From positions 42,263 through 106,262 of IMG/VR virus record IMGVR_UViG_3300046804_004738: a stretch of 64,000 nt of DNA; one strand, given 5' to 3'. The position numbers and the translations under genes are program-made. The first letter of the stretch is position 1, and each line of letters opens with the position of its first letter. This DNA comes from a virus. The notes below the pieces were generated by a model, which saw only the letters and a list, made by a program, of their open reading frames with translations, was not told the origin of the DNA and searched no databases. This document shows, piece after piece, positions 1 to 64,000 of the stretch.

Positions 1-88
1 AATAATACACAAGAAACGATTCAAAAACTAAACGACATATACGGACCCTATATAGATAAATAGTATATTGCCCTTAACTGGATATACT

Positions 89-1753
89 ATGACAGATACA
101 AAATTTTTTAGAAAATATTTAGATTTAATTAACGAAGCAGAAGCCGCTCCCACACCTACCGGAGGAAGAACAGGTTCCCAACAAGATATAGAAAAAATGA
201 TGGGGAATTTAGGTGTTAGCCCGGAAGAACTGTCTGCAAGACAAGCACAGGATGATGCAGCTATCCCTGCTCCAACTACTGTAGGAACTGTAAATCCTAG
301 CGTAAATCCTAATATCACTAAACAAATTGCTGCTGGCCAAAACGCAGAACAATGGGCGAAGCAAGATTCAGCAGACAAGGCAGCAGCCGCGCAAGAAAGA
401 GGTTCTAATGTTCAAGCAATGCAAAAGGCAGGTATAGATCAAAAAACAATTGATATGTATGCAAACGATGATCTTCAAGGAATGGCTAATCAAACTGCCG
501 CAGCACTGAAAAATTTACCGAGCAAAGCCGAAGCACAAAAAATGATGCGACAAGGAATGGCTAGTAAAGAATTTGCTTCACTTCCAAAAGATCAACAAGA
601 CGCATATAGAGCGCAGGCGGCCGAACTAGATGCAATGCCAGATGATTATCGTGAACAGGGTGCTGCTAGCTTTAAACAAATAGGTGGCATAGCTGCTCAA
701 GATCAAGCAGACAAAAAAGCAGGAAAAGGGATGTATGATCCTAAATTAATGCAACCTATTAAGGCAAACTATGAGCCTAGATATACAGAAAAAGACATAT
801 ATGATTTAGAAGCAAATAAATATTCCCCAAGTGGTTTCGCAGGTAGAAACATTGCACAAACAGTGGCAGCAAAACCTGTAAGTCCTACTGCACCTACACA
901 AACTACAACTAATTTACAAGTAGCAAAAAATCCAGAGACCGGAAATCCAAAATTAGGAAGTCCGTTAGAAGTTGCTCCAACACAACCGACAACAGCAGCA
1001 CCGGCACCTACAACAACACCAACGCAACCGACAGCAGCACCGGCACCTACAACAACACCAACGCAACCACAACCTACTCAACAAAAACCTACAACAGAAG
1101 AAAAAGAGGATATGGATGATAGAAAACTAATGAGAAAATATATGGATTACTTAGACGAAGCTCCTGCCCAAGCTATTAATCCGAATGATCCTCATGCTGC
1201 TGCTTTTGGTAAACAAATAAATGCGCCTGCACCAAATACAAACATTGATACTAGGGCCACTGCGCAGAGAGATAAATTAGCACAACAAATGGCATCAGGT
1301 AAAATTAACTCTCCAGCACCACAAACAGTAAATCCAAATCAGCAATATGGCGGTGGATATGATCCTACTAAGGTTCAATATGCAGCAGGAGCAAAAAGTC
1401 AACAACCAGTTAATAATCAAAGTAGCGGATATACAGCGCAATCACAAGCACAAAAGACGCCAGAACCAGCAGTTAATAATCAAAGTAGCGGATATACAGC
1501 GCAATCACAAGCAGTAGCAACAAGAGGGGCAGGTACTCAATCTACGCCTGAACCAAGTTTAGCAAGTCAATATATTGCAGCAAATCAACCTCAATCTGCT
1601 ACTGTTACTAAATCTGCTCCCGCACCTGCTACTGAACCAAGTTTAGCAAGTCAATATATTGCAGCAAATCAACCTCAAACCGTAGCTGAAGAAGGCTTAG
1701 ATGACAATAGTGACGATATATTAAAAGCAATTATAAGATTAATTAAAAAATAA
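89..1753 (+). CDS. Low-complexity Ala/Gln/Pro/Thr-rich phage protein, possible internal head protein
   Basis: Long ORF (likely ATG at 89, downstream of GATAAATA). Duplicated motif RKYLDLINEA/RKYMDYLDEA and internal repeats. Confidence 0.7.
   Translation: MTDTKFFRKYLDLINEAEAAPTPTGGRTGSQQDIEKMMGNLGVSPEELSARQAQDDAAIPAPTTVGTVNPSVNPNITKQIAAGQNAEQWAKQDSADKAAAAQERGSNVQAMQKAGIDQKTIDMYANDDLQGMANQTAAALKNLPSKAEAQKMMRQGMASKEFASLPKDQQDAYRAQAAELDAMPDDYREQGAASFKQIGGIAAQDQADKKAGKGMYDPKLMQPIKANYEPRYTEKDIYDLEANKYSPSGFAGRNIAQTVAAKPVSPTAPTQTTTNLQVAKNPETGNPKLGSPLEVAPTQPTTAAPAPTTTPTQPTAAPAPTTTPTQPQPTQQKPTTEEKEDMDDRKLMRKYMDYLDEAPAQAINPNDPHAAAFGKQINAPAPNTNIDTRATAQRDKLAQQMASGKINSPAPQTVNPNQQYGGGYDPTKVQYAAGAKSQQPVNNQSSGYTAQSQAQKTPEPAVNNQSSGYTAQSQAVATRGAGTQSTPEPSLASQYIAANQPQSATVTKSAPAPATEPSLASQYIAANQPQTVAEEGLDDNSDDILKAIIRLIKK
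975..1678 (+). repeat. Intragenic direct repeats
   Basis: PTQPT(T)AAPAPTTT repeats at about 975-1070, an exact 44-bp duplication at 1407-1450/1470-1513, and an EPSLASQYIAANQPQ duplication at about 1547-1594/1632-1678. Confidence 0.9.
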
Positions 1754-2928
1754 TGAGAGCAAAAGAATTTATAGTTGAGGCAAACTCTAAACAACCTGAA
1801 TCTGCAAGGCAAAAATTTCTAAATAAAGTTATTGGACCAGAGTCTGGTGGTAATGTTTCTATAAAAAATCCACGAAGTAGTGCAACAGGATTATTTCAAT
1901 TTATCAAATCAACTTGGGACAATACTGTTGCAAAAGCTAAACCAGGTGACCCACACTACGGTGTCAGTTTTAATGATATGAAAAAAAATCCAGCAGCACA
2001 AAGAGCCGCTGCAGACCAAATTTCACGTGAGTATCAAGCAGCAATTCAAAAAAATAATTTACCAGATACCCCTGGTATGTATTATCTATTTCATGGGCAT
2101 GGGGCAAAAGCAATTGATCTTTATAATAACCCTGATAAACAATTAAAAGATATTTATGATCCTTACGCTAGAGATAAACAAGGAAAAATAATATACAATC
2201 CAAAAACAGGAAAACCAGTTAAATCTATCATTTATAAACAAAATCCAAATTTTGACCCTGAAGAAAAAATTTCTACATTTATCGCAGGGAGAGCAGCAGC
2301 AGTTGGCGATAATATTACTAATATATATCCTGATAAAACTAAATTAGCAGTGGTCACTCCGACAAGTAAAACTACAAAAACAGATACAACTACAAATACT
2401 GCCCAAACTACAGATAAGAAAATTACACCATCACCTGTCGTTGCACAAACAACTAAAGAACCTGATATAGTCTCTCAGTATGTTGACGTAAATAAAGGAC
2501 CTGGCGTAATTGATAAAGTTAAAAAAACAGTTACAGACATTGTTAGTCCTGCTATAGCACCAAAAACTGCAAAAGCAACAACACCAGAAATTCCTAAAAC
2601 TAAACCTGAATTTATTCCAGGCACTCCAGAATACGATGCACGGATGGAAAAGCAACAAATCGCAGCCGGGGAAAAATTTAGTAAAGAACGTGAGGCTAGA
2701 TTAGCCAAAGAACGTGATTTAATGTCCAAAAAATTACCTATGTCCCCGCCTTCAACTGACCCTGAATTAGATCCCCAGGGTTGGAAAAAATATGATGATT
2801 ATATGGAAAAACTTCAAAGTGAAAAAGGTGACAAATATCATCAAGAATATATGGACAATGAAAAAAAGTTAAATCAAACTTCATCAGACGATAGCTATTA
2901 CACCAAATTTAAAAACTTACTGAAATAA
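1753..2928 (+). CDS. Lytic transglycosylase (SLT/lysozyme-like) domain virion protein
   Basis: ESGGN...SSATGLFQFIKSTW motif of SLT-like domains. N-terminus MRAKEFIVEA. Confidence 0.75.
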   Translation: MRAKEFIVEANSKQPESARQKFLNKVIGPESGGNVSIKNPRSSATGLFQFIKSTWDNTVAKAKPGDPHYGVSFNDMKKNPAAQRAAADQISREYQAAIQKNNLPDTPGMYYLFHGHGAKAIDLYNNPDKQLKDIYDPYARDKQGKIIYNPKTGKPVKSIIYKQNPNFDPEEKISTFIAGRAAAVGDNITNIYPDKTKLAVVTPTSKTTKTDTTTNTAQTTDKKITPSPVVAQTTKEPDIVSQYVDVNKGPGVIDKVKKTVTDIVSPAIAPKTAKATTPEIPKTKPEFIPGTPEYDARMEKQQIAAGEKFSKEREARLAKERDLMSKKLPMSPPSTDPELDPQGWKKYDDYMEKLQSEKGDKYHQEYMDNEKKLNQTSSDDSYYTKFKNLLK

Positions 2929-2963
2929 TTTATTGGTAAATTTGTATCGTAATAAGTAACTGT

Positions 2964-3146
2964 ATGCCTAAGCAAAAAAAGAATCGCAATCAATACGAAG
3001 TTATTACCCAACAGGATAGTAATGGGGATGTATTGATTCCGATTCCTCCGGTATTATTGGATTCATTAAATTGGAAACAAGGTGATGAAATAAGTTTTGA
3101 CTTAGATGATAAAGGCAGATTTATTCTTAAAAAGGTATTTAAATGA
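2964..3146 (+). CDS. AbrB/MazE/SpoVT-like small DNA-binding protein
   Basis: IPIPPVLLDSLNWKQGDEISF pattern typical of swapped-hairpin proteins. Confidence 0.6.
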   Translation: MPKQKKNRNQYEVITQQDSNGDVLIPIPPVLLDSLNWKQGDEISFDLDDKGRFILKKVFK

Positions 3147-3685
3147 AAAACGATTCAATGGATCATGCATATGCAAAAATTAATTTATCTGATATTTTTA
3201 GTGAGGATTATATAACAGTATCGGAGAAAGAAGATATTCCATCTTTGAGCCTAAGCGGATTAGATACAATCACTTTAGATTCACTATCCGATACATATTA
3301 TGCTAATCCTATTACTAATGTGAGTATAGCAGGATCAGGCACAAGCATATATCAAGGATTAACCAGTCAAACAATAACACTTTCACCAAGTCCGTATTCA
3401 AACATATCGTCATGGCCATCAATAAACGACACACTCACAGTTAATCATGGTAACAATAACGGCATTAAAGTAAAGGGTGATACAGAGATTGAGGGTAGCT
3501 TAAAAGTAAAAGGGGTTGATTTAGGTGAAATGTTGTCAAAAATACAAGATCAATTAGCAATTTATCAACCTGCCCCTGAACTTGAAGAAAAGTGGGAAAA
3601 ACTACGTGATTTAGCCCGTCAATACAAAGAAATGGTCGCTGACATTAAAGAAAAAGAAAAGATTTGGGATATTCTTCAAAAATAA
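3143..3685 (+). CDS. Hypothetical phage protein with C-terminal coiled coil
   Basis: 180-aa ORF overlapping the previous stop codon (ATGA-type coupling). Confidence 0.7.
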   Translation: MKNDSMDHAYAKINLSDIFSEDYITVSEKEDIPSLSLSGLDTITLDSLSDTYYANPITNVSIAGSGTSIYQGLTSQTITLSPSPYSNISSWPSINDTLTVNHGNNNGIKVKGDTEIEGSLKVKGVDLGEMLSKIQDQLAIYQPAPELEEKWEKLRDLARQYKEMVADIKEKEKIWDILQK

Positions 3686-3686
3686 C

Positions 3687-3715
3687 TTGACAATAAATAC
3701 ACACGGTGCTATACT
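3687..3715 (+). promoter_or_regulatory. sigma70-type promoter
   Basis: TTGACA-17 bp-TATACT, with ATAAAT directly after the -35. Confidence 0.85.
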
Positions 3716-3748
3716 ATACTCACTATCAACTCATGTTGTTATTTTGAT

Positions 3749-4138
3749 ATGACAATGCACCTCGCACACCCTGCACTCACTACCCTTGGCAAACGTAAGG
3801 GAAAGAAAAAGTGGGCATCCTCTGAAGCAAAGCAAAAAGCCGCACAACTTGACCGTGAGTGGCAGGATCTACAGGCTAAGTGGAAAACAGATATCAGTGA
3901 TCGTAAATGTGATAGAGGTCTTAAGGCTAATGTTTACAAGCCGCCTGTCAACCCACGTGTTGCAGAAATAAAAAAGTTTGCAAGTGTTGACACAGGTATT
4001 AAGGGTGCAGTTACTATCAAACAACCAATGCAATACACAGGTGACAAAATAATTGGTATTGGTACCATGCACAAGTCTAATGCTGTACCAATCTTTAATG
4101 ATGAGGCAGCAAAAGATATTAGCAAAATGAGGAGATAA
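3749..4138 (+). CDS. Conserved phage hypothetical protein
   Basis: Basic ORF with C-terminal YTGDKIIGIGTMHKSNAVP motif, recalled from T4-like phages. Confidence 0.7.
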   Translation: MTMHLAHPALTTLGKRKGKKKWASSEAKQKAAQLDREWQDLQAKWKTDISDRKCDRGLKANVYKPPVNPRVAEIKKFASVDTGIKGAVTIKQPMQYTGDKIIGIGTMHKSNAVPIFNDEAAKDISKMRR

Positions 4139-4148
4139 ATCAAATTAA

Positions 4149-4364
4149 ATGGCAAAAGAAGAAACATTAAAATTAGATGGAGTAGTAACAGACGTTTTAC
4201 CAAACGCAATGTTTAGAGTTGACCTAGAAACAGGACAAAATGTTATAGGTTACATTTCTGGTAAAATGCGCCAGCATGATATTAAAATACTGTTAGGTGA
4301 TACAGTAGAAGTCGAGTTTAGTCTATATGATATGAGCCGCGGCAGAATAACAAGACGGCGTTAA
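4149..4364 (+). CDS. infA: Translation initiation factor IF-1
   Basis: MAKEE...[29 protein letters not shown]...GRITRR. Confidence 0.95.
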
Positions 4365-4384
4365 ATCTCAATAAATACTCTACA

Positions 4385-4936
4385 ATGATCAGTATTGTAG
4401 AGAATCTTTCCGAATCCCGTAAAAAGAATCTTGAGATATTACCACTCAAGTATTCTCCTACCGATTTAAGTCCTATAATCAGCAAAGCTACAATCGACTA
4501 TCACTATGAAGAATTAGCAAAAGGCTACGCAAAACGTTATAATAATAACGAAGGTGATAGTGAGTTTAATTATGCAGGCGTTTTCTTGCATAACATTTAC
4601 TTTGCTCAGTTTCAAAAACCAAAAGAATCAGGAACACCAAATGGGCCTGTACTCAATTTAATAAAAAGAAGATTTGGTTGGTGGCGTGATTTTAAAGAAA
4701 AGTTTAAAGAAGAAGCAATGAAGATACAAGGTAGTGGTTGGATCTACCTTACATACAATGGTGAAATACGAACTATAGTCAACCATGAGGTTCGTGAAGA
4801 TATACTAATTTTAGTTGATTGGTGGGAACATGCCTGGGCACTAGATTACCAATCAGACAAAAAACAATACTTAGAAAATACATGGAAGATTATGAACTGG
4901 AGTCATATAAACACACGATGGGGCAAGAATCTTTAA
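4385..4936 (+). CDS. Fe/Mn superoxide dismutase
   Basis: H..LHNIYF..GSGW..DWWEHAW metal-ligand motifs. Confidence 0.9.
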   Translation: MISIVENLSESRKKNLEILPLKYSPTDLSPIISKATIDYHYEELAKGYAKRYNNNEGDSEFNYAGVFLHNIYFAQFQKPKESGTPNGPVLNLIKRRFGWWRDFKEKFKEEAMKIQGSGWIYLTYNGEIRTIVNHEVREDILILVDWWEHAWALDYQSDKKQYLENTWKIMNWSHINTRWGKNL

Positions 4937-5637
4937 TGAATCAAAAAATTTGTGTAGTAACTGCTACAAGAGAAAAGACAATTCAAGATTTTAAAAGTAA
5001 AACACTATTAGGTCAATCATTAGGAATCCATACTTACTTTGACATTGAGTTGCAATGTTACAACAATAACACAAATGGCTTAAGCAAATGTTATAATGAT
5101 GCGATTAAGAAAAAAATAAACGAGGATACGATTTTAGTTTTTGTCCATGATGACGTTGCTCTTTTAGATTATTATTGGCCGTTGCGTGTAATTGAAAGTT
5201 TAGAAAAATTTGATATATCTGGAATAGCTGGAAATATTAGACATGAGATAAACTTTCCGAGTTGGGCACATAGCCACAGTGACGGTAAAAATGTCATTTG
5301 GGATGATGATAAAAATTTGTCTGGATGTATGTTACACAGCGATACATGGCCTCCTAAAATAGTAACTGTTTACGGAGACCCATGTAAAGAAGTTGTTAAT
5401 TTAGATGGTGCATTTATTGCATGTAGTACCAAAACTTTAAGAAATTTTAACTTAACTTTTGATGAACAATTTGAATTTCATTTTTATGATGCAGATTTTT
5501 GTAAAGCTGCACACGAAAAAAAATGTAAATTAGGTACGTTTCCATTAGCTTTAATGCATTCAGGAAAAGGAAGAATGGATACACTTGAGTACAGGACTGG
5601 ATATTTAAAATATAATGAAAAATGGAGTAAAATATGA
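4936..5637 (+). CDS. GT-A fold glycosyltransferase-like protein
   Basis: VFVHDDV, LDGAFIA and [15 protein letters not shown] motifs. Start placed at ATG 4936, coupled to the SOD stop. Confidence 0.75.
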
Positions 5638-5963
5638 ATTTAATTATAACTGAAAGTGCAAAAACAAAACTTTATGAAGTAATTACGGAAGAAAACGACC
5701 CTACGTTAAAACTACGTATATTTGTGCAGGGCGGGGGATGCAGTGGTATGCAATATGGGTTTACTTTTGATAATGAAACTTCTGAGGACGACTGGAATAT
5801 TGACGCTGGACCTGTTAATGTTTTGATTGATGTTATGTCTGCCCAATATCTAGAGGGTGCAGAAATAGACTATGCAGAAGATATCTATGGAGCTAGCTTT
5901 AAAATAAAGAACCCAAATGCTCAAACTAGTTGTGGGTGTGGGTCCAGCTTCAGTCCTTATTGA
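5634..5963 (+). CDS. erpA: Iron-sulfur cluster insertion protein ErpA (HesB/IscA family)
   Basis: [17 protein letters not shown]...[14 protein letters not shown]. Confidence 0.92.
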
Positions 5964-5986
5964 TAAATACTAGATGGGGGACTAAT

Positions 5987-8900
5987 ATGCCAATACCAGG
6001 ACAAGAGAATATAAACATTGGCGCAGAAAATGAAGCGGAAAATAGCGACTCGCTCTTTATTGCGTTTAATAAAACACAAAACAACTTTTCTACACTTTTT
6101 GCACAATCAAGCCAATATACTAGCTTTGTAGGTAGTGATGGTATCAGCACCACACTTAATAGTAACAACAAACAAGTTATAATTAACAATACAGGTGTCA
6201 CACGTATTGCTGCAGGAACGGGAATCGCAGTAAATAGCGCAAATGGCAATGTAGTCATTTCTGTCATAGGATTAAGTAACGGAAACTTAGTCGCAGGTGT
6301 CACAAACGTTGGTATTACTAGTTCTACGCTACAAATAATAAACAGTCCAGTAGTAAGTTCAGGAACAATAGGAGTTGATTTACCAGTCATAGCAAATATA
6401 ATTCCAGGAACATACTCTAATCCTCTTATCCAAGTTGATAATTATGGTAGAATTACCTCTGTACAAAACACATTCTCGACTGGTACAGTAACAAGTGTAG
6501 ATATTCAAAATGGTTCAGGTATCTCTGTAAGTGGTGGACCTATCACAAGTAATGGAACTATTACTGTAACAAACACTGGTGTGCGTAGGCTTAATCCAGG
6601 TCCTGGAATATTACTTACAGACACCACAGGTGAAATAACAATCTCAGCAAACTTTTCTACATTCACAGGAACAGTTTCACGTGTTACTGTAGTTAGTAAC
6701 ACATTAACAGTAAGCAATCCTACTGTAACATTGGCTGGTAACATAAGAGTTGAATTACCTATTAATATTAGCGTAGCAGGAAATGTGACAGGAGGTGGCA
6801 ATTTTAATGTTGGTCAAAGCGTATTCGTTGATGGTAACGTAACCGCTAATGGAAGAATAACAGCAGGTAATATATCAGCAAGCGGTAATATTTTATCAAA
6901 TGGTAATATTAGTATTAATAGTGCATCACGTTTAAGAATACCAGGTGGAACGAATGGACAGGTTTTACAAACAGACGGAGCTGGTAATTTATCATTTGTC
7001 ACTGTTACACAAAACACTGCTGCTGGGTTAGGTGCACCAGGCGCAAATACACAAATTTTATTTAATGATGGTGGCATTGTCAATGCAAATGCTAATTTAA
7101 CTTTTAACAAGGCAACAGGAACTCTAACTGCTCCTAACTTTTCTGGTAATATCAATGTAAACACTGCCAATTTTGTTTCTAATGCGATTCAAGCTAACAT
7201 AACTACTTTGGGTAATTTAACCAGTTTAAGTGTGATTGGAAATATTATAGGAAACAATAATTTAAATATAAATGGCAACATAACAAGTAATTCATTTATA
7301 TATGCTTTAACTCCAGCTGCGAATACCTCAAACAATCAAGTTGCAACAACAGCCTTTGTTGCAAATTATGTTGGTAATGCTCAATTTACTTCTAATTTAT
7401 ATGCACCTATTAATAGTCCTATTTTCACAGGAACACCTCAGGCGCCTACTTTAGATCAGACGTTGCCCGGAAGTAATGCATTAGCAACAACTGCATTTGT
7501 GAAATCTGCACTTGGTAATGCTAACATAAGTGGATATGCACCTATTAACAGTCCAGCATTTACTGGAATACCAACTGCACCAAATCCATCTGCTAATACA
7601 AGTTCTAATCAGATTGCCACAACATCGTTTGTTCAAAGTTTATTAGCGAACGCTAATATTGGTGGAAGTGGCACTACAGAATATGCAGGTACCATTCAAC
7701 TATGGGCTGCAACAACACCTATGCCAGATAATACATGGATGGTATGTGATGGTACAGAAGTCAGTAGAACTACATATGCAACATTGTTCAGTAGGATTGG
7801 AACTACATATGGTGCAGGTAATGGCACAACTACATTTAATCTTCCTAACTTTACGAACAGATTTCCAGTTGGTGCAGGAAATCTCTATGCATTAGGTTCA
7901 ACAGGTGGTTCAAAAGATGCTGTTGTAGTAAGCCATACGCATTCGGTTACTGACCCCGGCCATCCTCACATTCTTCGCATTGGACAATCCGCCGGGACTT
8001 TGACACCTCAAATTGGCGGATGGAATTTTGCAGGAACATTTAATGCCACAGCGTACTCTAATCATGTACAGTCTGCAAATACAAATATATCTATTGATAG
8101 TACAGGTGAACCGGGAACTAATAAAAATTTACCACCGTATTTAGGTTTGATTTATATAATTAAAGTCACTGATACAGTTGGAAGTGGCGGGAGTAGCGGA
8201 GGTGGTAATGTTATTGTTACGGGATCAACCACTGCAACTGCAGAAATATATCAATGGAACGCAACACAACCAGCCATACCAAGTGTTACATCTACTTACA
8301 CTTGGGCTACAAGTTTATTCTCTCCAGTACCGTCAGGTTGGAGTACTACTCCCGGAACAACTGTAACACCTGGTGCAACTTTATGGGTAATACGTGTTAC
8401 AGTTACAAAAACAGGCAGTGAGACAACAACAACGTTTACATGGTCTGGTGGAACAATATCAGCATCAGGATATAACGGAACGAATGGAGTTGATGCTACC
8501 AAAACTGCAACAATTTCATTATACCAATGGTCTACTACACAACCAGCGAATCCTTCTGGAAATTCAACATATACTTGGTCTACAACTGTCAACACAGGCT
8601 ACACAGGTGGAGCAGGTTGGCAAGTTAGTGTACCTGTAAATCCAGGTACAGCTGGATTACAATTATGGTCAGCTTCGAAAGGCATCACCGCAGCATCTAG
8701 TGTCACAAGTTCTACAGTAGATTGGTCATCAGGCTTTACTGTACGTGCTGTAAGTATCAACGGTGAGGGTGGCCCAGGTGGCACACAATACGCAACACCA
8801 GAAGTTTATCAATGGGCAATTACAATACCAGCAGGGCCAACTGGTACATCGGTGTACACATGGAGTTCAGGATCATTCACTCCAGTTCCCTCAGGTTGGA

Positions 8901-11773
8901 GTACTTCAGGTGGCGCAGCACCTAGTCCTGGATTTACACTTTACGCAGCGACAGTAAGATTAGCAGATTCAACGACAGTAAGCACAAGTAACATAAATTG
9001 GACGACAGCAACCATTGGAGCTATTGGATACGCAGGTCAAAATGGAAGTCCAGGTACCGCTGCTAAAGTTGTAACCCTTACATCGAACGGAGAATCAATT
9101 ACTTTTGACGGTTCAGGTAATGCTGATCCAGCAAGCCAAACAATTACATTTACTGCATTATTAGAAAATATAACTGGTAATGCAACATTTACATGTGAAG
9201 CATTTAATTCGACAAATACATCACTTGGTAACATTACTTTAGGTGGAACAGTACCATCTAACATTAGAACACTTACTAACACACAATTTGTAACTTATCC
9301 AAATACAGCCTATGTTCGTGTTACAGCGACAGCAGACTCACGTAGCGACATAATTACAATTAATAGAATACAAGACGGTGCCGACAGTATAACTGGTTAT
9401 TTGACAAATGAATCTGTAACATTGTCGGCTTCATCAGATGGAACTGTAACAAATTTTGCTCCAGCTAATGGTGAGTTTAGAGTATTCGCAGGCTTACTAA
9501 ACGTAACAACGTCTGCTACTTTCTCAGTAGTTTCAAGTACGGGATGTACAGTTGCAATTAATACGTCTGGTGCCATTACCGTAAGTGCAATGACAAGCGA
9601 TACTGCTACAGCAAATTTAAGAGCAGTATACAATAGCATTACAATAGACAAAGTTTTATCACTCAGTAAATCACTAGCTGGTGCTGGAGGTGGTCCAGGA
9701 GTAAATGGTACACGTACTGCTATACTTGACATGTACAGAGTTGGTACTGCAACCCCTACTATTTTCCCATCAGGAACATCAACATATACTTGGGCTACTG
9801 GACAATTCACAGCTCCAGCAACACTTAATGGATGGTCTTTAACACCACCTGCACCAAGTGCTGGTCAAACCTTATACATCGTTAGACAGGTTTATGCTGA
9901 TAATAACACAACACTTACGTCAAGTGTTACATGGAGTGCTGCTTCAGCTTTAATTTCTACTGTGTCAGGAATAAATGGTCTTCCAGGTACTAATGGTACA
10001 AGGACTGCAGTTTTAGAGGTTTATTTATGGGCAGCAAGTACCCCTACTAATTTCCCATCAGGAACATCAACATATACTTGGGCTACTGGTGCGTTTACTG
10101 CTCCTACTACTCCAAATGGTTGGTCTTTATTACCAGGTTCATCAACACCAGGATTTAATTTATATGCATGTAGCGTAACTTTTGCAGATACTAATACTAC
10201 TGCCACATCTAGTGTAACATGGAATACAGCAACTGCCTATGTCGTAGGATACGCAGGTACGAATGGTTCAAGTAGTCCTGGAGCGGAAGGTGCATCAGCA
10301 AGAATTTGTTACACAAAAACTACATTATCAAGTTTAGCATCAACTCCAACAACAATTACTACAACAGGAAATTCTTCGTTCCCGCCTGCAAGTTCATGGG
10401 GCACAGGAACAAGTTGGCAGGGAACACCTCCTGCACTAAGTGCAGGTGAGTCACTATATCAATCAGATGGTATATATTCTCCTAGCACAGGAAATACTGT
10501 ATGGAATGTTCCGTACCTATCATCATTAAAAGTTGGCTCACTATCAGCTATAACAGTTAACACAGGTGCATTAAGTGTTACAGATATTTTAACTGTTGGA
10601 ACTACAGGAAAAATACAAGGTGGTCAAACAGACTATAATACTGGAACAGGATTTTTCTTAGGATATTCAGGCGGAGCTTATAAATTTAGTATTGGTAACA
10701 CTAGTCAAGGTTTGACTTGGAGCGGTTCTGGTTTAAGTATTGGTGGTGGAACATTAACAAGTACCGCAATTTCGGGTGTATCAATAGACGGTAGTACATT
10801 TACAGGTGGAACCATAAGAACGTCTGCAACTAATCCTAGAGTTGAAATGAGCGCAGCAAGTAATGATTTCCGAGTTTATAACAGCAGTGGTACAGTATCA
10901 GTTAGAATGGGCGGAACTAATAATTTTGGTGCCACTTTAAGTGCTTTAGGTACAGCAAGCCAAGGTCCAACTATTACTGGTACGAATGATGGCGCTCCTG
11001 GTGTTCGTGGTAACGCTACAGGATTAGGCGAAGGTGTTTATGGATCATCTGTTAATGGTTATGGTGTTTTAGGTGAATCAAGTAGTAGTGAAGCTGTTCG
11101 AGGAGTTGCTACGGTAAAGGGTGGAGGGAATCATGGTGTTCGTGGATTAAACACTAATGGTTACGCTGCTGGTCAGAATTCGGCTGGTTTAGTTGGGGCT
11201 GCCAATGGATACAACTTTTATGCTGATGGAGCATCTCCACTAGATTACGGTACATTTACAGGAGTTCATGATGCTTTATCTGAGTTAGCAGATACTTTTA
11301 CAATAGGTGACATTGTGATAGATATAGAAATAATTGTACATAGTTCGGTTTCATCGACTATTTCATTGGTAAAAACTAGCACTACGCCAAATCAAAGGGC
11401 TGCACTTGGAGTAGTATCTATGGAACCTAGGCCTTTATCTGATTTTGCACCTAAAGCTTACATTCAAGGCTGGGGCGAAGATCCAATTACTAAAAAATAT
11501 GGACAAATTATTCTTCCATGCTACAAGGATCATTCTAAAATTTATAATTTACTTGCAGTAAATGCATTAGGTGAAGGACAAATAAATGTTTGTGGAGAAA
11601 ACGGGGATATTGAAGCAGGTGACTTAATTGTTACAAGTTCAATACCTGGTAAAGGTATGAAGCAGGCCGACGATATTGTTAGATCATATACTGTTGCAAG
11701 ATCAAGAGAAGCAGTTACATTTAGTAGCCCAACTGAAGTAAAAATGATAGCTTGTATATTCTTATCGGGTTGA
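5987..11773 (+). CDS. Long tail fibre protein with tail-collar domain
   Basis: APINSPxFTGxPxAP fibre repeats, tail-collar motif WMVCDGTEVSRTTYATLF...TTFNLPN, repeated TYTW modules. Start ATG 5987 after GATAAATA and a GGGGG SD. Confidence 0.85.
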   Translation: MPIPGQENINIGAENEAENSDSLFIAFNKTQNNFSTLFAQSSQYTSFVGSDGISTTLNSNNKQVIINNTGVTRIAAGTGIAVNSANGNVVISVIGLSNGNLVAGVTNVGITSSTLQIINSPVVSSGTIGVDLPVIANIIPGTYSNPLIQVDNYGRITSVQNTFSTGTVTSVDIQNGSGISVSGGPITSNGTITVTNTGVRRLNPGPGILLTDTTGEITISANFSTFTGTVSRVTVVSNTLTVSNPTVTLAGNIRVELPINISVAGNVTGGGNFNVGQSVFVDGNVTANGRITAGNISASGNILSNGNISINSASRLRIPGGTNGQVLQTDGAGNLSFVTVTQNTAAGLGAPGANTQILFNDGGIVNANANLTFNKATGTLTAPNFSGNINVNTANFVSNAIQANITTLGNLTSLSVIGNIIGNNNLNINGNITSNSFIYALTPAANTSNNQVATTAFVANYVGNAQFTSNLYAPINSPIFTGTPQAPTLDQTLPGSNALATTAFVKSALGNANISGYAPINSPAFTGIPTAPNPSANTSSNQIATTSFVQSLLANANIGGSGTTEYAGTIQLWAATTPMPDNTWMVCDGTEVSRTTYATLFSRIGTTYGAGNGTTTFNLPNFTNRFPVGAGNLYALGSTGGSKDAVVVSHTHSVTDPGHPHILRIGQSAGTLTPQIGGWNFAGTFNATAYSNHVQSANTNISIDSTGEPGTNKNLPPYLGLIYIIKVTDTVGSGGSSGGGNVIVTGSTTATAEIYQWNATQPAIPSVTSTYTWATSLFSPVPSGWSTTPGTTVTPGATLWVIRVTVTKTGSETTTTFTWSGGTISASGYNGTNGVDATKTATISLYQWSTTQPANPSGNSTYTWSTTVNTGYTGGAGWQVSVPVNPGTAGLQLWSASKGITAASSVTSSTVDWSSGFTVRAVSINGEGGPGGTQYATPEVYQWAITIPAGPTGTSVYTWSSGSFTPVPSGWSTSGGAAPSPGFTLYAATVRLADSTTVSTSNINWTTATIGAIGYAGQNGSPGTAAKVVTLTSNGESITFDGSGNADPASQTITFTALLENITGNATFTCEAFNSTNTSLGNITLGGTVPSNIRTLTNTQFVTYPNTAYVRVTATADSRSDIITINRIQDGADSITGYLTNESVTLSASSDGTVTNFAPANGEFRVFAGLLNVTTSATFSVVSSTGCTVAINTSGAITVSAMTSDTATANLRAVYNSITIDKVLSLSKSLAGAGGGPGVNGTRTAILDMYRVGTATPTIFPSGTSTYTWATGQFTAPATLNGWSLTPPAPSAGQTLYIVRQVYADNNTTLTSSVTWSAASALISTVSGINGLPGTNGTRTAVLEVYLWAASTPTNFPSGTSTYTWATGAFTAPTTPNGWSLLPGSSTPGFNLYACSVTFADTNTTATSSVTWNTATAYVVGYAGTNGSSSPGAEGASARICYTKTTLSSLASTPTTITTTGNSSFPPASSWGTGTSWQGTPPALSAGESLYQSDGIYSPSTGNTVWNVPYLSSLKVGSLSAITVNTGALSVTDILTVGTTGKIQGGQTDYNTGTGFFLGYSGGAYKFSIGNTSQGLTWSGSGLSIGGGTLTSTAISGVSIDGSTFTGGTIRTSATNPRVEMSAASNDFRVYNSSGTVSVRMGGTNNFGATLSALGTASQGPTITGTNDGAPGVRGNATGLGEGVYGSSVNGYGVLGESSSSEAVRGVATVKGGGNHGVRGLNTNGYAAGQNSAGLVGAANGYNFYADGASPLDYGTFTGVHDALSELADTFTIGDIVIDIEIIVHSSVSSTISLVKTSTTPNQRAALGVVSMEPRPLSDFAPKAYIQGWGEDPITKKYGQIILPCYKDHSKIYNLLAVNALGEGQINVCGENGDIEAGDLIVTSSIPGKGMKQADDIVRSYTVARSREAVTFSSPTEVKMIACIFLSG

Positions 11774-11834
11774 TTTAATACGACTTATTTTTGCTCCATT
11801 TTTGCTAAATACAGTATAAAGGAGCAAAAAGAAA

Positions 11835-14800
11835 ATGGCTATACCTACACCAGCACAAACTATAATCGACACAAATTCTGATCCAGCATTGACAGTATAT
11901 GGAGATAGTGTTCCTGGAGTAATTACTTCAGGAAACGTTACAGTCAACATTACAAATGTTGAGGAAATAACGCAAACCTCTGTTATTAATCAAACATTAA
12001 ACAACGCTGCGGGGGGAACCAACTCAAGTGTCCAATTCAACATAAACAATCAATTAGTAGGTGACTCAGGTTTAACATACGATCCTAACACTGATAATTT
12101 AACTGTAGCTGGAAATGTTACGGCAGGCAACTTTGTTGGCAGTGGCTCACAATTAAGAAATTTACCTGCAGGAAATATTATAGGCTCAGTCGCAGTTGCT
12201 CAATTTGCATCAACTGCTGAGACAGTTTCTAATAGTTCACAACCTAATATTACAACAATTGGTACATTAAATTCTCTAAATGTATCTGGAAATGCAGCGA
12301 TAAACACAGTTAAAACAAATAACTTACAATACGCTAACGGAGAACCTTGGATATTTGACTTAGGTACAGGTAACATACTTTTTGCTGGCAGTACAATTTA
12401 TAGTGAATCAAATAGCACCATATTAATCAGCCCAAGTTACTCTCAAAATGCTTCAGCAACGATTTCGGTTCCTAGTGATGCTGATGCGGTTGGTAACAAT
12501 CTATCAATCACAAATCAGTTAAACGGGGTGACAGTTACAACAGGAAACGGTAATGCAACATTTAATTACAACTTTTCAAATACAGGATCATTATCTATTC
12601 CTGGTAGTATAAATGTAACAAATGCAGCGTTTACACTATCAACTAACACAGCAAACAATATAACCTTAGCAACACAGAATGGAAATGATGCAAATAGTGT
12701 TACGGTTCAATTAGATAACGGCAATGGATTAAACTTAAAAACAGCAAATGGTACTTATGTTTGGAGTTTCGATGACACCGGTAATGTTACTTTGCCTTCA
12801 GGTAACCCTACAATAATTGGTGGAGGCAATACTGGAATTGACGGTTATGGAATACTAAATTTAATTCCAGATTCAACGGTAGGTCTAGTAGCAAACAATC
12901 AAACAATAATTATTGATCCAGTAGGGACAGATGAAATTCATATTAGAGCAGGTGGCACACCAGATGCCAGTGGATCAGAATTATATTTAGGAGCGCAAAA
13001 CACTTTTGTAAGATTATCTGACACAACAGGTGCAGTTACATTAAGAAGTAATGATTTAGTTGGAAACACGTTTGATTTTGCGTTTTCTAACACAGGTAAT
13101 TTAAATGTTCCATCTAATTTTAGCGCAGTAGGAAATATCATAGGTGGAAGATTACAAGTATCTGGTAATGTAAACTCAACAAATGTATTATCCACTGGTA
13201 TTGTTAGTGCAACAGGTAATATAAGTGGTGGTAATTTAAGCATAACTGGTAATATTAATGCAGGTAATTTAATTGGTAACGGTAGTAACTTAACAAACTT
13301 GCCATCACAATTAGGTAACTTCCAAATTAGCACAAGTACATTAACAGTAAACGACAATTCACTAGACATTACTATCACAACTGGTAGTGCTAATGCAGGA
13401 CAACCAAATGGTCAAGATATTAATATCAATACAGCAAATGGATTCAATACTGGCAATGGTGGTGTAATAAATGTTGTAGCTGGAAACTCAGGTCCTAATG
13501 GTACAGGGTCAGGTGGAACACTTAATCTTTCAGCTGGTCAAGGATTTGTATCGGGTGCAGGTGGTAACCTAAGTATCAGTGCAGGTTCAAGTAATGGATC
13601 AGGCAATGGTGGAATGTTAATGATTCAATCTGGTTCAAGTTCAACCGGAGATGGCGGCGATATTGAAATTACATCTGGCTCAGGTGATGCAGGTGGAAAT
13701 ATTACGATTGAAGCATCTACAGGCGCAAATACAAATGGAATCATTTCATTAATTTCTAACGGTAATAGTACTTACACCTTTAACGATAATGTGTTAGAAT
13801 TACCAAACACAAATGGTGAAGCATACATTCAGATAGGAAATGAATATCCTGTTATTATGTCATATGGATCAGGCTCTCATGGAGGTCCTGAGATTAGCTG
13901 GTTAAATGCTGATGATCCTATAACTGATTACGGTAACGTATCTGTAATTAGAAATACATTATACTTAAATAATCAACAATTTTATGTAGGTTTCAATGAG
14001 AACGGAAATGTAACTCCTGGATTCAATGGCGCATTTACAATGGCTGCTGCTGATGGATTAGTTACTGCTCCTGCTGATATGAGTGTAATAGGAAACTTAG
14101 CAGCAGGTAACATAACAACGATTGGATCAGGTGGAAATATAAGTGGTGCCAACGTAGTGTCCGCAAATCTGTTTCAAGGTAACTTAAGCGCATTAGGTAA
14201 CATTGAGGGCAATATTGTTGTAGGTAACTTTTTGTATGGCGACGGTTCAAACATTGTGAACGTAACAAGTACTGGCTTCTCAAATGGCAATAGTAACATC
14301 GGTATCATAAACAATGCTAATATTACATTCTCATCAGCAGGCAATGCCAATGTATTAGAAATTAATGGCGCTGGGGCAGTGTTTACCGGTTACCTAAGTG
14401 TTACAGGTGATATAAGTGCGGCAAACTTAGTTGGTCCACATACAGCTGGTAACAGTAATATAGTAATCACTACAAATGGTAATATTACATTTACCTCAAA
14501 CAGTAATGCTACAATGGTTGTTACTAATACTGGTGCAAATGTAACTGGTTATGTTGATGCAACATATTTTGTAGGTGATGGTGCTAACTTGACTGGCATC
14601 ACACTTGCTAATTTGGATAACGGTAACAGTAATGTTGTAATTACGGCTAATGCAAACGTAACTGTTTCATCAAATGGTAATGCAAACGTAGTTGTTGTGT
14701 CTGGTCAAGGTGCTAACGTAACTGGATGGGTAGATGCAACTTACTTTGTAGGCGATGGAGCTAACTTAACTGGTATTACTTTAGCTAATTTAGATAATGG

Positions 14801-15320
14801 AAACAGTAATGTAGTTGTATCTGCTAACGGTAATGTAACTATTACTAGTGTAAGTAACGCTACAATGACAATTACTGATACTGGTACTAACGTATCTGGT
14901 TATGTTGATGCAACTTACTTTGTAGGTGATGGGGCTAACTTAACAGGTATTACTTTAGCCAATTTAGATAATGGTAATAGTAATATCGTTATCACTGCTA
15001 ACGCTAACATAACATTTACTAGTTCAGCAAATGCTACAATGGTTATCACTGACCTTGGTGCTAACATTACTGGATATGCGAATGTTAGTGGTAATGCTAA
15101 TATTGGTAATATTGGAACAGGTGGTATTGTATCGGCTACAGGTAACATTACTGGTGCAAAAGTTTCTGCTACAGTAGCTATTCAGTTACCAGTATACGCT
15201 GATGGCACTGCACGTGATGCTGCAATTACAAGTCCGGCAGCTGGTATGCTTGTATTCAGCACGGCAGACGGCTTCCAAGGTTACGACGGAAGTGCTTGGG
15301 GTAACATAACGTTAACATAA
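11835..15320 (+). CDS. Asn/Gly/Thr-rich fibre/adhesin-like virion protein
   Basis: GN-rich beta-type repeats and three copies of VDATYFVGDGANLTGITLANLDNGNSN. SD AAGGAG. Confidence 0.8.
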   Translation: MAIPTPAQTIIDTNSDPALTVYGDSVPGVITSGNVTVNITNVEEITQTSVINQTLNNAAGGTNSSVQFNINNQLVGDSGLTYDPNTDNLTVAGNVTAGNFVGSGSQLRNLPAGNIIGSVAVAQFASTAETVSNSSQPNITTIGTLNSLNVSGNAAINTVKTNNLQYANGEPWIFDLGTGNILFAGSTIYSESNSTILISPSYSQNASATISVPSDADAVGNNLSITNQLNGVTVTTGNGNATFNYNFSNTGSLSIPGSINVTNAAFTLSTNTANNITLATQNGNDANSVTVQLDNGNGLNLKTANGTYVWSFDDTGNVTLPSGNPTIIGGGNTGIDGYGILNLIPDSTVGLVANNQTIIIDPVGTDEIHIRAGGTPDASGSELYLGAQNTFVRLSDTTGAVTLRSNDLVGNTFDFAFSNTGNLNVPSNFSAVGNIIGGRLQVSGNVNSTNVLSTGIVSATGNISGGNLSITGNINAGNLIGNGSNLTNLPSQLGNFQISTSTLTVNDNSLDITITTGSANAGQPNGQDININTANGFNTGNGGVINVVAGNSGPNGTGSGGTLNLSAGQGFVSGAGGNLSISAGSSNGSGNGGMLMIQSGSSSTGDGGDIEITSGSGDAGGNITIEASTGANTNGIISLISNGNSTYTFNDNVLELPNTNGEAYIQIGNEYPVIMSYGSGSHGGPEISWLNADDPITDYGNVSVIRNTLYLNNQQFYVGFNENGNVTPGFNGAFTMAAADGLVTAPADMSVIGNLAAGNITTIGSGGNISGANVVSANLFQGNLSALGNIEGNIVVGNFLYGDGSNIVNVTSTGFSNGNSNIGIINNANITFSSAGNANVLEINGAGAVFTGYLSVTGDISAANLVGPHTAGNSNIVITTNGNITFTSNSNATMVVTNTGANVTGYVDATYFVGDGANLTGITLANLDNGNSNVVITANANVTVSSNGNANVVVVSGQGANVTGWVDATYFVGDGANLTGITLANLDNGNSNVVVSANGNVTITSVSNATMTITDTGTNVSGYVDATYFVGDGANLTGITLANLDNGNSNIVITANANITFTSSANATMVITDLGANITGYANVSGNANIGNIGTGGIVSATGNITGAKVSATVAIQLPVYADGTARDAAITSPAAGMLVFSTADGFQGYDGSAWGNITLT
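14530..15010 (+). repeat. Three ~60-codon tandem repeats in the fibre gene
   Basis: GTTGATGCAAC(A/T)TA(T/C)TTTGTAGG(T/C)GATGG-type unit recurring about every 180 bp. Confidence 0.85.
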
Positions 15321-15321
15321 T

Positions 15322-16020
15322 ATGGGAATTTTTGTAGGTGGCGGAATTATATTAGGCGCAGGAGTAACACTTACGTCACCTACTCCCCCAGTACCTGGTA
15401 GTATAGAATTTTCAAATGGTGCCACAGACGGATTAACACTTCCTGCAGTGTTAGACCTAACTGACACAAACACATTTACAGTTGAAGTTTGGATATATCC
15501 AACTGTTTATAATTCAACAACAGTTATTATAGGGGACATATCAGGAGGAACTACTGATTGGCATTTATCTATTCAGTCAGACGTTTTAGTTTTTTATTGG
15601 ACTGACGGCATAGGTAGTCTTACAAGCACAGGCGATACTGAAATTTTAGTAGATGAATGGACTCACGTTGCACTAAGTGTAAATAGTAATTACATAAGAA
15701 TGTTTGTCAATGGGGCAATACAAGGTATAACAGGAGAATCATTTTTTACTAATACTGCGAGTACAACAAATCAATTGGTTATTGGTAATCAATCATTTAA
15801 TGCATATGATGCATTTTTAGGTTATATGACAAATGTAAGAATAAATAACACAACATCATTGTATAACGATAGTTTTACTCCAACAATACCACTTATAGAT
15901 GTTGTCGGTACGCAATTATTGTTATTGGCAAATAGCACTGCACCATTTACGGATTCCAGCAATACAGGAACAATTGTAACGAATTTAGGTAGTGTCGCTT
16001 ATAACGTAGCATATCCATAA
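15322..16020 (+). CDS. LamG/concanavalin A-like lectin domain protein
   Basis: FTVEVWIYP...WTHVALS...RMFVNG...GYMTNVRI pattern. Confidence 0.8.
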   Translation: MGIFVGGGIILGAGVTLTSPTPPVPGSIEFSNGATDGLTLPAVLDLTDTNTFTVEVWIYPTVYNSTTVIIGDISGGTTDWHLSIQSDVLVFYWTDGIGSLTSTGDTEILVDEWTHVALSVNSNYIRMFVNGAIQGITGESFFTNTASTTNQLVIGNQSFNAYDAFLGYMTNVRINNTTSLYNDSFTPTIPLIDVVGTQLLLLANSTAPFTDSSNTGTIVTNLGSVAYNVAYP

Positions 16021-16044
16021 AAAAAGCCCCTGAGGGCTTTTTTT
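16019..16044. terminator. Bidirectional Rho-independent terminator
   Basis: A-tract-GCCC-CTGA-GGGC-T-tract between convergent genes. Confidence 0.85.
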
Positions 16045-16048
16045 ATTT

Positions 16049-16267
16049 TCATTTTAACTGTTTCAACATATAATCAGCATATTTACTATCACACATAGAA
16101 ACAACATCGCTGTGAGGCCATTCTAAATAGAATGGACATCCATTTTCCCATCTAAAATTTTCTTTAAAATGTTTAAATGCTTCTAAATCTTCACGTTTGC
16201 TAGGATCAAAATAACGCCTACGTTGAGCGTATCTATGTAAAATAGTTATGCTATCGTAGGAATTCAT
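16049..16267 (-). CDS. Hypothetical protein
   Basis: 72-aa ORF in the minus-strand early gene run. Confidence 0.65.
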   Translation of the reverse strand: MNSYDSITILHRYAQRRRYFDPSKREDLEAFKHFKENFRWENGCPFYLEWPHSDVVSMCDSKYADYMLKQLK

Positions 16268-16455
16268 TAAGTGCGTTCCATTGATGTAGCTTCAGTAATT
16301 AATTTAACAACTTGATCCAAATCGCTACACAGAATTTTTACGCCAGACCAATCGTCATTATCATTACGCCCATTTACTTCAAAGAGAAAACCATTGTCGT
16401 ACATGCGAATATTCATATCCTCATCTACTTTGGTAAGTTTATCAGAAATTTTCAT
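16267..16455 (-). CDS. Hypothetical protein
   Basis: 62-aa ORF with SD AAAGGA. Confidence 0.7.
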   Translation of the reverse strand: MKISDKLTKVDEDMNIRMYDNGFLFEVNGRNDNDDWSGVKILCSDLDQVVKLITEATSMERT

Positions 16456-16469
16456 AGTTATCCTTTAAC

Positions 16470-16495
16470 AAAAATAGGACACCCTAAGGTGTCCT
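16470..16495 (-). terminator. Rho-independent terminator
   Basis: AGGACACC-TTAG-GGTGTCCT followed by ATTTTT on the minus strand. Confidence 0.7.
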
Positions 16496-16505
16496 GTACC
16501 TTAAA

Positions 16506-16841
16506 TTACGCAGCAACTTTTGATTTGCCGCGTTGCTTAATGCTATCAAGACTAGGCTTAGCTGCCTTGACTTTTACTTCGCTCTTAGGAGCTTTTTCAC
16601 GATCAGCAATTGCATCACCGATCAACGATTGATCAACAGGATTCTGAAAATCCGAATGTGCCTGAAGATATTTAAGTGCATCCAACTTAGTCATTGCACT
16701 AGGCAATTCCATCAAATCGATGCGAGTCGCACCACCCTTAGTAAACTGCTTAACACGGCGAATCAAATCATCAGTAAAGCGAACCTTACTGTTACCGTTG
16801 TGAGTAGTGATACCTGCTACTTTGAACAATTGTTCAGTCAT
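16506..16841 (-). CDS. Hypothetical basic protein
   Basis: 111-aa ORF with SD GAGG, its own promoter and a terminator. Confidence 0.75.
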   Translation of the reverse strand: MTEQLFKVAGITTHNGNSKVRFTDDLIRRVKQFTKGGATRIDLMELPSAMTKLDALKYLQAHSDFQNPVDQSLIGDAIADREKAPKSEVKVKAAKPSLDSIKQRGKSKVAA

Positions 16842-16891
16842 AATTACCTCATAAGGTTGTTAATAAAAAGTTGTGTTGTCACACAGTTATA

Positions 16892-16920
16892 ATGATAACA
16901 CCGGTCATAGTTATTGTCAA
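16892..16920 (-). promoter_or_regulatory. sigma70-type promoter inside an inverted repeat
   Basis: TTGACA-17-TATCAT, overlapped by TAACACCGGT...ACCGGTGTTA. Confidence 0.7.
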
Positions 16921-16945
16921 TAACCGGTGTTACCAAAATTCTAAT

Positions 16946-17359
16946 TTACTTCTCCAAAACGTAGGGCTTGTTCCAACGACCAATGTTAACATCGATGTAC
17001 CAGCCCACATCAAAGTAATCAACCATTGCATCCGAATTGTCATGATTACCCGCATTCATTGCCTCAATAAGTTCTTTAAGACAATTTCTTGCCACACCAT
17101 CAAAGTGTTCCTTATACCAATAAGGGTTAACATCAATGTAATCTTTTGCAGGAGTAAAGCCACCATATGATGCGTAACGTGGGTTATCAATATTGAAACT
17201 ATTGTAGTTACCAATAAAATCAACTGCACCCGACTTAATGGTCAAGCAAAGGGTCATGTGATTACGCACAGACAAAGTGCCCCTAACACCATAATTCTTA
17301 AGAATTGCCTTGATGACTGGGGCGATCTTTGCTTTCTTTTCCTGAGACATGTATGCCAT
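16946..17359 (-). CDS. Conserved phage hypothetical protein
   Basis: 137 aa, DNSDAMVDYFDVGWYIDVNIGRWNKPY motif. SD AAGGAG. Confidence 0.8.
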   Translation of the reverse strand: MAYMSQEKKAKIAPVIKAILKNYGVRGTLSVRNHMTLCLTIKSGAVDFIGNYNSFNIDNPRYASYGGFTPAKDYIDVNPYWYKEHFDGVARNCLKELIEAMNAGNHDNSDAMVDYFDVGWYIDVNIGRWNKPYVLEK

Positions 17360-17370
17360 TTCGTTGCTCC

Positions 17371-17637
17371 TTAAGCAAATTCATAAAATTTTACAGACGG
17401 ATCAAGTTGTTGTAATTCTTTAGCAACCTTAATCAGTGCCTTATATCTTGTTTGCACCTGTGCGCGGCTTAATTCTCCATCGCAGGTAAGATTTTCTGGA
17501 CTGAGTTCGGCATCAATACTGTTGGCAATCTTTTGACGATCGGCTGCATTACTAAGATTCAACTCAGCACTACCAAACATTTTGGACCAAGAATTTTTTC
17601 GTTCTACATATGATTCAAGATTAGAAAAATTGAACAT
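17371..17637 (-). CDS. Phage hypothetical protein (LSPENLTCDGE motif)
   Basis: Start re-called to ATG 17637 after SD AAGGAG. Confidence 0.8.
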   Translation of the reverse strand: MFNFSNLESYVERKNSWSKMFGSAELNLSNAADRQKIANSIDAELSPENLTCDGELSRAQVQTRYKALIKVAKELQQLDPSVKFYEFA

Positions 17638-17667
17638 TTTGTGCTCCTTGTTATTGACTATACCGAT

Positions 17668-17696
17668 ATTATATCGCCAAATCCATTTATTGTCAA
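17668..17696 (-). promoter_or_regulatory. sigma70-type early promoter
   Basis: TTGACA-ATAAATGGATTTGGCGA-TATAAT, perfect consensus. Confidence 0.9.
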
Positions 17697-18167
17697 CCTT
17701 TTCTTTTTGACAAGTTTCTTGAGGGAAACTTTTTGCACCAGATACATTTTGTACTAGAAACACCGTAAAAATAGAGGCCTGTGTTCGGAAATTGCACTTT
17801 ACATGCACTACAGATAAATGTAGTCATTTCTGGCTCAGAATTATCAACTTTCGTTGGTTTCTTCGTTGTTTTTTTGGATGTGGATTTTTTTGGTAAGGGC
17901 ATGTAGTCTATCCGCGCAATCACGTATATCCTCGCTAAGTTTGCCTACACCAATATTGGATTCGACAAACCTAGCGATATCATGTAGTTGCATTACTGGG
18001 TCATTAATTGTATCCAACGGTGTAATCCTCAGGTTCTAGCATATCCGCTTCAAGCACTGCATCTTGATAATTGGATGCATTTAGCACAATTACTTGCCCT
18101 TCTGCAAAACAAGCCATGTAATTTCCAGATACAGGATCAGTTTCAACACTTACTAAAAAATTACCCA

Positions 18168-18353
18168 TTACAGTTTCTCCTTGATAAAATTAATAACATC
18201 ATTTGCTTGTTTTAAATCACTTTTATCCAAAGCTTCATCAATCATGTCCAACTGCATTGTATGCAATTCATTTACCATTGCATCAATAATTTGTCGTTTG
18301 CGATTCGCACTATTAAAAGTCACACGGTAATTAAAATTTTTGTAACTGTTCAC
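18168..18353 (-). CDS. Hypothetical protein
   Basis: 61-aa ORF. Confidence 0.55.
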   Translation of the reverse strand: MNSYKNFNYRVTFNSANRKRQIIDAMVNELHTMQLDMIDEALDKSDLKQANDVINFIKEKL

Positions 18354-18496
18354 TCTTTATCCTTTTTTTCCTGAGTTTTTTCAGGCATCATTCCCTTTGT
18401 GTACTCAGCGGTACTTTGTATGTCTTTTCCTAATCCACCAATTGTATTACAGGCAGTTAATGCAAACATTACGATTAATGTCATTACAATTTTCAT
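18350..18496 (-). CDS. Entericidin EcnA/B-family lipoprotein
   Basis: MKIVMTLIVMFALTA-CNTIGGLGKDIQ: lipobox followed by the entericidin CNT..G.GKD motif. Confidence 0.75.
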   Translation of the reverse strand: MKIVMTLIVMFALTACNTIGGLGKDIQSTAEYTKGMMPEKTQEKKDKE

Positions 18497-18497
18497 A

Positions 18498-18749
18498 TTA
18501 ATCCCACTCCTTATGATCACCAAATTTTTCATTGTCATCAAACCCTGCCATATATTCTGCAATTTCTTCCTCAGTCAAATCGGTGATCCTAGCACCATGA
18601 CCAGTGCCCTCGGGGTACCAGTGTGGTTGACGACCTCTGCGATAATAACTATCAGCACTACCGCGATCAAACAAACCACCATGTCGGTTACGATCAAACT
18701 GTGGTTCGTCTTTAAGAATTTTTACAACTTTCTCTTTAGTAACTTCCAT
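18498..18749 (-). CDS. Hypothetical protein
   Basis: 83 aa, DRGSADSYY motif. SD AGGAG. Confidence 0.75.
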   Translation of the reverse strand: MEVTKEKVVKILKDEPQFDRNRHGGLFDRGSADSYYRRGRQPHWYPEGTGHGARITDLTEEEIAEYMAGFDDNEKFGDHKEWD

Positions 18750-18977
18750 ATTAATCTCCTAAATAAACACTAGTACGGCGCTCAGATGCCCAACGCTTGT
18801 GTAACACTTTGGTCAACCAAGTTGTAAAATCTTTAGCAGCACCAAAATCTTGTACACATACCTTGTGACGCTGGCGAATTTCTTTTTCCTGCGTAGAATC
18901 AAAACCTAGTAACTTGAACAAACCTTGTTGTTTATTTGTTAACATGTTTATCTCCGTGTCAATCAATCAATACCGTT

Positions 18978-19006
18978 ATCATATGCCCAAACGGATTTAT
19001 TGTCAA
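18978..19006 (-). promoter_or_regulatory. sigma70-type early promoter
   Basis: TTGACA-ATAAATCCGTTTGGGCA-TATGAT. Confidence 0.85.
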
Positions 19007-19012
19007 CCGTTA

Positions 19013-19219
19013 TCATTTTGACAACACCTTAGCAAGATAGTTGTGGATTTCATCCATTTCTTCCTGCTCAACATAAAAGTCGGTTAGTGGATCCCAATAC
19101 TGACCTTGTTTTGGATCATAATACAGTACACGACCGTCTGAGTAGAAGAAAGGCCCCTCAAGTCCTTTACGGGGTTGAAATTTGTTGTCACGCTCACCAA
19201 GAACTTTATAGCCCATCAT
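19013..19219 (-). CDS. Hypothetical protein (YYDPKQGQYWDP motif)
   Basis: 68-aa ORF. Confidence 0.75.
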   Translation of the reverse strand: MMGYKVLGERDNKFQPRKGLEGPFFYSDGRVLYYDPKQGQYWDPLTDFYVEQEEMDEIHNYLAKVLSK

Positions 19220-19416
19220 TCAACTCCAAAATGTTTTAGTACATAAGTACCAGGTGTTTGATATTGGTGTGCATTTATTGATGCGATATCCGCACATTCT
19301 TTTACTATTAGTTTGGCGAACCTTAGTATAGCCTCTCTATTATACTCATCCATCTCATCCCAACAGCCTTGGGCTGTGAGTCCTGCTTCATACATAAGGT
19401 CGTCAAATATTGTCAT
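19216..19416 (-). CDS. Hypothetical phage protein
   Basis: FAKLIVKECA...LKHFGVE motif, common in phage small ORFs. Confidence 0.7.
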   Translation of the reverse strand: MTIFDDLMYEAGLTAQGCWDEMDEYNREAILRFAKLIVKECADIASINAHQYQTPGTYVLKHFGVE

Positions 19417-19844
19417 AGTTTTTGTTTTATATTTGCAATTACTTCCTCTGCTAAATCGGTAGTATCAACACTATCAGCAAAGGCTAATTGCATCATTTCA
19501 ATAAGGCTGCGGCAATCACGCTGGTCTTTAGCTGGAAGTGTTGAGATAAAACTTTCTACACCTTCCATTGTTTCAATAGCCCACATAATATCACATAGTG
19601 CCATTTGTTTTTCAGTCAAGCCTTCTAATTGAATAATCAACTTAAATCCCCCAATAGCAGTTACATAAAAAATCTGCTGTTTCGTTATCATACAAATAAC
19701 TTAAAGATTTCCATACAGAATCTTCAACATTATTGTACTCGCGGAAACCTGTGTAAAGGTTTTTAAAAAACATCTCATCACCACGGGCTTCGGTATATCG
19801 CTCGGCTCGTTTTAAGAATTCTAGTGTGTACATTTTTATTCCTC

Positions 19845-19985
19845 TTATACCATCTGTAAGGGGTTACGGCGACGCAAGTGTGCAAGTGCCTGCTCTTTAC
19901 TATCAAACCTTCCTGAGATCGGTGTTTGATGACGACCACGCACAATGTACCATCCGTTCAGTAATTTATTGAATACGACTTTCAT
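19845..19985 (-). CDS. 46-aa hypothetical protein (not in ORF track)
   Basis: Manual translation MKVVFNKLLNGWYIVRGRHQTPISGRFDSKEQALAHLRRRNPLQMV. It fills the gap between neighbours. Confidence 0.6.
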   Translation of the reverse strand: MKVVFNKLLNGWYIVRGRHQTPISGRFDSKEQALAHLRRRNPLQMV

Positions 19986-19987
19986 AA

Positions 19988-20260
19988 TTACATGCTCCAA
20001 TAAGATTCGCTCGACGGGCTGCAAAAGTAAGGAGTGTCATAACGCTCCTGAAACTCTTTACCGCCCATAAGATTTTTGCGGGTGACATAAGTTTCAAAAA
20101 CTTCAACAATAAAACCCAACTTACGCTTGCCTTCAGCAACCGCTTGAATGTAATCTTTAGTGCTAGGAGCAAAATCTTGTTTTGCATACAAGCGGCGACC
20201 TTCTTTGGTACGCTTGTCAGACTTGTAAATCTCAAGGGTATATTCAGTAAGCTTAGACAT
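19988..20260 (-). CDS. Hypothetical protein (DTPYFCSPSSESYWSM C-terminus)
   Basis: Start re-called to ATG 20260 after SD AAGGAG. Confidence 0.8.
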   Translation of the reverse strand: MSKLTEYTLEIYKSDKRTKEGRRLYAKQDFAPSTKDYIQAVAEGKRKLGFIVEVFETYVTRKNLMGGKEFQERYDTPYFCSPSSESYWSM

Positions 20261-20290
20261 TTGAATCTCCTTATCAGTGACTATAACGAT

Positions 20291-20319
20291 AGTATATCGC
20301 CAAACGGATTTATTGTCAA
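20291..20319 (-). promoter_or_regulatory. sigma70-type early promoter
   Basis: TTGACA-ATAAATCCGTTTGGCGA-TATACT. Confidence 0.9.
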
Positions 20320-20512
20320 ATTTCGGGCAAAGATTTTTTGTGTTTTTGTTGTCTTTTGTACAACATTTTGCTTTTGACAACTTTTGGTTTGAATGGGAGG
20401 TCGTTATCAAAAAGAACACGGTGTGCCCTAGTTTTGACGGGTGTTACAAAACTGATAATTTCTCTTTTCATGATAGTAAATTAGTAACAATATTTATTAT
20501 ACCATTATTGTA

Positions 20513-20881
20513 CTAGAATATGGAATTATTGTCAAATCTTACAATTTTGACAAGGGTATTATTTTTGTAGTAAAGCTTGCCTTTAAAATCAAAGTGTGCC
20601 TCACGTTCTATACCTTCCTCTGTTATAGTTTCCCTAACGTAATTAGGATAACCCCAAACGTTTGCTCTTTTGCATTCTTGTTCGGTCATCCCTAATTGTG
20701 GTTCAACTGCAACATAAGGAGAATTTTTTTTAATTTCTTCTATTTGTTTTTTTAATACATAACTTTCATATTGGTCATGTAAAATTAAACCAATTAAAAT
20801 CAAGGGAAAGATCCACATCCAATGCCAAAAAAATCCTAGAAAAAATCCTATAATTCCCGTAATTACTAAAAAACCTGCCAT
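20513..20881 (-). CDS. Membrane-anchored hypothetical protein
   Basis: N-terminal hydrophobic segment. Confidence 0.7.
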   Translation of the reverse strand: MAGFLVITGIIGFFLGFFWHWMWIFPLILIGLILHDQYESYVLKKQIEEIKKNSPYVAVEPQLGMTEQECKRANVWGYPNYVRETITEEGIEREAHFDFKGKLYYKNNTLVKIVRFDNNSIF

Positions 20882-21180
20882 TATAGTTCAAACTCAAATT
20901 CTTTTACACTTTTGATAATAAAACTACGCCACGCTTTGATATCAGTATCATATACTGCTATGTAATCTTTTTCTTTATTTTTTTCTCTTTTATCCTGAGT
21001 ACTCTCCAATAAAGGTATAACTTCAGGATTTAATGTACAATTCATTACACGTTCAGTACCGTCTTTTTTAGTAAAAGTTATTTTAACATTACGTTCCTGC
21101 AATAAAACTTTTATCCAATGATTAAATCTTTCCCAATCATTGTCATTCCAGTCTTTCGTAAGGTTTTTACTAGTTGTCAC
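20881..21180 (-). CDS. WYL_2/SH3-like phage protein
   Basis: ITFTKKDGTERVMNCTL...YDTDIKAWRSF motif. Confidence 0.7.
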   Translation of the reverse strand: MTTSKNLTKDWNDNDWERFNHWIKVLLQERNVKITFTKKDGTERVMNCTLNPEVIPLLESTQDKREKNKEKDYIAVYDTDIKAWRSFIIKSVKEFEFEL

Positions 21181-21488
21181 TGTTCGACTCCTAAAATTTC
21201 TGTCGCTTCATTAACCTTTACCATGTCATCAAAAAATCTATAGCCATCTTCAATTAATCTTCTTGTATAAAATTTATTAAAGAAAAAAGCCATCATAATT
21301 TGAACAGGTAACCATGTGAGTGTAATTACTCCAAACAACCATATTAAAAAATGCATCAGTGCTAATGAGTAATGTCCACGAAATACAGGAACCCAAAAGC
21401 CGAAAAACAAATAGGTCCAACTGAACCCATAAAAACCTCTTTTAATTATACCCGTTGTAGGGTGTCTCATTCTTATTGATTTTGCCAT
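21177..21488 (-). CDS. Small membrane protein
   Basis: GFSWTYLFFG..VPVFRG motif and hydrophobic helices. Confidence 0.7.
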   Translation of the reverse strand: MAKSIRMRHPTTGIIKRGFYGFSWTYLFFGFWVPVFRGHYSLALMHFLIWLFGVITLTWLPVQIMMAFFFNKFYTRRLIEDGYRFFDDMVKVNEATEILGVEQ

Positions 21489-21925
21489 TATTCTTTCATA
21501 GGAGTAAAAAATGCGTCCTTGATTTTTTCAGGTGTCCATGACTTTAAATAGTCATTGTCATCGTAACACAGTTTTATTGCATCTTCCTCTGAAACAACAC
21601 GGTGACTAGAAATTGTCTCGCCTAAATGTAACTGACTAAACTCTTTTGCTTCTTCCATAGTAACTGTATCAAGTGCCCATTCTGACTTTCCAACTGGTAC
21701 TTGCACACAATATCTATGCCTAAACATTTGAACAGTTTCAACCAAGACCCACTCTGTATTTACACTTTTTTCTACTTTTGATAGGATTACACTTCCGTTT
21801 TCTTTGATATCCCAATTTAGTTGGTCACCCTCTTTTAAATTAAGATCCTGAATAATTTCATCTGTTAATTGTATAGCAGGTTCACCATCTTCATTTAGAA
21901 AGACTTCCATTTGTCCGTATATCAT
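21488..21925 (-). CDS. Protein with N-terminal AbrB-like domain
   Basis: LTDEIIQDLNLKEGDQLNW pattern. Confidence 0.65.
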   Translation of the reverse strand: MIYGQMEVFLNEDGEPAIQLTDEIIQDLNLKEGDQLNWDIKENGSVILSKVEKSVNTEWVLVETVQMFRHRYCVQVPVGKSEWALDTVTMEEAKEFSQLHLGETISSHRVVSEEDAIKLCYDDNDYLKSWTPEKIKDAFFTPMKE

Positions 21926-22054
21926 TTTATATAACTCTCCGCATAGTGTAGGGCTAAATCATAGTTTTCAAAATTCGTAACAAAACTATGTCCCATATCA
22001 TTAGTTACAACAACAAAATATTTTTTGTCATTTTCCTTAAAAATAATACTTCTT

Positions 22055-22318
22055 TTAGTACTCGTCTGAAATATCTGTAGAGGTTTCATTATCTTCCAAC
22101 ATAGTTTGCCAATCTAAACCAACATAGTATTCAAGCATAATTTCCATTGCTTTTTTATATCTTTTATTGGCTTTCAAATCCTCTTTCTGATAAGCTTGTA
22201 GATTTGGCTTTTTGTCTTTCAAACGCTTAATGTCTTCCTTAAGGCTTTTATAGTCTTGAATCAAAACGTCACGAAAAATGCTGTCAACTGCATCACTGCT
22301 TAATTCAACCTTCATCAT
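22055..22318 (-). CDS. Hypothetical protein
   Basis: 87-aa ORF. Confidence 0.65.
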   Translation of the reverse strand: MMKVELSSDAVDSIFRDVLIQDYKSLKEDIKRLKDKKPNLQAYQKEDLKANKRYKKAMEIMLEYYVGLDWQTMLEDNETSTDISDEY

Positions 22319-22950
22319 TTGTTTTCCTTCCCTTCGTTTAACATCAACTGATCAAATTCATCCTTAAGTTCTTGTAGTGCAGCCTCCATATCTTTTAGGG
22401 ATGCTTCATCATCTTCTTCCTCTTCTTCCCATTTTTTACGCCATTCTTGATCTTCTTTTTCTTTCTGAATTCCATGCTCAGTTAATTCTACATCACTTTC
22501 ACAATAAGGGCAAATCTTTCGGGGATCCTCAATTTCATTACCCTCTTTATCTGTCCAACACCATTCTGCATCATAGCTCTGTCCGTTCCATTTACATTTT
22601 GTGCATTTGTGTGTTGGCTCTGGTGGAGGAGGTTCGTGATGCCAGCTATCTTCATCGCCGTATTCATAAGTTATTTCATAACCACCCTTACGGTCAGTCC
22701 ACCAATCATCATACTGACGATCCCATTCTAACTCAACATCATTATCCCATGCATCTTGAATTATAGAATCGATATCTGCTTCACCTTGTTCTACCTCTTG
22801 CCAAAGTTTTTCTAATTCATCTTCATCCATGTTTGGATAAATTTCTTCCAACATATCTTTGGTAAATTCAAGTGCAAATTGGCTATCAACTTGATGCCAT
22901 TCATGTTTAACTAATGTAACCATTTTTTCCTTAAGCAATAAACCATTCAT
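22315..22950 (-). CDS. Acidic protein with zinc ribbon
   Basis: CTKC...CPYC. The start may lie slightly downstream (MVTLVK). Confidence 0.7.
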   Translation of the reverse strand: MNGLLLKEKMVTLVKHEWHQVDSQFALEFTKDMLEEIYPNMDEDELEKLWQEVEQGEADIDSIIQDAWDNDVELEWDRQYDDWWTDRKGGYEITYEYGDEDSWHHEPPPPEPTHKCTKCKWNGQSYDAEWCWTDKEGNEIEDPRKICPYCESDVELTEHGIQKEKEDQEWRKKWEEEEEDDEASLKDMEAALQELKDEFDQLMLNEGKENK

Positions 22951-23242
22951 CCTGGTGTTCTGTCACAATTGTTTCTGAGCCATCATATTCATCAATACGA
23001 AACTTTGTGCCTTCGGGTATCCATTCTATACCTAATCCTACTACACCACCATAAAAATAATCTTTTCCGTAAAATTTTTCACAATGGGTTTTTATTGTTT
23101 CATGCGGCCAATCTAATTCAATCATCTTTACTACGTCTGGATCAAACAACAACTCTGGAACATGATGCCAGGTATACCAACCAGCACCAAATCCTGCTGA
23201 AACTAGAACAGCAACTTTTCCGTCCCTTACTAACTTATTCAT
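22931..23242 (-). CDS. Conserved phage hypothetical protein
   Basis: GFGAGWYTW...FRIDEYDGSE motif. Confidence 0.75.
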   Translation of the reverse strand: MNKLVRDGKVAVLVSAGFGAGWYTWHHVPELLFDPDVVKMIELDWPHETIKTHCEKFYGKDYFYGGVVGLGIEWIPEGTKFRIDEYDGSETIVTEHQDEWFIA

Positions 23243-23451
23243 TTTCTTGTTTCTTTTAATCTAGCACACTTTGCCTTAACTTCAATTGGTGTGCTTTCTA
23301 GTTTTTCAGCAAGGTCGCAATCATATGTCACACTATACTTTTCTATATCATTGAGCCTATGCCAACTATAAACACCAAAGCCGAAAAACATCAGCCACGA
23401 TATAATTAGGGCAATAGTAGTAAGGAACAACTGCATTTGTAATCTACGCAT
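23239..23451 (-). CDS. Small membrane protein
   Basis: Single TM segment. Confidence 0.6.
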   Translation of the reverse strand: MRRLQMQLFLTTIALIISWLMFFGFGVYSWHRLNDIEKYSVTYDCDLAEKLESTPIEVKAKCARLKETRK

Positions 23452-23471
23452 AATATTAGTATAACTTATTT

Positions 23472-23786
23472 TTATTTAAATGTATTCAGTTTTGGTGAAT
23501 ATTTTTTGATAAGTTCAACCTCACGCTGATGGGCAAATGATTTGCCACGTACAATTTCAACTACCCCATAATTAAAAACATCAGTACCATATTTGCGAAT
23601 GCTGTTATACAATGCCCAATCTTTGTTTTCTGCAAATGCACGTTGGACATGTTTGCGTATGCGTACATGTAGTGATTTTTTGACCGTACTATTCTTTTGT
23701 GTAATACCAATATACTGCTCATTTGTTGCAGTATTAGTAATTACATAAATGATATGATTACGATCTGATCGACGTTTCCTCAGCAT
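23472..23786 (-). CDS. GIY-YIG nuclease domain protein
   Basis: IIYVITN...YIGIT...R...E...N catalytic pattern. Confidence 0.8.
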   Translation of the reverse strand: MLRKRRSDRNHIIYVITNTATNEQYIGITQKNSTVKKSLHVRIRKHVQRAFAENKDWALYNSIRKYGTDVFNYGVVEIVRGKSFAHQREVELIKKYSPKLNTFK

Positions 23787-23792
23787 GCCATA

Positions 23793-23821
23793 ATTATAGC
23801 ACTAACTGGATTTATTGTCAA
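23793..23821 (-). promoter_or_regulatory. sigma70 promoter giving a probably leaderless GIY-YIG mRNA
   Basis: TTGACA-ATAAATCCAGTTAGTGC-TATAAT. The ATG begins 7 nt after the -10. Confidence 0.85.
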
Positions 23822-24269
23822 GTTTGGCTAAATGTTTCTCTTTTGCTAATAAAAGGCATTCTGTTAACAATGTGTCAACACGATTTTCTACATCTATTTC
23901 CCACGGGCAATTTTTGTAATCTTCATAACTCATTTCTTCTGGCAATTTATTTCCATAAGGAATGTTTCTCCAGTAGTAATGCCCACTTTTTATATCTAAC
24001 ATTCCAATATGCCTTTGGTGTATATGAATTAATTCATGTACAACGATTTTAGGGATCTGGTCTAAAGAAAGATTTATGTTTATTCCAAATCTATTTTTGA
24101 CACGCTGATCTATTCCACCATATACATTTTCTAAAAAAGGATATAAACAAACTTGTAGTTTATTTGGAAGCTGAATAAGGGAACCCAATGCAATAGCAAG
24201 CGATCTAATCATTTGCTCATGCACTGGGCTTTTAGGTGTATTTTGATAATAAAAACTTACTTCAATCAA
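23802..24269 (-). CDS. Putative zinc metallopeptidase (HExxH)
   Basis: VVHELIHIHQ...PWEIDV. Confidence 0.7.
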   Translation of the reverse strand: MIEVSFYYQNTPKSPVHEQMIRSLAIALGSLIQLPNKLQVCLYPFLENVYGGIDQRVKNRFGININLSLDQIPKIVVHELIHIHQRHIGMLDIKSGHYYWRNIPYGNKLPEEMSYEDYKNCPWEIDVENRVDTLLTECLLLAKEKHLAKLDNKSS

Positions 24270-24568
24270 TGTAAAGTCCTGCTATCAACAAAGTCATAAT
24301 ATTGATGTACTTGATCAATGATGTCATCTTTATTGTATCCCAACTGTGCTAGTAAAGGCAATATTTCGACCAACACACCAAATGTTGCAGTACCGTATAT
24401 ATAATATTCATCTTCATTACCAAAATCAAACTCATGTAGTAACGGCATAATTTGTTTTTCTATAAACTCACTTGCCATTACTCCACTTGTTTCATATTGC
24501 CAATCTTCATAAATTTCTTCTTCTAATTCTTCTTCTACCTCAGTTATTTTGCTCATGATTGGACTCAC
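24266..24568 (-). CDS. Acidic hypothetical protein
   Basis: 100-aa ORF. Confidence 0.6.
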   Translation of the reverse strand: MSPIMSKITEVEEELEEEIYEDWQYETSGVMASEFIEKQIMPLLHEFDFGNEDEYYIYGTATFGVLVEILPLLAQLGYNKDDIIDQVHQYYDFVDSRTLH

Positions 24569-24590
24569 TAGTTAAGCACTACACATTTAT

Positions 24591-25442
24591 TTATATCTGA
24601 ATACTTTTAAGACTTCTTTCAATTAGATGTTTTCGTTCCTGACTTGATCTTGCTCCTAATATAACTAAATTATATAGTTTATCTTGTTTACTTACAAGCA
24701 TAGTAATGCAAAATCCTGCTGCGTTTGTAAACCCGGTTTTTAGTGTTACTATACCCTCTTTACCAAAGAAATTAATAGTTGGTCTAGCAGTGATTGTAAA
24801 TGTTTTCTTACCTTTGGTTGCTTTAACTTTATAATCTTCACTTTGCGCAGCTTGCCTGACAATGCTAAATTGACTCACTGCATTTGTTAAAAAAATTATA
24901 TCTTTAGTAGAACTTACATTACCTGAATGTAATCCTGTTGGATCATAAAATACTGTACTTTCCATCAATAAATCTTTTGTATTTCTATTCATCTGTGCGA
25001 TAAACGCATCATATCCACCAACATAATTATCAGCCAATGTTTTTGCTGCTAAATTGTCGCTATGTATTAAAGAAAGCATAATTAAATCTTTTCTCGTTAA
25101 TTTCATACCTCTACTTAATCTTGTGTGATTAGATAAGGTACTAGTAACAGGAACAATTTCGTTAAGGTCTTGCTTAGCTGCCAAAACAGTATACACTGTC
25201 ATTAATTTGCTAATACTTGCAATGCTACCACGGTGTTCTGGCAACGTATTTTCTAAAATATTATTATCAGTGACATTAACCAACAATACATTAGGACTTG
25301 TTTGAATTATTGAACTTCTTTTTTTGTAATGTTTTGTGACCTGCTGTTTATTGTATCTTTTTGCTTTTTTAATTTTGTGTGGTTTAGCTTCCACACAAGT
25401 TGTTGCAAAAAATAATAGGGTCAATAATAGTAATTTCTTCAT
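24591..25442 (-). CDS. Peptidase S11 D-alanyl-D-alanine endo/carboxypeptidase (PBP7/PbpG-like)
   Basis: Signal peptide MKKLLLL plus SxxK (SISK), SxN (SDN) and KTG motifs. Confidence 0.9.
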   Translation of the reverse strand: MKKLLLLTLLFFATTCVEAKPHKIKKAKRYNKQQVTKHYKKRSSIIQTSPNVLLVNVTDNNILENTLPEHRGSIASISKLMTVYTVLAAKQDLNEIVPVTSTLSNHTRLSRGMKLTRKDLIMLSLIHSDNLAAKTLADNYVGGYDAFIAQMNRNTKDLLMESTVFYDPTGLHSGNVSSTKDIIFLTNAVSQFSIVRQAAQSEDYKVKATKGKKTFTITARPTINFFGKEGIVTLKTGFTNAAGFCITMLVSKQDKLYNLVILGARSSQERKHLIERSLKSIQI

Positions 25443-25519
25443 ATAGTATTTAACTCGTATGTTGCAGTGTACAATATACACAGTTAAAATACTAGTGATT
25501 AGGACTATAGAATATAGCC

Positions 25520-25546
25520 AAAAAAATAGACCCCTAAGGGTCTATT
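25520..25546 (-). terminator. Rho-independent terminator at the end of the tRNA-array transcript
   Basis: ATAGACCC-TTAG-GGGTCTAT followed by a T-tract on the minus strand. Confidence 0.8.
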
Positions 25547-26118
25547 TACATAACAGGACCGTTTCCGTTCCTAAATCCTACAGTACCGCCTTCTTCTTTA
25601 ATACGTTTAATAACTTCTTCAAACAATATAGGACGGTAGTCTGTGTGTTCTACACATACACAATGATATCTTGGATCAATTTCGTACTCGCCAAAAATTT
25701 CTGCTTTTACCCTATTATAGTGTAAATGTCCATGAATATTAGTACCAAAACGTCCTAAACTTTCTGAATGAACTGGAATGTGGCTCAATATCATTCCATT
25801 CATTACATGATATCCACGTACATCACGAAAATATTTTGTATATTCTTCAAGTTTAAAAATATCATGATTGCCTTTAATGAGGACCTTGTCTCCATTAAGC
25901 CGTTCAAGAATTTTTAGTGCTTTACGGTTAATCACAACATCACCGAGATGATATACTTTATCATTTGGTCTTACTGTTTCGTTCCAACGACGAACCATTT
26001 CTTCATCCATTTCTTCTGGATCATCCCATGGTCTTAATTTAGTACCATCATCACGCAGGAATTTACATACACCAGCGTGACCAAAGTGTGTATCAGAAAC
26101 TAAAAAATTTGCTGGCAT
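25546..26118 (-). CDS. Calcineurin-like metallophosphoesterase
   Basis: SDTHFGH, HLGD, GNHD and HGHLH motifs. Start re-called to 26118 because the longer ORF overlaps a tRNA. Confidence 0.9.
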   Translation of the reverse strand: MPANFLVSDTHFGHAGVCKFLRDDGTKLRPWDDPEEMDEEMVRRWNETVRPNDKVYHLGDVVINRKALKILERLNGDKVLIKGNHDIFKLEEYTKYFRDVRGYHVMNGMILSHIPVHSESLGRFGTNIHGHLHYNRVKAEIFGEYEIDPRYHCVCVEHTDYRPILFEEVIKRIKEEGGTVGFRNGNGPVM

Positions 26119-26135
26119 ATTTACCTTTCTATAAA

Positions 26136-26212
26136 TGGTCGGAGTACAAGGATTCGAACCTTGGACCCCCTGCTCCCAAAGCAGGTGCACTACCGGGCTG
26201 TGCTATACTCCG
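26136..26212 (-). tRNA. tRNA-Pro(UGG)
   Basis: Cloverleaf, CCTGC-TT TGG GA-GCAGG, CCA encoded. Confidence 0.93.
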
Positions 26213-26216
26213 AAAT

Positions 26217-26290
26217 TGGTTGCGGGACCCGGAATCGAACCAGGAACTGGAGCTTATGAGACTCCCGAGATGCCGTTTCTCTATCCCGCG
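26217..26290 (-). tRNA. tRNA-fMet(CAU), initiator type
   Basis: CAT anticodon, C1:A72 mismatch, CCA. Confidence 0.88.
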
Positions 26291-26296
26291 CTTGAA

Positions 26297-26569
26297 TTAA
26301 CCTGTTCTATGAATTATGTGATAACCAAAATTTGTTTGCACTGGCTCACTTAATTGCCCTATGTCTAATGCAAAAGCAGCCTCTTCAAATGGCTTTACCA
26401 TTTGCCCACGTGTAAAAGTGCCTAAGTCTCCGCCTTGTGATCCACTTGGACATGTTGAATTCGCTCTTGCAACATCTTCAAATTTTCTACCTGATATAAT
26501 ATCATTTCTTAAACCTGCAGCCCTTTCAAGGCTTTCTACTAAAATATGACTTGCACGTATAGTTTGCAT
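26297..26569 (-). CDS. ppiC: Parvulin peptidyl-prolyl isomerase
   Basis: ASHILV...STCPSGSQGGDLG.F..GQMVKPFE...TNFGYHII. Confidence 0.92.
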   Translation of the reverse strand: MQTIRASHILVESLERAAGLRNDIISGRKFEDVARANSTCPSGSQGGDLGTFTRGQMVKPFEEAAFALDIGQLSEPVQTNFGYHIIHRTG

Positions 26570-26593
26570 TTTATAATCCTTTAAAATTGTAAG

Positions 26594-26790
26594 GCTACTT
26601 ATTCCCATAAGCCCCTCACTGAGCGGTTACTCTGTCCACTACGTTTCTCTTATGGTAAGGTTGTAGTTCCGACCTACGATTTTTCTATCACCCATGTAAG
26701 CGGGCTTTGAGGCAGTTGATCGTAAGCGCCCTGACATTATGGTGAAGTCAATTACCCCCTTTAATAACGTAGCAGGGACTACGGGATACT
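26594..26790 (-). ncRNA. Candidate structured non-coding RNA (unassigned)
   Basis: About 200 nt, GC-richer than the flanks, no credible ORF, several hairpins. Strand uncertain. Confidence 0.45.
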
Positions 26791-26806
26791 TGTACTAAAT
26801 AACTAC

Positions 26807-27067
26807 ATGTTACAATACATTATAGCACTTACTGTTGCGCTTAATGCAAATGATTTGTCCATTCCAGAACTTGAAAAGTATTATTGGGATTGCGATACAC
26901 TATTTATGAAAAATGAAATGGGGCCTGATGTAATGAGTTGCCTCGCTATAACAGATGCATTCATCTTAAAAAAATTTAAAAACGACAATAAACAATTCAA
27001 AGAATATTGGAATAAAAATAAACACAAAGAATGGCAGAAACGCGGCTACATTCAAAAGACAACCTAA
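26807..27067 (+). CDS. Secreted hypothetical protein
   Basis: Signal-like N-terminus. TAAATA 5 nt upstream of the ATG. Confidence 0.65.
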   Translation: MLQYIIALTVALNANDLSIPELEKYYWDCDTLFMKNEMGPDVMSCLAITDAFILKKFKNDNKQFKEYWNKNKHKEWQKRGYIQKTT

Positions 27068-27068
27068 C

Positions 27069-27146
27069 TGGAGCAACGGGTCAGATTCGAACTGACGGTT
27101 TTAGGGTTTTGCAGACCCTTGCATTGGGCCTCTCTGCCACCGTTGC
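27069..27146 (-). tRNA. tRNA-Cys(GCA)
   Basis: AGGGT-CT GCA AA-ACCCT, U73, CCA. Confidence 0.92.
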
Positions 27147-27152
27147 ATTGTT

Positions 27153-27226
27153 TGGCGTCCCGGCAGGGATTCGAACCCCGACCAACGGTTTTGGAGACCG
27201 GTATGCTGCCGTTACACTACCGAGAC
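27153..27226 (-). tRNA. tRNA-Trp(CCA)
   Basis: CT CCA AA loop, cloverleaf, CCA. Confidence 0.92.
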
Positions 27227-27235
27227 ATTTATACA

Positions 27236-27439
27236 TTATTTAAGCTTTTTTAGATACTCTTTTGGACTTAGTAGTCCTTTTTCAATTTCTTCTAATGCAG
27301 TCATTGTTGTACCATTTTTTGTTACAATTTTTGGTGCATGTTTATTCTTTAGTTCACGTACTCTAGCACTTGCTATTAGAACTAAATTATAAATTCCTCC
27401 TACATTTTTTGCTGCTTTCTCACTAGTTTTATCACTCAT
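27236..27439 (-). CDS. rpoZ: RNA polymerase omega subunit-like protein
   Basis: AAKNVGGIYNLVLIASARVREL...TMTALEEIEKG matches the omega conserved blocks. Start re-called to ATG 27439. Confidence 0.8.
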   Translation of the reverse strand: MSDKTSEKAAKNVGGIYNLVLIASARVRELKNKHAPKIVTKNGTTMTALEEIEKGLLSPKEYLKKLK

Positions 27440-27453
27440 AACATTTCCTTTAT

Positions 27454-27528
27454 TGGTAGGAGATAACGGGGTCGAACCATTGACCTTCGCCTTGTAAGGG
27501 CGCTGCTCTACCACTGAGCTAATCTCCC
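27454..27528 (-). tRNA. tRNA-Val(UAC)
   Basis: CT TAC AA loop, CCA. Confidence 0.92.
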
Positions 27529-27537
27529 ACATACTTT

Positions 27538-27620
27538 TGGTGCGCATAGAGGGACTTGAACCCCCACCTCGTAAGACCAGAACCTAAATCTGGCGCGTCT
27601 GCCAATTTCGCCATATGCGC
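27538..27620 (-). tRNA. tRNA-Leu(UAG)
   Basis: CCAGA-TT TAG GT-TCTGG, long variable arm. Confidence 0.92.
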
Positions 27621-27628
27621 ATTATACT

Positions 27629-27714
27629 TGGTACCCGGAGCCGGACTCGAACCGGCACGCCCTATCGAGCATTGGATTTTAAGTCCAAGGTGTCTACCAT
27701 TCCACCACCCGGGC
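27629..27714 (-). tRNA. tRNA-Leu(UAA)
   Basis: TTGGA-CT TAA AA-TCCAA, long variable arm. Confidence 0.92.
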
Positions 27715-27723
27715 ATTAAAACT

Positions 27724-27797
27724 TGGAGCGGGGTAAGAGAATCGAACTCTCAGCTTTAGCTTGGAAGGCTAAGGTATTGCCATTATACGAACCCCGC
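27724..27797 (-). tRNA. tRNA-Gly(UCC)
   Basis: TTAGC-CT TCC AA-GCTAA. Confidence 0.92.
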
Positions 27798-27800
27798 ATT

Positions 27801-27877
27801 TGGTGCCTCCGACAGGACTCGAACCTGTAACCAACGGATTATGAGTCCGCTGCTCTGACCAATTGAGCTACAGAGGC
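27801..27877 (-). tRNA. tRNA-CAU (probably Ile2/lysidine, otherwise elongator Met)
   Basis: GCGGA-CT CAT AA-TCCGT. One of three CAU tRNAs. Confidence 0.85.
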
Positions 27878-27886
27878 AATTTAACT

Positions 27887-27940
27887 TTTTAAAGAACAAT
27901 TCAATCTTTGTACTATACTGCCTAATGCTTTTACTGTCAA
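27887..27940 (-). promoter_or_regulatory. sigma70 promoter with boxA-like site
   Basis: TTGACA-17-TATAGT (27940-27912), then TGTTCTTTAAAA (27898-27887). Confidence 0.7.
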
Positions 27941-27943
27941 CTG

Positions 27944-28168
27944 TTAAACAAAGTCATCTGACCCAAAATACTCTGTTACTTTTTGCCTTGCCTCTTTTCT
28001 ATTAAGTGCAGGAATCTTTACAGTAGCAATATTATTTTTTATTTTAATGTTAAAAGGCACTATGCCATTTGGCAACCAATTATCTTCAACACGAACCTTA
28101 ACAGTAAACTCCTTAAGGCGCATTAGTCTTTCAATTACTTGTTGCGTAAGATCGGATGGGTTTGACAT
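27944..28168 (-). CDS. Hypothetical protein
   Basis: Start re-called to ATG 28168, outside the tRNA. Confidence 0.65.
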   Translation of the reverse strand: MSNPSDLTQQVIERLMRLKEFTVKVRVEDNWLPNGIVPFNIKIKNNIATVKIPALNRKEARQKVTEYFGSDDFV

Positions 28169-28180
28169 AATTAAATTAAT

Positions 28181-28255
28181 TGGTGCTGGCAGTAGGAATC
28201 GAACCCACAACCTACGGATTACAAATCCGTTGCTCTACCGTTGAGCCATGCCAGC
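28181..28255 (-). tRNA. tRNA-Thr(UGU)
   Basis: ACGGA-TT TGT AA-TCCGT. Confidence 0.92.
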
Positions 28256-28265
28256 GTATTCTGTA

Positions 28266-28427
28266 TTACTTATTCCTACTTGCTATTGCTCGTTCAATTT
28301 TACCTTTGTGCTTTGGTCTACAAGTTTCTAGCATTTTGGTAAGTTGTTCTACATTAAGAGGTCCTAATCTAATCTTACCTGTTTTTGTTTTCATTGGATC
28401 ACGTTTTGAATCTTTTTTTACACTCAT
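28266..28427 (-). CDS. 53-aa basic hypothetical protein (not in ORF track)
   Basis: MSVKKDSKRDPMKTKTGKIRLGPLN..., SD GAGGA. Confidence 0.6.
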   Translation of the reverse strand: MSVKKDSKRDPMKTKTGKIRLGPLNVEQLTKMLETCRPKHKGKIERAIASRNK

Positions 28428-28446
28428 ACAATCCTCATTATAAATT

Positions 28447-28522
28447 TGGCTGTCTAGGTAGGGATCGAACCTACGACAGGGTGATTAACAGTCACCTGCT
28501 CTACCGACTGAGCTACTAGACA
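28447..28522 (-). tRNA. tRNA-Asn(GUU)
   Basis: GGTGA-CT GTT AA-TCACC. Confidence 0.92.
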
Positions 28523-28530
28523 ATAAAACT

Positions 28531-28622
28531 TGGCGGAGCGTATTAGATTCGAACTAATGGTACACATTTCTGTATACGACGGTTTAGCAAACCGCTGCCT
28601 TCGACCTCTCGGCCAACGCTCC
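28531..28622 (-). tRNA. tRNA-Ser(GCU)
   Basis: TT GCT AA loop, long variable arm, G73. Confidence 0.92.
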
Positions 28623-28632
28623 TTATAAATAT

Positions 28633-28830
28633 TTACTTACTTACAATGTCCTCAACTTTTTTATCAAACTCTAACCGACTAAGCAATAGATTATATACTA
28701 AATAAAACATACCTGCAACTAACATTCCACCTAAAACATAAACTGGTAGCAAGTTGGCTAATGATGCAGATAGAATACACACAATAAAAAATCCAATTGT
28801 TTGTAACAATGCTTTTAATTTTATATTCAT
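28633..28830 (-). CDS. Small two-TM membrane protein
   Basis: Start re-called to ATG 28830, downstream of a promoter. Confidence 0.65.
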   Translation of the reverse strand: MNIKLKALLQTIGFFIVCILSASLANLLPVYVLGGMLVAGMFYLVYNLLLSRLEFDKKVEDIVSK

Positions 28831-28852
28831 GATATACCTTTCACAAAATATA

Positions 28853-28881
28853 ATTATACTACTAATAGGATTTATTGTCAA
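28853..28881 (-). promoter_or_regulatory. sigma70-type promoter
   Basis: TTGACA-ATAAATCCTATTAGTAG-TATAAT. Confidence 0.88.
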
Positions 28882-28896
28882 GTCTTAAAATGTTGT

Positions 28897-30042
28897 CTAA
28901 ATTTTAACTTTATCCAAAAATCCGTACATACTTTGTAATACGGTGTCCCAATCTCCTATTACTGGTTGACGAAATATTCTAGCACTATTATACCAAGGAT
29001 GCAAGCTAGTATCTAACAAATATCTCCAATCAACAGCAAAGTTATTCAGTGGAATCCATAATGGTTTTCCCATTGCACCTGCTAAATGTGCGATTGCAGT
29101 ATCTACACTTATTATTAAGTCTAAATGATACAGTAATCCTGCTGTATCTCCCCAATGTTTTATACTATTAGGAAACACTCGCAGGGGAGAATTAAGTATA
29201 TAAGGTGTTTCTTCTTCAGTTGCATCTGCTACTAAATTAATCCATTCAATATCAGGCCTAGCAAACACTAGAGATAGCATTTTAGATACATGCATTCCTT
29301 TGTGTTGATTAATCCAACTATCTTTTCTTCCACTCCAACATACACCAACACGCATTTTAGTTTTAGGACCTAATTTTTCACGCCACGGTTCAATATACTT
29401 TGGTATCGCTTCAATATATGGTCTGCTGTCTAAATTATCAAGTGTAATGTTTAATACCCTTGCGAGAGACATTGTAGTGATGTAATAATCAAAATCAGTT
29501 AAATCCTCACGATTGTGAGAGATTTGATATACATATGGATTGTTTTCAAACAGTTCAGGCATACCCATGTGTGTATGAAATAAAACTTTACCACCTAATT
29601 CATGTATGTTTTTAAAAAAACGAACAAATTGAATTGTATCCCCTAACCCTTGTTCCCATAGAACTAATAACTTTTTATTACGTAAGTCTTGTCCTTCCCA
29701 CATAGGTTTGCCTAACTGTGGCAGTGTGCCTGCAAGATGTTCGTATTGCCAACGCCATTCATATTGTTTGAAGCCTCTTTCAAAATCTCCAGCTAACAAA
29801 TATGCTACACTTAAATTAAATTGGGCGGTTACATAATTTTCATCTAATGCGACCGCGTGTTGTAAGAAAGGTATCGCACGTTTAGGTTCACCCATTTCAC
29901 GTAGTACGTTACCATAATTGTTCCATGCATGAATATTTGTTGGGTCTTTCGTAAAAGCCTGTGCATAACATTCTAAAGCCTTATCAGGCTCTGTGCTATT
30001 TCTGTAGTTGTTTCCTATATGTACTAATTCGTCTGATGTCAT
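28897..30042 (-). CDS. TPR-repeat protein with GT9-like glycosyltransferase domain
   Basis: N-terminal TPRs, EQGLGDTIQF and DLIISVDTAIAHLAGAMG motifs. Confidence 0.85.
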   Translation of the reverse strand: MTSDELVHIGNNYRNSTEPDKALECYAQAFTKDPTNIHAWNNYGNVLREMGEPKRAIPFLQHAVALDENYVTAQFNLSVAYLLAGDFERGFKQYEWRWQYEHLAGTLPQLGKPMWEGQDLRNKKLLVLWEQGLGDTIQFVRFFKNIHELGGKVLFHTHMGMPELFENNPYVYQISHNREDLTDFDYYITTMSLARVLNITLDNLDSRPYIEAIPKYIEPWREKLGPKTKMRVGVCWSGRKDSWINQHKGMHVSKMLSLVFARPDIEWINLVADATEEETPYILNSPLRVFPNSIKHWGDTAGLLYHLDLIISVDTAIAHLAGAMGKPLWIPLNNFAVDWRYLLDTSLHPWYNSARIFRQPVIGDWDTVLQSMYGFLDKVKI

Positions 30043-30050
30043 ATTTAATT

Positions 30051-30141
30051 TGGCGGAAGCGGACGGAGTCGAACCCTCAAGGCGCTATTAACGCTCAACT
30101 GTTTTCAAGACAGGTACCATCGCCATTTGGTTTGCGCTTCC
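30051..30141 (-). tRNA. tRNA-Ser(UGA)
   Basis: CT TGA AA loop, long variable arm, G73. Confidence 0.9.
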
Positions 30142-30367
30142 TTTTTATAATCATTGCTACATAAGTACCTGCAAATGCACCAAGCAATGCAGGAATTAAA
30201 AGGTATAAATCTTTTACAAAACTAACTAAAGCAAAACTATAAATTAACATTACAATCGCTGCAAGTGTACTGGCAATTAAAGGTTTATCTTCAGCAATAG
30301 CTTTGATATAATAGGTATTTACTATGTCAGTAAAGAACACCGCAAAAAATGTTAGTATATAGTTCAT
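30095..30367 (-). CDS. Small membrane protein
   Basis: Three hydrophobic helices. The 3' end runs into tRNA-Ser. Confidence 0.65.
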   Translation of the reverse strand: MNYILTFFAVFFTDIVNTYYIKAIAEDKPLIASTLAAIVMLIYSFALVSFVKDLYLLIPALLGAFAGTYVAMIIKRKRKPNGDGTCLENS

Positions 30368-30368
30368 A

Positions 30369-30443
30369 TGGTTAGTCCTGCAGGAATCGAACCTGCATCA
30401 TTGCAATCGGAATGCAGTATCTTATCCATTAGACGAAGGACTA
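30369..30443 (-). tRNA. tRNA-Arg(CCG)
   Basis: TGCA-TT CCG AT-TGCA, T-arm GCAGG-TTCGATT-CCTGC, CCA. Confidence 0.82.
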
Positions 30444-30658
30444 ATTTCTACTCTTTGTTGGTAGTATGGGTATGCTAGCACAAAATAGACATAATCTTTT
30501 TCGTCGTGAAAAAGTATATATCTTGAATTTTCGGACGTTTCAAATTTACAGTTAGGATGTTGTTCATGCCATTCAAATAATCTTTTTCTATGAAAGCGAA
30601 CTTTGGCTGTCATAGCAAAATACGGATATGATGTTTCACAAATTTCAACTGTAATCAT
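30422..30658 (-). CDS. Hypothetical protein
   Basis: 78-aa ORF. Stop lies inside tRNA-Arg(CCG). Confidence 0.5.
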   Translation of the reverse strand: MITVEICETSYPYFAMTAKVRFHRKRLFEWHEQHPNCKFETSENSRYILFHDEKDYVYFVLAYPYYQQRVEISPSSNG

Positions 30659-30662
30659 AAAT

Positions 30663-30738
30663 TGGAGCGGGTGATCAGGTTCGAACTGACGACATTTACC
30701 TTGGCAAGGTAACGCTCTACCAACTGAGCTACACCCGC
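30663..30738 (-). tRNA. tRNA-Gly(GCC)
   Basis: TTACC-TT GCC AA-GGTAA. Confidence 0.93.
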
Positions 30739-30746
30739 TTGAAACC

Positions 30747-32657
30747 TTAATTAGTTTCTTTTACTTCTGCATCTACTACTGTAGGATCACCGGGCTTTAC
30801 TTCAGCATTTGGATCACCATTTGGCATTTCTTTATTGCGTTTTTCTGCTTCATACTTAATAGTTTCACGATATAGTTCACCTAACTCCTCAGTGGCTTTA
30901 TCCATATCTTCTTTACTATCGCCTTTAGCAGTTTCTTTGTGTTTAGTTATTGCATCAACTAGTTTAGTTTTTTCATCTTCAGGAATATATCCTTCAAGAT
31001 TTGTAATTTGATTTTCTAAATTAGAAATGCTACCATCTAAACTATTTCTTGCCTGTACAAGTTCAACTATTTTTTTATCTTCTTCTGCATTGGCTTCTGC
31101 GTCTTTAACCATACGGTCAATTTCATCTTCGCTTAATCCAGAATTAGCCTTAATTGTAATTTGTTTTTCTTTATTGGTTTTCTTATCAACTGCCTTTACA
31201 GAAAGAATACCATTTGCATCAATATCAAACGTAACTTCAATTTGTGGCATTCCTCTTGGTGCTGGATCAATGCCTTCTAAATTAAACTCGCCTAATGCCT
31301 TGTTACCAACTACAACTTCACGCTCACCTTGGAAAACTTTAATAGTTACTGCAGGCTGATTATCATCTGCTGTACTGAAAGTTTGGCTTGCCTTAGTAGG
31401 AATCGTAGTATTCTTTTTAATCAGCTTACTCATTACTCCGCCTAATGTTTCAATACCAAGGCTCAATGGTGTAACATCAAGTAACAATACATCTTTACGA
31501 TCACCACCTAATACCTGACCTTGAATTGCGGCACCAACTGCAACTGCTTCATCAGGGTTTACATCTTTACGTGGTGCTTTGCCGAAAAACTTTTCAACAG
31601 CTTCTTGCACACGTGGCATACGTGTCATACCACCAACAAGAATAACTTCATCAATGTCATTTATATTGACACCTGCATCACGCATTGCAATTTCACATGG
31701 CTTAATACTACGTTGAATCAAATCTTCAACAAGCCCTTCAAATTTAGCACGTGTGATTTTAACATTCAAGTGTTTTGGTCCACTTGCATCCGCAGTAATG
31801 TATGGCAGACTTACATCTGTCTGTGTAGAACTTGACAATTCAATCTTTGCACGTTCTGCCGCATCTTTAAGTCTTTGTAATGCTAATACATCTTTGGTTA
31901 AATTAACTCCCGTTTCTTTTTTAAATTCTTCAACAAGGTAATCCATTATACGTTGATCGAAATCTTCACCACCTAAGAATGTATCGCCGTTGGTTGATAA
32001 AACTTCAAATTGTTTGTCACCTTCGACTTCTGCAAGATCAATAATAGACACATCAAAAGTACCACCCCCTAAGTCATAGACAGCAACCTTACGGTCCTTC
32101 TTGTCCTGTTTATCCACGCCGTATGCTAACGCGGCAGCTGTGGGTTCGTTAATAATACGCAATACTTCCAGACCGGCAATTTTGCCCGCGTCTTTAGTTG
32201 CTTGTCTTTGACTGTCATTAAAATACGCTGGTACTGTGATGACTGCTTGTGTAACTTCTTCACCTAAGAAATCTTCAGCGGTCTTTTTCATTTTACGAAG
32301 GACTTCAGCACTGATTTGTGGAGGTGCCAATTTCTTATCGTTTACCTCTACCCATGCATCACCATTGTCAGCTTTGATGATTTTGTATGGTATTAAATCT
32401 ATATCTTTTTGAACTGCTTCCTCAGTGAACTTACGACCAATAAGGCGCTTAGCAGCGTAAATTGTGTTTTTTGGATTAGTAATAGCCTGACGTTTAGCTG
32501 GAGCACCTACCATTATTTCACCATCATTTATGTATGCGATGATACTTGGGGTAGTTCTTGCACCCTCACTATTTTCTATTACTTTTGGATTTTTGCCATC
32601 TATGATAGCAACGCATGAATTTGTGGTACCCAAATCAATACCGATAATCTTTGACAT
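30747..32657 (-). CDS. dnaK: Chaperone DnaK (Hsp70)
   Basis: [44 protein letters not shown]. Confidence 0.98.
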
Positions 32658-32664
32658 AATTTTT

Positions 32665-32727
32665 TCTCCTTTAATAAGCAAGATTACTATCAGTGCCCAT
32701 TAGGCGCATCTGATATATATATTTATA
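32665..32727 (-). promoter_or_regulatory. T4-type late promoter and ROSE-like RNA thermometer upstream of dnaK
   Basis: TATAAATA (32727-32720), a hairpin, then TCTTGCT-TATTAA-AGGAGA pairing over the SD. Confidence 0.6.
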
Positions 32728-32761
32728 CATGTATTTCCGAAAAAAAACAACATAACTGGAT

Positions 32762-33448
32762 CTAATCCAAATACCCAAAACCCCAAATGCGTTCTTTGCA
32801 CCACCAACAACTACCACAATGACGATCATTTACAATAGTGCTTTCGCAGGATCTTGTGATTTTGTATAAATCTTCTATACCCAATTCTCTATATAGCAAA
32901 GCAATTTTTTGTTTGTTTATATTAATAAACGGAACATAATAAGATTGTGTAAACTGCGGGTAAGAAAACTCAGTGTCTTGAAAAAAATGCCAAGGTGCTT
33001 TGGACAAATCATCATAATATGTATCTAACACAAGTTTGTGATCTACACCACCTTGTGCGGCAACATTAGTTGTATCAAAATCAGTTATTGCATCGACTGG
33101 GGGAGGCCTTGTAAATCCAAAATACACAGTGTCAACTTTAACTGTTTGCATGTATTCAGCTAACATAACATTATCAGTTGTTTTATGTTTTGTCCAATGT
33201 GTGTAGAATCGTAGATTGTTAGGGTCAAATCCTGTCATGCCCATAACTTTATTAATTACTTTTAATGCATTAATAGGTTCACGATAATTACTTTTGCCAT
33301 TGGCAGCTGAAAAAATATGCAAAGGTTGATTAATATTAGACATCAACATGTACAACATTAAAGCACTATCGGCTCCGCCTGATACAAAAGCTCCTAAGTT
33401 GCCATCGTAAATATCAAATGTAAAATCGTTATATTGTATGTATTTCAT
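32762..33448 (-). CDS. QueC-like PP-loop ATPase
   Basis: SGGADS PP-loop and TRSC...HCGSCWWCKER zinc motif. Confidence 0.75.
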   Translation of the reverse strand: MKYIQYNDFTFDIYDGNLGAFVSGGADSALMLYMLMSNINQPLHIFSAANGKSNYREPINALKVINKVMGMTGFDPNNLRFYTHWTKHKTTDNVMLAEYMQTVKVDTVYFGFTRPPPVDAITDFDTTNVAAQGGVDHKLVLDTYYDDLSKAPWHFFQDTEFSYPQFTQSYYVPFININKQKIALLYRELGIEDLYKITRSCESTIVNDRHCGSCWWCKERIWGFGYLD

Positions 33449-33486
33449 AAAATTATTTAAATAGTAGTGTAACATTTAAGATATTT

Positions 33487-33561
33487 TGGTAGCAGGAGAG
33501 GGATTCGAACCCCCGATAGCTTCCGTATGAAGGAAGTGCATTACCACTTTGCTATCCTGCC
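33487..33561 (-). tRNA. tRNA-CAU (probably elongator Met)
   Basis: CTTCC-TT CAT AC-GGAAG, CCA. Confidence 0.85.
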
Positions 33562-33563
33562 AT

Positions 33564-33851
33564 TTAATCTTCGTCTTTATAAAATTTATCCTGTTTTAAT
33601 TTTTTTTCTTGGATCGTATCTTCTCCAAAAAATTTGCGGGGATTACCGCACATGTAACACTTTGGATCACCGCAATTAAAAATATTCATTTTTAAATTTC
33701 TATGCGGTTGTTTCATATTACGCCAGTTGTGCATTGCACTACTTAATTTGTGATATCCATAATTTTTCGCTAGTTGTAGTTGCTTTTTAATTCTATTTTC
33801 TTTTTGGTGTAGTCTTTCACTGTGCTTTTTCTTTACAACTTCATCTGACAT
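33564..33851 (-). CDS. Basic hypothetical protein with Cys motif
   Basis: CGDPKCYMCGNPR. SD GAGGAG. Confidence 0.75.
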   Translation of the reverse strand: MSDEVVKKKHSERLHQKENRIKKQLQLAKNYGYHKLSSAMHNWRNMKQPHRNLKMNIFNCGDPKCYMCGNPRKFFGEDTIQEKKLKQDKFYKDED

Positions 33852-33866
33852 AATTACTCCTCTTAT

Positions 33867-33944
33867 TGGTGGAGAGTCTAGGAATCGAACCTAGTTCAAC
33901 GGCTCTTCAAACCGTCGCTGAATGACCACACTAGCTCACTCTCC
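33867..33944 (-). tRNA. tRNA-Phe(GAA)
   Basis: ACGGT-TT GAA GA-GCCGT, CCA. Confidence 0.85.
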
Positions 33945-33964
33945 TATATATTTAAGTTTTTTTA

Positions 33965-34576
33965 TTAAGGTTTTTTATAAATTACAATTTTATGATTTGG
34001 CAATGGATAATCATATTCCACTAAGTTTTGAAATTTACTGTTTAAATACTTAAAAATGTCAAAATGATCATCAAACCATATTACACTTTTATCTTCACGC
34101 CAATCACCTGGCACCAATCTTTGTTTAAAATTATTAAGACAAACCAAATATCCGTTCAATTTTAAACTATTGTAAATATTTTCAATTTCTTCAATAGGAT
34201 TTTCAACATGTTGTAAAACAAATGATGCTATACATACATCAAAAACTTTAGTGTATGTTACTTTATTACATGTAACAAAATTTTTAGGATTATTTACGTA
34301 CTGAGTGGCATAGACTAGCATGTTAAGACTAATATCAGTACCGACAATTTTACAATTGAAATCATCAATAAGTTCTTTACTTACTCTTCCCATACCAACA
34401 CCAAAATCTAAAACAATGCTACTTTCATTTATTAGATTTTCTTTTTTTATAACGTCAACAAAATATTTTGTTGCTTCCGTAAACCTATTAGGATCATTAT
34501 CATCTGGTGTTAAAACAATATCTTTTGCATGTTCTAAACTTATAGGATCAAAAATTGCAGATTGATAACCTTTCAT
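33965..34576 (-). CDS. Class I SAM-dependent methyltransferase
   Basis: VLDFGVGMGR motif I, GTDIS, FVLQHV. Confidence 0.85.
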   Translation of the reverse strand: MKGYQSAIFDPISLEHAKDIVLTPDDNDPNRFTEATKYFVDVIKKENLINESSIVLDFGVGMGRVSKELIDDFNCKIVGTDISLNMLVYATQYVNNPKNFVTCNKVTYTKVFDVCIASFVLQHVENPIEEIENIYNSLKLNGYLVCLNNFKQRLVPGDWREDKSVIWFDDHFDIFKYLNSKFQNLVEYDYPLPNHKIVIYKKP

Positions 34577-34591
34577 ACTTTATTTATCCTT

Positions 34592-34668
34592 TGGGGTGAA
34601 GGATGGGACTCGAACCCACGACCAACGGAATCACAATCCGCGACTCTACCAACTGAGCTACCATCACC
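34592..34668 (-). tRNA. tRNA-His(GUG)
   Basis: TT GTG AT loop, G-1:C73. Confidence 0.92.
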
Positions 34669-34673
34669 ATAGA

Positions 34674-34853
34674 CTATTCTGCACGCCATTCAACACGACC
34701 ATGTTGGTCAATATGTGCTATACTCTGCATACGTTTAATCTCAACATAATCTCGTTTTTCAGTAATGATTGTTCCGCCTCGTTTTACAAGCTCATCAATC
34801 TTAATTAGTGCAACACTGCTAATTGGCATAAATTTTTTAAATGTGTACTCCAT
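34674..34853 (-). CDS. Hypothetical protein
   Basis: Start re-called to ATG 34853 after SD AAGGAG. Confidence 0.7.
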   Translation of the reverse strand: MEYTFKKFMPISSVALIKIDELVKRGGTIITEKRDYVEIKRMQSIAHIDQHGRVEWRAE

Positions 34854-34871
34854 TTTATATCTCCTTGTAAC

Positions 34872-34948
34872 TGGTACCCCAGGAAGGATTCGAACCTCCG
34901 ACTCCTGCGTTCGTAGCACAGTACTCTAGTCCACTGAGTTACTGGGGC
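34872..34948 (-). tRNA. tRNA-Arg(ACG)
   Basis: CTGTG-CT ACG AA-CGCAG. Confidence 0.92.
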
Positions 34949-36048
34949 ATAAATTTTATTTCTTTTGTATTAGCATTAGTTAGTCGCTGACCTTGCCACC
35001 ACCCTTTTTTCCATCCATCACGTAAAATTGCTTGAAGTAAAAAAGTACCAAATGTATGAGGTATGAATTGAGCATAAGGTCCCATATACATGTAACTCGT
35101 ATCTAATGACTTTGCAGTTGCCCAGTGTATTATCTGTATGATAATATTATTGTCTAGTACAACACCGATATGGTATGGATTACTTCCTATGTTTGAATGT
35201 TTTCCAAACGACAGTCCTAATTCATTTGCAACTTCTGTTAACCAATCATATATTTCACTAGCAAAAATTTCTTTATCTTGTTCAAACGGAATACCAATTT
35301 GCGAGGGTGATCTTACACAAAAATTATATGGCAATCTTCCCTGAGACTTTAACCAAATCATCTTTTCAACAGCATATCTTACTTGCTGTTTTGATTCTAC
35401 TGTAAAGCTTAATTGTGCAATCATTATACTTGATTCTGCAATATTTTGCAAGGCTTGGTCAACTTTTTTCCATACTGCTGCATTATGATACTCTGGATTG
35501 TGTATACTCATGCTTATCAAATTTAAACCAGAATCAACTAGTGATTGTAAATATTCTTTATCTCTAATTTTTAGACCATTAGTATACATCATGACTTTTG
35601 TTTTCGGAACAGCAGCTGGTCTATTACAAATTTCTTTAATAATATATGGTAAATCTTTTCGCATCGTAGGCTCTGCTCCCATAAAGCATACTGTTGATGT
35701 AGGTACAGCTAATGCTCTTGCGATGATTAACTCTGCTGGCAAATCCTCAATTTCGTTATCAGGCGAGTGATAACAATGTTTGCATTGTACATTACACCTA
35801 TCAGTAACTTCAATAATAGTAATATCATTGTAGGCGTTCCAAGTGTCATTAGTTGGATCAGTTTGTAACGCAGTATCCCAAAACTTATAATCTCTTTCTA
35901 CCATTGCCTCTTCATATCCATGAGTAGGACAAGTTTTAACAATATAGGCAGAGCCATCATCTCGGTATTCAATTGTTGCAGGCAATTCCATGTAGCACGT
36001 ACCGCATAATCCACGTGTTGTATAACTGTTTATCATTGATTTCTCCAT
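34939..36048 (-). CDS. Radical SAM enzyme with N-terminal CxxC...CxxHG cluster motif
   Basis: CNVQCKHC, GAEPT, YTNG. Confidence 0.88.
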   Translation of the reverse strand: MEKSMINSYTTRGLCGTCYMELPATIEYRDDGSAYIVKTCPTHGYEEAMVERDYKFWDTALQTDPTNDTWNAYNDITIIEVTDRCNVQCKHCYHSPDNEIEDLPAELIIARALAVPTSTVCFMGAEPTMRKDLPYIIKEICNRPAAVPKTKVMMYTNGLKIRDKEYLQSLVDSGLNLISMSIHNPEYHNAAVWKKVDQALQNIAESSIMIAQLSFTVESKQQVRYAVEKMIWLKSQGRLPYNFCVRSPSQIGIPFEQDKEIFASEIYDWLTEVANELGLSFGKHSNIGSNPYHIGVVLDNNIIIQIIHWATAKSLDTSYMYMGPYAQFIPHTFGTFLLQAILRDGWKKGWWQGQRLTNANTKEIKFMPQ

Positions 36049-36090
36049 TGAAGTAATATTTATATTATAAATATAACCTTACTTAACAAT

Positions 36091-36168
36091 TGGCTGGGGA
36101 CCTAGGATTCGAACCTAGGAATGCCGGAATCAAAATCCGGTGCCTTAGACCAACTTGGCGAGTCCCCA
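36091..36168 (-). tRNA. tRNA-Gln(UUG)
   Basis: CCGGA-TT TTG AT-TCCGG, U1-A72. Confidence 0.92.
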
Positions 36169-36169
36169 A

Positions 36170-36319
36170 TTAACTTGCTATAATCTTCGGAAGATATGGC
36201 ACATTCCTAGGACCATGTCTTTGTTCAAAAAGCATACGTGCTTCTTGTAAATCTTTTGCATACACCCTATCTTTTATTTCACCTTGAGGTGTTCTTACTG
36301 TAGTTTCAAACATTGGCAT
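36170..36319 (-). CDS. Small hypothetical protein
   Basis: MPMFETTVRTPQGE..., SD GGAG. Confidence 0.6.
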   Translation of the reverse strand: MPMFETTVRTPQGEIKDRVYAKDLQEARMLFEQRHGPRNVPYLPKIIAS

Positions 36320-36339
36320 AACAAACTCTCCAGAGGTAA

Positions 36340-36361
36340 GAAAAGGTAGCAACGCTACCCT
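36340..36361 (-). terminator. Terminator-like hairpin after pqqA
   Basis: GGTAGC-GTT-GCTACC-TTTTCT. Confidence 0.55.
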
Positions 36362-36392
36362 TTCACGCTACATGTAAATTGTAAATCAGCTA

Positions 36393-36464
36393 TTAGCGAT
36401 TTGCAATGTACATGGTGATTTCAAATCCAAAACGCATATCAGTTGCACTTGGTGTTGTCCACAT
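36393..36464 (-). CDS. pqqA: Pyrroloquinoline quinone precursor peptide PqqA (not in ORF track)
   Basis: MWTTPSATDMRFGFEITMYIANR, 23 aa with the PqqA W..P...R.GFE...Y (ExxxY) signature. SD AGAGGAG. Confidence 0.93.
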   Translation of the reverse strand: MWTTPSATDMRFGFEITMYIANR

Positions 36465-36592
36465 GTTACTCTCCTCTATTTAAAATATACATGTACTGCA
36501 CATGTATTTAAGAGAGTATACAACACAAAAATGGTACTGAATATACGCAATGTAATGAACGATAGCTAGTTAAAATCATTAAAATTACCATA

Positions 36593-36667
36593 TAGAAACA
36601 CATTCCTGGACTCTCGTAACAGCAGTCCATAGCCCCGGGCGCCATTATGTGTTTGAATGTGTTTTTA
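36593..36667 (-). ncRNA. Long-stem small RNA candidate
   Basis: AAACACATTC...GAATGTGTTT closing stem around two internal hairpins, directly 3' of tRNA-Lys. Confidence 0.45.
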
Positions 36668-36669
36668 TA

Positions 36670-36745
36670 TGGTAGGGGCACCAGGGATCGAACCTGGGAC
36701 ACATAGATTAAAAGTCTACTGCTCTGCCAACTGAGCTATACCCCC
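36670..36745 (-). tRNA. tRNA-Lys(UUU)
   Basis: GTAGA-CT TTT AA-TCTAT. Confidence 0.92.
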
Positions 36746-36772
36746 ATCATCTTTCGAGGTTTGTCACTTTCC

Positions 36773-36940
36773 TTATTCATCTTTTTCACCTTTATTTTTC
36801 ATACTTCTTGCCTTAGCATTTCTTTCTGAGGATCTAACAGCCTCACGAATAAAATGTCTACCGCGTTCTTTGTCGAAACAAAGGATAGCGATTGCCTTTT
36901 CTGCTTTTTTAATCTTTACTGCTCTTGCATCGTAACCCAT
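36773..36940 (-). CDS. Small basic hypothetical protein
   Basis: MGYDARAVK..., SD GGGAG. Confidence 0.65.
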   Translation of the reverse strand: MGYDARAVKIKKAEKAIAILCFDKERGRHFIREAVRSSERNAKARSMKNKGEKDE

Positions 36941-37028
36941 ATTATACTCCCTATTTAAAATTTCTGTCAATTAAAACTAGTAACCAAATAACTCCTATAC
37001 ACACTGCCATTGCCCCATTGTAGTTCTC

Positions 37029-37217
37029 CTATTTGTTGATTGAGGTTGAGAATTTCTCTGACTCAATTTCTAGTTGATCTGTTTTATCATTCATATTCTT
37101 AATGTCACTGACAATAGACGCTACAGTAGCCTTTTCATTTCTTAATTTGGCAAATTCAGCTTCATATTTTGCAAGAAGGTCTGAATTAACATGTTTACGA
37201 ATCCAATCAGTAGTCAT
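37029..37217 (-). CDS. Hypothetical protein
   Basis: TATAAATA 4 nt upstream of the ATG. Confidence 0.6.
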   Translation of the reverse strand: MTTDWIRKHVNSDLLAKYEAEFAKLRNEKATVASIVSDIKNMNDKTDQLEIESEKFSTSINK

Positions 37218-37232
37218 TCAATATTTATAATT

Positions 37233-37317
37233 TGGTGGGGATGGAAGGATTCGCACCTACTCACCCGAAGGAACGGATTTACAGTCCGCCGCCGCTCTCT
37301 AACTCAGCCGCATCCCC
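37233..37317 (-). tRNA. tRNA-Tyr(GUA)
   Basis: GCGGA-CT GTA AA-TCCGT, long variable arm, atypical T-loop TGCGAAT. Confidence 0.88.
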
Positions 37318-37320
37318 ATT

Positions 37321-37524
37321 AGGTGCTTCCTCTCTGCGGCGGTAATTATACTGCATCAAGCACCAAGTAGTCCTAGCACCATCACACACAGCCTCCACCC
37401 GCTCCCCGACCAGAGAGGATTCTCGTATAGCCAACGCACTTTCGGTTAAAAGTGTACCACCCGTAGCTATCACACTACTTCTCATCGTGCGGGTCACACT
37501 ATCTGTTGATTAGACAGAACGTTC
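37321..37524 (-). ncRNA. Candidate ~200-nt structured RNA between tRNA-Asp and tRNA-Tyr
   Basis: GC-rich. Stems CCTCTCTG/CAGAGAGG, ACCCG/CGGGT, GTAG/CTAC, CACTTT/AAAGTG and TCTGT/ACAGA. Confidence 0.6.
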
Positions 37525-37601
37525 TGGCGACACCAAGGGGGTTCGAACCCCTGACCTCCGCCGTGACAGGGCGGCGTTCTGACCAGCTGAACTATGGTGC
37601 C
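37525..37601 (-). tRNA. tRNA-Asp(GUC)
   Basis: CCGCC-CT GTC AC-GGCGG. Confidence 0.93.
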
Positions 37602-37767
37602 AATGTTCTACACTCTGCTACTAACTTACTTTTTACAATTGTTAATCTTTTATTCCAAACATACTCACTATCTCTACATTCTTTTTCTGTAGCATATTTT
37701 GAGTATTGAGTATAGTTGTCAGGAAACTGTAGCCAAAATACTAATATCCATGTCATACAATTTCCCC

Positions 37768-37892
37768 TATATTAGTTTTGTAGCCTGCACTATATGCCTA
37801 ACTCAACAGCTTTACACGTGATTACTGTTTATTGTTTCGGTTACATAACGCCTGCGCCTGCCTCTGTGCTTACAGGCTACAAAACTAATATA
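37768..37892 (-). ncRNA. Long-stem RNA candidate (20-bp perfect terminal inverted repeat)
   Basis: TATATTAGTTTTGTAGCCTG...CAGGCTACAAAACTAATATA. Confidence 0.55.
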
Positions 37893-37900
37893 AAACATAT

Positions 37901-37989
37901 TGAAACACACTAGGGGATTCGAACCGCCTCACTGTCGGCATCGGACAGCATTACCACCCGTCGTGCGCCCTTCGGCTTAGTGTGCTTCA
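37901..37989 (-). ncRNA. tRNA-like RNA without CCA end
   Basis: TGAAGCACACTA/TAGTGTGTTTCA closing stem, D-loop-like TGGTAATGC and T-loop GGTTCGAATCC. Confidence 0.55.
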
Positions 37990-37992
37990 TTA

Positions 37993-38069
37993 TGGTGCCT
38001 GTTCCTGGACTTGAACCAGGGACTCCCACCTTATCAAGATGGTACTCTGACCAACTGAGTTAAACAGGC
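37993..38069 (-). tRNA. tRNA-Ile(GAU)
   Basis: CCATC-TT GAT AA-GGTGG. Confidence 0.92.
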
Positions 38070-38073
38070 AATT

Positions 38074-38149
38074 TGGCACACCCAACCGGATTCGAACCGG
38101 TGTTGCTACCGTGAAAGGGTAAAGTCCTAGGCCTCTAGACGATGGGTGC
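38074..38149 (-). tRNA. tRNA-Glu(UUC)
   Basis: TTACC-CT TTC AC-GGTAG. Confidence 0.92.
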
Positions 38150-38162
38150 ATAAAACTTAAAT

Positions 38163-38217
38163 TGTTAAAGAATCAAAAATAATCAGACATTGTATCTCGT
38201 TTTGGATTTAATGTCAA
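38163..38217 (-). promoter_or_regulatory. sigma70 promoter with boxA-like site
   Basis: TTGACA-17-TACAAT (38217-38189), then GATTCTTTAACA (38174-38163). Confidence 0.7.
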
Positions 38218-38221
38218 CTAT

Positions 38222-38578
38222 TTAAAGTGTTACCCAGAAGAAACCGTTCCAGCATTCTACTTTATCGGTATCTTCATTGTATCTGATCTCATTGATGTTA
38301 AGTGTTTGTGGGATAGAATCTTTTTCTTTTAGGTAACGCATATGTGCAGTTTTTGAATTATGTATTTCATACATTTTCTTATTTACTTTTACAGTATAAA
38401 GATTTTTGCCCATAAGTGTACAACCTCGGCCCCAGATGCATAGACCGCTACCATATTCGTCCACAACTACTTTCATAACTCTCCCGCGTTCGTGACCTGA
38501 TCTGGGAAATTTTTGATGATAAACAAAATGATATCCCTGTTTCATTAAATTATCAATTTGTGCAAGTGTCATCTTCAT
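38222..38578 (-). CDS. Hypothetical protein
   Basis: Start re-called downstream of the promoter TTGACA-17-TATACT (38637-38609). Confidence 0.6.
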   Translation of the reverse strand: MKMTLAQIDNLMKQGYHFVYHQKFPRSGHERGRVMKVVVDEYGSGLCIWGRGCTLMGKNLYTVKVNKKMYEIHNSKTAHMRYLKEKDSIPQTLNINEIRYNEDTDKVECWNGFFWVTL

Positions 38579-38642
38579 GACTAATGACCTATCAATAAAG
38601 AAATATGAAGTATAGCACCGAAATGATTTAATGTCAAATGTT

Positions 38643-38718
38643 TGGTGGAGGTGACAGGGATCGAACCCGCGACCTACGGCTTGCAAAGCCGCCGCTCTCC
38701 CAACTGAGCTACACCCCC
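38643..38718 (-). tRNA. tRNA-Ala(UGC)
   Basis: TT TGC AA loop, G3:U70. Confidence 0.93.
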
Positions 38719-38722
38719 AAAC

Positions 38723-38797
38723 TGGTCCGGCTGCCAGGAATCGAACCTGGATCAGAGGCTTAGAAGGCCACTGTACTATCCATTGTACTACAGCCAG
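38723..38797 (-). tRNA. tRNA-Arg(UCU)
   Basis: CT TCT AA loop, CCA. Confidence 0.9.
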
Positions 38798-38800
38798 ATA

Positions 38801-38835
38801 ATGCAGAGTATATCAATACTCTGCATTTTTGTCAA
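38801..38835 (-). promoter_or_regulatory. sigma70 promoter overlapped by an 11-bp inverted repeat
   Basis: TTGACA-17-TATACT with ATGCAGAGTAT/ATACTCTGCAT. Confidence 0.75.
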
Positions 38836-38836
38836 C

Positions 38837-39397
38837 CTAAGACTGTAGAATCCTACTATGCTTCGGCACCCCACTTATCAAGTATTCCATTTGGTCAGCT
38901 AGAATGTTTCTATTTTGCAAAATCATACTTTCAAAGTGATTTGGTTCATAAGGCACATAAAGTAATTCCATTCTTGCTTCCTTTAGTGTCTTATTATCTT
39001 TTTTGTTATTGCAACTAGTACATGCAGTAACAACATTCATCCAAATGTTTACGCCACCTCTGCTTTTAGGCAGAATGTGATCACGGCTCAAATGACTACT
39101 ATTACTGAAATGTCCACCACAATATGCGCAAACATGACGATCACGACCAAACAATGTTTTGTTTGTTAATGCAACTTTGCCGTGTCTGCTAGGATCAAAA
39201 CCATGTCCCTTGATAGCAATAATACTAGGCGTTTCAATGTAACTCATGCGTCCATCATTTTGGACACCACCACGAAACTTAGCTACTACTTCACCTAGCG
39301 ACCATGCAACCATATCTTTCGCATGATATGTAATTGCATTTTCGTGCGAGATCCACTGTCTAGGGATTCCGCCGATATCTAACGCTAGAACCGACAT
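38837..39397 (-). CDS. HNH endonuclease
   Basis: RDRHVCAYCG...DHILPKSRGG...NVVTACTSCNNKK. Confidence 0.92.
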   Translation of the reverse strand: MSVLALDIGGIPRQWISHENAITYHAKDMVAWSLGEVVAKFRGGVQNDGRMSYIETPSIIAIKGHGFDPSRHGKVALTNKTLFGRDRHVCAYCGGHFSNSSHLSRDHILPKSRGGVNIWMNVVTACTSCNNKKDNKTLKEARMELLYVPYEPNHFESMILQNRNILADQMEYLISGVPKHSRILQS

Positions 39398-39448
39398 GAT
39401 ACTCTCCTTATAAGTTTAATGTATTTAGACACTCTAAAATTTAAAGTG

Positions 39449-39622
39449 TATGATAAAGCAAACTAGTACCGCCTTATCGGTGCGATTCATATTATTAAGC
39501 TAATTTGCTTTATCATTCCCGTTTTACTATGCTGTTACCGCCAGCGTTTTCATCAGGGGCTCCGCCCGTTTACGGCATGTTTTAAGTGCGCCGTTGAGAC
39601 CTCGTTTCTCTCACACCTAAAC
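39449..39622 (-). ncRNA. Candidate structured RNA(s)
   Basis: Multi-hairpin GC-rich segment plus a 17-bp closing stem (39449-39517), downstream of TTGACA-18-TAGAAT. Confidence 0.5.
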
Positions 39623-39625
39623 GTG

Positions 39626-39775
39626 TTAAGATTCTAACACGTTATCATCTTTATTGTCAACCTTTTCAGTAAAACCATAGAATTCTCTAATTCTTTCAAA
39701 CTTTTCAGTTATCAATTTATTAAGTTGTTCATCTGATAATATATGGTTGTCAATAGTATCTTTTTGATAATTCAC
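39626..39775 (-). CDS. 49-aa hypothetical protein (not in ORF track)
   Basis: GTG start with GGAG upstream. First ORF after the attenuator. Confidence 0.45.
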   Translation of the reverse strand: MNYQKDTIDNHILSDEQLNKLITEKFERIREFYGFTEKVDNKDDNVLES

Positions 39776-39796
39776 CTTTCGTTCTCCATATAAAGT

Positions 39797-39830
39797 AAAA
39801 AACCCTGGGACTTTTTGAGTACCAGGGTTT
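39797..39830 (-). terminator. Attenuator terminator
   Basis: AAACCCTGG-TACTCAAAAAGTC-CCAGGG-TTTTTT. Confidence 0.85.
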
Positions 39831-39850
39831 AGATAATCTTACTATGAAAC

Positions 39851-39976
39851 TTACTTACCTAAACCCCCACAGCCCTCAATAATATTACGGTCACTTGTTA
39901 AGGCATAAAACCCTACAGGTAGCCATGCCAATATCATTGACTGTTTTCTGGTTATATGCGTACAAAAGTTTTTCAT
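39851..39976 (-). CDS. Putative attenuator leader peptide containing all 20 amino acids (not in ORF track)
   Basis: MKNFCTHITRKQSMILAWLPVGFYALTSDRNIIEGCGGLGK*. The 3' end GGGTTTAGGTAA pairs with TTATCTAAACCC, which overlaps the terminator 5' arm. Confidence 0.8.
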   Translation of the reverse strand: MKNFCTHITRKQSMILAWLPVGFYALTSDRNIIEGCGGLGK

Positions 39977-40005
39977 AGTAATTCTATTTAGTCCTGTAAT
40001 TTAAA

Positions 40006-40034
40006 AGTATACTTTTTATAGTAAAAAATGTCAA
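40006..40034 (-). promoter_or_regulatory. sigma70 promoter for the leader (plus TAAATA at 39990-39985)
   Basis: TTGACA-17-TATACT. Confidence 0.85.
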
Positions 40035-40036
40035 TA

Positions 40037-40537
40037 TTATATTTGCCCACTAATTTGTTTCAATTCTTTTAACATTTTTGTAACCGAACCTACTATATTT
40101 AAATCATCCTCTGAAATAAACTGTATTATATCTTTATCATCAACAATACACAATACTCTTGTTAACCTATCCTCAGTAAAAGCTAGGTCTAGTTTGTTTG
40201 CTAAACTTACATGAGGCTGTGGATTATCAGTAAAAATATACAAGCTTGGGGTACCTGCTTTCTGACTTATAATACTCCAAGCTGCATCAGCAAAACCTCT
40301 ATCTGTAGAGCCAATAAATAGAATAATTCCGTTCTTTGCTAATAATTGAGATATATTGTGGAAACCTATTAATTCTTCAGGATGTACATATGTAAAATTA
40401 TTTGGATAAAAAACAAAAATTTTCCATACGCCCTCAAAGGTTTTTTCATTCACTAGTTTTCTAGCATTAGAATTGGACTCATTTGGTTTAGTGCAATTGA
40501 TTGCATATGGTCCTACGACATCACCTGTATTTTTCAT
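40037..40537 (-). CDS. AhpC/peroxiredoxin-like protein lacking the peroxidatic Cys
   Basis: WKIFVFYPNNFTYVHPEEL versus canonical FYPxDFTFVCPTE. Confidence 0.7.
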   Translation of the reverse strand: MKNTGDVVGPYAINCTKPNESNSNARKLVNEKTFEGVWKIFVFYPNNFTYVHPEELIGFHNISQLLAKNGIILFIGSTDRGFADAAWSIISQKAGTPSLYIFTDNPQPHVSLANKLDLAFTEDRLTRVLCIVDDKDIIQFISEDDLNIVGSVTKMLKELKQISGQI

Positions 40538-40545
40538 AAAAGTAT

Positions 40546-40728
40546 TTATTCAGATATTTTTCCCCAGTTCAGTTTTAACCACGCACGTTCATGTATGTAA
40601 TGAGCGATTGTCATGAAGATATTAATTACAATTGCTCCGCTCAGTCCTGTCCAAATTGCTGTAACTAATGTTGCTACTATTCTCCATGTTATTGCTCTTA
40701 TAATTGTTCTTTTGTGCGTTTCGGTCAT
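40546..40728 (-). CDS. DUF2061-like small membrane protein
   Basis: ETHKRTIIRAITWR...YIHERAW. Confidence 0.75.
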   Translation of the reverse strand: MTETHKRTIIRAITWRIVATLVTAIWTGLSGAIVINIFMTIAHYIHERAWLKLNWGKISE

Positions 40729-41120
40729 TTTGTTAATATTCCTAATTGTCTATATCCACGATATGTTGGATGTACCTTATCCGGTGATAGTTCTGGTATA
40801 ATAATAAATGTATCGCCATAATGCCTAGCAATTTTTTTTACTATTTCTTGTTTTTCTGGTTTAATGGCAGGAACTATCCAAAATATTTGATCTGAATTTA
40901 CGAAACTTCTTAGGGCAACAAGTTCTATTTCAGTGTTTAGATTTTTAAAATCATTACTACCTAAACTAATAATTGTAGTTTTAGCAGGTTTAATTTTCTT
41001 AACGTAGGAATCATTCCAATCACGACTATTAATACCGCTTTGAGCATAAGCTACACATTCTGTACGAATTTGGCTTATTCCTTTTGCTATACTATCACCA
41101 AGAATAAGGCACTCTATCAT
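40725..41120 (-). CDS. SGNH/GDSL hydrolase-like protein
   Basis: GDS, SLGSND and DKVHP blocks. Confidence 0.8.
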   Translation of the reverse strand: MIECLILGDSIAKGISQIRTECVAYAQSGINSRDWNDSYVKKIKPAKTTIISLGSNDFKNLNTEIELVALRSFVNSDQIFWIVPAIKPEKQEIVKKIARHYGDTFIIIPELSPDKVHPTYRGYRQLGILTK

Positions 41121-41548
41121 TGTTCGGACAAATATTTGTCTAGGGCTTTTTGATAACGATTCGCATGTGATCTTTCTGCTTTTGCTAAAGTTTCAAACCA
41201 ATCAGCAATTTCATCAAACCCTTCATCACGTGCAGTTTTTGCCATACCTGGATACATGTCAGAATACTCATGTGTCTCACCTGCAATTGCTGCTTCTAAC
41301 ATTTGTCGTGCAGACTTTGCTGGCATATCGGTACCAGGTTCACCTGCCCCACCTTCAATTAAATATTCCATATGACCATGTGCGTGACCAGTCTCACCTT
41401 CAGCAGTAGAGCGGAATAGTGCAGCAAGATCATTTTCACCCGCAATGTCGCATTGATTTGCAAAATATAGATAACGTCGGTTTGCCATTGATTCTCCTGC
41501 AAATGCTTCTTTTAAACATAATGCTGTTTTAGATCCTTTGATATTCAT
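41117..41548 (-). CDS. Rubrerythrin family protein
   Basis: AFAGESMANRRY...ETGHAHGH...ETHEYSDMYPGMA..AERSH. Confidence 0.92.
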   Translation of the reverse strand: MNIKGSKTALCLKEAFAGESMANRRYLYFANQCDIAGENDLAALFRSTAEGETGHAHGHMEYLIEGGAGEPGTDMPAKSARQMLEAAIAGETHEYSDMYPGMAKTARDEGFDEIADWFETLAKAERSHANRYQKALDKYLSEQ

Positions 41549-41642
41549 ACATTCTCCTTTGATAAAAATACTGTATATTATAATCTAGGTATTTATATTT
41601 TTGAAATTGTTTGGGAAAAATAGTATACATGTAAATAGTATT

Positions 41643-42554
41643 ATGAACACTTTTGTATTAAATCCAAACGTTTACGATGTGGTATTTCTTAGTTATGACG
41701 AACCAAACGCAGACGAAAACTATGGACATCTGTTATCAATTAAACCAAAAGCCAAAAGAATACATGGGGTAAAGGGTAGTGATGCTGCGCATAAAGCGGT
41801 TGCAGAAATAACAAAAACTGATAGAGTCATTATAATTGACGGTGATAACAAAATTAATCCAAACTTTTTTGGTAATAATGTTTACACAAAACCACACTTT
41901 GACTGGACTGATTATGTTTTTAGCTGGAGCAGCTACAACCCAACAAATGGAAATTGTTACGGTAATGGCGGTATTAAATGTTGGCCAGTTCACCTACTTA
42001 AAGAAATGCGTACTCATGAGGTAGGTGATAGTGTTGACTTCCAATTAGATAAATATCTTGAATTAAATAAAATAGGAAGTGACACAATAATAAATGCTAG
42101 TCCATTACAAGCTTTTCGTGCAGGATTTCGTGATGGCATGAAACTATTAGAGAGTGGTGACAAAGATTTTGAAAAGTTAGATTGGCGAAACCGCGAAAGA
42201 CTTTATAATTGGATGCACATAGGTAGTGATGTAAAATTTGGGTTATGGGCAATATATGGTGCAAGATTGGGTGCATTCATGTTATTACGCGGGCATGACA
42301 TAAAAATATTAAATGACTTTGACAAAATAAATGAAGTGTTTGAAACATATAGTGGTATTGCAAATGTAAATTTAATGGAAGAATGCAATAAGATAGGTAG
42401 AACTTTTATTAGCAAGTATGTACATGATGTACTATTCCCTGATCAAAGTATAGAAGTAAAGGCAAATTATGAGCCTCCAATTCGTAGTGCAGAAGAATTC
42501 TTAGCAGGTAAAACAAAGGAAGATATTGACAAATTTTATGCAAGTCCCGTTTGA
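41643..42554 (+). CDS. Glycosyltransferase-like protein
   Basis: FLSYDEPNA, IIDGD and AFRAGFRDG motifs. Start ATG 41643. Confidence 0.65.
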   Translation: MNTFVLNPNVYDVVFLSYDEPNADENYGHLLSIKPKAKRIHGVKGSDAAHKAVAEITKTDRVIIIDGDNKINPNFFGNNVYTKPHFDWTDYVFSWSSYNPTNGNCYGNGGIKCWPVHLLKEMRTHEVGDSVDFQLDKYLELNKIGSDTIINASPLQAFRAGFRDGMKLLESGDKDFEKLDWRNRERLYNWMHIGSDVKFGLWAIYGARLGAFMLLRGHDIKILNDFDKINEVFETYSGIANVNLMEECNKIGRTFISKYVHDVLFPDQSIEVKANYEPPIRSAEEFLAGKTKEDIDKFYASPV

Positions 42555-43509
42555 AAAAATAGTGAGATTTGGTCAGCGCACTATGTTACAAGATCCACTA
42601 TTTTCAGTGAGTTGGATACTTGGAAGATTTTGTAATTATAAATGCAGTTATTGTTGGCCTTACGCCAATTCAAGTACTCCAGATTACGAATCATTAGACG
42701 TATACAAACACGCAGTAAATCAAATAAAATTACAAGCTAGACAAAACAAATTTACTAAATTTCATTGGTCATTCAGTGGCGGAGAGCCAACTGCTTATAA
42801 ACATTTACTTGAATTACTGAAACATTTGGAAGATGGTATAACTCCTTACCAAAGCATACATATGACTACTAATCTAAGTCCAAGTAAAAAATGGTGGAGT
42901 AACTGGAATATGGCTACTGAATTATTTCAACGTAAATCGATCACTGCAAGTTTTCACAGTGAATTTGCAGATGAAAATCAATTTGCTGAAAAATGTTTAC
43001 ATTTAATGAGTGAAAATGTTTATGTAACCATTAATCAAGTAATGGTTCCTAGTCAGTTTTACCAATTATATGAAAGATGTCAAAGATTTGTAGACAAAGG
43101 AATTAACGTAACATTGAAGCCACAAAGCAATGAAACTGCAAGTGCAATTGTTGAGGGGTATACAAATGAAATGATTGAGATAATGCAAAACGGATTCCCA
43201 CAGAGAATAAATGAACAAGATTTGTATCAAATTGCATTATATGACAAGTACGACAATGAATATCTTTTTGATCAGGCTGAAAGATTTAATGCATATGGAT
43301 TTAACCAGTTTAGAGATTGGCATTGTAATGGTGGCTATCAAAGTGTTATAATAAGAGGCTCAGAAGTAAAGCGTGGGTACAGTTGTAATGAAAAAAATTT
43401 AGGCACACTACAGAAAGGTTTTAGTTTATTCACTAAGCCTGTTTTATGCATAACAAATAGATGCGTCAGTAGTGCTGATAGTAAAATACCAAAAATAAAA
43501 TATGAATAA
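42538..43509 (+). CDS. Radical SAM protein
   Basis: CNYKCSYC, SGGEPT, C-terminal Cys cluster. Confidence 0.9.
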   Translation: MQVPFEKIVRFGQRTMLQDPLFSVSWILGRFCNYKCSYCWPYANSSTPDYESLDVYKHAVNQIKLQARQNKFTKFHWSFSGGEPTAYKHLLELLKHLEDGITPYQSIHMTTNLSPSKKWWSNWNMATELFQRKSITASFHSEFADENQFAEKCLHLMSENVYVTINQVMVPSQFYQLYERCQRFVDKGINVTLKPQSNETASAIVEGYTNEMIEIMQNGFPQRINEQDLYQIALYDKYDNEYLFDQAERFNAYGFNQFRDWHCNGGYQSVIIRGSEVKRGYSCNEKNLGTLQKGFSLFTKPVLCITNRCVSSADSKIPKIKYE

Positions 43510-44884
43510 AATACCTGAGTATATCAAGCTTATAGAAGAAAAAACAGGATCACCTACGTTTTGTGTTTTACCTTGGATACATTTAGCTACAAGACCAAAT
43601 GGCGACGCTAGATTATGTTGCGGTAGCAACGCAAGTCAAGCAACTAAAGGTATATTAGATGCTGGTTTAGTAAGAAAAGAAAACGGAGAAGTTGCTAATT
43701 TTGGAAAAGACACATTGCAGCAGGCATTCAATAATGTATACATGCGTGATGTGAGAAAAACCATGCTTGATAAAAAGATTCCTTCTAGTTGTACAAAATG
43801 TTTTGAAGAAGAACAAAATGGAATCTTAAGTAAAAGAATTTGGGAAATGTATGAATGGGATAAAGATGGATTAGATTTTAAGCAGCTTATCAATGACACG
43901 AAAGAGGACGGCGAAGTACCCAATACAATACGATATTTTGATATTAGATTAGGACATACTTGTAATTTAAAGTGTGTCATGTGTACACCACACGACAGTT
44001 CTAAATGGGTACAAGACCATAAAAAATTAATACCAATTACAAAAAGTAATATAGTTTTACAACAAATAACATGGGATCAAAAATCTTTTGACAACACATG
44101 GTATGAGAAGTCTGATTTTTGGGATGAGGTTTTTGAACAAATACCAAATATACAGCAGATGTATTTTGCCGGTGGTGAACCATTAATGATAAAAGAGCAC
44201 CATAGATTTTTGGAAGAAATTATTAAACGAGGTTATGAAAAGCAAATTACTCTTAGATATAATAGTAACGGAATATTTGTTGATGATTATATTATTGAAA
44301 TGTGGAGCAAATTTAAAAAAGTAAAGTTTGCATTTAGCATTGATGCAGTTGGTGATAGAAATAAGTACATAAGATATCCTGCAGATTGGGACATTATTGT
44401 TGAAAACTTAAACAAACTAGATAACACACCAGATAATATCCATATTGGAATAGCCTGTGCTGTACAAATTTTAAACATTAAACACTTAGTTGATTTTGCA
44501 AAATGGAAAATTCAACAAAATTTTAAAAAAATCAATAAGTATAAAGCAGAAAATTACCTAGTTGGAGGCGGAATATTAAACATGCATATGTTATACATCC
44601 CTACTTTCTTAAGTGCCAGGCTACTTACAAAAAAAGATAAAATTGATTTAAGAAATCAATTTATGGAATTCAAAAAATGGTTGTGGGATAATTACACCCA
44701 AGATGATGTATTCTGGCATTCTAGTCCATATGGTTGGCAGCGTTGGGAAGGAATTCTTAAATTTGTTGAATCAGAAGATCATAGTAATTTATTACCAGAT
44801 TTTAAAGAATATATTTCTAATTTAGACAAAATTAGAGGGGTTGATGCCACATCCGTATTTCCTGAATTAAAACATTTGCTCTGA
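43502..44884 (+). CDS. Radical SAM protein with N-terminal SPASM/twitch-like domain
   Basis: FCVLPW...LCC...CTKC, CNLKCVMC, AGGEPL. Confidence 0.9.
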   Translation: MNKIPEYIKLIEEKTGSPTFCVLPWIHLATRPNGDARLCCGSNASQATKGILDAGLVRKENGEVANFGKDTLQQAFNNVYMRDVRKTMLDKKIPSSCTKCFEEEQNGILSKRIWEMYEWDKDGLDFKQLINDTKEDGEVPNTIRYFDIRLGHTCNLKCVMCTPHDSSKWVQDHKKLIPITKSNIVLQQITWDQKSFDNTWYEKSDFWDEVFEQIPNIQQMYFAGGEPLMIKEHHRFLEEIIKRGYEKQITLRYNSNGIFVDDYIIEMWSKFKKVKFAFSIDAVGDRNKYIRYPADWDIIVENLNKLDNTPDNIHIGIACAVQILNIKHLVDFAKWKIQQNFKKINKYKAENYLVGGGILNMHMLYIPTFLSARLLTKKDKIDLRNQFMEFKKWLWDNYTQDDVFWHSSPYGWQRWEGILKFVESEDHSNLLPDFKEYISNLDKIRGVDATSVFPELKHLL

Positions 44885-45837
44885 TGAAAATTATAAAAAT
44901 TGAAAATTTCTCGACAGAATACTTAAGTGTAGAATTCGTGTTGGGCAACGTTTGTAACTATAAATGTCATTATTGCTTTCCAGGATGCAATGAAGGGACA
45001 CACAGATGGCCTGATCACGATGTCATATTAAAAAATATGCAATCTCTTTTTTCTTATTATAGAAATAAAGGAAAAACTTTTATTGACCTAAAAATTATTG
45101 GTGGCGAAACAACTCTTTGGCCTTACTTAGAAGAATTTGTCAATGATATAAAATTAAAATCTAACGTGTTCGTAAGAATCAGCACAAATGCAAGTAGAAC
45201 GATTAACTATTGGGAAGACAAATCGCACCTTTTTGATGAAATTACAATAAGTGTACACAATGAATTTGCAAATTTAGATCATATTATAAAAGTAGCAAAT
45301 CTTATTCATCAAAAACAGCAGAGTAATTTATATGTTTATGTTTTAATGGATCCCTTTAACTGGCAAAAATCTAAAGATTGTTTTACATATTTGCTAGAAA
45401 ATAGTCACGGATGGTTTTTATCTACGCAGCCTGTCTTGTTTGACAATAGCACTATATATTCTGACGAACAATTAGAATACTTAAAAACTATTAAAAAGAG
45501 ACAAAGTAAAGATGTCAAAAAAATAAAACCAAATCTTACTGTGATGTTTATGGAAGATGGAACTGTAGAGCCTTATGATTACAAAAAAATAGTTTTAAAC
45601 AACGCAAATAATTTTTATGGTTATAAATGTAATCTTGGTATTGATAGACTTTATATAAACATAGAAGGTGATATACAAGGAGCATGCGGAGAAAAGGTAT
45701 TTAATGGAATTCTAAATGTTAAAGATGAAGAATTTGAAGAAAAAATAAAATCATTAGGCGAGCTAGAACCTGTTATATGCACCAAAAATATCTGTGGTTG
45801 CGGGGCAGAAATAATTTTAAACAAAGAACTTAAATGA
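44884..45837 (+). CDS. Radical SAM protein
   Basis: CNYKCHYC, GGET, C-terminal CxxxxCxC. Confidence 0.9.
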   Translation: MKIIKIENFSTEYLSVEFVLGNVCNYKCHYCFPGCNEGTHRWPDHDVILKNMQSLFSYYRNKGKTFIDLKIIGGETTLWPYLEEFVNDIKLKSNVFVRISTNASRTINYWEDKSHLFDEITISVHNEFANLDHIIKVANLIHQKQQSNLYVYVLMDPFNWQKSKDCFTYLLENSHGWFLSTQPVLFDNSTIYSDEQLEYLKTIKKRQSKDVKKIKPNLTVMFMEDGTVEPYDYKKIVLNNANNFYGYKCNLGIDRLYINIEGDIQGACGEKVFNGILNVKDEEFEEKIKSLGELEPVICTKNICGCGAEIILNKELK

Positions 45838-46430
45838 AAATTGACACAGAACATTTACATCATTGGATGCAAGCTATACGTATGAGTTCGAATCCAATGC
45901 GAACAATGGATGCTTTTTGGAGAGGTCAAGTTAAAAGTAAAGAATGGTTGTTAAATCAATTAATTTCTCATATTTATGCTCCTGCTTCTATTGAAATACA
46001 TGGTGGGTGGGTAGGAGTTTTGGCAAGTATGTTTTTTCAAGATGAAAGATACAGTATAGAAAAAATAATCAGTGTGGACATTGATTCAACCTGTAAATCT
46101 ATTGCGGAAGAAATGAACCGAATAGAACACTCTGCGGGAATTTTTCAATCTATAACAGAGGATATGTGTAATAGATATCCTATTACAAATACTATTATTA
46201 ACACAAGTTGCGAACATATAGATCAAGAACAATATGATATTTGGCTTAGCCACATGTTTGATAATCAGTTATTGATTTTACAATCTAATAATTATAATAT
46301 ACCTGAACATATTAGAATCAGCAATAGTATTGATGAATTTGTAAAACAATCAAATCTTTCAACCGTACTGTATTCAGGTAAATTAGAATTGCCTCTTTAT
46401 GATAGATACATGGTTATAGGGTACAAATAA
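45834..46430 (+). CDS. SAM-dependent methyltransferase-like protein
   Basis: HGGWVG motif I-like, VDID, INTSCEH. Confidence 0.65.
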   Translation: MKIDTEHLHHWMQAIRMSSNPMRTMDAFWRGQVKSKEWLLNQLISHIYAPASIEIHGGWVGVLASMFFQDERYSIEKIISVDIDSTCKSIAEEMNRIEHSAGIFQSITEDMCNRYPITNTIINTSCEHIDQEQYDIWLSHMFDNQLLILQSNNYNIPEHIRISNSIDEFVKQSNLSTVLYSGKLELPLYDRYMVIGYK

Positions 46431-47530
46431 TGTTTAAATTTTCCGAATTAAAATCCATACACTTAGAAATAAGCACACGTTGCCAAGCAAGTTGTCCGAT
46501 GTGCCCTAGAAAATATCATGGAGGTGTTGAAAACAAAAATCTTAAAATAGCAGATTGGACATTTGAAGAATTTAAAAATATATTTACAGATGATCTCATT
46601 AAACAATTGGATATGATTTACTTTTGCGGCAATTTTGGTGATCCAATCATGAATGATGATTTAATTCCAATGTGTCAATATATAAAAGATAAAAAACCTA
46701 ATATGCAAGTTAGAATACATACTAATGGGGGCGCACGTTCCACTAAGTGGTGGGTCGATCTATATAATAGCTTAAATGAAAAACATTTAATTTATTATGG
46801 TATTGATGGACTTGAGGATACAAATCATATATATAGGATTGGGGTAAATTTTGAGTTGACCATTCGTAATGCGCAAGCGTTTATTGATGCAGGAGGCAAA
46901 GCTGAATGGGTTTTTATAAAATTTAAGCACAATGAACATCAAGCAGAAGTAGCTGAACAGCGTAGCAAAGAATTAGGTTTTGTAAGTTTTACTGTAAAAA
47001 ACACCACTAGATTTATAGGAGAAAAAAGATATAGTGTTGTTGATTCTAATGGAAATATTTTATACTACTTAGAACCACCAAACGACAATCAAGTTATATT
47101 AATATCACCAAACCAAATAAAAAGATCAGGCGAAATTGTGAAAAGTTCTAAAATAAGTTGTTATGCGCAGAATTTAAAAGAAATTTATATTGATGCTCAC
47201 AAAAATGTTTTTCCTTGTTGTTTTTTAGCGAGCGCACCTTATCATTATCAGAAAACAGAGGAACCCACTGATGAATTTAAAAAAATGATTTACAACTTTC
47301 ATCAAACAGTATTATCTCAATATCATAATTTAATTGATTCATTAGGAGGTATAGATAATATAAATGCCCTAAATAAATCAGTTAGGGATATAATTGATAG
47401 TAATGAATGGCAATCAATTTGGGATCATTATTGGAACGTAGAAAAATTATACACGTGCGCTAGAGTATGTGGTAAGACACGATTATCCAAACCAAAAGAT
47501 CAATTTGTTAAAAGAGTTCAAAATGACTAA
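46430..47530 (+). CDS. Radical SAM/SPASM-like protein
   Basis: CQASCPMC, GNFGDP, PCC...CARVC. Confidence 0.9.
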   Translation: MFKFSELKSIHLEISTRCQASCPMCPRKYHGGVENKNLKIADWTFEEFKNIFTDDLIKQLDMIYFCGNFGDPIMNDDLIPMCQYIKDKKPNMQVRIHTNGGARSTKWWVDLYNSLNEKHLIYYGIDGLEDTNHIYRIGVNFELTIRNAQAFIDAGGKAEWVFIKFKHNEHQAEVAEQRSKELGFVSFTVKNTTRFIGEKRYSVVDSNGNILYYLEPPNDNQVILISPNQIKRSGEIVKSSKISCYAQNLKEIYIDAHKNVFPCCFLASAPYHYQKTEEPTDEFKKMIYNFHQTVLSQYHNLIDSLGGIDNINALNKSVRDIIDSNEWQSIWDHYWNVEKLYTCARVCGKTRLSKPKDQFVKRVQND

Positions 47531-48599
47531 TTTTGATACTATTAAAAACAATGATTCACAATCATTCGTAATTACATGGGATTTAGGCAGACGTTGTAAT
47601 TTTGATTGTAGTTATTGTCCTGCACACAGACACGATAATTTTAGTGAACATGCCAGTTTTACAGAGTTAAGACACTCATGTGATTTTTTGTATGAGTATA
47701 TTACATTAATCTCACAGGTTAGGACCAATAAGTATTTTTATATAAGTTTTACTGGTGGTGAACCAACAGTAAATCCAAATTTCATAATGTTCGCTGAATA
47801 TTTAAAAAATGAATGGAAAAGCAAATTTTCTACTGATATAAAAATTAAACTAGATTTAACCTCAAATGGTGCTATGAGCGAAAAAACTGCCAATAGTATT
47901 ATCGAGAACTTTGACCACGTGACAATTAGTTATCATGCCGAGTCAAATGAAATCATAAAAAATAATGTATTAGATAGAATTTTTCAATTTCATAGTAGTC
48001 TCATTAATATGAAAATTAATGTAATGATGCATGCCAAACATTTTGATGAGTGTGTAAACATATGTAATATTTTAAAAGAAAAAAATATCAAATTTATACC
48101 TAGACCCATTGGAGAAGATCCTGATAGTATGCTCACCACGGCGCACAAATATTCTGAACAGCAAAAACAATGGTACAGTAATTTTTTTGAAACTCCAATT
48201 ACTCCTACATTAAGACCTTGTTGTGGTGGACGCAGTTTTACATTATGCAATAATGAAAAAACAGTAGAAACAAAAGTAATTGGATTTAGAAATTTTAAAA
48301 ATTGGTATTGTAGTGTCAATTGGCATTTTCTACATATTGAGCAACAAACAAATTTGATCTATCATCATCAAACATGTCAGGCTACTTTTGATAAAAAAAG
48401 AGGTAGTATTGGAACTCTAGCAAATTATGTAGACATTATAGAAAATTTAAAAAATACTATTAAAAATAAACAAATGCCTACAATAGTCTGTCCAAACAAT
48501 CTATGCGGATGCGGGTTGTGTGTACCAAAAAGTAAAGACAAACAAGAATATTTAAACACAATAAGTCAATTAATTAATTCTTCAATATTACAATCATGA
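47523..48599 (+). CDS. Radical SAM protein
   Basis: CNFDCSYC, TGGEPT, CPNNLCGCGLC. Confidence 0.9.
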   Translation: MTNFDTIKNNDSQSFVITWDLGRRCNFDCSYCPAHRHDNFSEHASFTELRHSCDFLYEYITLISQVRTNKYFYISFTGGEPTVNPNFIMFAEYLKNEWKSKFSTDIKIKLDLTSNGAMSEKTANSIIENFDHVTISYHAESNEIIKNNVLDRIFQFHSSLINMKINVMMHAKHFDECVNICNILKEKNIKFIPRPIGEDPDSMLTTAHKYSEQQKQWYSNFFETPITPTLRPCCGGRSFTLCNNEKTVETKVIGFRNFKNWYCSVNWHFLHIEQQTNLIYHHQTCQATFDKKRGSIGTLANYVDIIENLKNTIKNKQMPTIVCPNNLCGCGLCVPKSKDKQEYLNTISQLINSSILQS

Positions 48600-49312
48600 A
48601 AATTAATGCCGAACAAATTATTAATGAAACACACGATGTTTTCACAAAAGCTGGATTCAAAGAAATACTTGAAAATAGTGTAACTATTTCTGAAAAAGAT
48701 TATTATGATTTGCACACTGATTTTTTAGTTCCAACATCAATTACAATTGATATTGACCTGTTCAAAATACAAATACAAAAATTTAAATTTCATCAGTGGG
48801 GTAAAAATCACACACATTTACCTAGATATGGATTAGCGTTAGTAAATCAAACCGGTGAGTTAATTGAAGATGATCCAATAAATGGTAGTCTAATGACATT
48901 TAATAAAAACAATCCTAATAATCCTGTTATTGAAACTGATTGTGTAAAGCCTACGCAAGTAATGAATATATCATCTCTTGAACCACTAAGAATATTTGAC
49001 GATCATTGGACAAGAAGTAATGTGCTTAAATGGGATAATGGTGCTATGTTTTTACCTCACATTGATACTGTCGTACCAAGTATGTGGCTACGGTTATGGA
49101 TGAGTACTGAGGGTCTAGTAGTTAGATACTATGATGAGATTTCACAAGAATTAAAAGAAATTGAATATCAACCCGGCAGAGTTTATCTTATAGATACCTC
49201 AAGAATTCACGATGCATATACAACAAATAATGATGTCTATCAATTGTTTTTGAGTGTTTTTACGACCGCATCTCATTTAATTTCTTCTGTAATTCTTCCC
49301 AAGCAAGTTTAA
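48596..49312 (+). CDS. 2OG-Fe(II) oxygenase-like (cupin) protein
   Basis: PHID...IDTSRIH facial-triad pattern. Confidence 0.6.
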   Translation: MKINAEQIINETHDVFTKAGFKEILENSVTISEKDYYDLHTDFLVPTSITIDIDLFKIQIQKFKFHQWGKNHTHLPRYGLALVNQTGELIEDDPINGSLMTFNKNNPNNPVIETDCVKPTQVMNISSLEPLRIFDDHWTRSNVLKWDNGAMFLPHIDTVVPSMWLRLWMSTEGLVVRYYDEISQELKEIEYQPGRVYLIDTSRIHDAYTTNNDVYQLFLSVFTTASHLISSVILPKQV

Positions 49313-50111
49313 CTTTATCTTCTCTATACACAGTTTTATCTTCAATTCCCAATTTAGCGAAGGCATCATAACGTTGCTGACAATTAAAACAAGTTCCACA
49401 ATGTATATGATCTTCTCTTATAGAATTAGTCACACATGAATGAGTTTTATGTGCTAAATCTAAATATCCTAATTGAGTATATAAATCAATAACCTCACTC
49501 TTATTAAGAGTATCAAAAGGTCGTAACGTTACTTTTTGATTAAAACCCGATCTCAACATTGGATAAACCACACCCGGTATTTCTAAATCTTTTATGTATT
49601 CTGTAAATGTACCTGTTGGTAAATGAAATTCTTCAATAACATCTCTATACTTTTCATAATTGCTGTAGCACTTTGCTACTATACTCTCATGCGTTGAATT
49701 TTTATCCTCTTTAAATTCTGCTACATTGAAAAACAATTTAGTAAAACCCCACATTGTAAATTCAATGTTGTGTAAATTTTTCATATACTCAAATACTTGA
49801 TAACTCCATGCCTGAATATCTTTTTTATGTAGTTCAATATCGACAGGAATATAATGCACTGGCTGGCCCAAAATTTCGCTTGCATTATCAACATTTATTT
49901 TCACATTTTTATTTGCTTCTGGATTGCTGACAGTAAACATATCATCAGAATATAATAACACAACATTTTCTGATCCGTATTTGTTTAGTGCGATTTTTGC
50001 AATTAATGTAGATTCAAGACCCCCACTTATTGCTACGCCCGCTTTACCCCATGTTAAATTTGGAAAATGCTCATCAATATTATATTCAGTGTTCGTTGGC
50101 TTAAGTATCAT
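49260..50111 (-). CDS. QueC-like PP-loop ATPase
   Basis: ISGGLES, THSC...HCGTCFNCQQR. Confidence 0.75.
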   Translation of the reverse strand: MILKPTNTEYNIDEHFPNLTWGKAGVAISGGLESTLIAKIALNKYGSENVVLLYSDDMFTVSNPEANKNVKINVDNASEILGQPVHYIPVDIELHKKDIQAWSYQVFEYMKNLHNIEFTMWGFTKLFFNVAEFKEDKNSTHESIVAKCYSNYEKYRDVIEEFHLPTGTFTEYIKDLEIPGVVYPMLRSGFNQKVTLRPFDTLNKSEVIDLYTQLGYLDLAHKTHSCVTNSIREDHIHCGTCFNCQQRYDAFAKLGIEDKTVYREDKVKLAWEELQKKLNEMRS

Positions 50112-50836
50112 TTTTTAAAAACCTTTTCTAATATGTAGCCTAGCACATCATATTTATGGAATCGCACATTGCCGGGATATCTATGATGATTTTCATGATA
50201 TGCTTCTCCCCCTATAAAAAAATTTACTAGAAATTTATTAGAAGGAATATCACGACTCCAATCATGAGTCCATGTATTAATAAAGCCCTCAAAGTGAAAC
50301 ACTATGGCAATAGGTGCCCAAAAAATTGCCAACGCTAAATTAAAAGGCAATATAAACAATGAACCAATAATTATAGGCAAGTAAATCCAATAATAATAAC
50401 GATGAAATAATACATGATAAGTTCGTAATAAACTTCCTGCAAATCTAGGGTCTATTTTGCTAAAGCTATATCCAAATAATTGAACGTACCATGTACCCAT
50501 TAATTTTGGGCTATGAGGATCTTTATCTGTTCCTTGATATTTGTGATGTTGTCGATGAGTTGCAGTCCAACTTAATGCACTGCCTTGCATACTAAATCCT
50601 GCAATAAAGCACCCTACTATTTCTAACCATTTTGGAACCTTAACCGCTTGATGTGAAACTATCCTATGATAAAATGTGCTTATTCCTAAAACAGCAACAA
50701 TATAGTGTACACCTAAAGCAATTATTAACATTTGCCATTGTAACGTTGCAATTAAATAAAATAATGCAACATGTCCTAAGACTATCCAAAAGTATCCATA
50801 CAATCTACTTAAATTTACTTCTTCAAATTTTTTCAT
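50108..50836 (-). CDS. Membrane fatty-acid desaturase (delta-9-like)
   Basis: His boxes HRIVSH, HRQHH, HENHH. Confidence 0.9.
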   Translation of the reverse strand: MKKFEEVNLSRLYGYFWIVLGHVALFYLIATLQWQMLIIALGVHYIVAVLGISTFYHRIVSHQAVKVPKWLEIVGCFIAGFSMQGSALSWTATHRQHHKYQGTDKDPHSPKLMGTWYVQLFGYSFSKIDPRFAGSLLRTYHVLFHRYYYWIYLPIIIGSLFILPFNLALAIFWAPIAIVFHFEGFINTWTHDWSRDIPSNKFLVNFFIGGEAYHENHHRYPGNVRFHKYDVLGYILEKVFKK

Positions 50837-51557
50837 TTGTCCAACCTAATTTAGTTATTAAATATCCTGCAGGATCGTATTTCGTGTAATTTAATTTTGG
50901 ACATGAATGGTGATTTGCATGGTATATACCATCTGAGAATATTAAAGGCCAATAAAATTTAGAAATATTTCTTGCTTGTCCGTTTTTGTGACTGACTACA
51001 TTAACAAAATAATTTGTATTAAAAATCATAAATCCTACAGGGATAGCCCACAATGTCATAAACCAAACGAATGGTAATAACAAAAATAATGTTAAATTCC
51101 CTAATGCAATAAAATAAATTTCGTACTTACTTAAAAATAAAAAATAATTATCTCTTAGTCTATCTAAACCTCTTTTTAATTGTGCCTCATGAAAACGAGC
51201 CAAAAACACAATGTAAAACCATGATTTGTATTTTGGGCTATGTGGGTCCCTTTCCGTATCCGCATAATGATGGTGTGTTCTATGCCATGCAGCCCATGAT
51301 ATTGGGGTACCAATCAGTGCTAATACGCTAATAGTTGCCAATACATTCTGTACCAATTTAGGTGGATTCCATAGATTGTGACTAGCCCAACGATGACAAA
51401 ACAAACTTTGCACTACATCAATCATAAACCAGTAGCATATATAACCTATTATTAATTGATACCAAATTGCATTAAAGATCCAAACTGGAAACAACAATAT
51501 GTATGTTATAAGTAAAAACGTCGATATGTACTTAGGCGTCATAATTTGAGAAATCAT
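50823..51557 (-). CDS. Membrane fatty-acid desaturase (delta-9-like)
   Basis: His boxes HRWASH, HRTHH, HANHH. Confidence 0.9.
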   Translation of the reverse strand: MISQIMTPKYISTFLLITYILLFPVWIFNAIWYQLIIGYICYWFMIDVVQSLFCHRWASHNLWNPPKLVQNVLATISVLALIGTPISWAAWHRTHHHYADTERDPHSPKYKSWFYIVFLARFHEAQLKRGLDRLRDNYFLFLSKYEIYFIALGNLTLFLLLPFVWFMTLWAIPVGFMIFNTNYFVNVVSHKNGQARNISKFYWPLIFSDGIYHANHHSCPKLNYTKYDPAGYLITKLGWTNEKI

Positions 51558-52312
51558 TTTTTAATTAACCAAATAATAACTGCAGGTAAGTCCCATTCAT
51601 ACCATTTTTCCCAATTACTCCAGTTGTATGGTTTAGCATGATGATTATTGTGCCAACCTTCACCTAAAGCTAAAATATTTGCAATCCAACTATTTCTGCT
51701 TTCATCATGTTTTAGATCATACGTTTTATATCCATGCCTATGAGCAATTACAATTATAGAGCTGGTAGAATGCAAAACTATACATGCAGGAATACTATAT
51801 ACGAATATAACCAGCCATGGATTTATAAAAAATAGAATAGCACAGTACAACAAGATAATTTGAAGATAATAATTGTGTAAAAACTTTTGAAATTTATCTT
51901 TTCGTAAATCTCTAACAAGCTTCAAATCTAATTTTACTAAATTCCATAATCCAAACCATGCTCTAAAGTTTCCTAACAAATGAGGACTGTGTGGATCACC
52001 TAATTTTTCACAGCTACGATGGTGTTGTCTATGAACGGCGACCCAAGCTAGAGGACTTCCTATTGTAGTGATTACACCTATTATACTTAATGTTTTTTCC
52101 CAAAATTTTGATGTTCGGAAACTTTTATGAGATAGATATCTGTGATATCCAACTCCTATGCCCATAGGACCAATTATAAGCCAAGTTATTAGGGAAATTA
52201 ATAAGTAAATGTATTGTCCTGTTATCAATACGTAGGAAAACCCAACCATTAACAATAAATGATTTATTAGTTGCATCCCTCTTACTAATTGATTGTGTGT
52301 TATTTTATACAT
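51554..52312 (-). CDS. Membrane fatty-acid desaturase (delta-9-like)
   Basis: His boxes HRYLSH, HRQHH, GEGWHNNHH. Confidence 0.92.
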   Translation of the reverse strand: MYKITHNQLVRGMQLINHLLLMVGFSYVLITGQYIYLLISLITWLIIGPMGIGVGYHRYLSHKSFRTSKFWEKTLSIIGVITTIGSPLAWVAVHRQHHRSCEKLGDPHSPHLLGNFRAWFGLWNLVKLDLKLVRDLRKDKFQKFLHNYYLQIILLYCAILFFINPWLVIFVYSIPACIVLHSTSSIIVIAHRHGYKTYDLKHDESRNSWIANILALGEGWHNNHHAKPYNWSNWEKWYEWDLPAVIIWLIKK

Positions 52313-52933
52313 TTACATTCCAGGATCTAACATTTTCCATTCTTCATGATTTATTAACTTTGGATTCCATTGTTTAAAACTATTAGGAACTACCTCATAG
52401 TACAAATAATTTTGCCAACATTTTTGCACTTCAAACGGACAAGTTTGAATATAATTCTCTCCTATTTTCCATTCGGGTGCAACTGATGAAATTGCTTCAC
52501 TAAATATTTTCCAGTAACCTTTTGTCTGTTTTTTTTCTCTATTTTGCATTGCTATAATATAGCAGTCAAAATTGTTAATTTCAATTAACGGTTTTACTAA
52601 ATGTTCATTGTATAATGTTGGAACCAAAATATACCCTTTACGAGAATTTTGTCTAAATTTGGGAAACAAATATTCTCTATGTAAATGTCTAGCAACATTT
52701 TTAGGGTACCTGCCGTCATTAAAAATGCCCCCCATTCCAACAGGCTCATGGGTTTCCTTTGTAAAAACTACTGCAAAGCCTTTATGATTTTCTATCTTTA
52801 AATTTTCACGGGTGTATAAATGTTTCAACCAATTATCTTCTAATAAACATATTTCACGAATTTCTTCAAATTCTTTACAAGGTTCTGTATAAATTCTATG
52901 ATAAAAGTCAGCTACATTAGACGTTGATAACAT
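52313..52933 (-). CDS. Hypothetical protein, possibly GNAT-like
   Basis: PVGMGGI...ARHLHREYLFPKFR. Confidence 0.55.
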   Translation of the reverse strand: MLSTSNVADFYHRIYTEPCKEFEEIREICLLEDNWLKHLYTRENLKIENHKGFAVVFTKETHEPVGMGGIFNDGRYPKNVARHLHREYLFPKFRQNSRKGYILVPTLYNEHLVKPLIEINNFDCYIIAMQNREKKQTKGYWKIFSEAISSVAPEWKIGENYIQTCPFEVQKCWQNYLYYEVVPNSFKQWNPKLINHEEWKMLDPGM

Positions 52934-52991
52934 ATTTATATTTATTATGTCTTATTTTTACCAAATAAATATAAGATACACTTAAATAACC

Positions 52992-53510
52992 ATGCTCAAA
53001 GAAAAATTTATAGATAATCTAATTAACAATTGGCAAATTATATTAGATGAATACAATCAAGTTAAAAAAACAATTCCATTGTATGATTTTGATGAAAAAC
53101 CTAAATATACCCCTGATTGGCGGGCTATCACACTTTGGTGGAATTATAAATCATTACCTCCTTTTCAAAAACAACTGCCTAAAACTACTGAATTAGTAAG
53201 AAATGGACCCAGTCATCGTGCTACAGGATGGTTAATTTTAAATCCACATTCAAGAACTCCTGAACACAATCATTATGATTGGGGACATAAAATTATTGTT
53301 CATATTCCAACATATATACCTGAAGGTGATGTAGGTTTTCATGTAGGGGGCAAATTATATCGTTGGAAAATGGGAGAAGTCTTTGCGTTTGATTGTTACA
53401 AAAATCACTATGGGTATAACAATACAAATGAAGCTAGATCAATAATGGTAATGGACTTTGAGTACGACGAATGGATTGATGTACTGAGACCTTATATGCG
53501 CACAGAATAA
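52992..53510 (+). CDS. Aspartyl/asparaginyl beta-hydroxylase-like 2OG-Fe oxygenase
   Basis: LNP..TPEH, HIP, WKMGEVFAFD..H..YN...R...DF. Confidence 0.8.
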   Translation: MLKEKFIDNLINNWQIILDEYNQVKKTIPLYDFDEKPKYTPDWRAITLWWNYKSLPPFQKQLPKTTELVRNGPSHRATGWLILNPHSRTPEHNHYDWGHKIIVHIPTYIPEGDVGFHVGGKLYRWKMGEVFAFDCYKNHYGYNNTNEARSIMVMDFEYDEWIDVLRPYMRTE

Positions 53511-54082
53511 TGAAGTTTATAGAAAAAATCAATTTTACTGCTAATCACGATCAAATGGTTAAAGATTTAAATTTATTTTTAACTAGAAATCCTTGGCCAG
53601 ATAGTACATTTATGCTAAATGATAAAAAGTATCATGCGAATCAATTAGGTCTTACCTATAGAGTGAATGCAGATTATCCTTTGGGTGATGCTGGTGGTAG
53701 TCTTTACGATCCTACAACAAATTCATTTATTAGCAGTGAAACAGATTTTACTGAATGGACGGATGTTGAACATTATACTAAAAGTATAATAGAACAATTT
53801 AGTAGTTTTGTAGGTTCAAAATTTGGTAGAATTCGTTATATGCGATTAATGCCTAAAACAGGATTAACTGTACATGCTGATTTTGAATTTAGATATCATT
53901 ATGTAATGCAAACAAATAAACATGCATACTTTGGTGAATCAGTAAATGAAAGCGAATTATCAGCTAAATGTTATCACATACCAGCAGACGGATTTTTTTA
54001 TAGGATAGACACAACAAGAGAGCATTTTGTATACAATGGTGGTTGGGAACCACGTATACATTTAGTTATTTGTTCGGCTTAG
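53510..54082 (+). CDS. 2OG-Fe oxygenase-like protein
   Basis: RYMRLMP..LTVHAD...DTTREHFVYNGG..RIHLV. Confidence 0.7.
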   Translation: MKFIEKINFTANHDQMVKDLNLFLTRNPWPDSTFMLNDKKYHANQLGLTYRVNADYPLGDAGGSLYDPTTNSFISSETDFTEWTDVEHYTKSIIEQFSSFVGSKFGRIRYMRLMPKTGLTVHADFEFRYHYVMQTNKHAYFGESVNESELSAKCYHIPADGFFYRIDTTREHFVYNGGWEPRIHLVICSA

Positions 54083-54451
54083 TTTATTTTTATAATCAGC
54101 AATTGCAGACTTTATAGCATCTTCCGCCAATATTGAACAGTGAATTTTGACCGGCGGTAAAGCCAACTCTTCCGCAATTTCAGAGTTCTTAATTTCATTA
54201 GCTTCCTGTAAAGTTTTGCCTTTAAGCCATGTCGTGACGAGCGAACTACTAGCAATCGCCGAACCACACCCATATGTTTTAAATTTTGCGTCGGTGATAA
54301 TCTCATCTTCTACCTTTATCTGTAATTGAAGAACATCTCCACAAGCAGGTGCTCCTACAAGCCCTGTACCTACTGATGGATCATTTTTATCAAGCTTACC
54401 TACATTTCTAGGATTTTCATAATGATCTAAAACATTACCTGAATATGCCAT
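54062..54451 (-). CDS. iscU: Fe-S cluster scaffold IscU
   Basis: MAYS..VLDHYENPRNVG, APACGD, YGCGSAIASSS, LPPVKIHCS. Confidence 0.97.
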   Translation of the reverse strand: MAYSGNVLDHYENPRNVGKLDKNDPSVGTGLVGAPACGDVLQLQIKVEDEIITDAKFKTYGCGSAIASSSLVTTWLKGKTLQEANEIKNSEIAEELALPPVKIHCSILAEDAIKSAIADYKNKLSRTNN

Positions 54452-54471
54452 ATATTACCCTCCAATCGTAT

Positions 54472-54975
54472 TTAGTCCGAGGTATCAGCAACAAGCCAAC
54501 CTAATTTAAATAAATCTTCTTTTACTTCATCAGTAACGTCACCTTCTCCAACATAAAGACTAGTAAGCTCACCATCATCGTGTCTTATGCCACTACAATA
54601 CCAATCAAGATAATCGCCTTCTCCAGTCAAATCAGCAACAATACCACCTGCATATCTCCAAGTGCAACTCCAATATTCCTCTTTCAAGATCGGCATCACA
54701 TCATTTTTTATGAACTCATTGTTGCACAATGCTGCATAAATGTTTTGAGCATATGCACGGTTTTTACATTTTTCTACTATAAATTCACTTGTACGCAAAT
54801 CATATTCTAGATTATTTTTTTGCCATTCTGGATCATTTTCCTGTTTTAATTTATCATCCTCAAAATTTAAATAAAAATCTCTGAGGGCATCGTAATTCTC
54901 CGAATCTTTATTCAATCTCTCTATCCGTTTTTGAACAGTTTTGGCTCTATCTTTACTTATTGCTAACTTCTTCAT
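54472..54975 (-). CDS. Conserved phage hypothetical protein
   Basis: YAQNIYAALCNN...WRYAGGIVAD...YLDWYCSG. Confidence 0.75.
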   Translation of the reverse strand: MKKLAISKDRAKTVQKRIERLNKDSENYDALRDFYLNFEDDKLKQENDPEWQKNNLEYDLRTSEFIVEKCKNRAYAQNIYAALCNNEFIKNDVMPILKEEYWSCTWRYAGGIVADLTGEGDYLDWYCSGIRHDDGELTSLYVGEGDVTDEVKEDLFKLGWLVADTSD

Positions 54976-55390
54976 CTATAACCTCCATCCATGTGTAATC
55001 ACCTAACCATTTTACTCTTGCAATATATTCTATATGGTCGGGCGCACCTGTTGTCCATTCATTTGGGCCAGTATGTAATAATACATGTTTTTGCTGTTTA
55101 AAGTCAAATCCTAAATGATAAATTTGGTTATGATAAACTTGAAATTGGTACTCACATTTATGAACCATATCTGTAATGTCCAATCTACGTCTTAATTGTT
55201 CTGCTTGTTTTTGTAATACACGAACCATTTCCATAATGCGTTCGTATTCCTGCTGCGCATGTAACCGCGCAACATTAATCATAATATCTTTTTGTTTTTC
55301 AACTGGTACAAGTTCAAACTTCGGAGCCCCAATTTCCATTGGGTAAGTTAAACTATAATGTTTATCGGGGTCCGAAGGTTTTAATTTCAT
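54953..55390 (-). CDS. DUF2452-like protein
   Basis: YPMEIGAPKF...GDYTW pattern. Confidence 0.6.
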   Translation of the reverse strand: MKLKPSDPDKHYSLTYPMEIGAPKFELVPVEKQKDIMINVARLHAQQEYERIMEMVRVLQKQAEQLRRRLDITDMVHKCEYQFQVYHNQIYHLGFDFKQQKHVLLHTGPNEWTTGAPDHIEYIARVKWLGDYTWMEVIDEEVSNK

Positions 55391-55391
55391 G

Positions 55392-56036
55392 TTAAATTTT
55401 TGCTAAAACTTGTTGTTTTTGTGGTTTCTTTCTGGGTTTTTCATAAAAAATATGATTTCCAATTTGTGCTACCTTTCTGTAAGGCCACATTGGATTTACC
55501 CATAAGTTGTGAAAGAATAAAACTGTGCTTGGAACTACATCTTTATATGAATCATAGGCTAATACATTATATGCGATTCTTTCACTTTGTTTGTATCTTG
55601 GATCGTTGGGGTTCACTGGTCTGCGATCACTTTCGCATACCCAACTAAATTGACACAATTTAACTCTTTTCATTTGGTTGTCACTATATTCAGTATCAGT
55701 TTCTACAGGTACCATTATATGAGAAACTTGATAAATTACTGAACAAGGATTTGGCGCGAACCCGTGTTTAACACGATTCATTACAACTCTAGCAACAGCC
55801 TGTTTACCTTTTTCGGGTTCGCTGCCTGCTTCGTAATAAATATTGGTTGCCAAACATTTTAATTGTTTATGATCAACTGGTTTTGGTTGAGGTTTTACTT
55901 CTGCTACGACTTGTTCTTCCTCCTCTATAAAAAACAATTCATCATTAGCAATTACCAAAACTGCAGAGAAAAAGATTACTACTCCTGCTATAATATTTTC
56001 AACACGTGTGTCACGTAGAAATGTTATTAATTTCAT
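55392..56036 (-). CDS. Cell wall hydrolase (SleB/CwlJ, Hydrolase_2)
   Basis: CLATNIYYEA...AVARVVMNR...CQFSW...IGNHIFY. Confidence 0.9.
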   Translation of the reverse strand: MKLITFLRDTRVENIIAGVVIFFSAVLVIANDELFFIEEEEQVVAEVKPQPKPVDHKQLKCLATNIYYEAGSEPEKGKQAVARVVMNRVKHGFAPNPCSVIYQVSHIMVPVETDTEYSDNQMKRVKLCQFSWVCESDRRPVNPNDPRYKQSERIAYNVLAYDSYKDVVPSTVLFFHNLWVNPMWPYRKVAQIGNHIFYEKPRKKPQKQQVLAKI

Positions 56037-56122
56037 AATTTTCCTTTCCGAACGATAGTATACACTATGTTCTATTAAAAGACAAGAATTTTGGTTTTAA
56101 CTTTTTAAGTTAAGATCAACAT

Positions 56123-58135
56123 TCAAAGATTGTCCCAGCAGTCACAATTGCAATCTATAACATTTTGCAAAGCTTGACTTGGTGTCGGTATTGGTACTGA
56201 GACAGATGTAGATATATTGAATATATCTATATTGGAGGGAATTAGATCAACTTCTGGTGATCCACCAAAACTACCTGGTACAGTTGTTGCACCTGTTACT
56301 TTTGGTATGTTCCCTATTGAGGATTGTGGTGTTATAGGTTGAGAATTACTTATGTTATTATCAAGTTCTAAACCACACAACCCTAACCTGTTTGCGTTTC
56401 TTATTTCACGCATTAGTGCTATTAAACTAGTTCCTCCTAAAGTTGTAGTATTTGCTAGAGCTTCTAAAACTGCTGCTGATTGATTTGGTGCTGTATCTAG
56501 CGCATACTGATTTATATTATCTACAAACGATATAATTGTATTTGTTGTAGACGTTGCATTAGCTGGAATAGCTGCTGCTCTTCCCGCTAATTCTTTCATT
56601 AAATTTGTTCCTACTTGACTCCAAAGTGTATTTAACTCAGTTGATGCTGTTGTATTTGCGTTTCGTATATTTGTAATTTCTGTATTTGCTTGAGTAATAA
56701 ATGTATTTAAATCAGTATTATATGGACCAGCACCAGAAAGTTTATTAAAAATATTTGTATAAATTGTTGACAGGTTTGTACTTTGTAGTTGTAATATTAA
56801 AGTTTGTATTTTTGAAAAATTATAATTTAAACCTGTCATAGCACCAAAAAAATCTGTTGCTAAATATGTGCCATTTGGTCCAGTTCCTAATGCTATAAAT
56901 GATAGGGAATTGGTAATGCTATTTGGTATGGGGCTACCATTATTATTAGGTAAATTAAGACCAGTGGTGCTTTCTAAATTTGTTACAACCTGTGAAAATT
57001 TCTCTATTTGAGCATTTTTAATATTTTTAATTTGCATCATTGCAACAGAAAATGCTCCACAAGCAGTTTTTATATCATCAGGTAATATTGAAACAAGATA
57101 GTCCCCGTAATTAAAAACTTTTATATTTGGGTTTACACTTGTTTGTGTATAAATTGGATAATAAACTTTACTATTAGCAGCCGATGATGTTGTATTGTAT
57201 CTAGGAACGGTTAAACTAGAATAGCTATTCGGAAATAATTTAATTGGATTTAATAAATCAGCTAAAGAGTTTAGATTTTTCGTCTGTACATTTATTGGTA
57301 TTAAAATATCAGTTAAATCTATTCCTACAACTAACTTAAACGCATTATAAATTTTCTTTTCTTGCGAACGTGATATTTCACCACCGTTTAAAAAATTATT
57401 TACTTCTGTTGTTGTTAATTCGCTATACAATAAAGCATATGATAATGCCTGTGTAATGGCATTATTTTTTTGTAATGTTTTAAGTAAGACGCTTGGCAAA
57501 CCAAAAGTGTCGATGTATAATAAATCTATTGCTCTGCCTAAATTTATTAAATCTTGTCCCCAATATAATGTTGATTCGTTTACTCCCGTTATATCAGATG
57601 TAATCAAATCATTCATGTTACTATAAACTCCTTGTAAATAACCAACGCTATTTGCAATGGAATTAATTGTAGGATTAATACTATCTCTAAAAGACATAGC
57701 TGTAATAAAACTTAAACAAAAATCCTGATAATTTCCTATACCTGTAACAAATTCGTTATTAGCCTGCAATGCAGGAAATCTAATAAATCCATAACGAGCC
57801 AATGAATTAGAAACAGTACCTGTGTATGTTGCAGGTTTAGAATTGCCCAATGCAGGAATAGTAGAACTTCCTATTGAGATTAATGCATCATATGTGGCTT
57901 GACTAACATCATTTACACCAACACCTATTTTTCCAAAAGCTAGATTTATTGAATCTATTAATCTATTAAGTACTGTAGTTGACCCTATAGTTCCCTTACT
58001 GTAATTAGATTCAGAGGTGCTAGATCCCATAAATCCAGCTGCGGTGGTGTTTATAGACAAACCAGAGCTTGAAAGAAGTTGAGAAAGTAAGTTAATGCTA
58101 TTTGGTGTTTGTAAACCTTGTAAACTCATGGGCAA
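56123..58135 (-). CDS. Probable virion/baseplate-associated protein
   Basis: 670 aa, S/T/N-rich, coupled to the PAAR gene. Confidence 0.6.
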   Translation of the reverse strand: MPMSLQGLQTPNSINLLSQLLSSSGLSINTTAAGFMGSSTSESNYSKGTIGSTTVLNRLIDSINLAFGKIGVGVNDVSQATYDALISIGSSTIPALGNSKPATYTGTVSNSLARYGFIRFPALQANNEFVTGIGNYQDFCLSFITAMSFRDSINPTINSIANSVGYLQGVYSNMNDLITSDITGVNESTLYWGQDLINLGRAIDLLYIDTFGLPSVLLKTLQKNNAITQALSYALLYSELTTTEVNNFLNGGEISRSQEKKIYNAFKLVVGIDLTDILIPINVQTKNLNSLADLLNPIKLFPNSYSSLTVPRYNTTSSAANSKVYYPIYTQTSVNPNIKVFNYGDYLVSILPDDIKTACGAFSVAMMQIKNIKNAQIEKFSQVVTNLESTTGLNLPNNNGSPIPNSITNSLSFIALGTGPNGTYLATDFFGAMTGLNYNFSKIQTLILQLQSTNLSTIYTNIFNKLSGAGPYNTDLNTFITQANTEITNIRNANTTASTELNTLWSQVGTNLMKELAGRAAAIPANATSTTNTIISFVDNINQYALDTAPNQSAAVLEALANTTTLGGTSLIALMREIRNANRLGLCGLELDNNISNSQPITPQSSIGNIPKVTGATTVPGSFGGSPEVDLIPSNIDIFNISTSVSVPIPTPSQALQNVIDCNCDCWDNL

Positions 58136-58407
58136 AATATGTCAGGACTGCCTTGAACTATACTATGTCCGCAGCTATTTCCTGAACCAACTCTTAACAC
58201 TGGACTACCTTCTGCAAAAACTGTTGGACTTCCGTCTGTAGTTGTCGCAGCCGCATGTGGCGGGTGAGGTGTACCAAATGGTGCGTGTGGAGTTATTTGA
58301 CTTACGTGCAAGCCAACTGGAATTCCATTCGCAAATACTGTTCCAGCGCCACGCATTATTGCGCCTCCTGGTTGATCAGTATCCCCTTTTCTACTAAGTT
58401 GTGGCAT
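58126..58407 (-). CDS. PAAR-like spike tip protein
   Basis: GAGTVFANG...H...H..GSPTVFAEG.PVLRVG...CGH. Confidence 0.88.
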   Translation of the reverse strand: MPQLSRKGDTDQPGGAIMRGAGTVFANGIPVGLHVSQITPHAPFGTPHPPHAAATTTDGSPTVFAEGSPVLRVGSGNSCGHSIVQGSPDIFCP

Positions 58408-58409
58408 CC

Positions 58410-58709
58410 TTATCCTAATATAATTTGCTTCTCTGGTACAGTAATACCGGTAGTAGCTTCGATATACTTTACCTTCACTTGTTCATTAGTGTCCGCTACA
58501 ATTGCGACACTATTAATATTTAGTCTAAAAACTCCGTTCATATCTGTAGTAAATAAACTTGGAACCATAGTAATGCCCTTTTGGCTAGGAGCAATGCTTA
58601 CAGGTTCGCTTATTTCCACTGTTTTATCAATTATGTTTACTACTTTTGCTACTAGTTCTTCGCCGCTATTCAATTTAAATGAATATACTTCATTAATTTC
58701 TAAATTCAT
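58410..58709 (-). CDS. Conserved phage hypothetical protein
   Basis: FKLNSGEELVAK...YIEATTGI. Confidence 0.75.
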   Translation of the reverse strand: MNLEINEVYSFKLNSGEELVAKVVNIIDKTVEISEPVSIAPSQKGITMVPSLFTTDMNGVFRLNINSVAIVADTNEQVKVKYIEATTGITVPEKQIILG

Positions 58710-58711
58710 GT

Positions 58712-58936
58712 TTATCCCATTAATTTTCTATGTAATTCTGTGTATCCGCCTATTAATTCTTCATCAATAAAAATTTGCGGTACTGTACGTGCATTAGGTA
58801 CAGCTTCCATTAATTGTTCCTTTGTATAATCTTTATTGATATTTCTTTCTTCAAATTCAATCCCTTTAAGCTTTAATAAAGCTTTTGCTTTATCGCAAAA
58901 AGGACACATGTCCTTACTCCAAACAATTGCTTTCAT
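58712..58936 (-). CDS. Glutaredoxin
   Basis: CPFC, RTVPQIFI, IGGY. Confidence 0.93.
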   Translation of the reverse strand: MKAIVWSKDMCPFCDKAKALLKLKGIEFEERNINKDYTKEQLMEAVPNARTVPQIFIDEELIGGYTELHRKLMG

Positions 58937-58945
58937 TTTTTTCCT

Positions 58946-60046
58946 TTATAAATCTGGTAATGCTTCGTAATCAACTGTGTCACTCATAACACCAATGACA
59001 TAGTTGGTACTTTCATTTTCTTGTAGTGCTGTTTGCTTTTTATTGATATTCACATGCTTATTGAACCATGGAATAGGACTTGTCTTTGGATGATTTTCCT
59101 GATACTTTATTCCAATATCTTTAAGTCTATTAAATGCAGTCCAGTCTACAAAATCTTTAAGTATATCTGCATTTAGTCCTATTACTACACCCTTACTAAA
59201 AAGATAGTCAGCCCATAATTTTTCTTCGTTGATTACTTCCATATACATTTCATATACTTCACGTTCACAGGTTTGTTTTGCTCTTGCAAATCTAGGATCG
59301 TCTTTAACTACTTGATTAATTAAATATGCTGTCCATTCTGTGTGTAATAACTCATCTTGTAAAATTAAACTGATGATATTACCGTTACCTATATAGATTC
59401 TATTCTCTACCATAGCAAGACTTGTTGCAAAACTAACCATAAAACGTAATGCTTCTAGTGCATAGCTTGCATTTAATGCTAACCATATAGCATTAATGTG
59501 ATCAGATTCATCGACATGAACCCCTGCTTCTTTTGAGCAATTCATTTGATGTAGTTTTTCGTAGTAACGACCTACATTTGCAGCCATATCTATGATCTCT
59601 TTTGTTTCATGTATCTTATTAAATTCTTCTTTTGGTACACCATAAACATTGCGAATAATATGACTATAGGATTTACTATGAATATTAGTTTCAAAGAAGC
59701 TCCAATTATTCACTAGTGCTTCTAGTTCTGGAATACTAATTACAGGACTAAACACCTGACTAGGTGCACGACCTTGAATACTGTCTAATGCCGTCTGTCT
59801 TAGTAAGTTGCTTGTGAATATATGTTTTACTGCTTCACTCGCATCTTTGTGGTCTATCTTATCTTTTGTAAGTGTAATTTCTTCTGGTACCCAAAAGAAA
59901 CCACGTGCAGTTTCTTCGTACTTTGCAATTTTAGGATATTTAACTTCTTCAAATCTTTGTACTGTTACAGGACCTTCTGGATCTAAAAACATAGTGCGTT
60001 TCAGATAATTTGTCTGTTTTGTTAGATTATATTGTGCTTTGCTCAT
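58946..60046 (-). CDS. nrdB: Ribonucleotide reductase class Ia beta subunit
   Basis: FFWVPEE, ETNIHSKSY, DELLH, ALQENE..NY. Start ATG 60046. Confidence 0.95.
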   Translation of the reverse strand: MSKAQYNLTKQTNYLKRTMFLDPEGPVTVQRFEEVKYPKIAKYEETARGFFWVPEEITLTKDKIDHKDASEAVKHIFTSNLLRQTALDSIQGRAPSQVFSPVISIPELEALVNNWSFFETNIHSKSYSHIIRNVYGVPKEEFNKIHETKEIIDMAANVGRYYEKLHQMNCSKEAGVHVDESDHINAIWLALNASYALEALRFMVSFATSLAMVENRIYIGNGNIISLILQDELLHTEWTAYLINQVVKDDPRFARAKQTCEREVYEMYMEVINEEKLWADYLFSKGVVIGLNADILKDFVDWTAFNRLKDIGIKYQENHPKTSPIPWFNKHVNINKKQTALQENESTNYVIGVMSDTVDYEALPDL

Positions 60047-60047
60047 G

Positions 60048-61253
60048 TTAAAATTGATCGTGTTCTGTTGATGTTTTATTTGCCACAGTTGATGTTGCTC
60101 CAACCGCTTCGCTAATTATATCAAAATAGCTAACGCCAACTTCACGTTGGTGTTTAACTGTAGTGAACCCTTTTTCTTGTGCATCAAATTCACGTTGTTG
60201 CATTTCGCTATAACCAGCCATTCCTCTTTCTTTGTATGCCTCTGCTAATTCAAATGTAGCAAGGTTAACACAGTGAAATCCCGCAAGTGTAATGAATTGG
60301 AACTTATACCCCAATTCTCCTAATTCACGCTGGAACGTTTCGCATTCTTCTTCGCTTAAAAATTTACGCCAGTTGAAACTTGGACTGCAATTGTATGCAA
60401 GCATTTGGTTTGGATAAACAGCATGTATTGCGTCTGCAAATTTCTTAGCTTGTTTTATATCAGGTGTAGAAGTTTCAAACCACAATAAATCTGCAAAAGG
60501 AGCATAGGCAAGGCCGCGTCTAATACAAGCATCAATTCCATTTCTAAATTTATAGAACCCTTCTTCTGTTCTTTCATTAATAATAAACTCCTTATCTAAA
60601 GGATCATGATCGCTTGTTATTAGTGTAGCGGCTTCCGCATCTGTTCTTGCCATAATTACAGTGTCTACACCTGCAACGTCTGCTGCCAGTCTTGCTGCAT
60701 TAAGTGTGCGTATCATTTGACTTGTTGGTACTAAAACTTTACCACCAAGATGTCCGCATTTCTTTTCGCTTGCTAATTGATCTTCAAAGTGTACTCCTGC
60801 TGCTCCTGCTTCAATCATATGTGTCATTAACTCATATGCATTTAATGCACCACCAAAGCCTGCTTCTGCGTCAGCAACGATAGGAAGGAAGTAATCTGTA
60901 TCAGTCTTACCTTCACTGTAATCAATTTGATCTGCTCTACGAAAACTATTATTAATACCTTTTACTACTTTTGGTACACTATCAACTGGATATAAACTTT
61001 GATCTGGGTAAGTAGTATTCGCTGTGTTGTTGGCTGCTGCAACCTGCCATCCACTCAAGTAGATTGCTTTTAATCCTGCTTTTGCATGTTGCACTGCCAT
61101 TTGACCATTATACGCACCTAACGTGTTTATATAGGGTTCAGTTGATAGTAAATATCTTAATTTTTCTGCACCTAGTTTTGCTAATGTATGTTCAATTTGT
61201 ATAGTGCCCTGCAATTTTTTAACTGTGTCTTGTGTGTAATTTCGCTTAGTCAT
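60048..61253 (-). CDS. aceA: Isocitrate lyase
   Basis: [37 protein letters not shown]. Confidence 0.97.
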
Positions 61254-61262
61254 AAATTCTCC

Positions 61263-63584
61263 TTAAAGAACGCAAGCTTCACATGCTTCTTCATCCTCTA
61301 GTGGTTCTAGTTTTGTAAACTCAATAATGTTATCTTCTTTTAATCCTGCTTTTGCTCCCATTTTATTAATTAGACTATAATAAATGGTTTTTAATCCCCA
61401 CTTGTAAGCAAGCATGAGATTCTTTGCAATTAATGTAGCACTAACTTTACCTTCTGGAAAGAATGCAGGATTATAAAAGGTATTTGTACTTATGCTCTGA
61501 TCAATATAAGCGGCTAGTACTGCGCTAGTTTTTAAATAGTCAACACAATCATGCTGTTCCCACATTAACTGATAACGATTTTTTAATCTCTTATAATCTG
61601 GCACCACTTGAACAAAACTCCCAGCTTTACTTTCTTTGACACTAATAAGTTCCATTGGCAGTTCAATACCGTTTGTACTATTCAATACTACACTACTACT
61701 TTCTACTGGTGCAATAGCCATTAATGTGGCATTACGTATTCCATATTTTTTCAACTTTTCACGCAAAGTTTCCCAATCCATGCTAGGACTGAAATCTGTT
61801 AATTCATTCACACCCTCTGCTCTACGCTCCCATGGGAAAGTGCCCTTACCATAATAAGTGCGAGAACTATTTTTACATGAACCACGTTCTTGTGCCAATT
61901 CAACACTCATTTCCGTTAGATAATATGCTTGATGCTCCATCCAACGTTTAACTTCTGCTAGTCCATCAGGCGTCCCATAACGCAAATGCCTTTTAGCATG
62001 CCAATAGGCAAGATTAGTAATACCAACACCCAATGGTTCAAAATCTTCATTAGCCAATTTACTTTGTACACTTAAGAAATCCTGATAGCTTAGGAGATTG
62101 CTTAGACTGCGCACAAGTACTCTACAGGCTTTTCGCATGTCTTGTGGATTTCTAAATGCACCCCAATTAATACTACCTAATGTGCAGAGAGCGATACGAC
62201 CCTTTTCATCTTCTATTCTCTGAAATGGTTTCGTAGGTAGTAATATTTCTTGGCAAAGATTGCTTTGATAAATTGGATCAACTTTAGTATCAAAAGGCCC
62301 TTGATTAATTACATTATCAATGTTTACCAAATAGATACGACCCGTATCTGTTCTTTCCTTCAAGATACCATTTTTGAATATTTCAGTTGCTGGTAAAACT
62401 TTCTTGCGCAAACCTTTTTTGTTTTCATACAATGTATATAGACGTTCAAATTCTTCGGTGTCACTATAAAATGCTTCATATAAATCAGGAACTTCATGTG
62501 GATCAAACAATGTTATATTTTCATTTTTCTTATAACGATTCCAAAACATTTTATTTACGACAACACTATAATCCATTTGACGAACACGTGTTTCTTCCGT
62601 TCCTTGATTATTTTTCAGTACAATCAAATCTTCAAATTGATAATGCCATATCGGGAAAGTCACTGTACAGCTTGCATTGCGAACACCTCCTTGCGAACAA
62701 GAACGTAAATCACCAAACCATTTCTTTAAGAATGGAATCATACCTGTGTGTTTGATTTCCCCGTTGCGTATGGGCGCACCAAGTGGTCTAATGCGACCAA
62801 TCTCTAATCCTATGCCAGCACGTTTGCTAGCATATTTTGCCATCATTTCACCAGCAGCAAAAATTGAATCAAGAGTATCGTCACTACTAATAAGCACACA
62901 ACTACTAAATTGTTTTGTAGTTGTGCCAAGGCCTGCCAAGACAGGCGTTGCCAATGTAAAATGCCCGTCACTAGCACATTCATAATATTCTTTAACATAT
63001 TTTAGTCTCTTTTCCTTAGGTTCGTTGTGAAAAGCAGTAGCGGCAGCTATAGCATAACGCACCTGCGGTGTTTCAAAAATCTGCCCTGTAGCACGATTTT
63101 GAACAAGATATTTTTCTGCTAATTGAGCAATAGCAGCATAGGTATAATTTTCATCCTTGCTATGATCGATGAACAAATCGATTATGTCCCATTCTTCTTT
63201 GGTATACCATTTAAGTAATTCACTAGTATACATCCCATTTTCTATGTTTTTCACTACGATATCGTAGAGTGAAGGCGGAGTGTATTCTCCATAAACTTCT
63301 TTACGTAACATAGAGACTTTTTGACGACCTGCAACATATTGATAATTTACATCGTTTATGTCAGTGTTTTCACTTTCATCAATAAGATCAACCATTGCCT
63401 TTAGCAATAATTCATCTATTGTTTTTGTGCTTATACCATCGTGAAGTTGTATTTGTGCTTTGATTTCTATCATACTAGGGCTTACATTATCTATACCCTT
63501 GCACCCGTATGCGACTTGTCTTTGAATTTTGCTTATGTCTAGGGGAACAGATTCCCCATTTCTTTTAATTACGTGTATATCCAT
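61263..63584 (-). CDS. nrdA: Ribonucleotide reductase class Ia alpha subunit
   Basis: ATP cone VIKRNG, QFSSCVL, SNLCQEI, C-terminal CEAC. Confidence 0.97.
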   Translation of the reverse strand: MDIHVIKRNGESVPLDISKIQRQVAYGCKGIDNVSPSMIEIKAQIQLHDGISTKTIDELLLKAMVDLIDESENTDINDVNYQYVAGRQKVSMLRKEVYGEYTPPSLYDIVVKNIENGMYTSELLKWYTKEEWDIIDLFIDHSKDENYTYAAIAQLAEKYLVQNRATGQIFETPQVRYAIAAATAFHNEPKEKRLKYVKEYYECASDGHFTLATPVLAGLGTTTKQFSSCVLISSDDTLDSIFAAGEMMAKYASKRAGIGLEIGRIRPLGAPIRNGEIKHTGMIPFLKKWFGDLRSCSQGGVRNASCTVTFPIWHYQFEDLIVLKNNQGTEETRVRQMDYSVVVNKMFWNRYKKNENITLFDPHEVPDLYEAFYSDTEEFERLYTLYENKKGLRKKVLPATEIFKNGILKERTDTGRIYLVNIDNVINQGPFDTKVDPIYQSNLCQEILLPTKPFQRIEDEKGRIALCTLGSINWGAFRNPQDMRKACRVLVRSLSNLLSYQDFLSVQSKLANEDFEPLGVGITNLAYWHAKRHLRYGTPDGLAEVKRWMEHQAYYLTEMSVELAQERGSCKNSSRTYYGKGTFPWERRAEGVNELTDFSPSMDWETLREKLKKYGIRNATLMAIAPVESSSVVLNSTNGIELPMELISVKESKAGSFVQVVPDYKRLKNRYQLMWEQHDCVDYLKTSAVLAAYIDQSISTNTFYNPAFFPEGKVSATLIAKNLMLAYKWGLKTIYYSLINKMGAKAGLKEDNIIEFTKLEPLEDEEACEACVL

Positions 63585-63707
63585 TTATGTGCCTATTATT
63601 GTTATTTGAATTGTATTTTTGAAGTGATTAGATATTTAACTATACGGTACTAATTAACTACATATATATTTTGCGTATCACCCTAGACTACAACTTTTTT
63701 ATCTAAT

Positions 63708-64000
63708 TTACGCTAGTCTTTCCAACTGATTTTGAATGTTAATTTCATGTTTTATATTAAAATCATTTAACCTATTAGTTTCTACTGTATTGGGCCAATA
63801 ATTTAATATGTGAGTATTCTCTACCAAAACTAATATAACATCGTTTCCCATTTTATCGGATGCAGCTACCATTTGAAAATTTTTTACATCAATCATGTAT
63901 AAAGTATAACACATTCCCAATGCTTTAGCAACATTACAATATAAATTTTCTACCAAAAGTTCCCAAGGATCTGGCCAATTATGTGTGTCTTTAATGTGCA
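63708..64000 (-). CDS. Hypothetical protein, 5' end outside the window
   Basis: The frame stays open to the window edge (..NWPDPWELLVEN..). Confidence 0.6.
   Translation of the reverse strand, partial: HIKDTHNWPDPWELLVENLYCNVAKALGMCYTLYMIDVKNFQMVAASDKMGNDVILVLVENTHILNYWPNTVETNRLNDFNIKHEINIQNQLERLA

Follow-up and report, generated by a model that had tools for sequence, protein, structure and literature searches.

What does a 41-codon open reading frame do when it is enclosed between a consensus promoter and an intrinsic terminator and followed, on the same strand, by a complete set of tRNA genes? The question is raised by a window of 64,000 nucleotides, the whole stretch of DNA analysed here (positions 42,263 to 106,262 of the IMG/VR record IMGVR_UViG_3300046804_004738), for which a first-pass annotation had suggested a transcription attenuator responding to a shortage of almost any charged tRNA. 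The window lies within a 106-kb contig, judged ~30% complete, of an uncultured giant lake phage. The contig contains tail-fibre, ribonucleotide reductase, radical-SAM, and QueC-like genes and a single copy of the leader. Our search of the GenBank phages gave no match to the contig, the leader element, or its peptide. Coordinates below are window positions, and all window features described are on the minus strand.

The leader frame and its start

The leader ORF (39976-39851) comprises 41 codons and a TAA stop codon (39853-39851). As the annotation had described, 32 distinct sense codons are used, and the set of 20 amino acids is complete by codon 34. Runs of codons for a single amino acid, the clustered regulatory codons of classical attenuators, were not found in the leader; leaders of the family described below contain, on average, 1.0-1.1 copies each of Cys, Trp, and His, and Ala averages 3.2 of ~48 residues. 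By window-only statistics, the all-20 feature is not significant: the probability that 41 residues include all 20 amino acids is 0.6% in 41-aa windows of the phage's long ORFs, 0.9% in draws from its protein composition, and 0.8% in draws from its nucleotide composition, and about one complete peptide is expected among the 125 window ORFs of 35-45 aa, of which the leader is the sole complete one. The feature exceeds chance only once relatives are included. A cognate codon is found in the leader for 25 of the 27 phage tRNAs under strict wobble, and the 26 counted previously are reached only if tRNA-Pro(UGG) reads CCU; synonymous recoding gives 22.8 ± 1.3 (P = 0.08). The varied synonymous codons that had been pointed out are indeed present, but the codon choice of this single leader is not significant.

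A sigma-70-type promoter with 11 of 12 consensus matches precedes the leader, as had been annotated, with the -35 element TTGACA at 40034-40029, a 17-nt spacer, and the -10 element TATACT at 40011-40006. It is kept in the close relatives, where the -10 element reads TATAAT, and promoters stand at the same place in three divergent relatives (L024, L073, and L086). It is followed by a 5' motif (39995-39974) made up of AGGA, CTAAATA (39991-39985), 8 nt, and the ATG (39976). This 21-22-nt motif occurs exactly in 16 viral and 29 metagenome stretches, and in the family as a whole it lies 5-9 nt from the ATG.

In sequence, the 5' motif resembles both the other gene starts of this phage and the T4-type late promoter. 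NTAAATA is located 4-5 nt 5' of the ATG in 10 other window ORFs (e.g., 40549, 41631, 52945, 33460, and 38386), and a Shine-Dalgarno 4-mer is absent from 38 of the 52 window ORFs of at least 120 aa. Since most of the phage genes thus lack a Shine-Dalgarno sequence and ten other ORFs carry NTAAATA, the leader start looks, from its sequence, like an ordinary gene start of this phage. The phage seems to use a T4-late-promoter-like motif right at its gene starts, and the mRNAs beginning there are perhaps leaderless or near-leaderless. The 5' motif was not found as a repeated element of the window. In other contigs, the same 24-nt motif heads a long ordinary ORF with no tRNAs nearby (L026/L040:85-106, L037, and L051); the motif appears to be a portable gene-start module.

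Relatives of the leader and selection for completeness

Close relatives were found via homologues of the upstream 166-aa gene, at nine loci, eight of which extend past that gene. In these eight, the DNA from promoter to terminator is 81-83% identical, compared with 63-74% for the flanking protein. Distant relatives were found by scanning viral and metagenome contigs for the 5' motif and the terminator pattern; their leaders contain 40-59 codons and share 14-33% identity with the window's peptide. In addition, a profile search of 5.8 billion proteins led to 140 peptide clusters.

A non-coding structured small RNA, in which the ORF is incidental, would accord with a 45-nt core that is nucleotide-invariant among the close relatives and with the leader's AGGA, which sits 15 nt from the AUG, a poor Shine-Dalgarno spacing. 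However, the frame of 40-59 codons is open in every DNA-defined member and ends at the same structural place, and upstream of the G-run a single indel was seen, of 3 nt. The mid and long subfamilies show an excess of synonymous changes, which make up about half of their single-base codon differences, and third positions are the most variable. Completeness and codon-box usage, presented below, are likewise traits of a translated frame, and no Rfam family matches the element. A purely non-coding role is thus highly improbable.

The relatives also bear on a second explanation, namely that the locus is a conventional small gene, complete with promoter and terminator, encoding a functional micro-protein whose completeness is a by-product. 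The gene-start context shared with other phage genes accords with it, as do a Trp residue that is invariant, Ser and Arg residues that are nearly so, and a YPTSIRG-like motif that both the mid and the long subfamilies keep through synonymous codon changes, which hints, at the level of the alignment, that the peptide sequence itself matters. On the other side, the 109 synonymous and 303 non-synonymous substitutions among the window's close relatives look neutral, a pattern that fits a leader of little sequence importance and could equally fit RNA-level constraint. The close relatives carry indels in the G-run and read the C-terminal box (39866-39855) in differing frames; the box is therefore conserved as RNA rather than as peptide. 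The leader homologues have no Pfam annotation attached and belong to no PHROG family, and a micro-protein would leave the overlap of antiterminator and terminator described below without a role.

Completeness itself is maintained by the family in the face of this divergence. Among 131 distinct full-length homologues, 20 amino acids are present in 120, 19 in nine, and 18 in two; most of the apparently Cys-less matches proved to be N-terminally truncated gene calls. When the set was thinned to below 50% identity, 13 of 17 peptides were complete, against 2.7 expected from column permutation (maximum 7 in 2000 runs) and 0.5 from draws of the family composition. In a tree simulation with site-specific residue frequencies, a complete root, and divergence matched to that observed, 12-14 of 65 tips were complete (maximum 29), against 56 observed. 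Close relatives are non-independent in all of these completeness tests, and thinning and the tree simulation handle this only partly. The most telling evidence is that residues move. Of 58 peptides with the usual Cys, three have a Cys at another site, compared with 13 of the 16 without the usual one (P = 3e-9). The same relocation on loss of the usual copy is seen for His, Trp, Tyr, Asp, Gln, and Val. Codon variety exceeds expectation in the 27 leaders with DNA available for codon tests. The family uses 937 distinct codons, summed over leaders, against 838 ± 10 under synonymous recoding (reached in 0 of 1000), and of the three amino acids Ser, Arg, and Leu, an average of 2.85 are encoded from both codon boxes, against 2.13 expected (0 of 1000).

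The completeness of the leader for the 20 amino acids is under selection. This evolutionary signature is unusual, with selection acting on the presence of a residue type rather than on its position, and it can be searched for elsewhere. We know of no protein function that requires one copy of each amino acid, yet lost single-copy residues reappear at other positions and completeness far exceeds the tree-based expectation; the micro-protein explanation is for this reason disfavoured, and we regard it as quite unlikely.

Another ORF, of 32 codons, Thr/Asn-rich and with 15-16 residue types, precedes a terminator of the same sequence type at 11 loci on further viral contigs (L065, L066, L072, L080, L085, L090, L091, L093, L094, L100, and L104), and may represent a second, narrower leader family.

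Competing RNA pairings and ribosome position

An intrinsic terminator (39830-39797) with a 9-bp lower stem and a 3-bp upper stem follows the leader; its 5' arm lies at 39830-39822, its 3' arm at 39808-39800, and its run of six T at 39802-39797. The terminator is kept in all 25 DNA-level members, between the leader ORF and the downstream genes. In alignment A3, 90.6% of its cells are paired, compared with 17-66% when the partner strand is slid, and its covariation score was reached by none of 500 shuffles.

The 12-bp helix that the annotation had proposed between the end of the leader and the terminator was confirmed, with one G-U pair. The 5' arm of this antiterminator (39877-39854, core 39866-39855) comprises the last 8 sense codons, and the core pairs with 39836-39825, which overlaps the 5' arm of the terminator within a shared segment (39836-39822). 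The antiterminator duplex formed with 39841-39822 has a predicted energy of -18.6 kcal/mol, compared with -15.7 kcal/mol for the terminator. An antiterminator arm overlapping the ORF end is kept together with the terminator in 25 of 25 members, with duplexes of -12 to -26 kcal/mol (z of -1.7 to -7.8 against shuffles) that occupy 7-15 nt of the terminator 5' arm and usually equal or exceed the terminator in stability; in the short forms, the arm lies at -25 to +8 relative to the stop codon. In register, 84.7% of the antiterminator cells pair, compared with 22-55% when slid. True covariation is small, with three pairs changed on both sides, and the support comes mainly from conserved complementarity. 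When whole elements were aligned with MAFFT, RNAalifold returned two features, the terminator and, of the antiterminator helix, the non-competing half alone; in the modelled fold, this half would serve as a toehold beside the shared segment.

A third pairing, not seen in the annotation, is the closing helix P1. Its 5' strand (39988-39961) includes the AUG and codons 2-5, its 3' strand spans 39862-39832, and a box at 39849-39839 pairs with the AUG region. This helix is absent from the RNAalifold result through misalignment and was taken from single-sequence folds; in these predictions, which are biased towards pairing, the AUG is paired long-range in 22-24 of the 25 members. At the variable codon-2 positions, P1 shows four pair types, and compensating multi-base changes occur in L071 and L024/L036, including an extra ATG matched by an extra CAT. 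The ribosome-free RNA is predicted to fold into a closed rod plus the terminator (z = -3.6). Such a stable rod burying the AUG would also suit the non-coding RNA considered above. We found no match on the element with cmscan against Rfam, at E ≤ 1 on 25000-42000 and at E ≤ 5 on L073. The T-box and the known Rfam amino-acid leader families were rejected as candidates, no covariance model having matched.

How would these pairings respond to a translating ribosome? When stalls were scanned in a full-length equilibrium model, the response was patchy, with the terminator winning in most cases, and uniform sensing was not seen. Attenuation is a kinetic process; hence, a truncated-transcript proxy was used, in which the transcript is cut just 5' of the terminator 3' arm and no pairs form across a 30-nt ribosome footprint. 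The proxy rests on assumed kinetics and an assumed footprint and ignores pairs that enclose the ribosome. With these settings, the terminator 5' arm stays sequestered in all 25 members for every A-site position between codon 2 and a point ~9-13 codons short of the stop, and it is released once the ribosome is in the final codons or at the stop. Every residue type falls within the modelled sensitive range in 16 of the 25 leaders, a weak result given per-leader P values of 0.2-0.7. In the window, the sole Glu codon (34) lies one codon outside the modelled range, in line with the earlier caveat that stalls beyond about codon 33 would probably still mask the antiterminator.

Taking these pairings together with the selected completeness, we favour, with a probability of roughly 60%, a ribosome-mediated attenuator that heads the tRNA region and reports overall decoding capacity rather than the supply of a single amino acid. 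In this proposal, host RNA polymerase would start at the consensus promoter and a ribosome would translate the 41-codon leader. A ribosome keeping pace, located in the last ~8 codons or at the stop, would cover the arm at 39866-39855, whereupon 39836-39822 would remain free to pair with 39808-39800 and transcription would presumably end at ~39797, in the T-run. A ribosome lagging or stalled at any earlier codon, through an uncharged, cleaved, or scarce tRNA or through general translation stress, would let the arm pair with 39836-39825 while the terminator 3' arm is still to be transcribed, and read-through would then extend transcription into a 49-aa ORF, a structured RNA, and the tRNA genes. 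With no ribosome, the helix between the AUG region and the post-stop segment would close the RNA, and the terminator form would win.

The architecture is that of the trpL, hisL, leuL, thrL, pheL, and ilv leaders, in which a translated leader behind a promoter is followed by an intrinsic terminator, the antiterminator shares the terminator 5' arm, and the final part of the leader ORF supplies the antiterminator's own 5' arm. A pairing further upstream tips the ribosome-free RNA towards the terminator, much as the 1:2 hairpin does in trp. In contrast to this class, the phage leader has no codon runs and instead keeps the full set of 20 amino acids, the rare ones at about one copy apiece, tRNAs and a structured RNA rather than biosynthetic enzymes lie downstream, the element is phage-borne, and a closing helix buries the start codon. 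The element is thus probably ribosome-mediated attenuation extended from one amino acid to all twenty. T-boxes similarly link tRNA charging to a terminator/antiterminator choice before translation-related genes; however, a T-box binds one specific uncharged tRNA directly and needs no translation, whereas the phage element has a conserved ORF.

The nearest system in logic is the whiB7/wblC uORF of Actinobacteria, an antitermination switch that responds to many translation stresses (PMC10274678). The uORF of M. smegmatis whiB7 encodes 19 of the 20 amino acids. When its Trp or His codons are removed, the response to the corresponding starvation is weaker or lost, experimental evidence that the shortages sensed by an attenuator are set by the composition of its uORF (PMC10274678). 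The same sensing by codon presence is proposed for the phage leader. The whiB7 uORFs are alanine-enriched and vary in coverage, that of M. tuberculosis lacking several amino acids (PMC10274678). An alanine-enriched uORF of this type before a WhiB-like gene was not encountered here, Ala occurring in the phage leaders at the frequency given above and the genes downstream of the switch being those described in the next section. The whiB7 system further differs in that its output is a transcription factor rather than tRNA genes, it is cellular rather than viral, and maintained completeness has not been reported for it.

The downstream region and the tRNA array

The tRNA array (38835-26136) contains 27 tRNAs for all 20 amino acids (ARAGORN and Rfam) and begins with tRNA-Arg(UCU) at 38797-38723. 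It is separated from the switch by ~1 kb, in which four kinds of features are located. The first gene 3' of the terminator is a 49-aa ORF (39775-39626) with a GGAG ribosome-binding site; it is kept in close relatives and matched no PHROG family. Next is a conserved structured RNA of ~115 nt (39620-39505), between the terminator and the tRNAs and 3' of the 49-aa ORF. An HNH endonuclease gene (39397-38837; phrog_16726, E = 3e-23) lies between the switch and the first tRNA. Finally, there are two consensus promoters, namely a conserved one at 39660-39631 (TTGACA, 18-nt spacer, TAGAAT) and the first tRNA's own promoter at 38835-38807. All of the internal promoters that had been listed are present, the others (38637, 38217, 28881, and 27940) being further promoters inside the array. 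The GGAG of the 49-aa ORF is among the few good ribosome-binding sites in the window, and in L024 its slot is occupied by an unrelated 53-aa ORF.

The annotation had placed the leader at the head of a complete array. The 27 tRNAs do cover all 20 amino acids, but gating of the whole array is doubtful in the window because the 49-aa ORF, two promoters, the structured RNA, and the HNH gene intervene. Here the switch cannot gate the whole array alone and would be one of several inputs to tRNA expression, to which its contribution may be small. The HNH gene is probably a mobile insertion that moved the switch away from the array, since L073 and L086 have only ~170-200 nt at this place, too short for such a gene.

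Across the family, the linkage is regular. A co-oriented tRNA array follows 0.17-1.3 kb past the terminator in every locus with enough downstream DNA, representing at least 14 lineages (the window, L009, L011/L045, L015, L018/L052, L021, L024/L036, L038, L046, L049, L053, L055, L070, L071, L073, L086, L088, L092, and L102). The expectation that short ORFs before the tRNA arrays of related phages would keep full coverage in spite of sequence divergence was thereby borne out, as were the other computable predictions of the pan-tRNA-sensing interpretation, which gains its support from comparison.

The intervening features raise the question of whether tRNA supply is the output at all. With the same mechanics, the switch might instead serve the 49-aa ORF and/or the structured RNA, or might yield a terminated leader RNA that acts in trans, the tRNAs being mainly self-promoted. 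The promoters at 39660 and 38835 point in this direction, and so does the structured RNA, which directly adjoins the leader terminator in L070, L073, L086, and L089 (L070:5663-5795, L073:2818-2952, L086:2956-3086, and L089:12532-12660) and also occurs in L053 (1557-1682). RNAalifold gave 12 consensus pairs for this RNA, seven of them with compensatory changes, and AACG, GCAC, GGGCGG, and GTAA form invariant blocks; no match was found in Rfam. The terminated leader is itself predicted to be a stable rod with a buried AUG, and attenuator-derived sRNAs are known, rnTrpL being one example (PMC6614838). Against such an output, the co-oriented tRNA array is linked to the switch in every lineage examined, even in L024, where the upstream gene is unrelated. 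The interval from terminator to first tRNA is 170-200 nt in L073 and L086, and no consensus promoter was found in it. A leader with 20 amino acids and both codon boxes, moreover, best matches a tRNA-related output. We consider an output confined to these other products unlikely.

We return to the attenuator heading the tRNA region. A homeostatic loop, with chances slightly better than even, would follow from it: any decoding delay would lead to read-through into the phage tRNA genes, and the new tRNAs would restore termination. The leader of such a loop would be complete for the 20 amino acids and, for Ser, Arg, and Leu, would include both codon boxes; the delay might come from starvation or a mismatch in codon usage, or from loss of tRNAs to host anticodon nucleases or to decay during infection. 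In our full-text literature search, control of this kind was not found described for tRNA genes of either phages or cells. If the loop is true, control of tRNA genes by a ribosome-mediated attenuator would be known here for the first time, as would an attenuator of this class that senses the whole genetic code. A built-in decoding sensor would make phage tRNA expression conditional on the depletion or cleavage of host tRNAs, which would tie the phage tRNAs to anti-defence and bear on why and when large phages use tRNA arrays. The element would also provide a compact natural reporter of translation stress.

The array holds two further features. QueC-like and radical-SAM genes (32762-33475 and 34939-36048) are interspersed among the tRNAs of the window, which suggests that the phage also encodes tRNA-modification functions of the queuosine pathway inside the array. 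In L070, ARAGORN reports a tRNA with a four-base anticodon (acca) on the minus strand at 269-343, beside tRNA-Trp; it could be a frameshift-suppressor-like tRNA or a misprediction.
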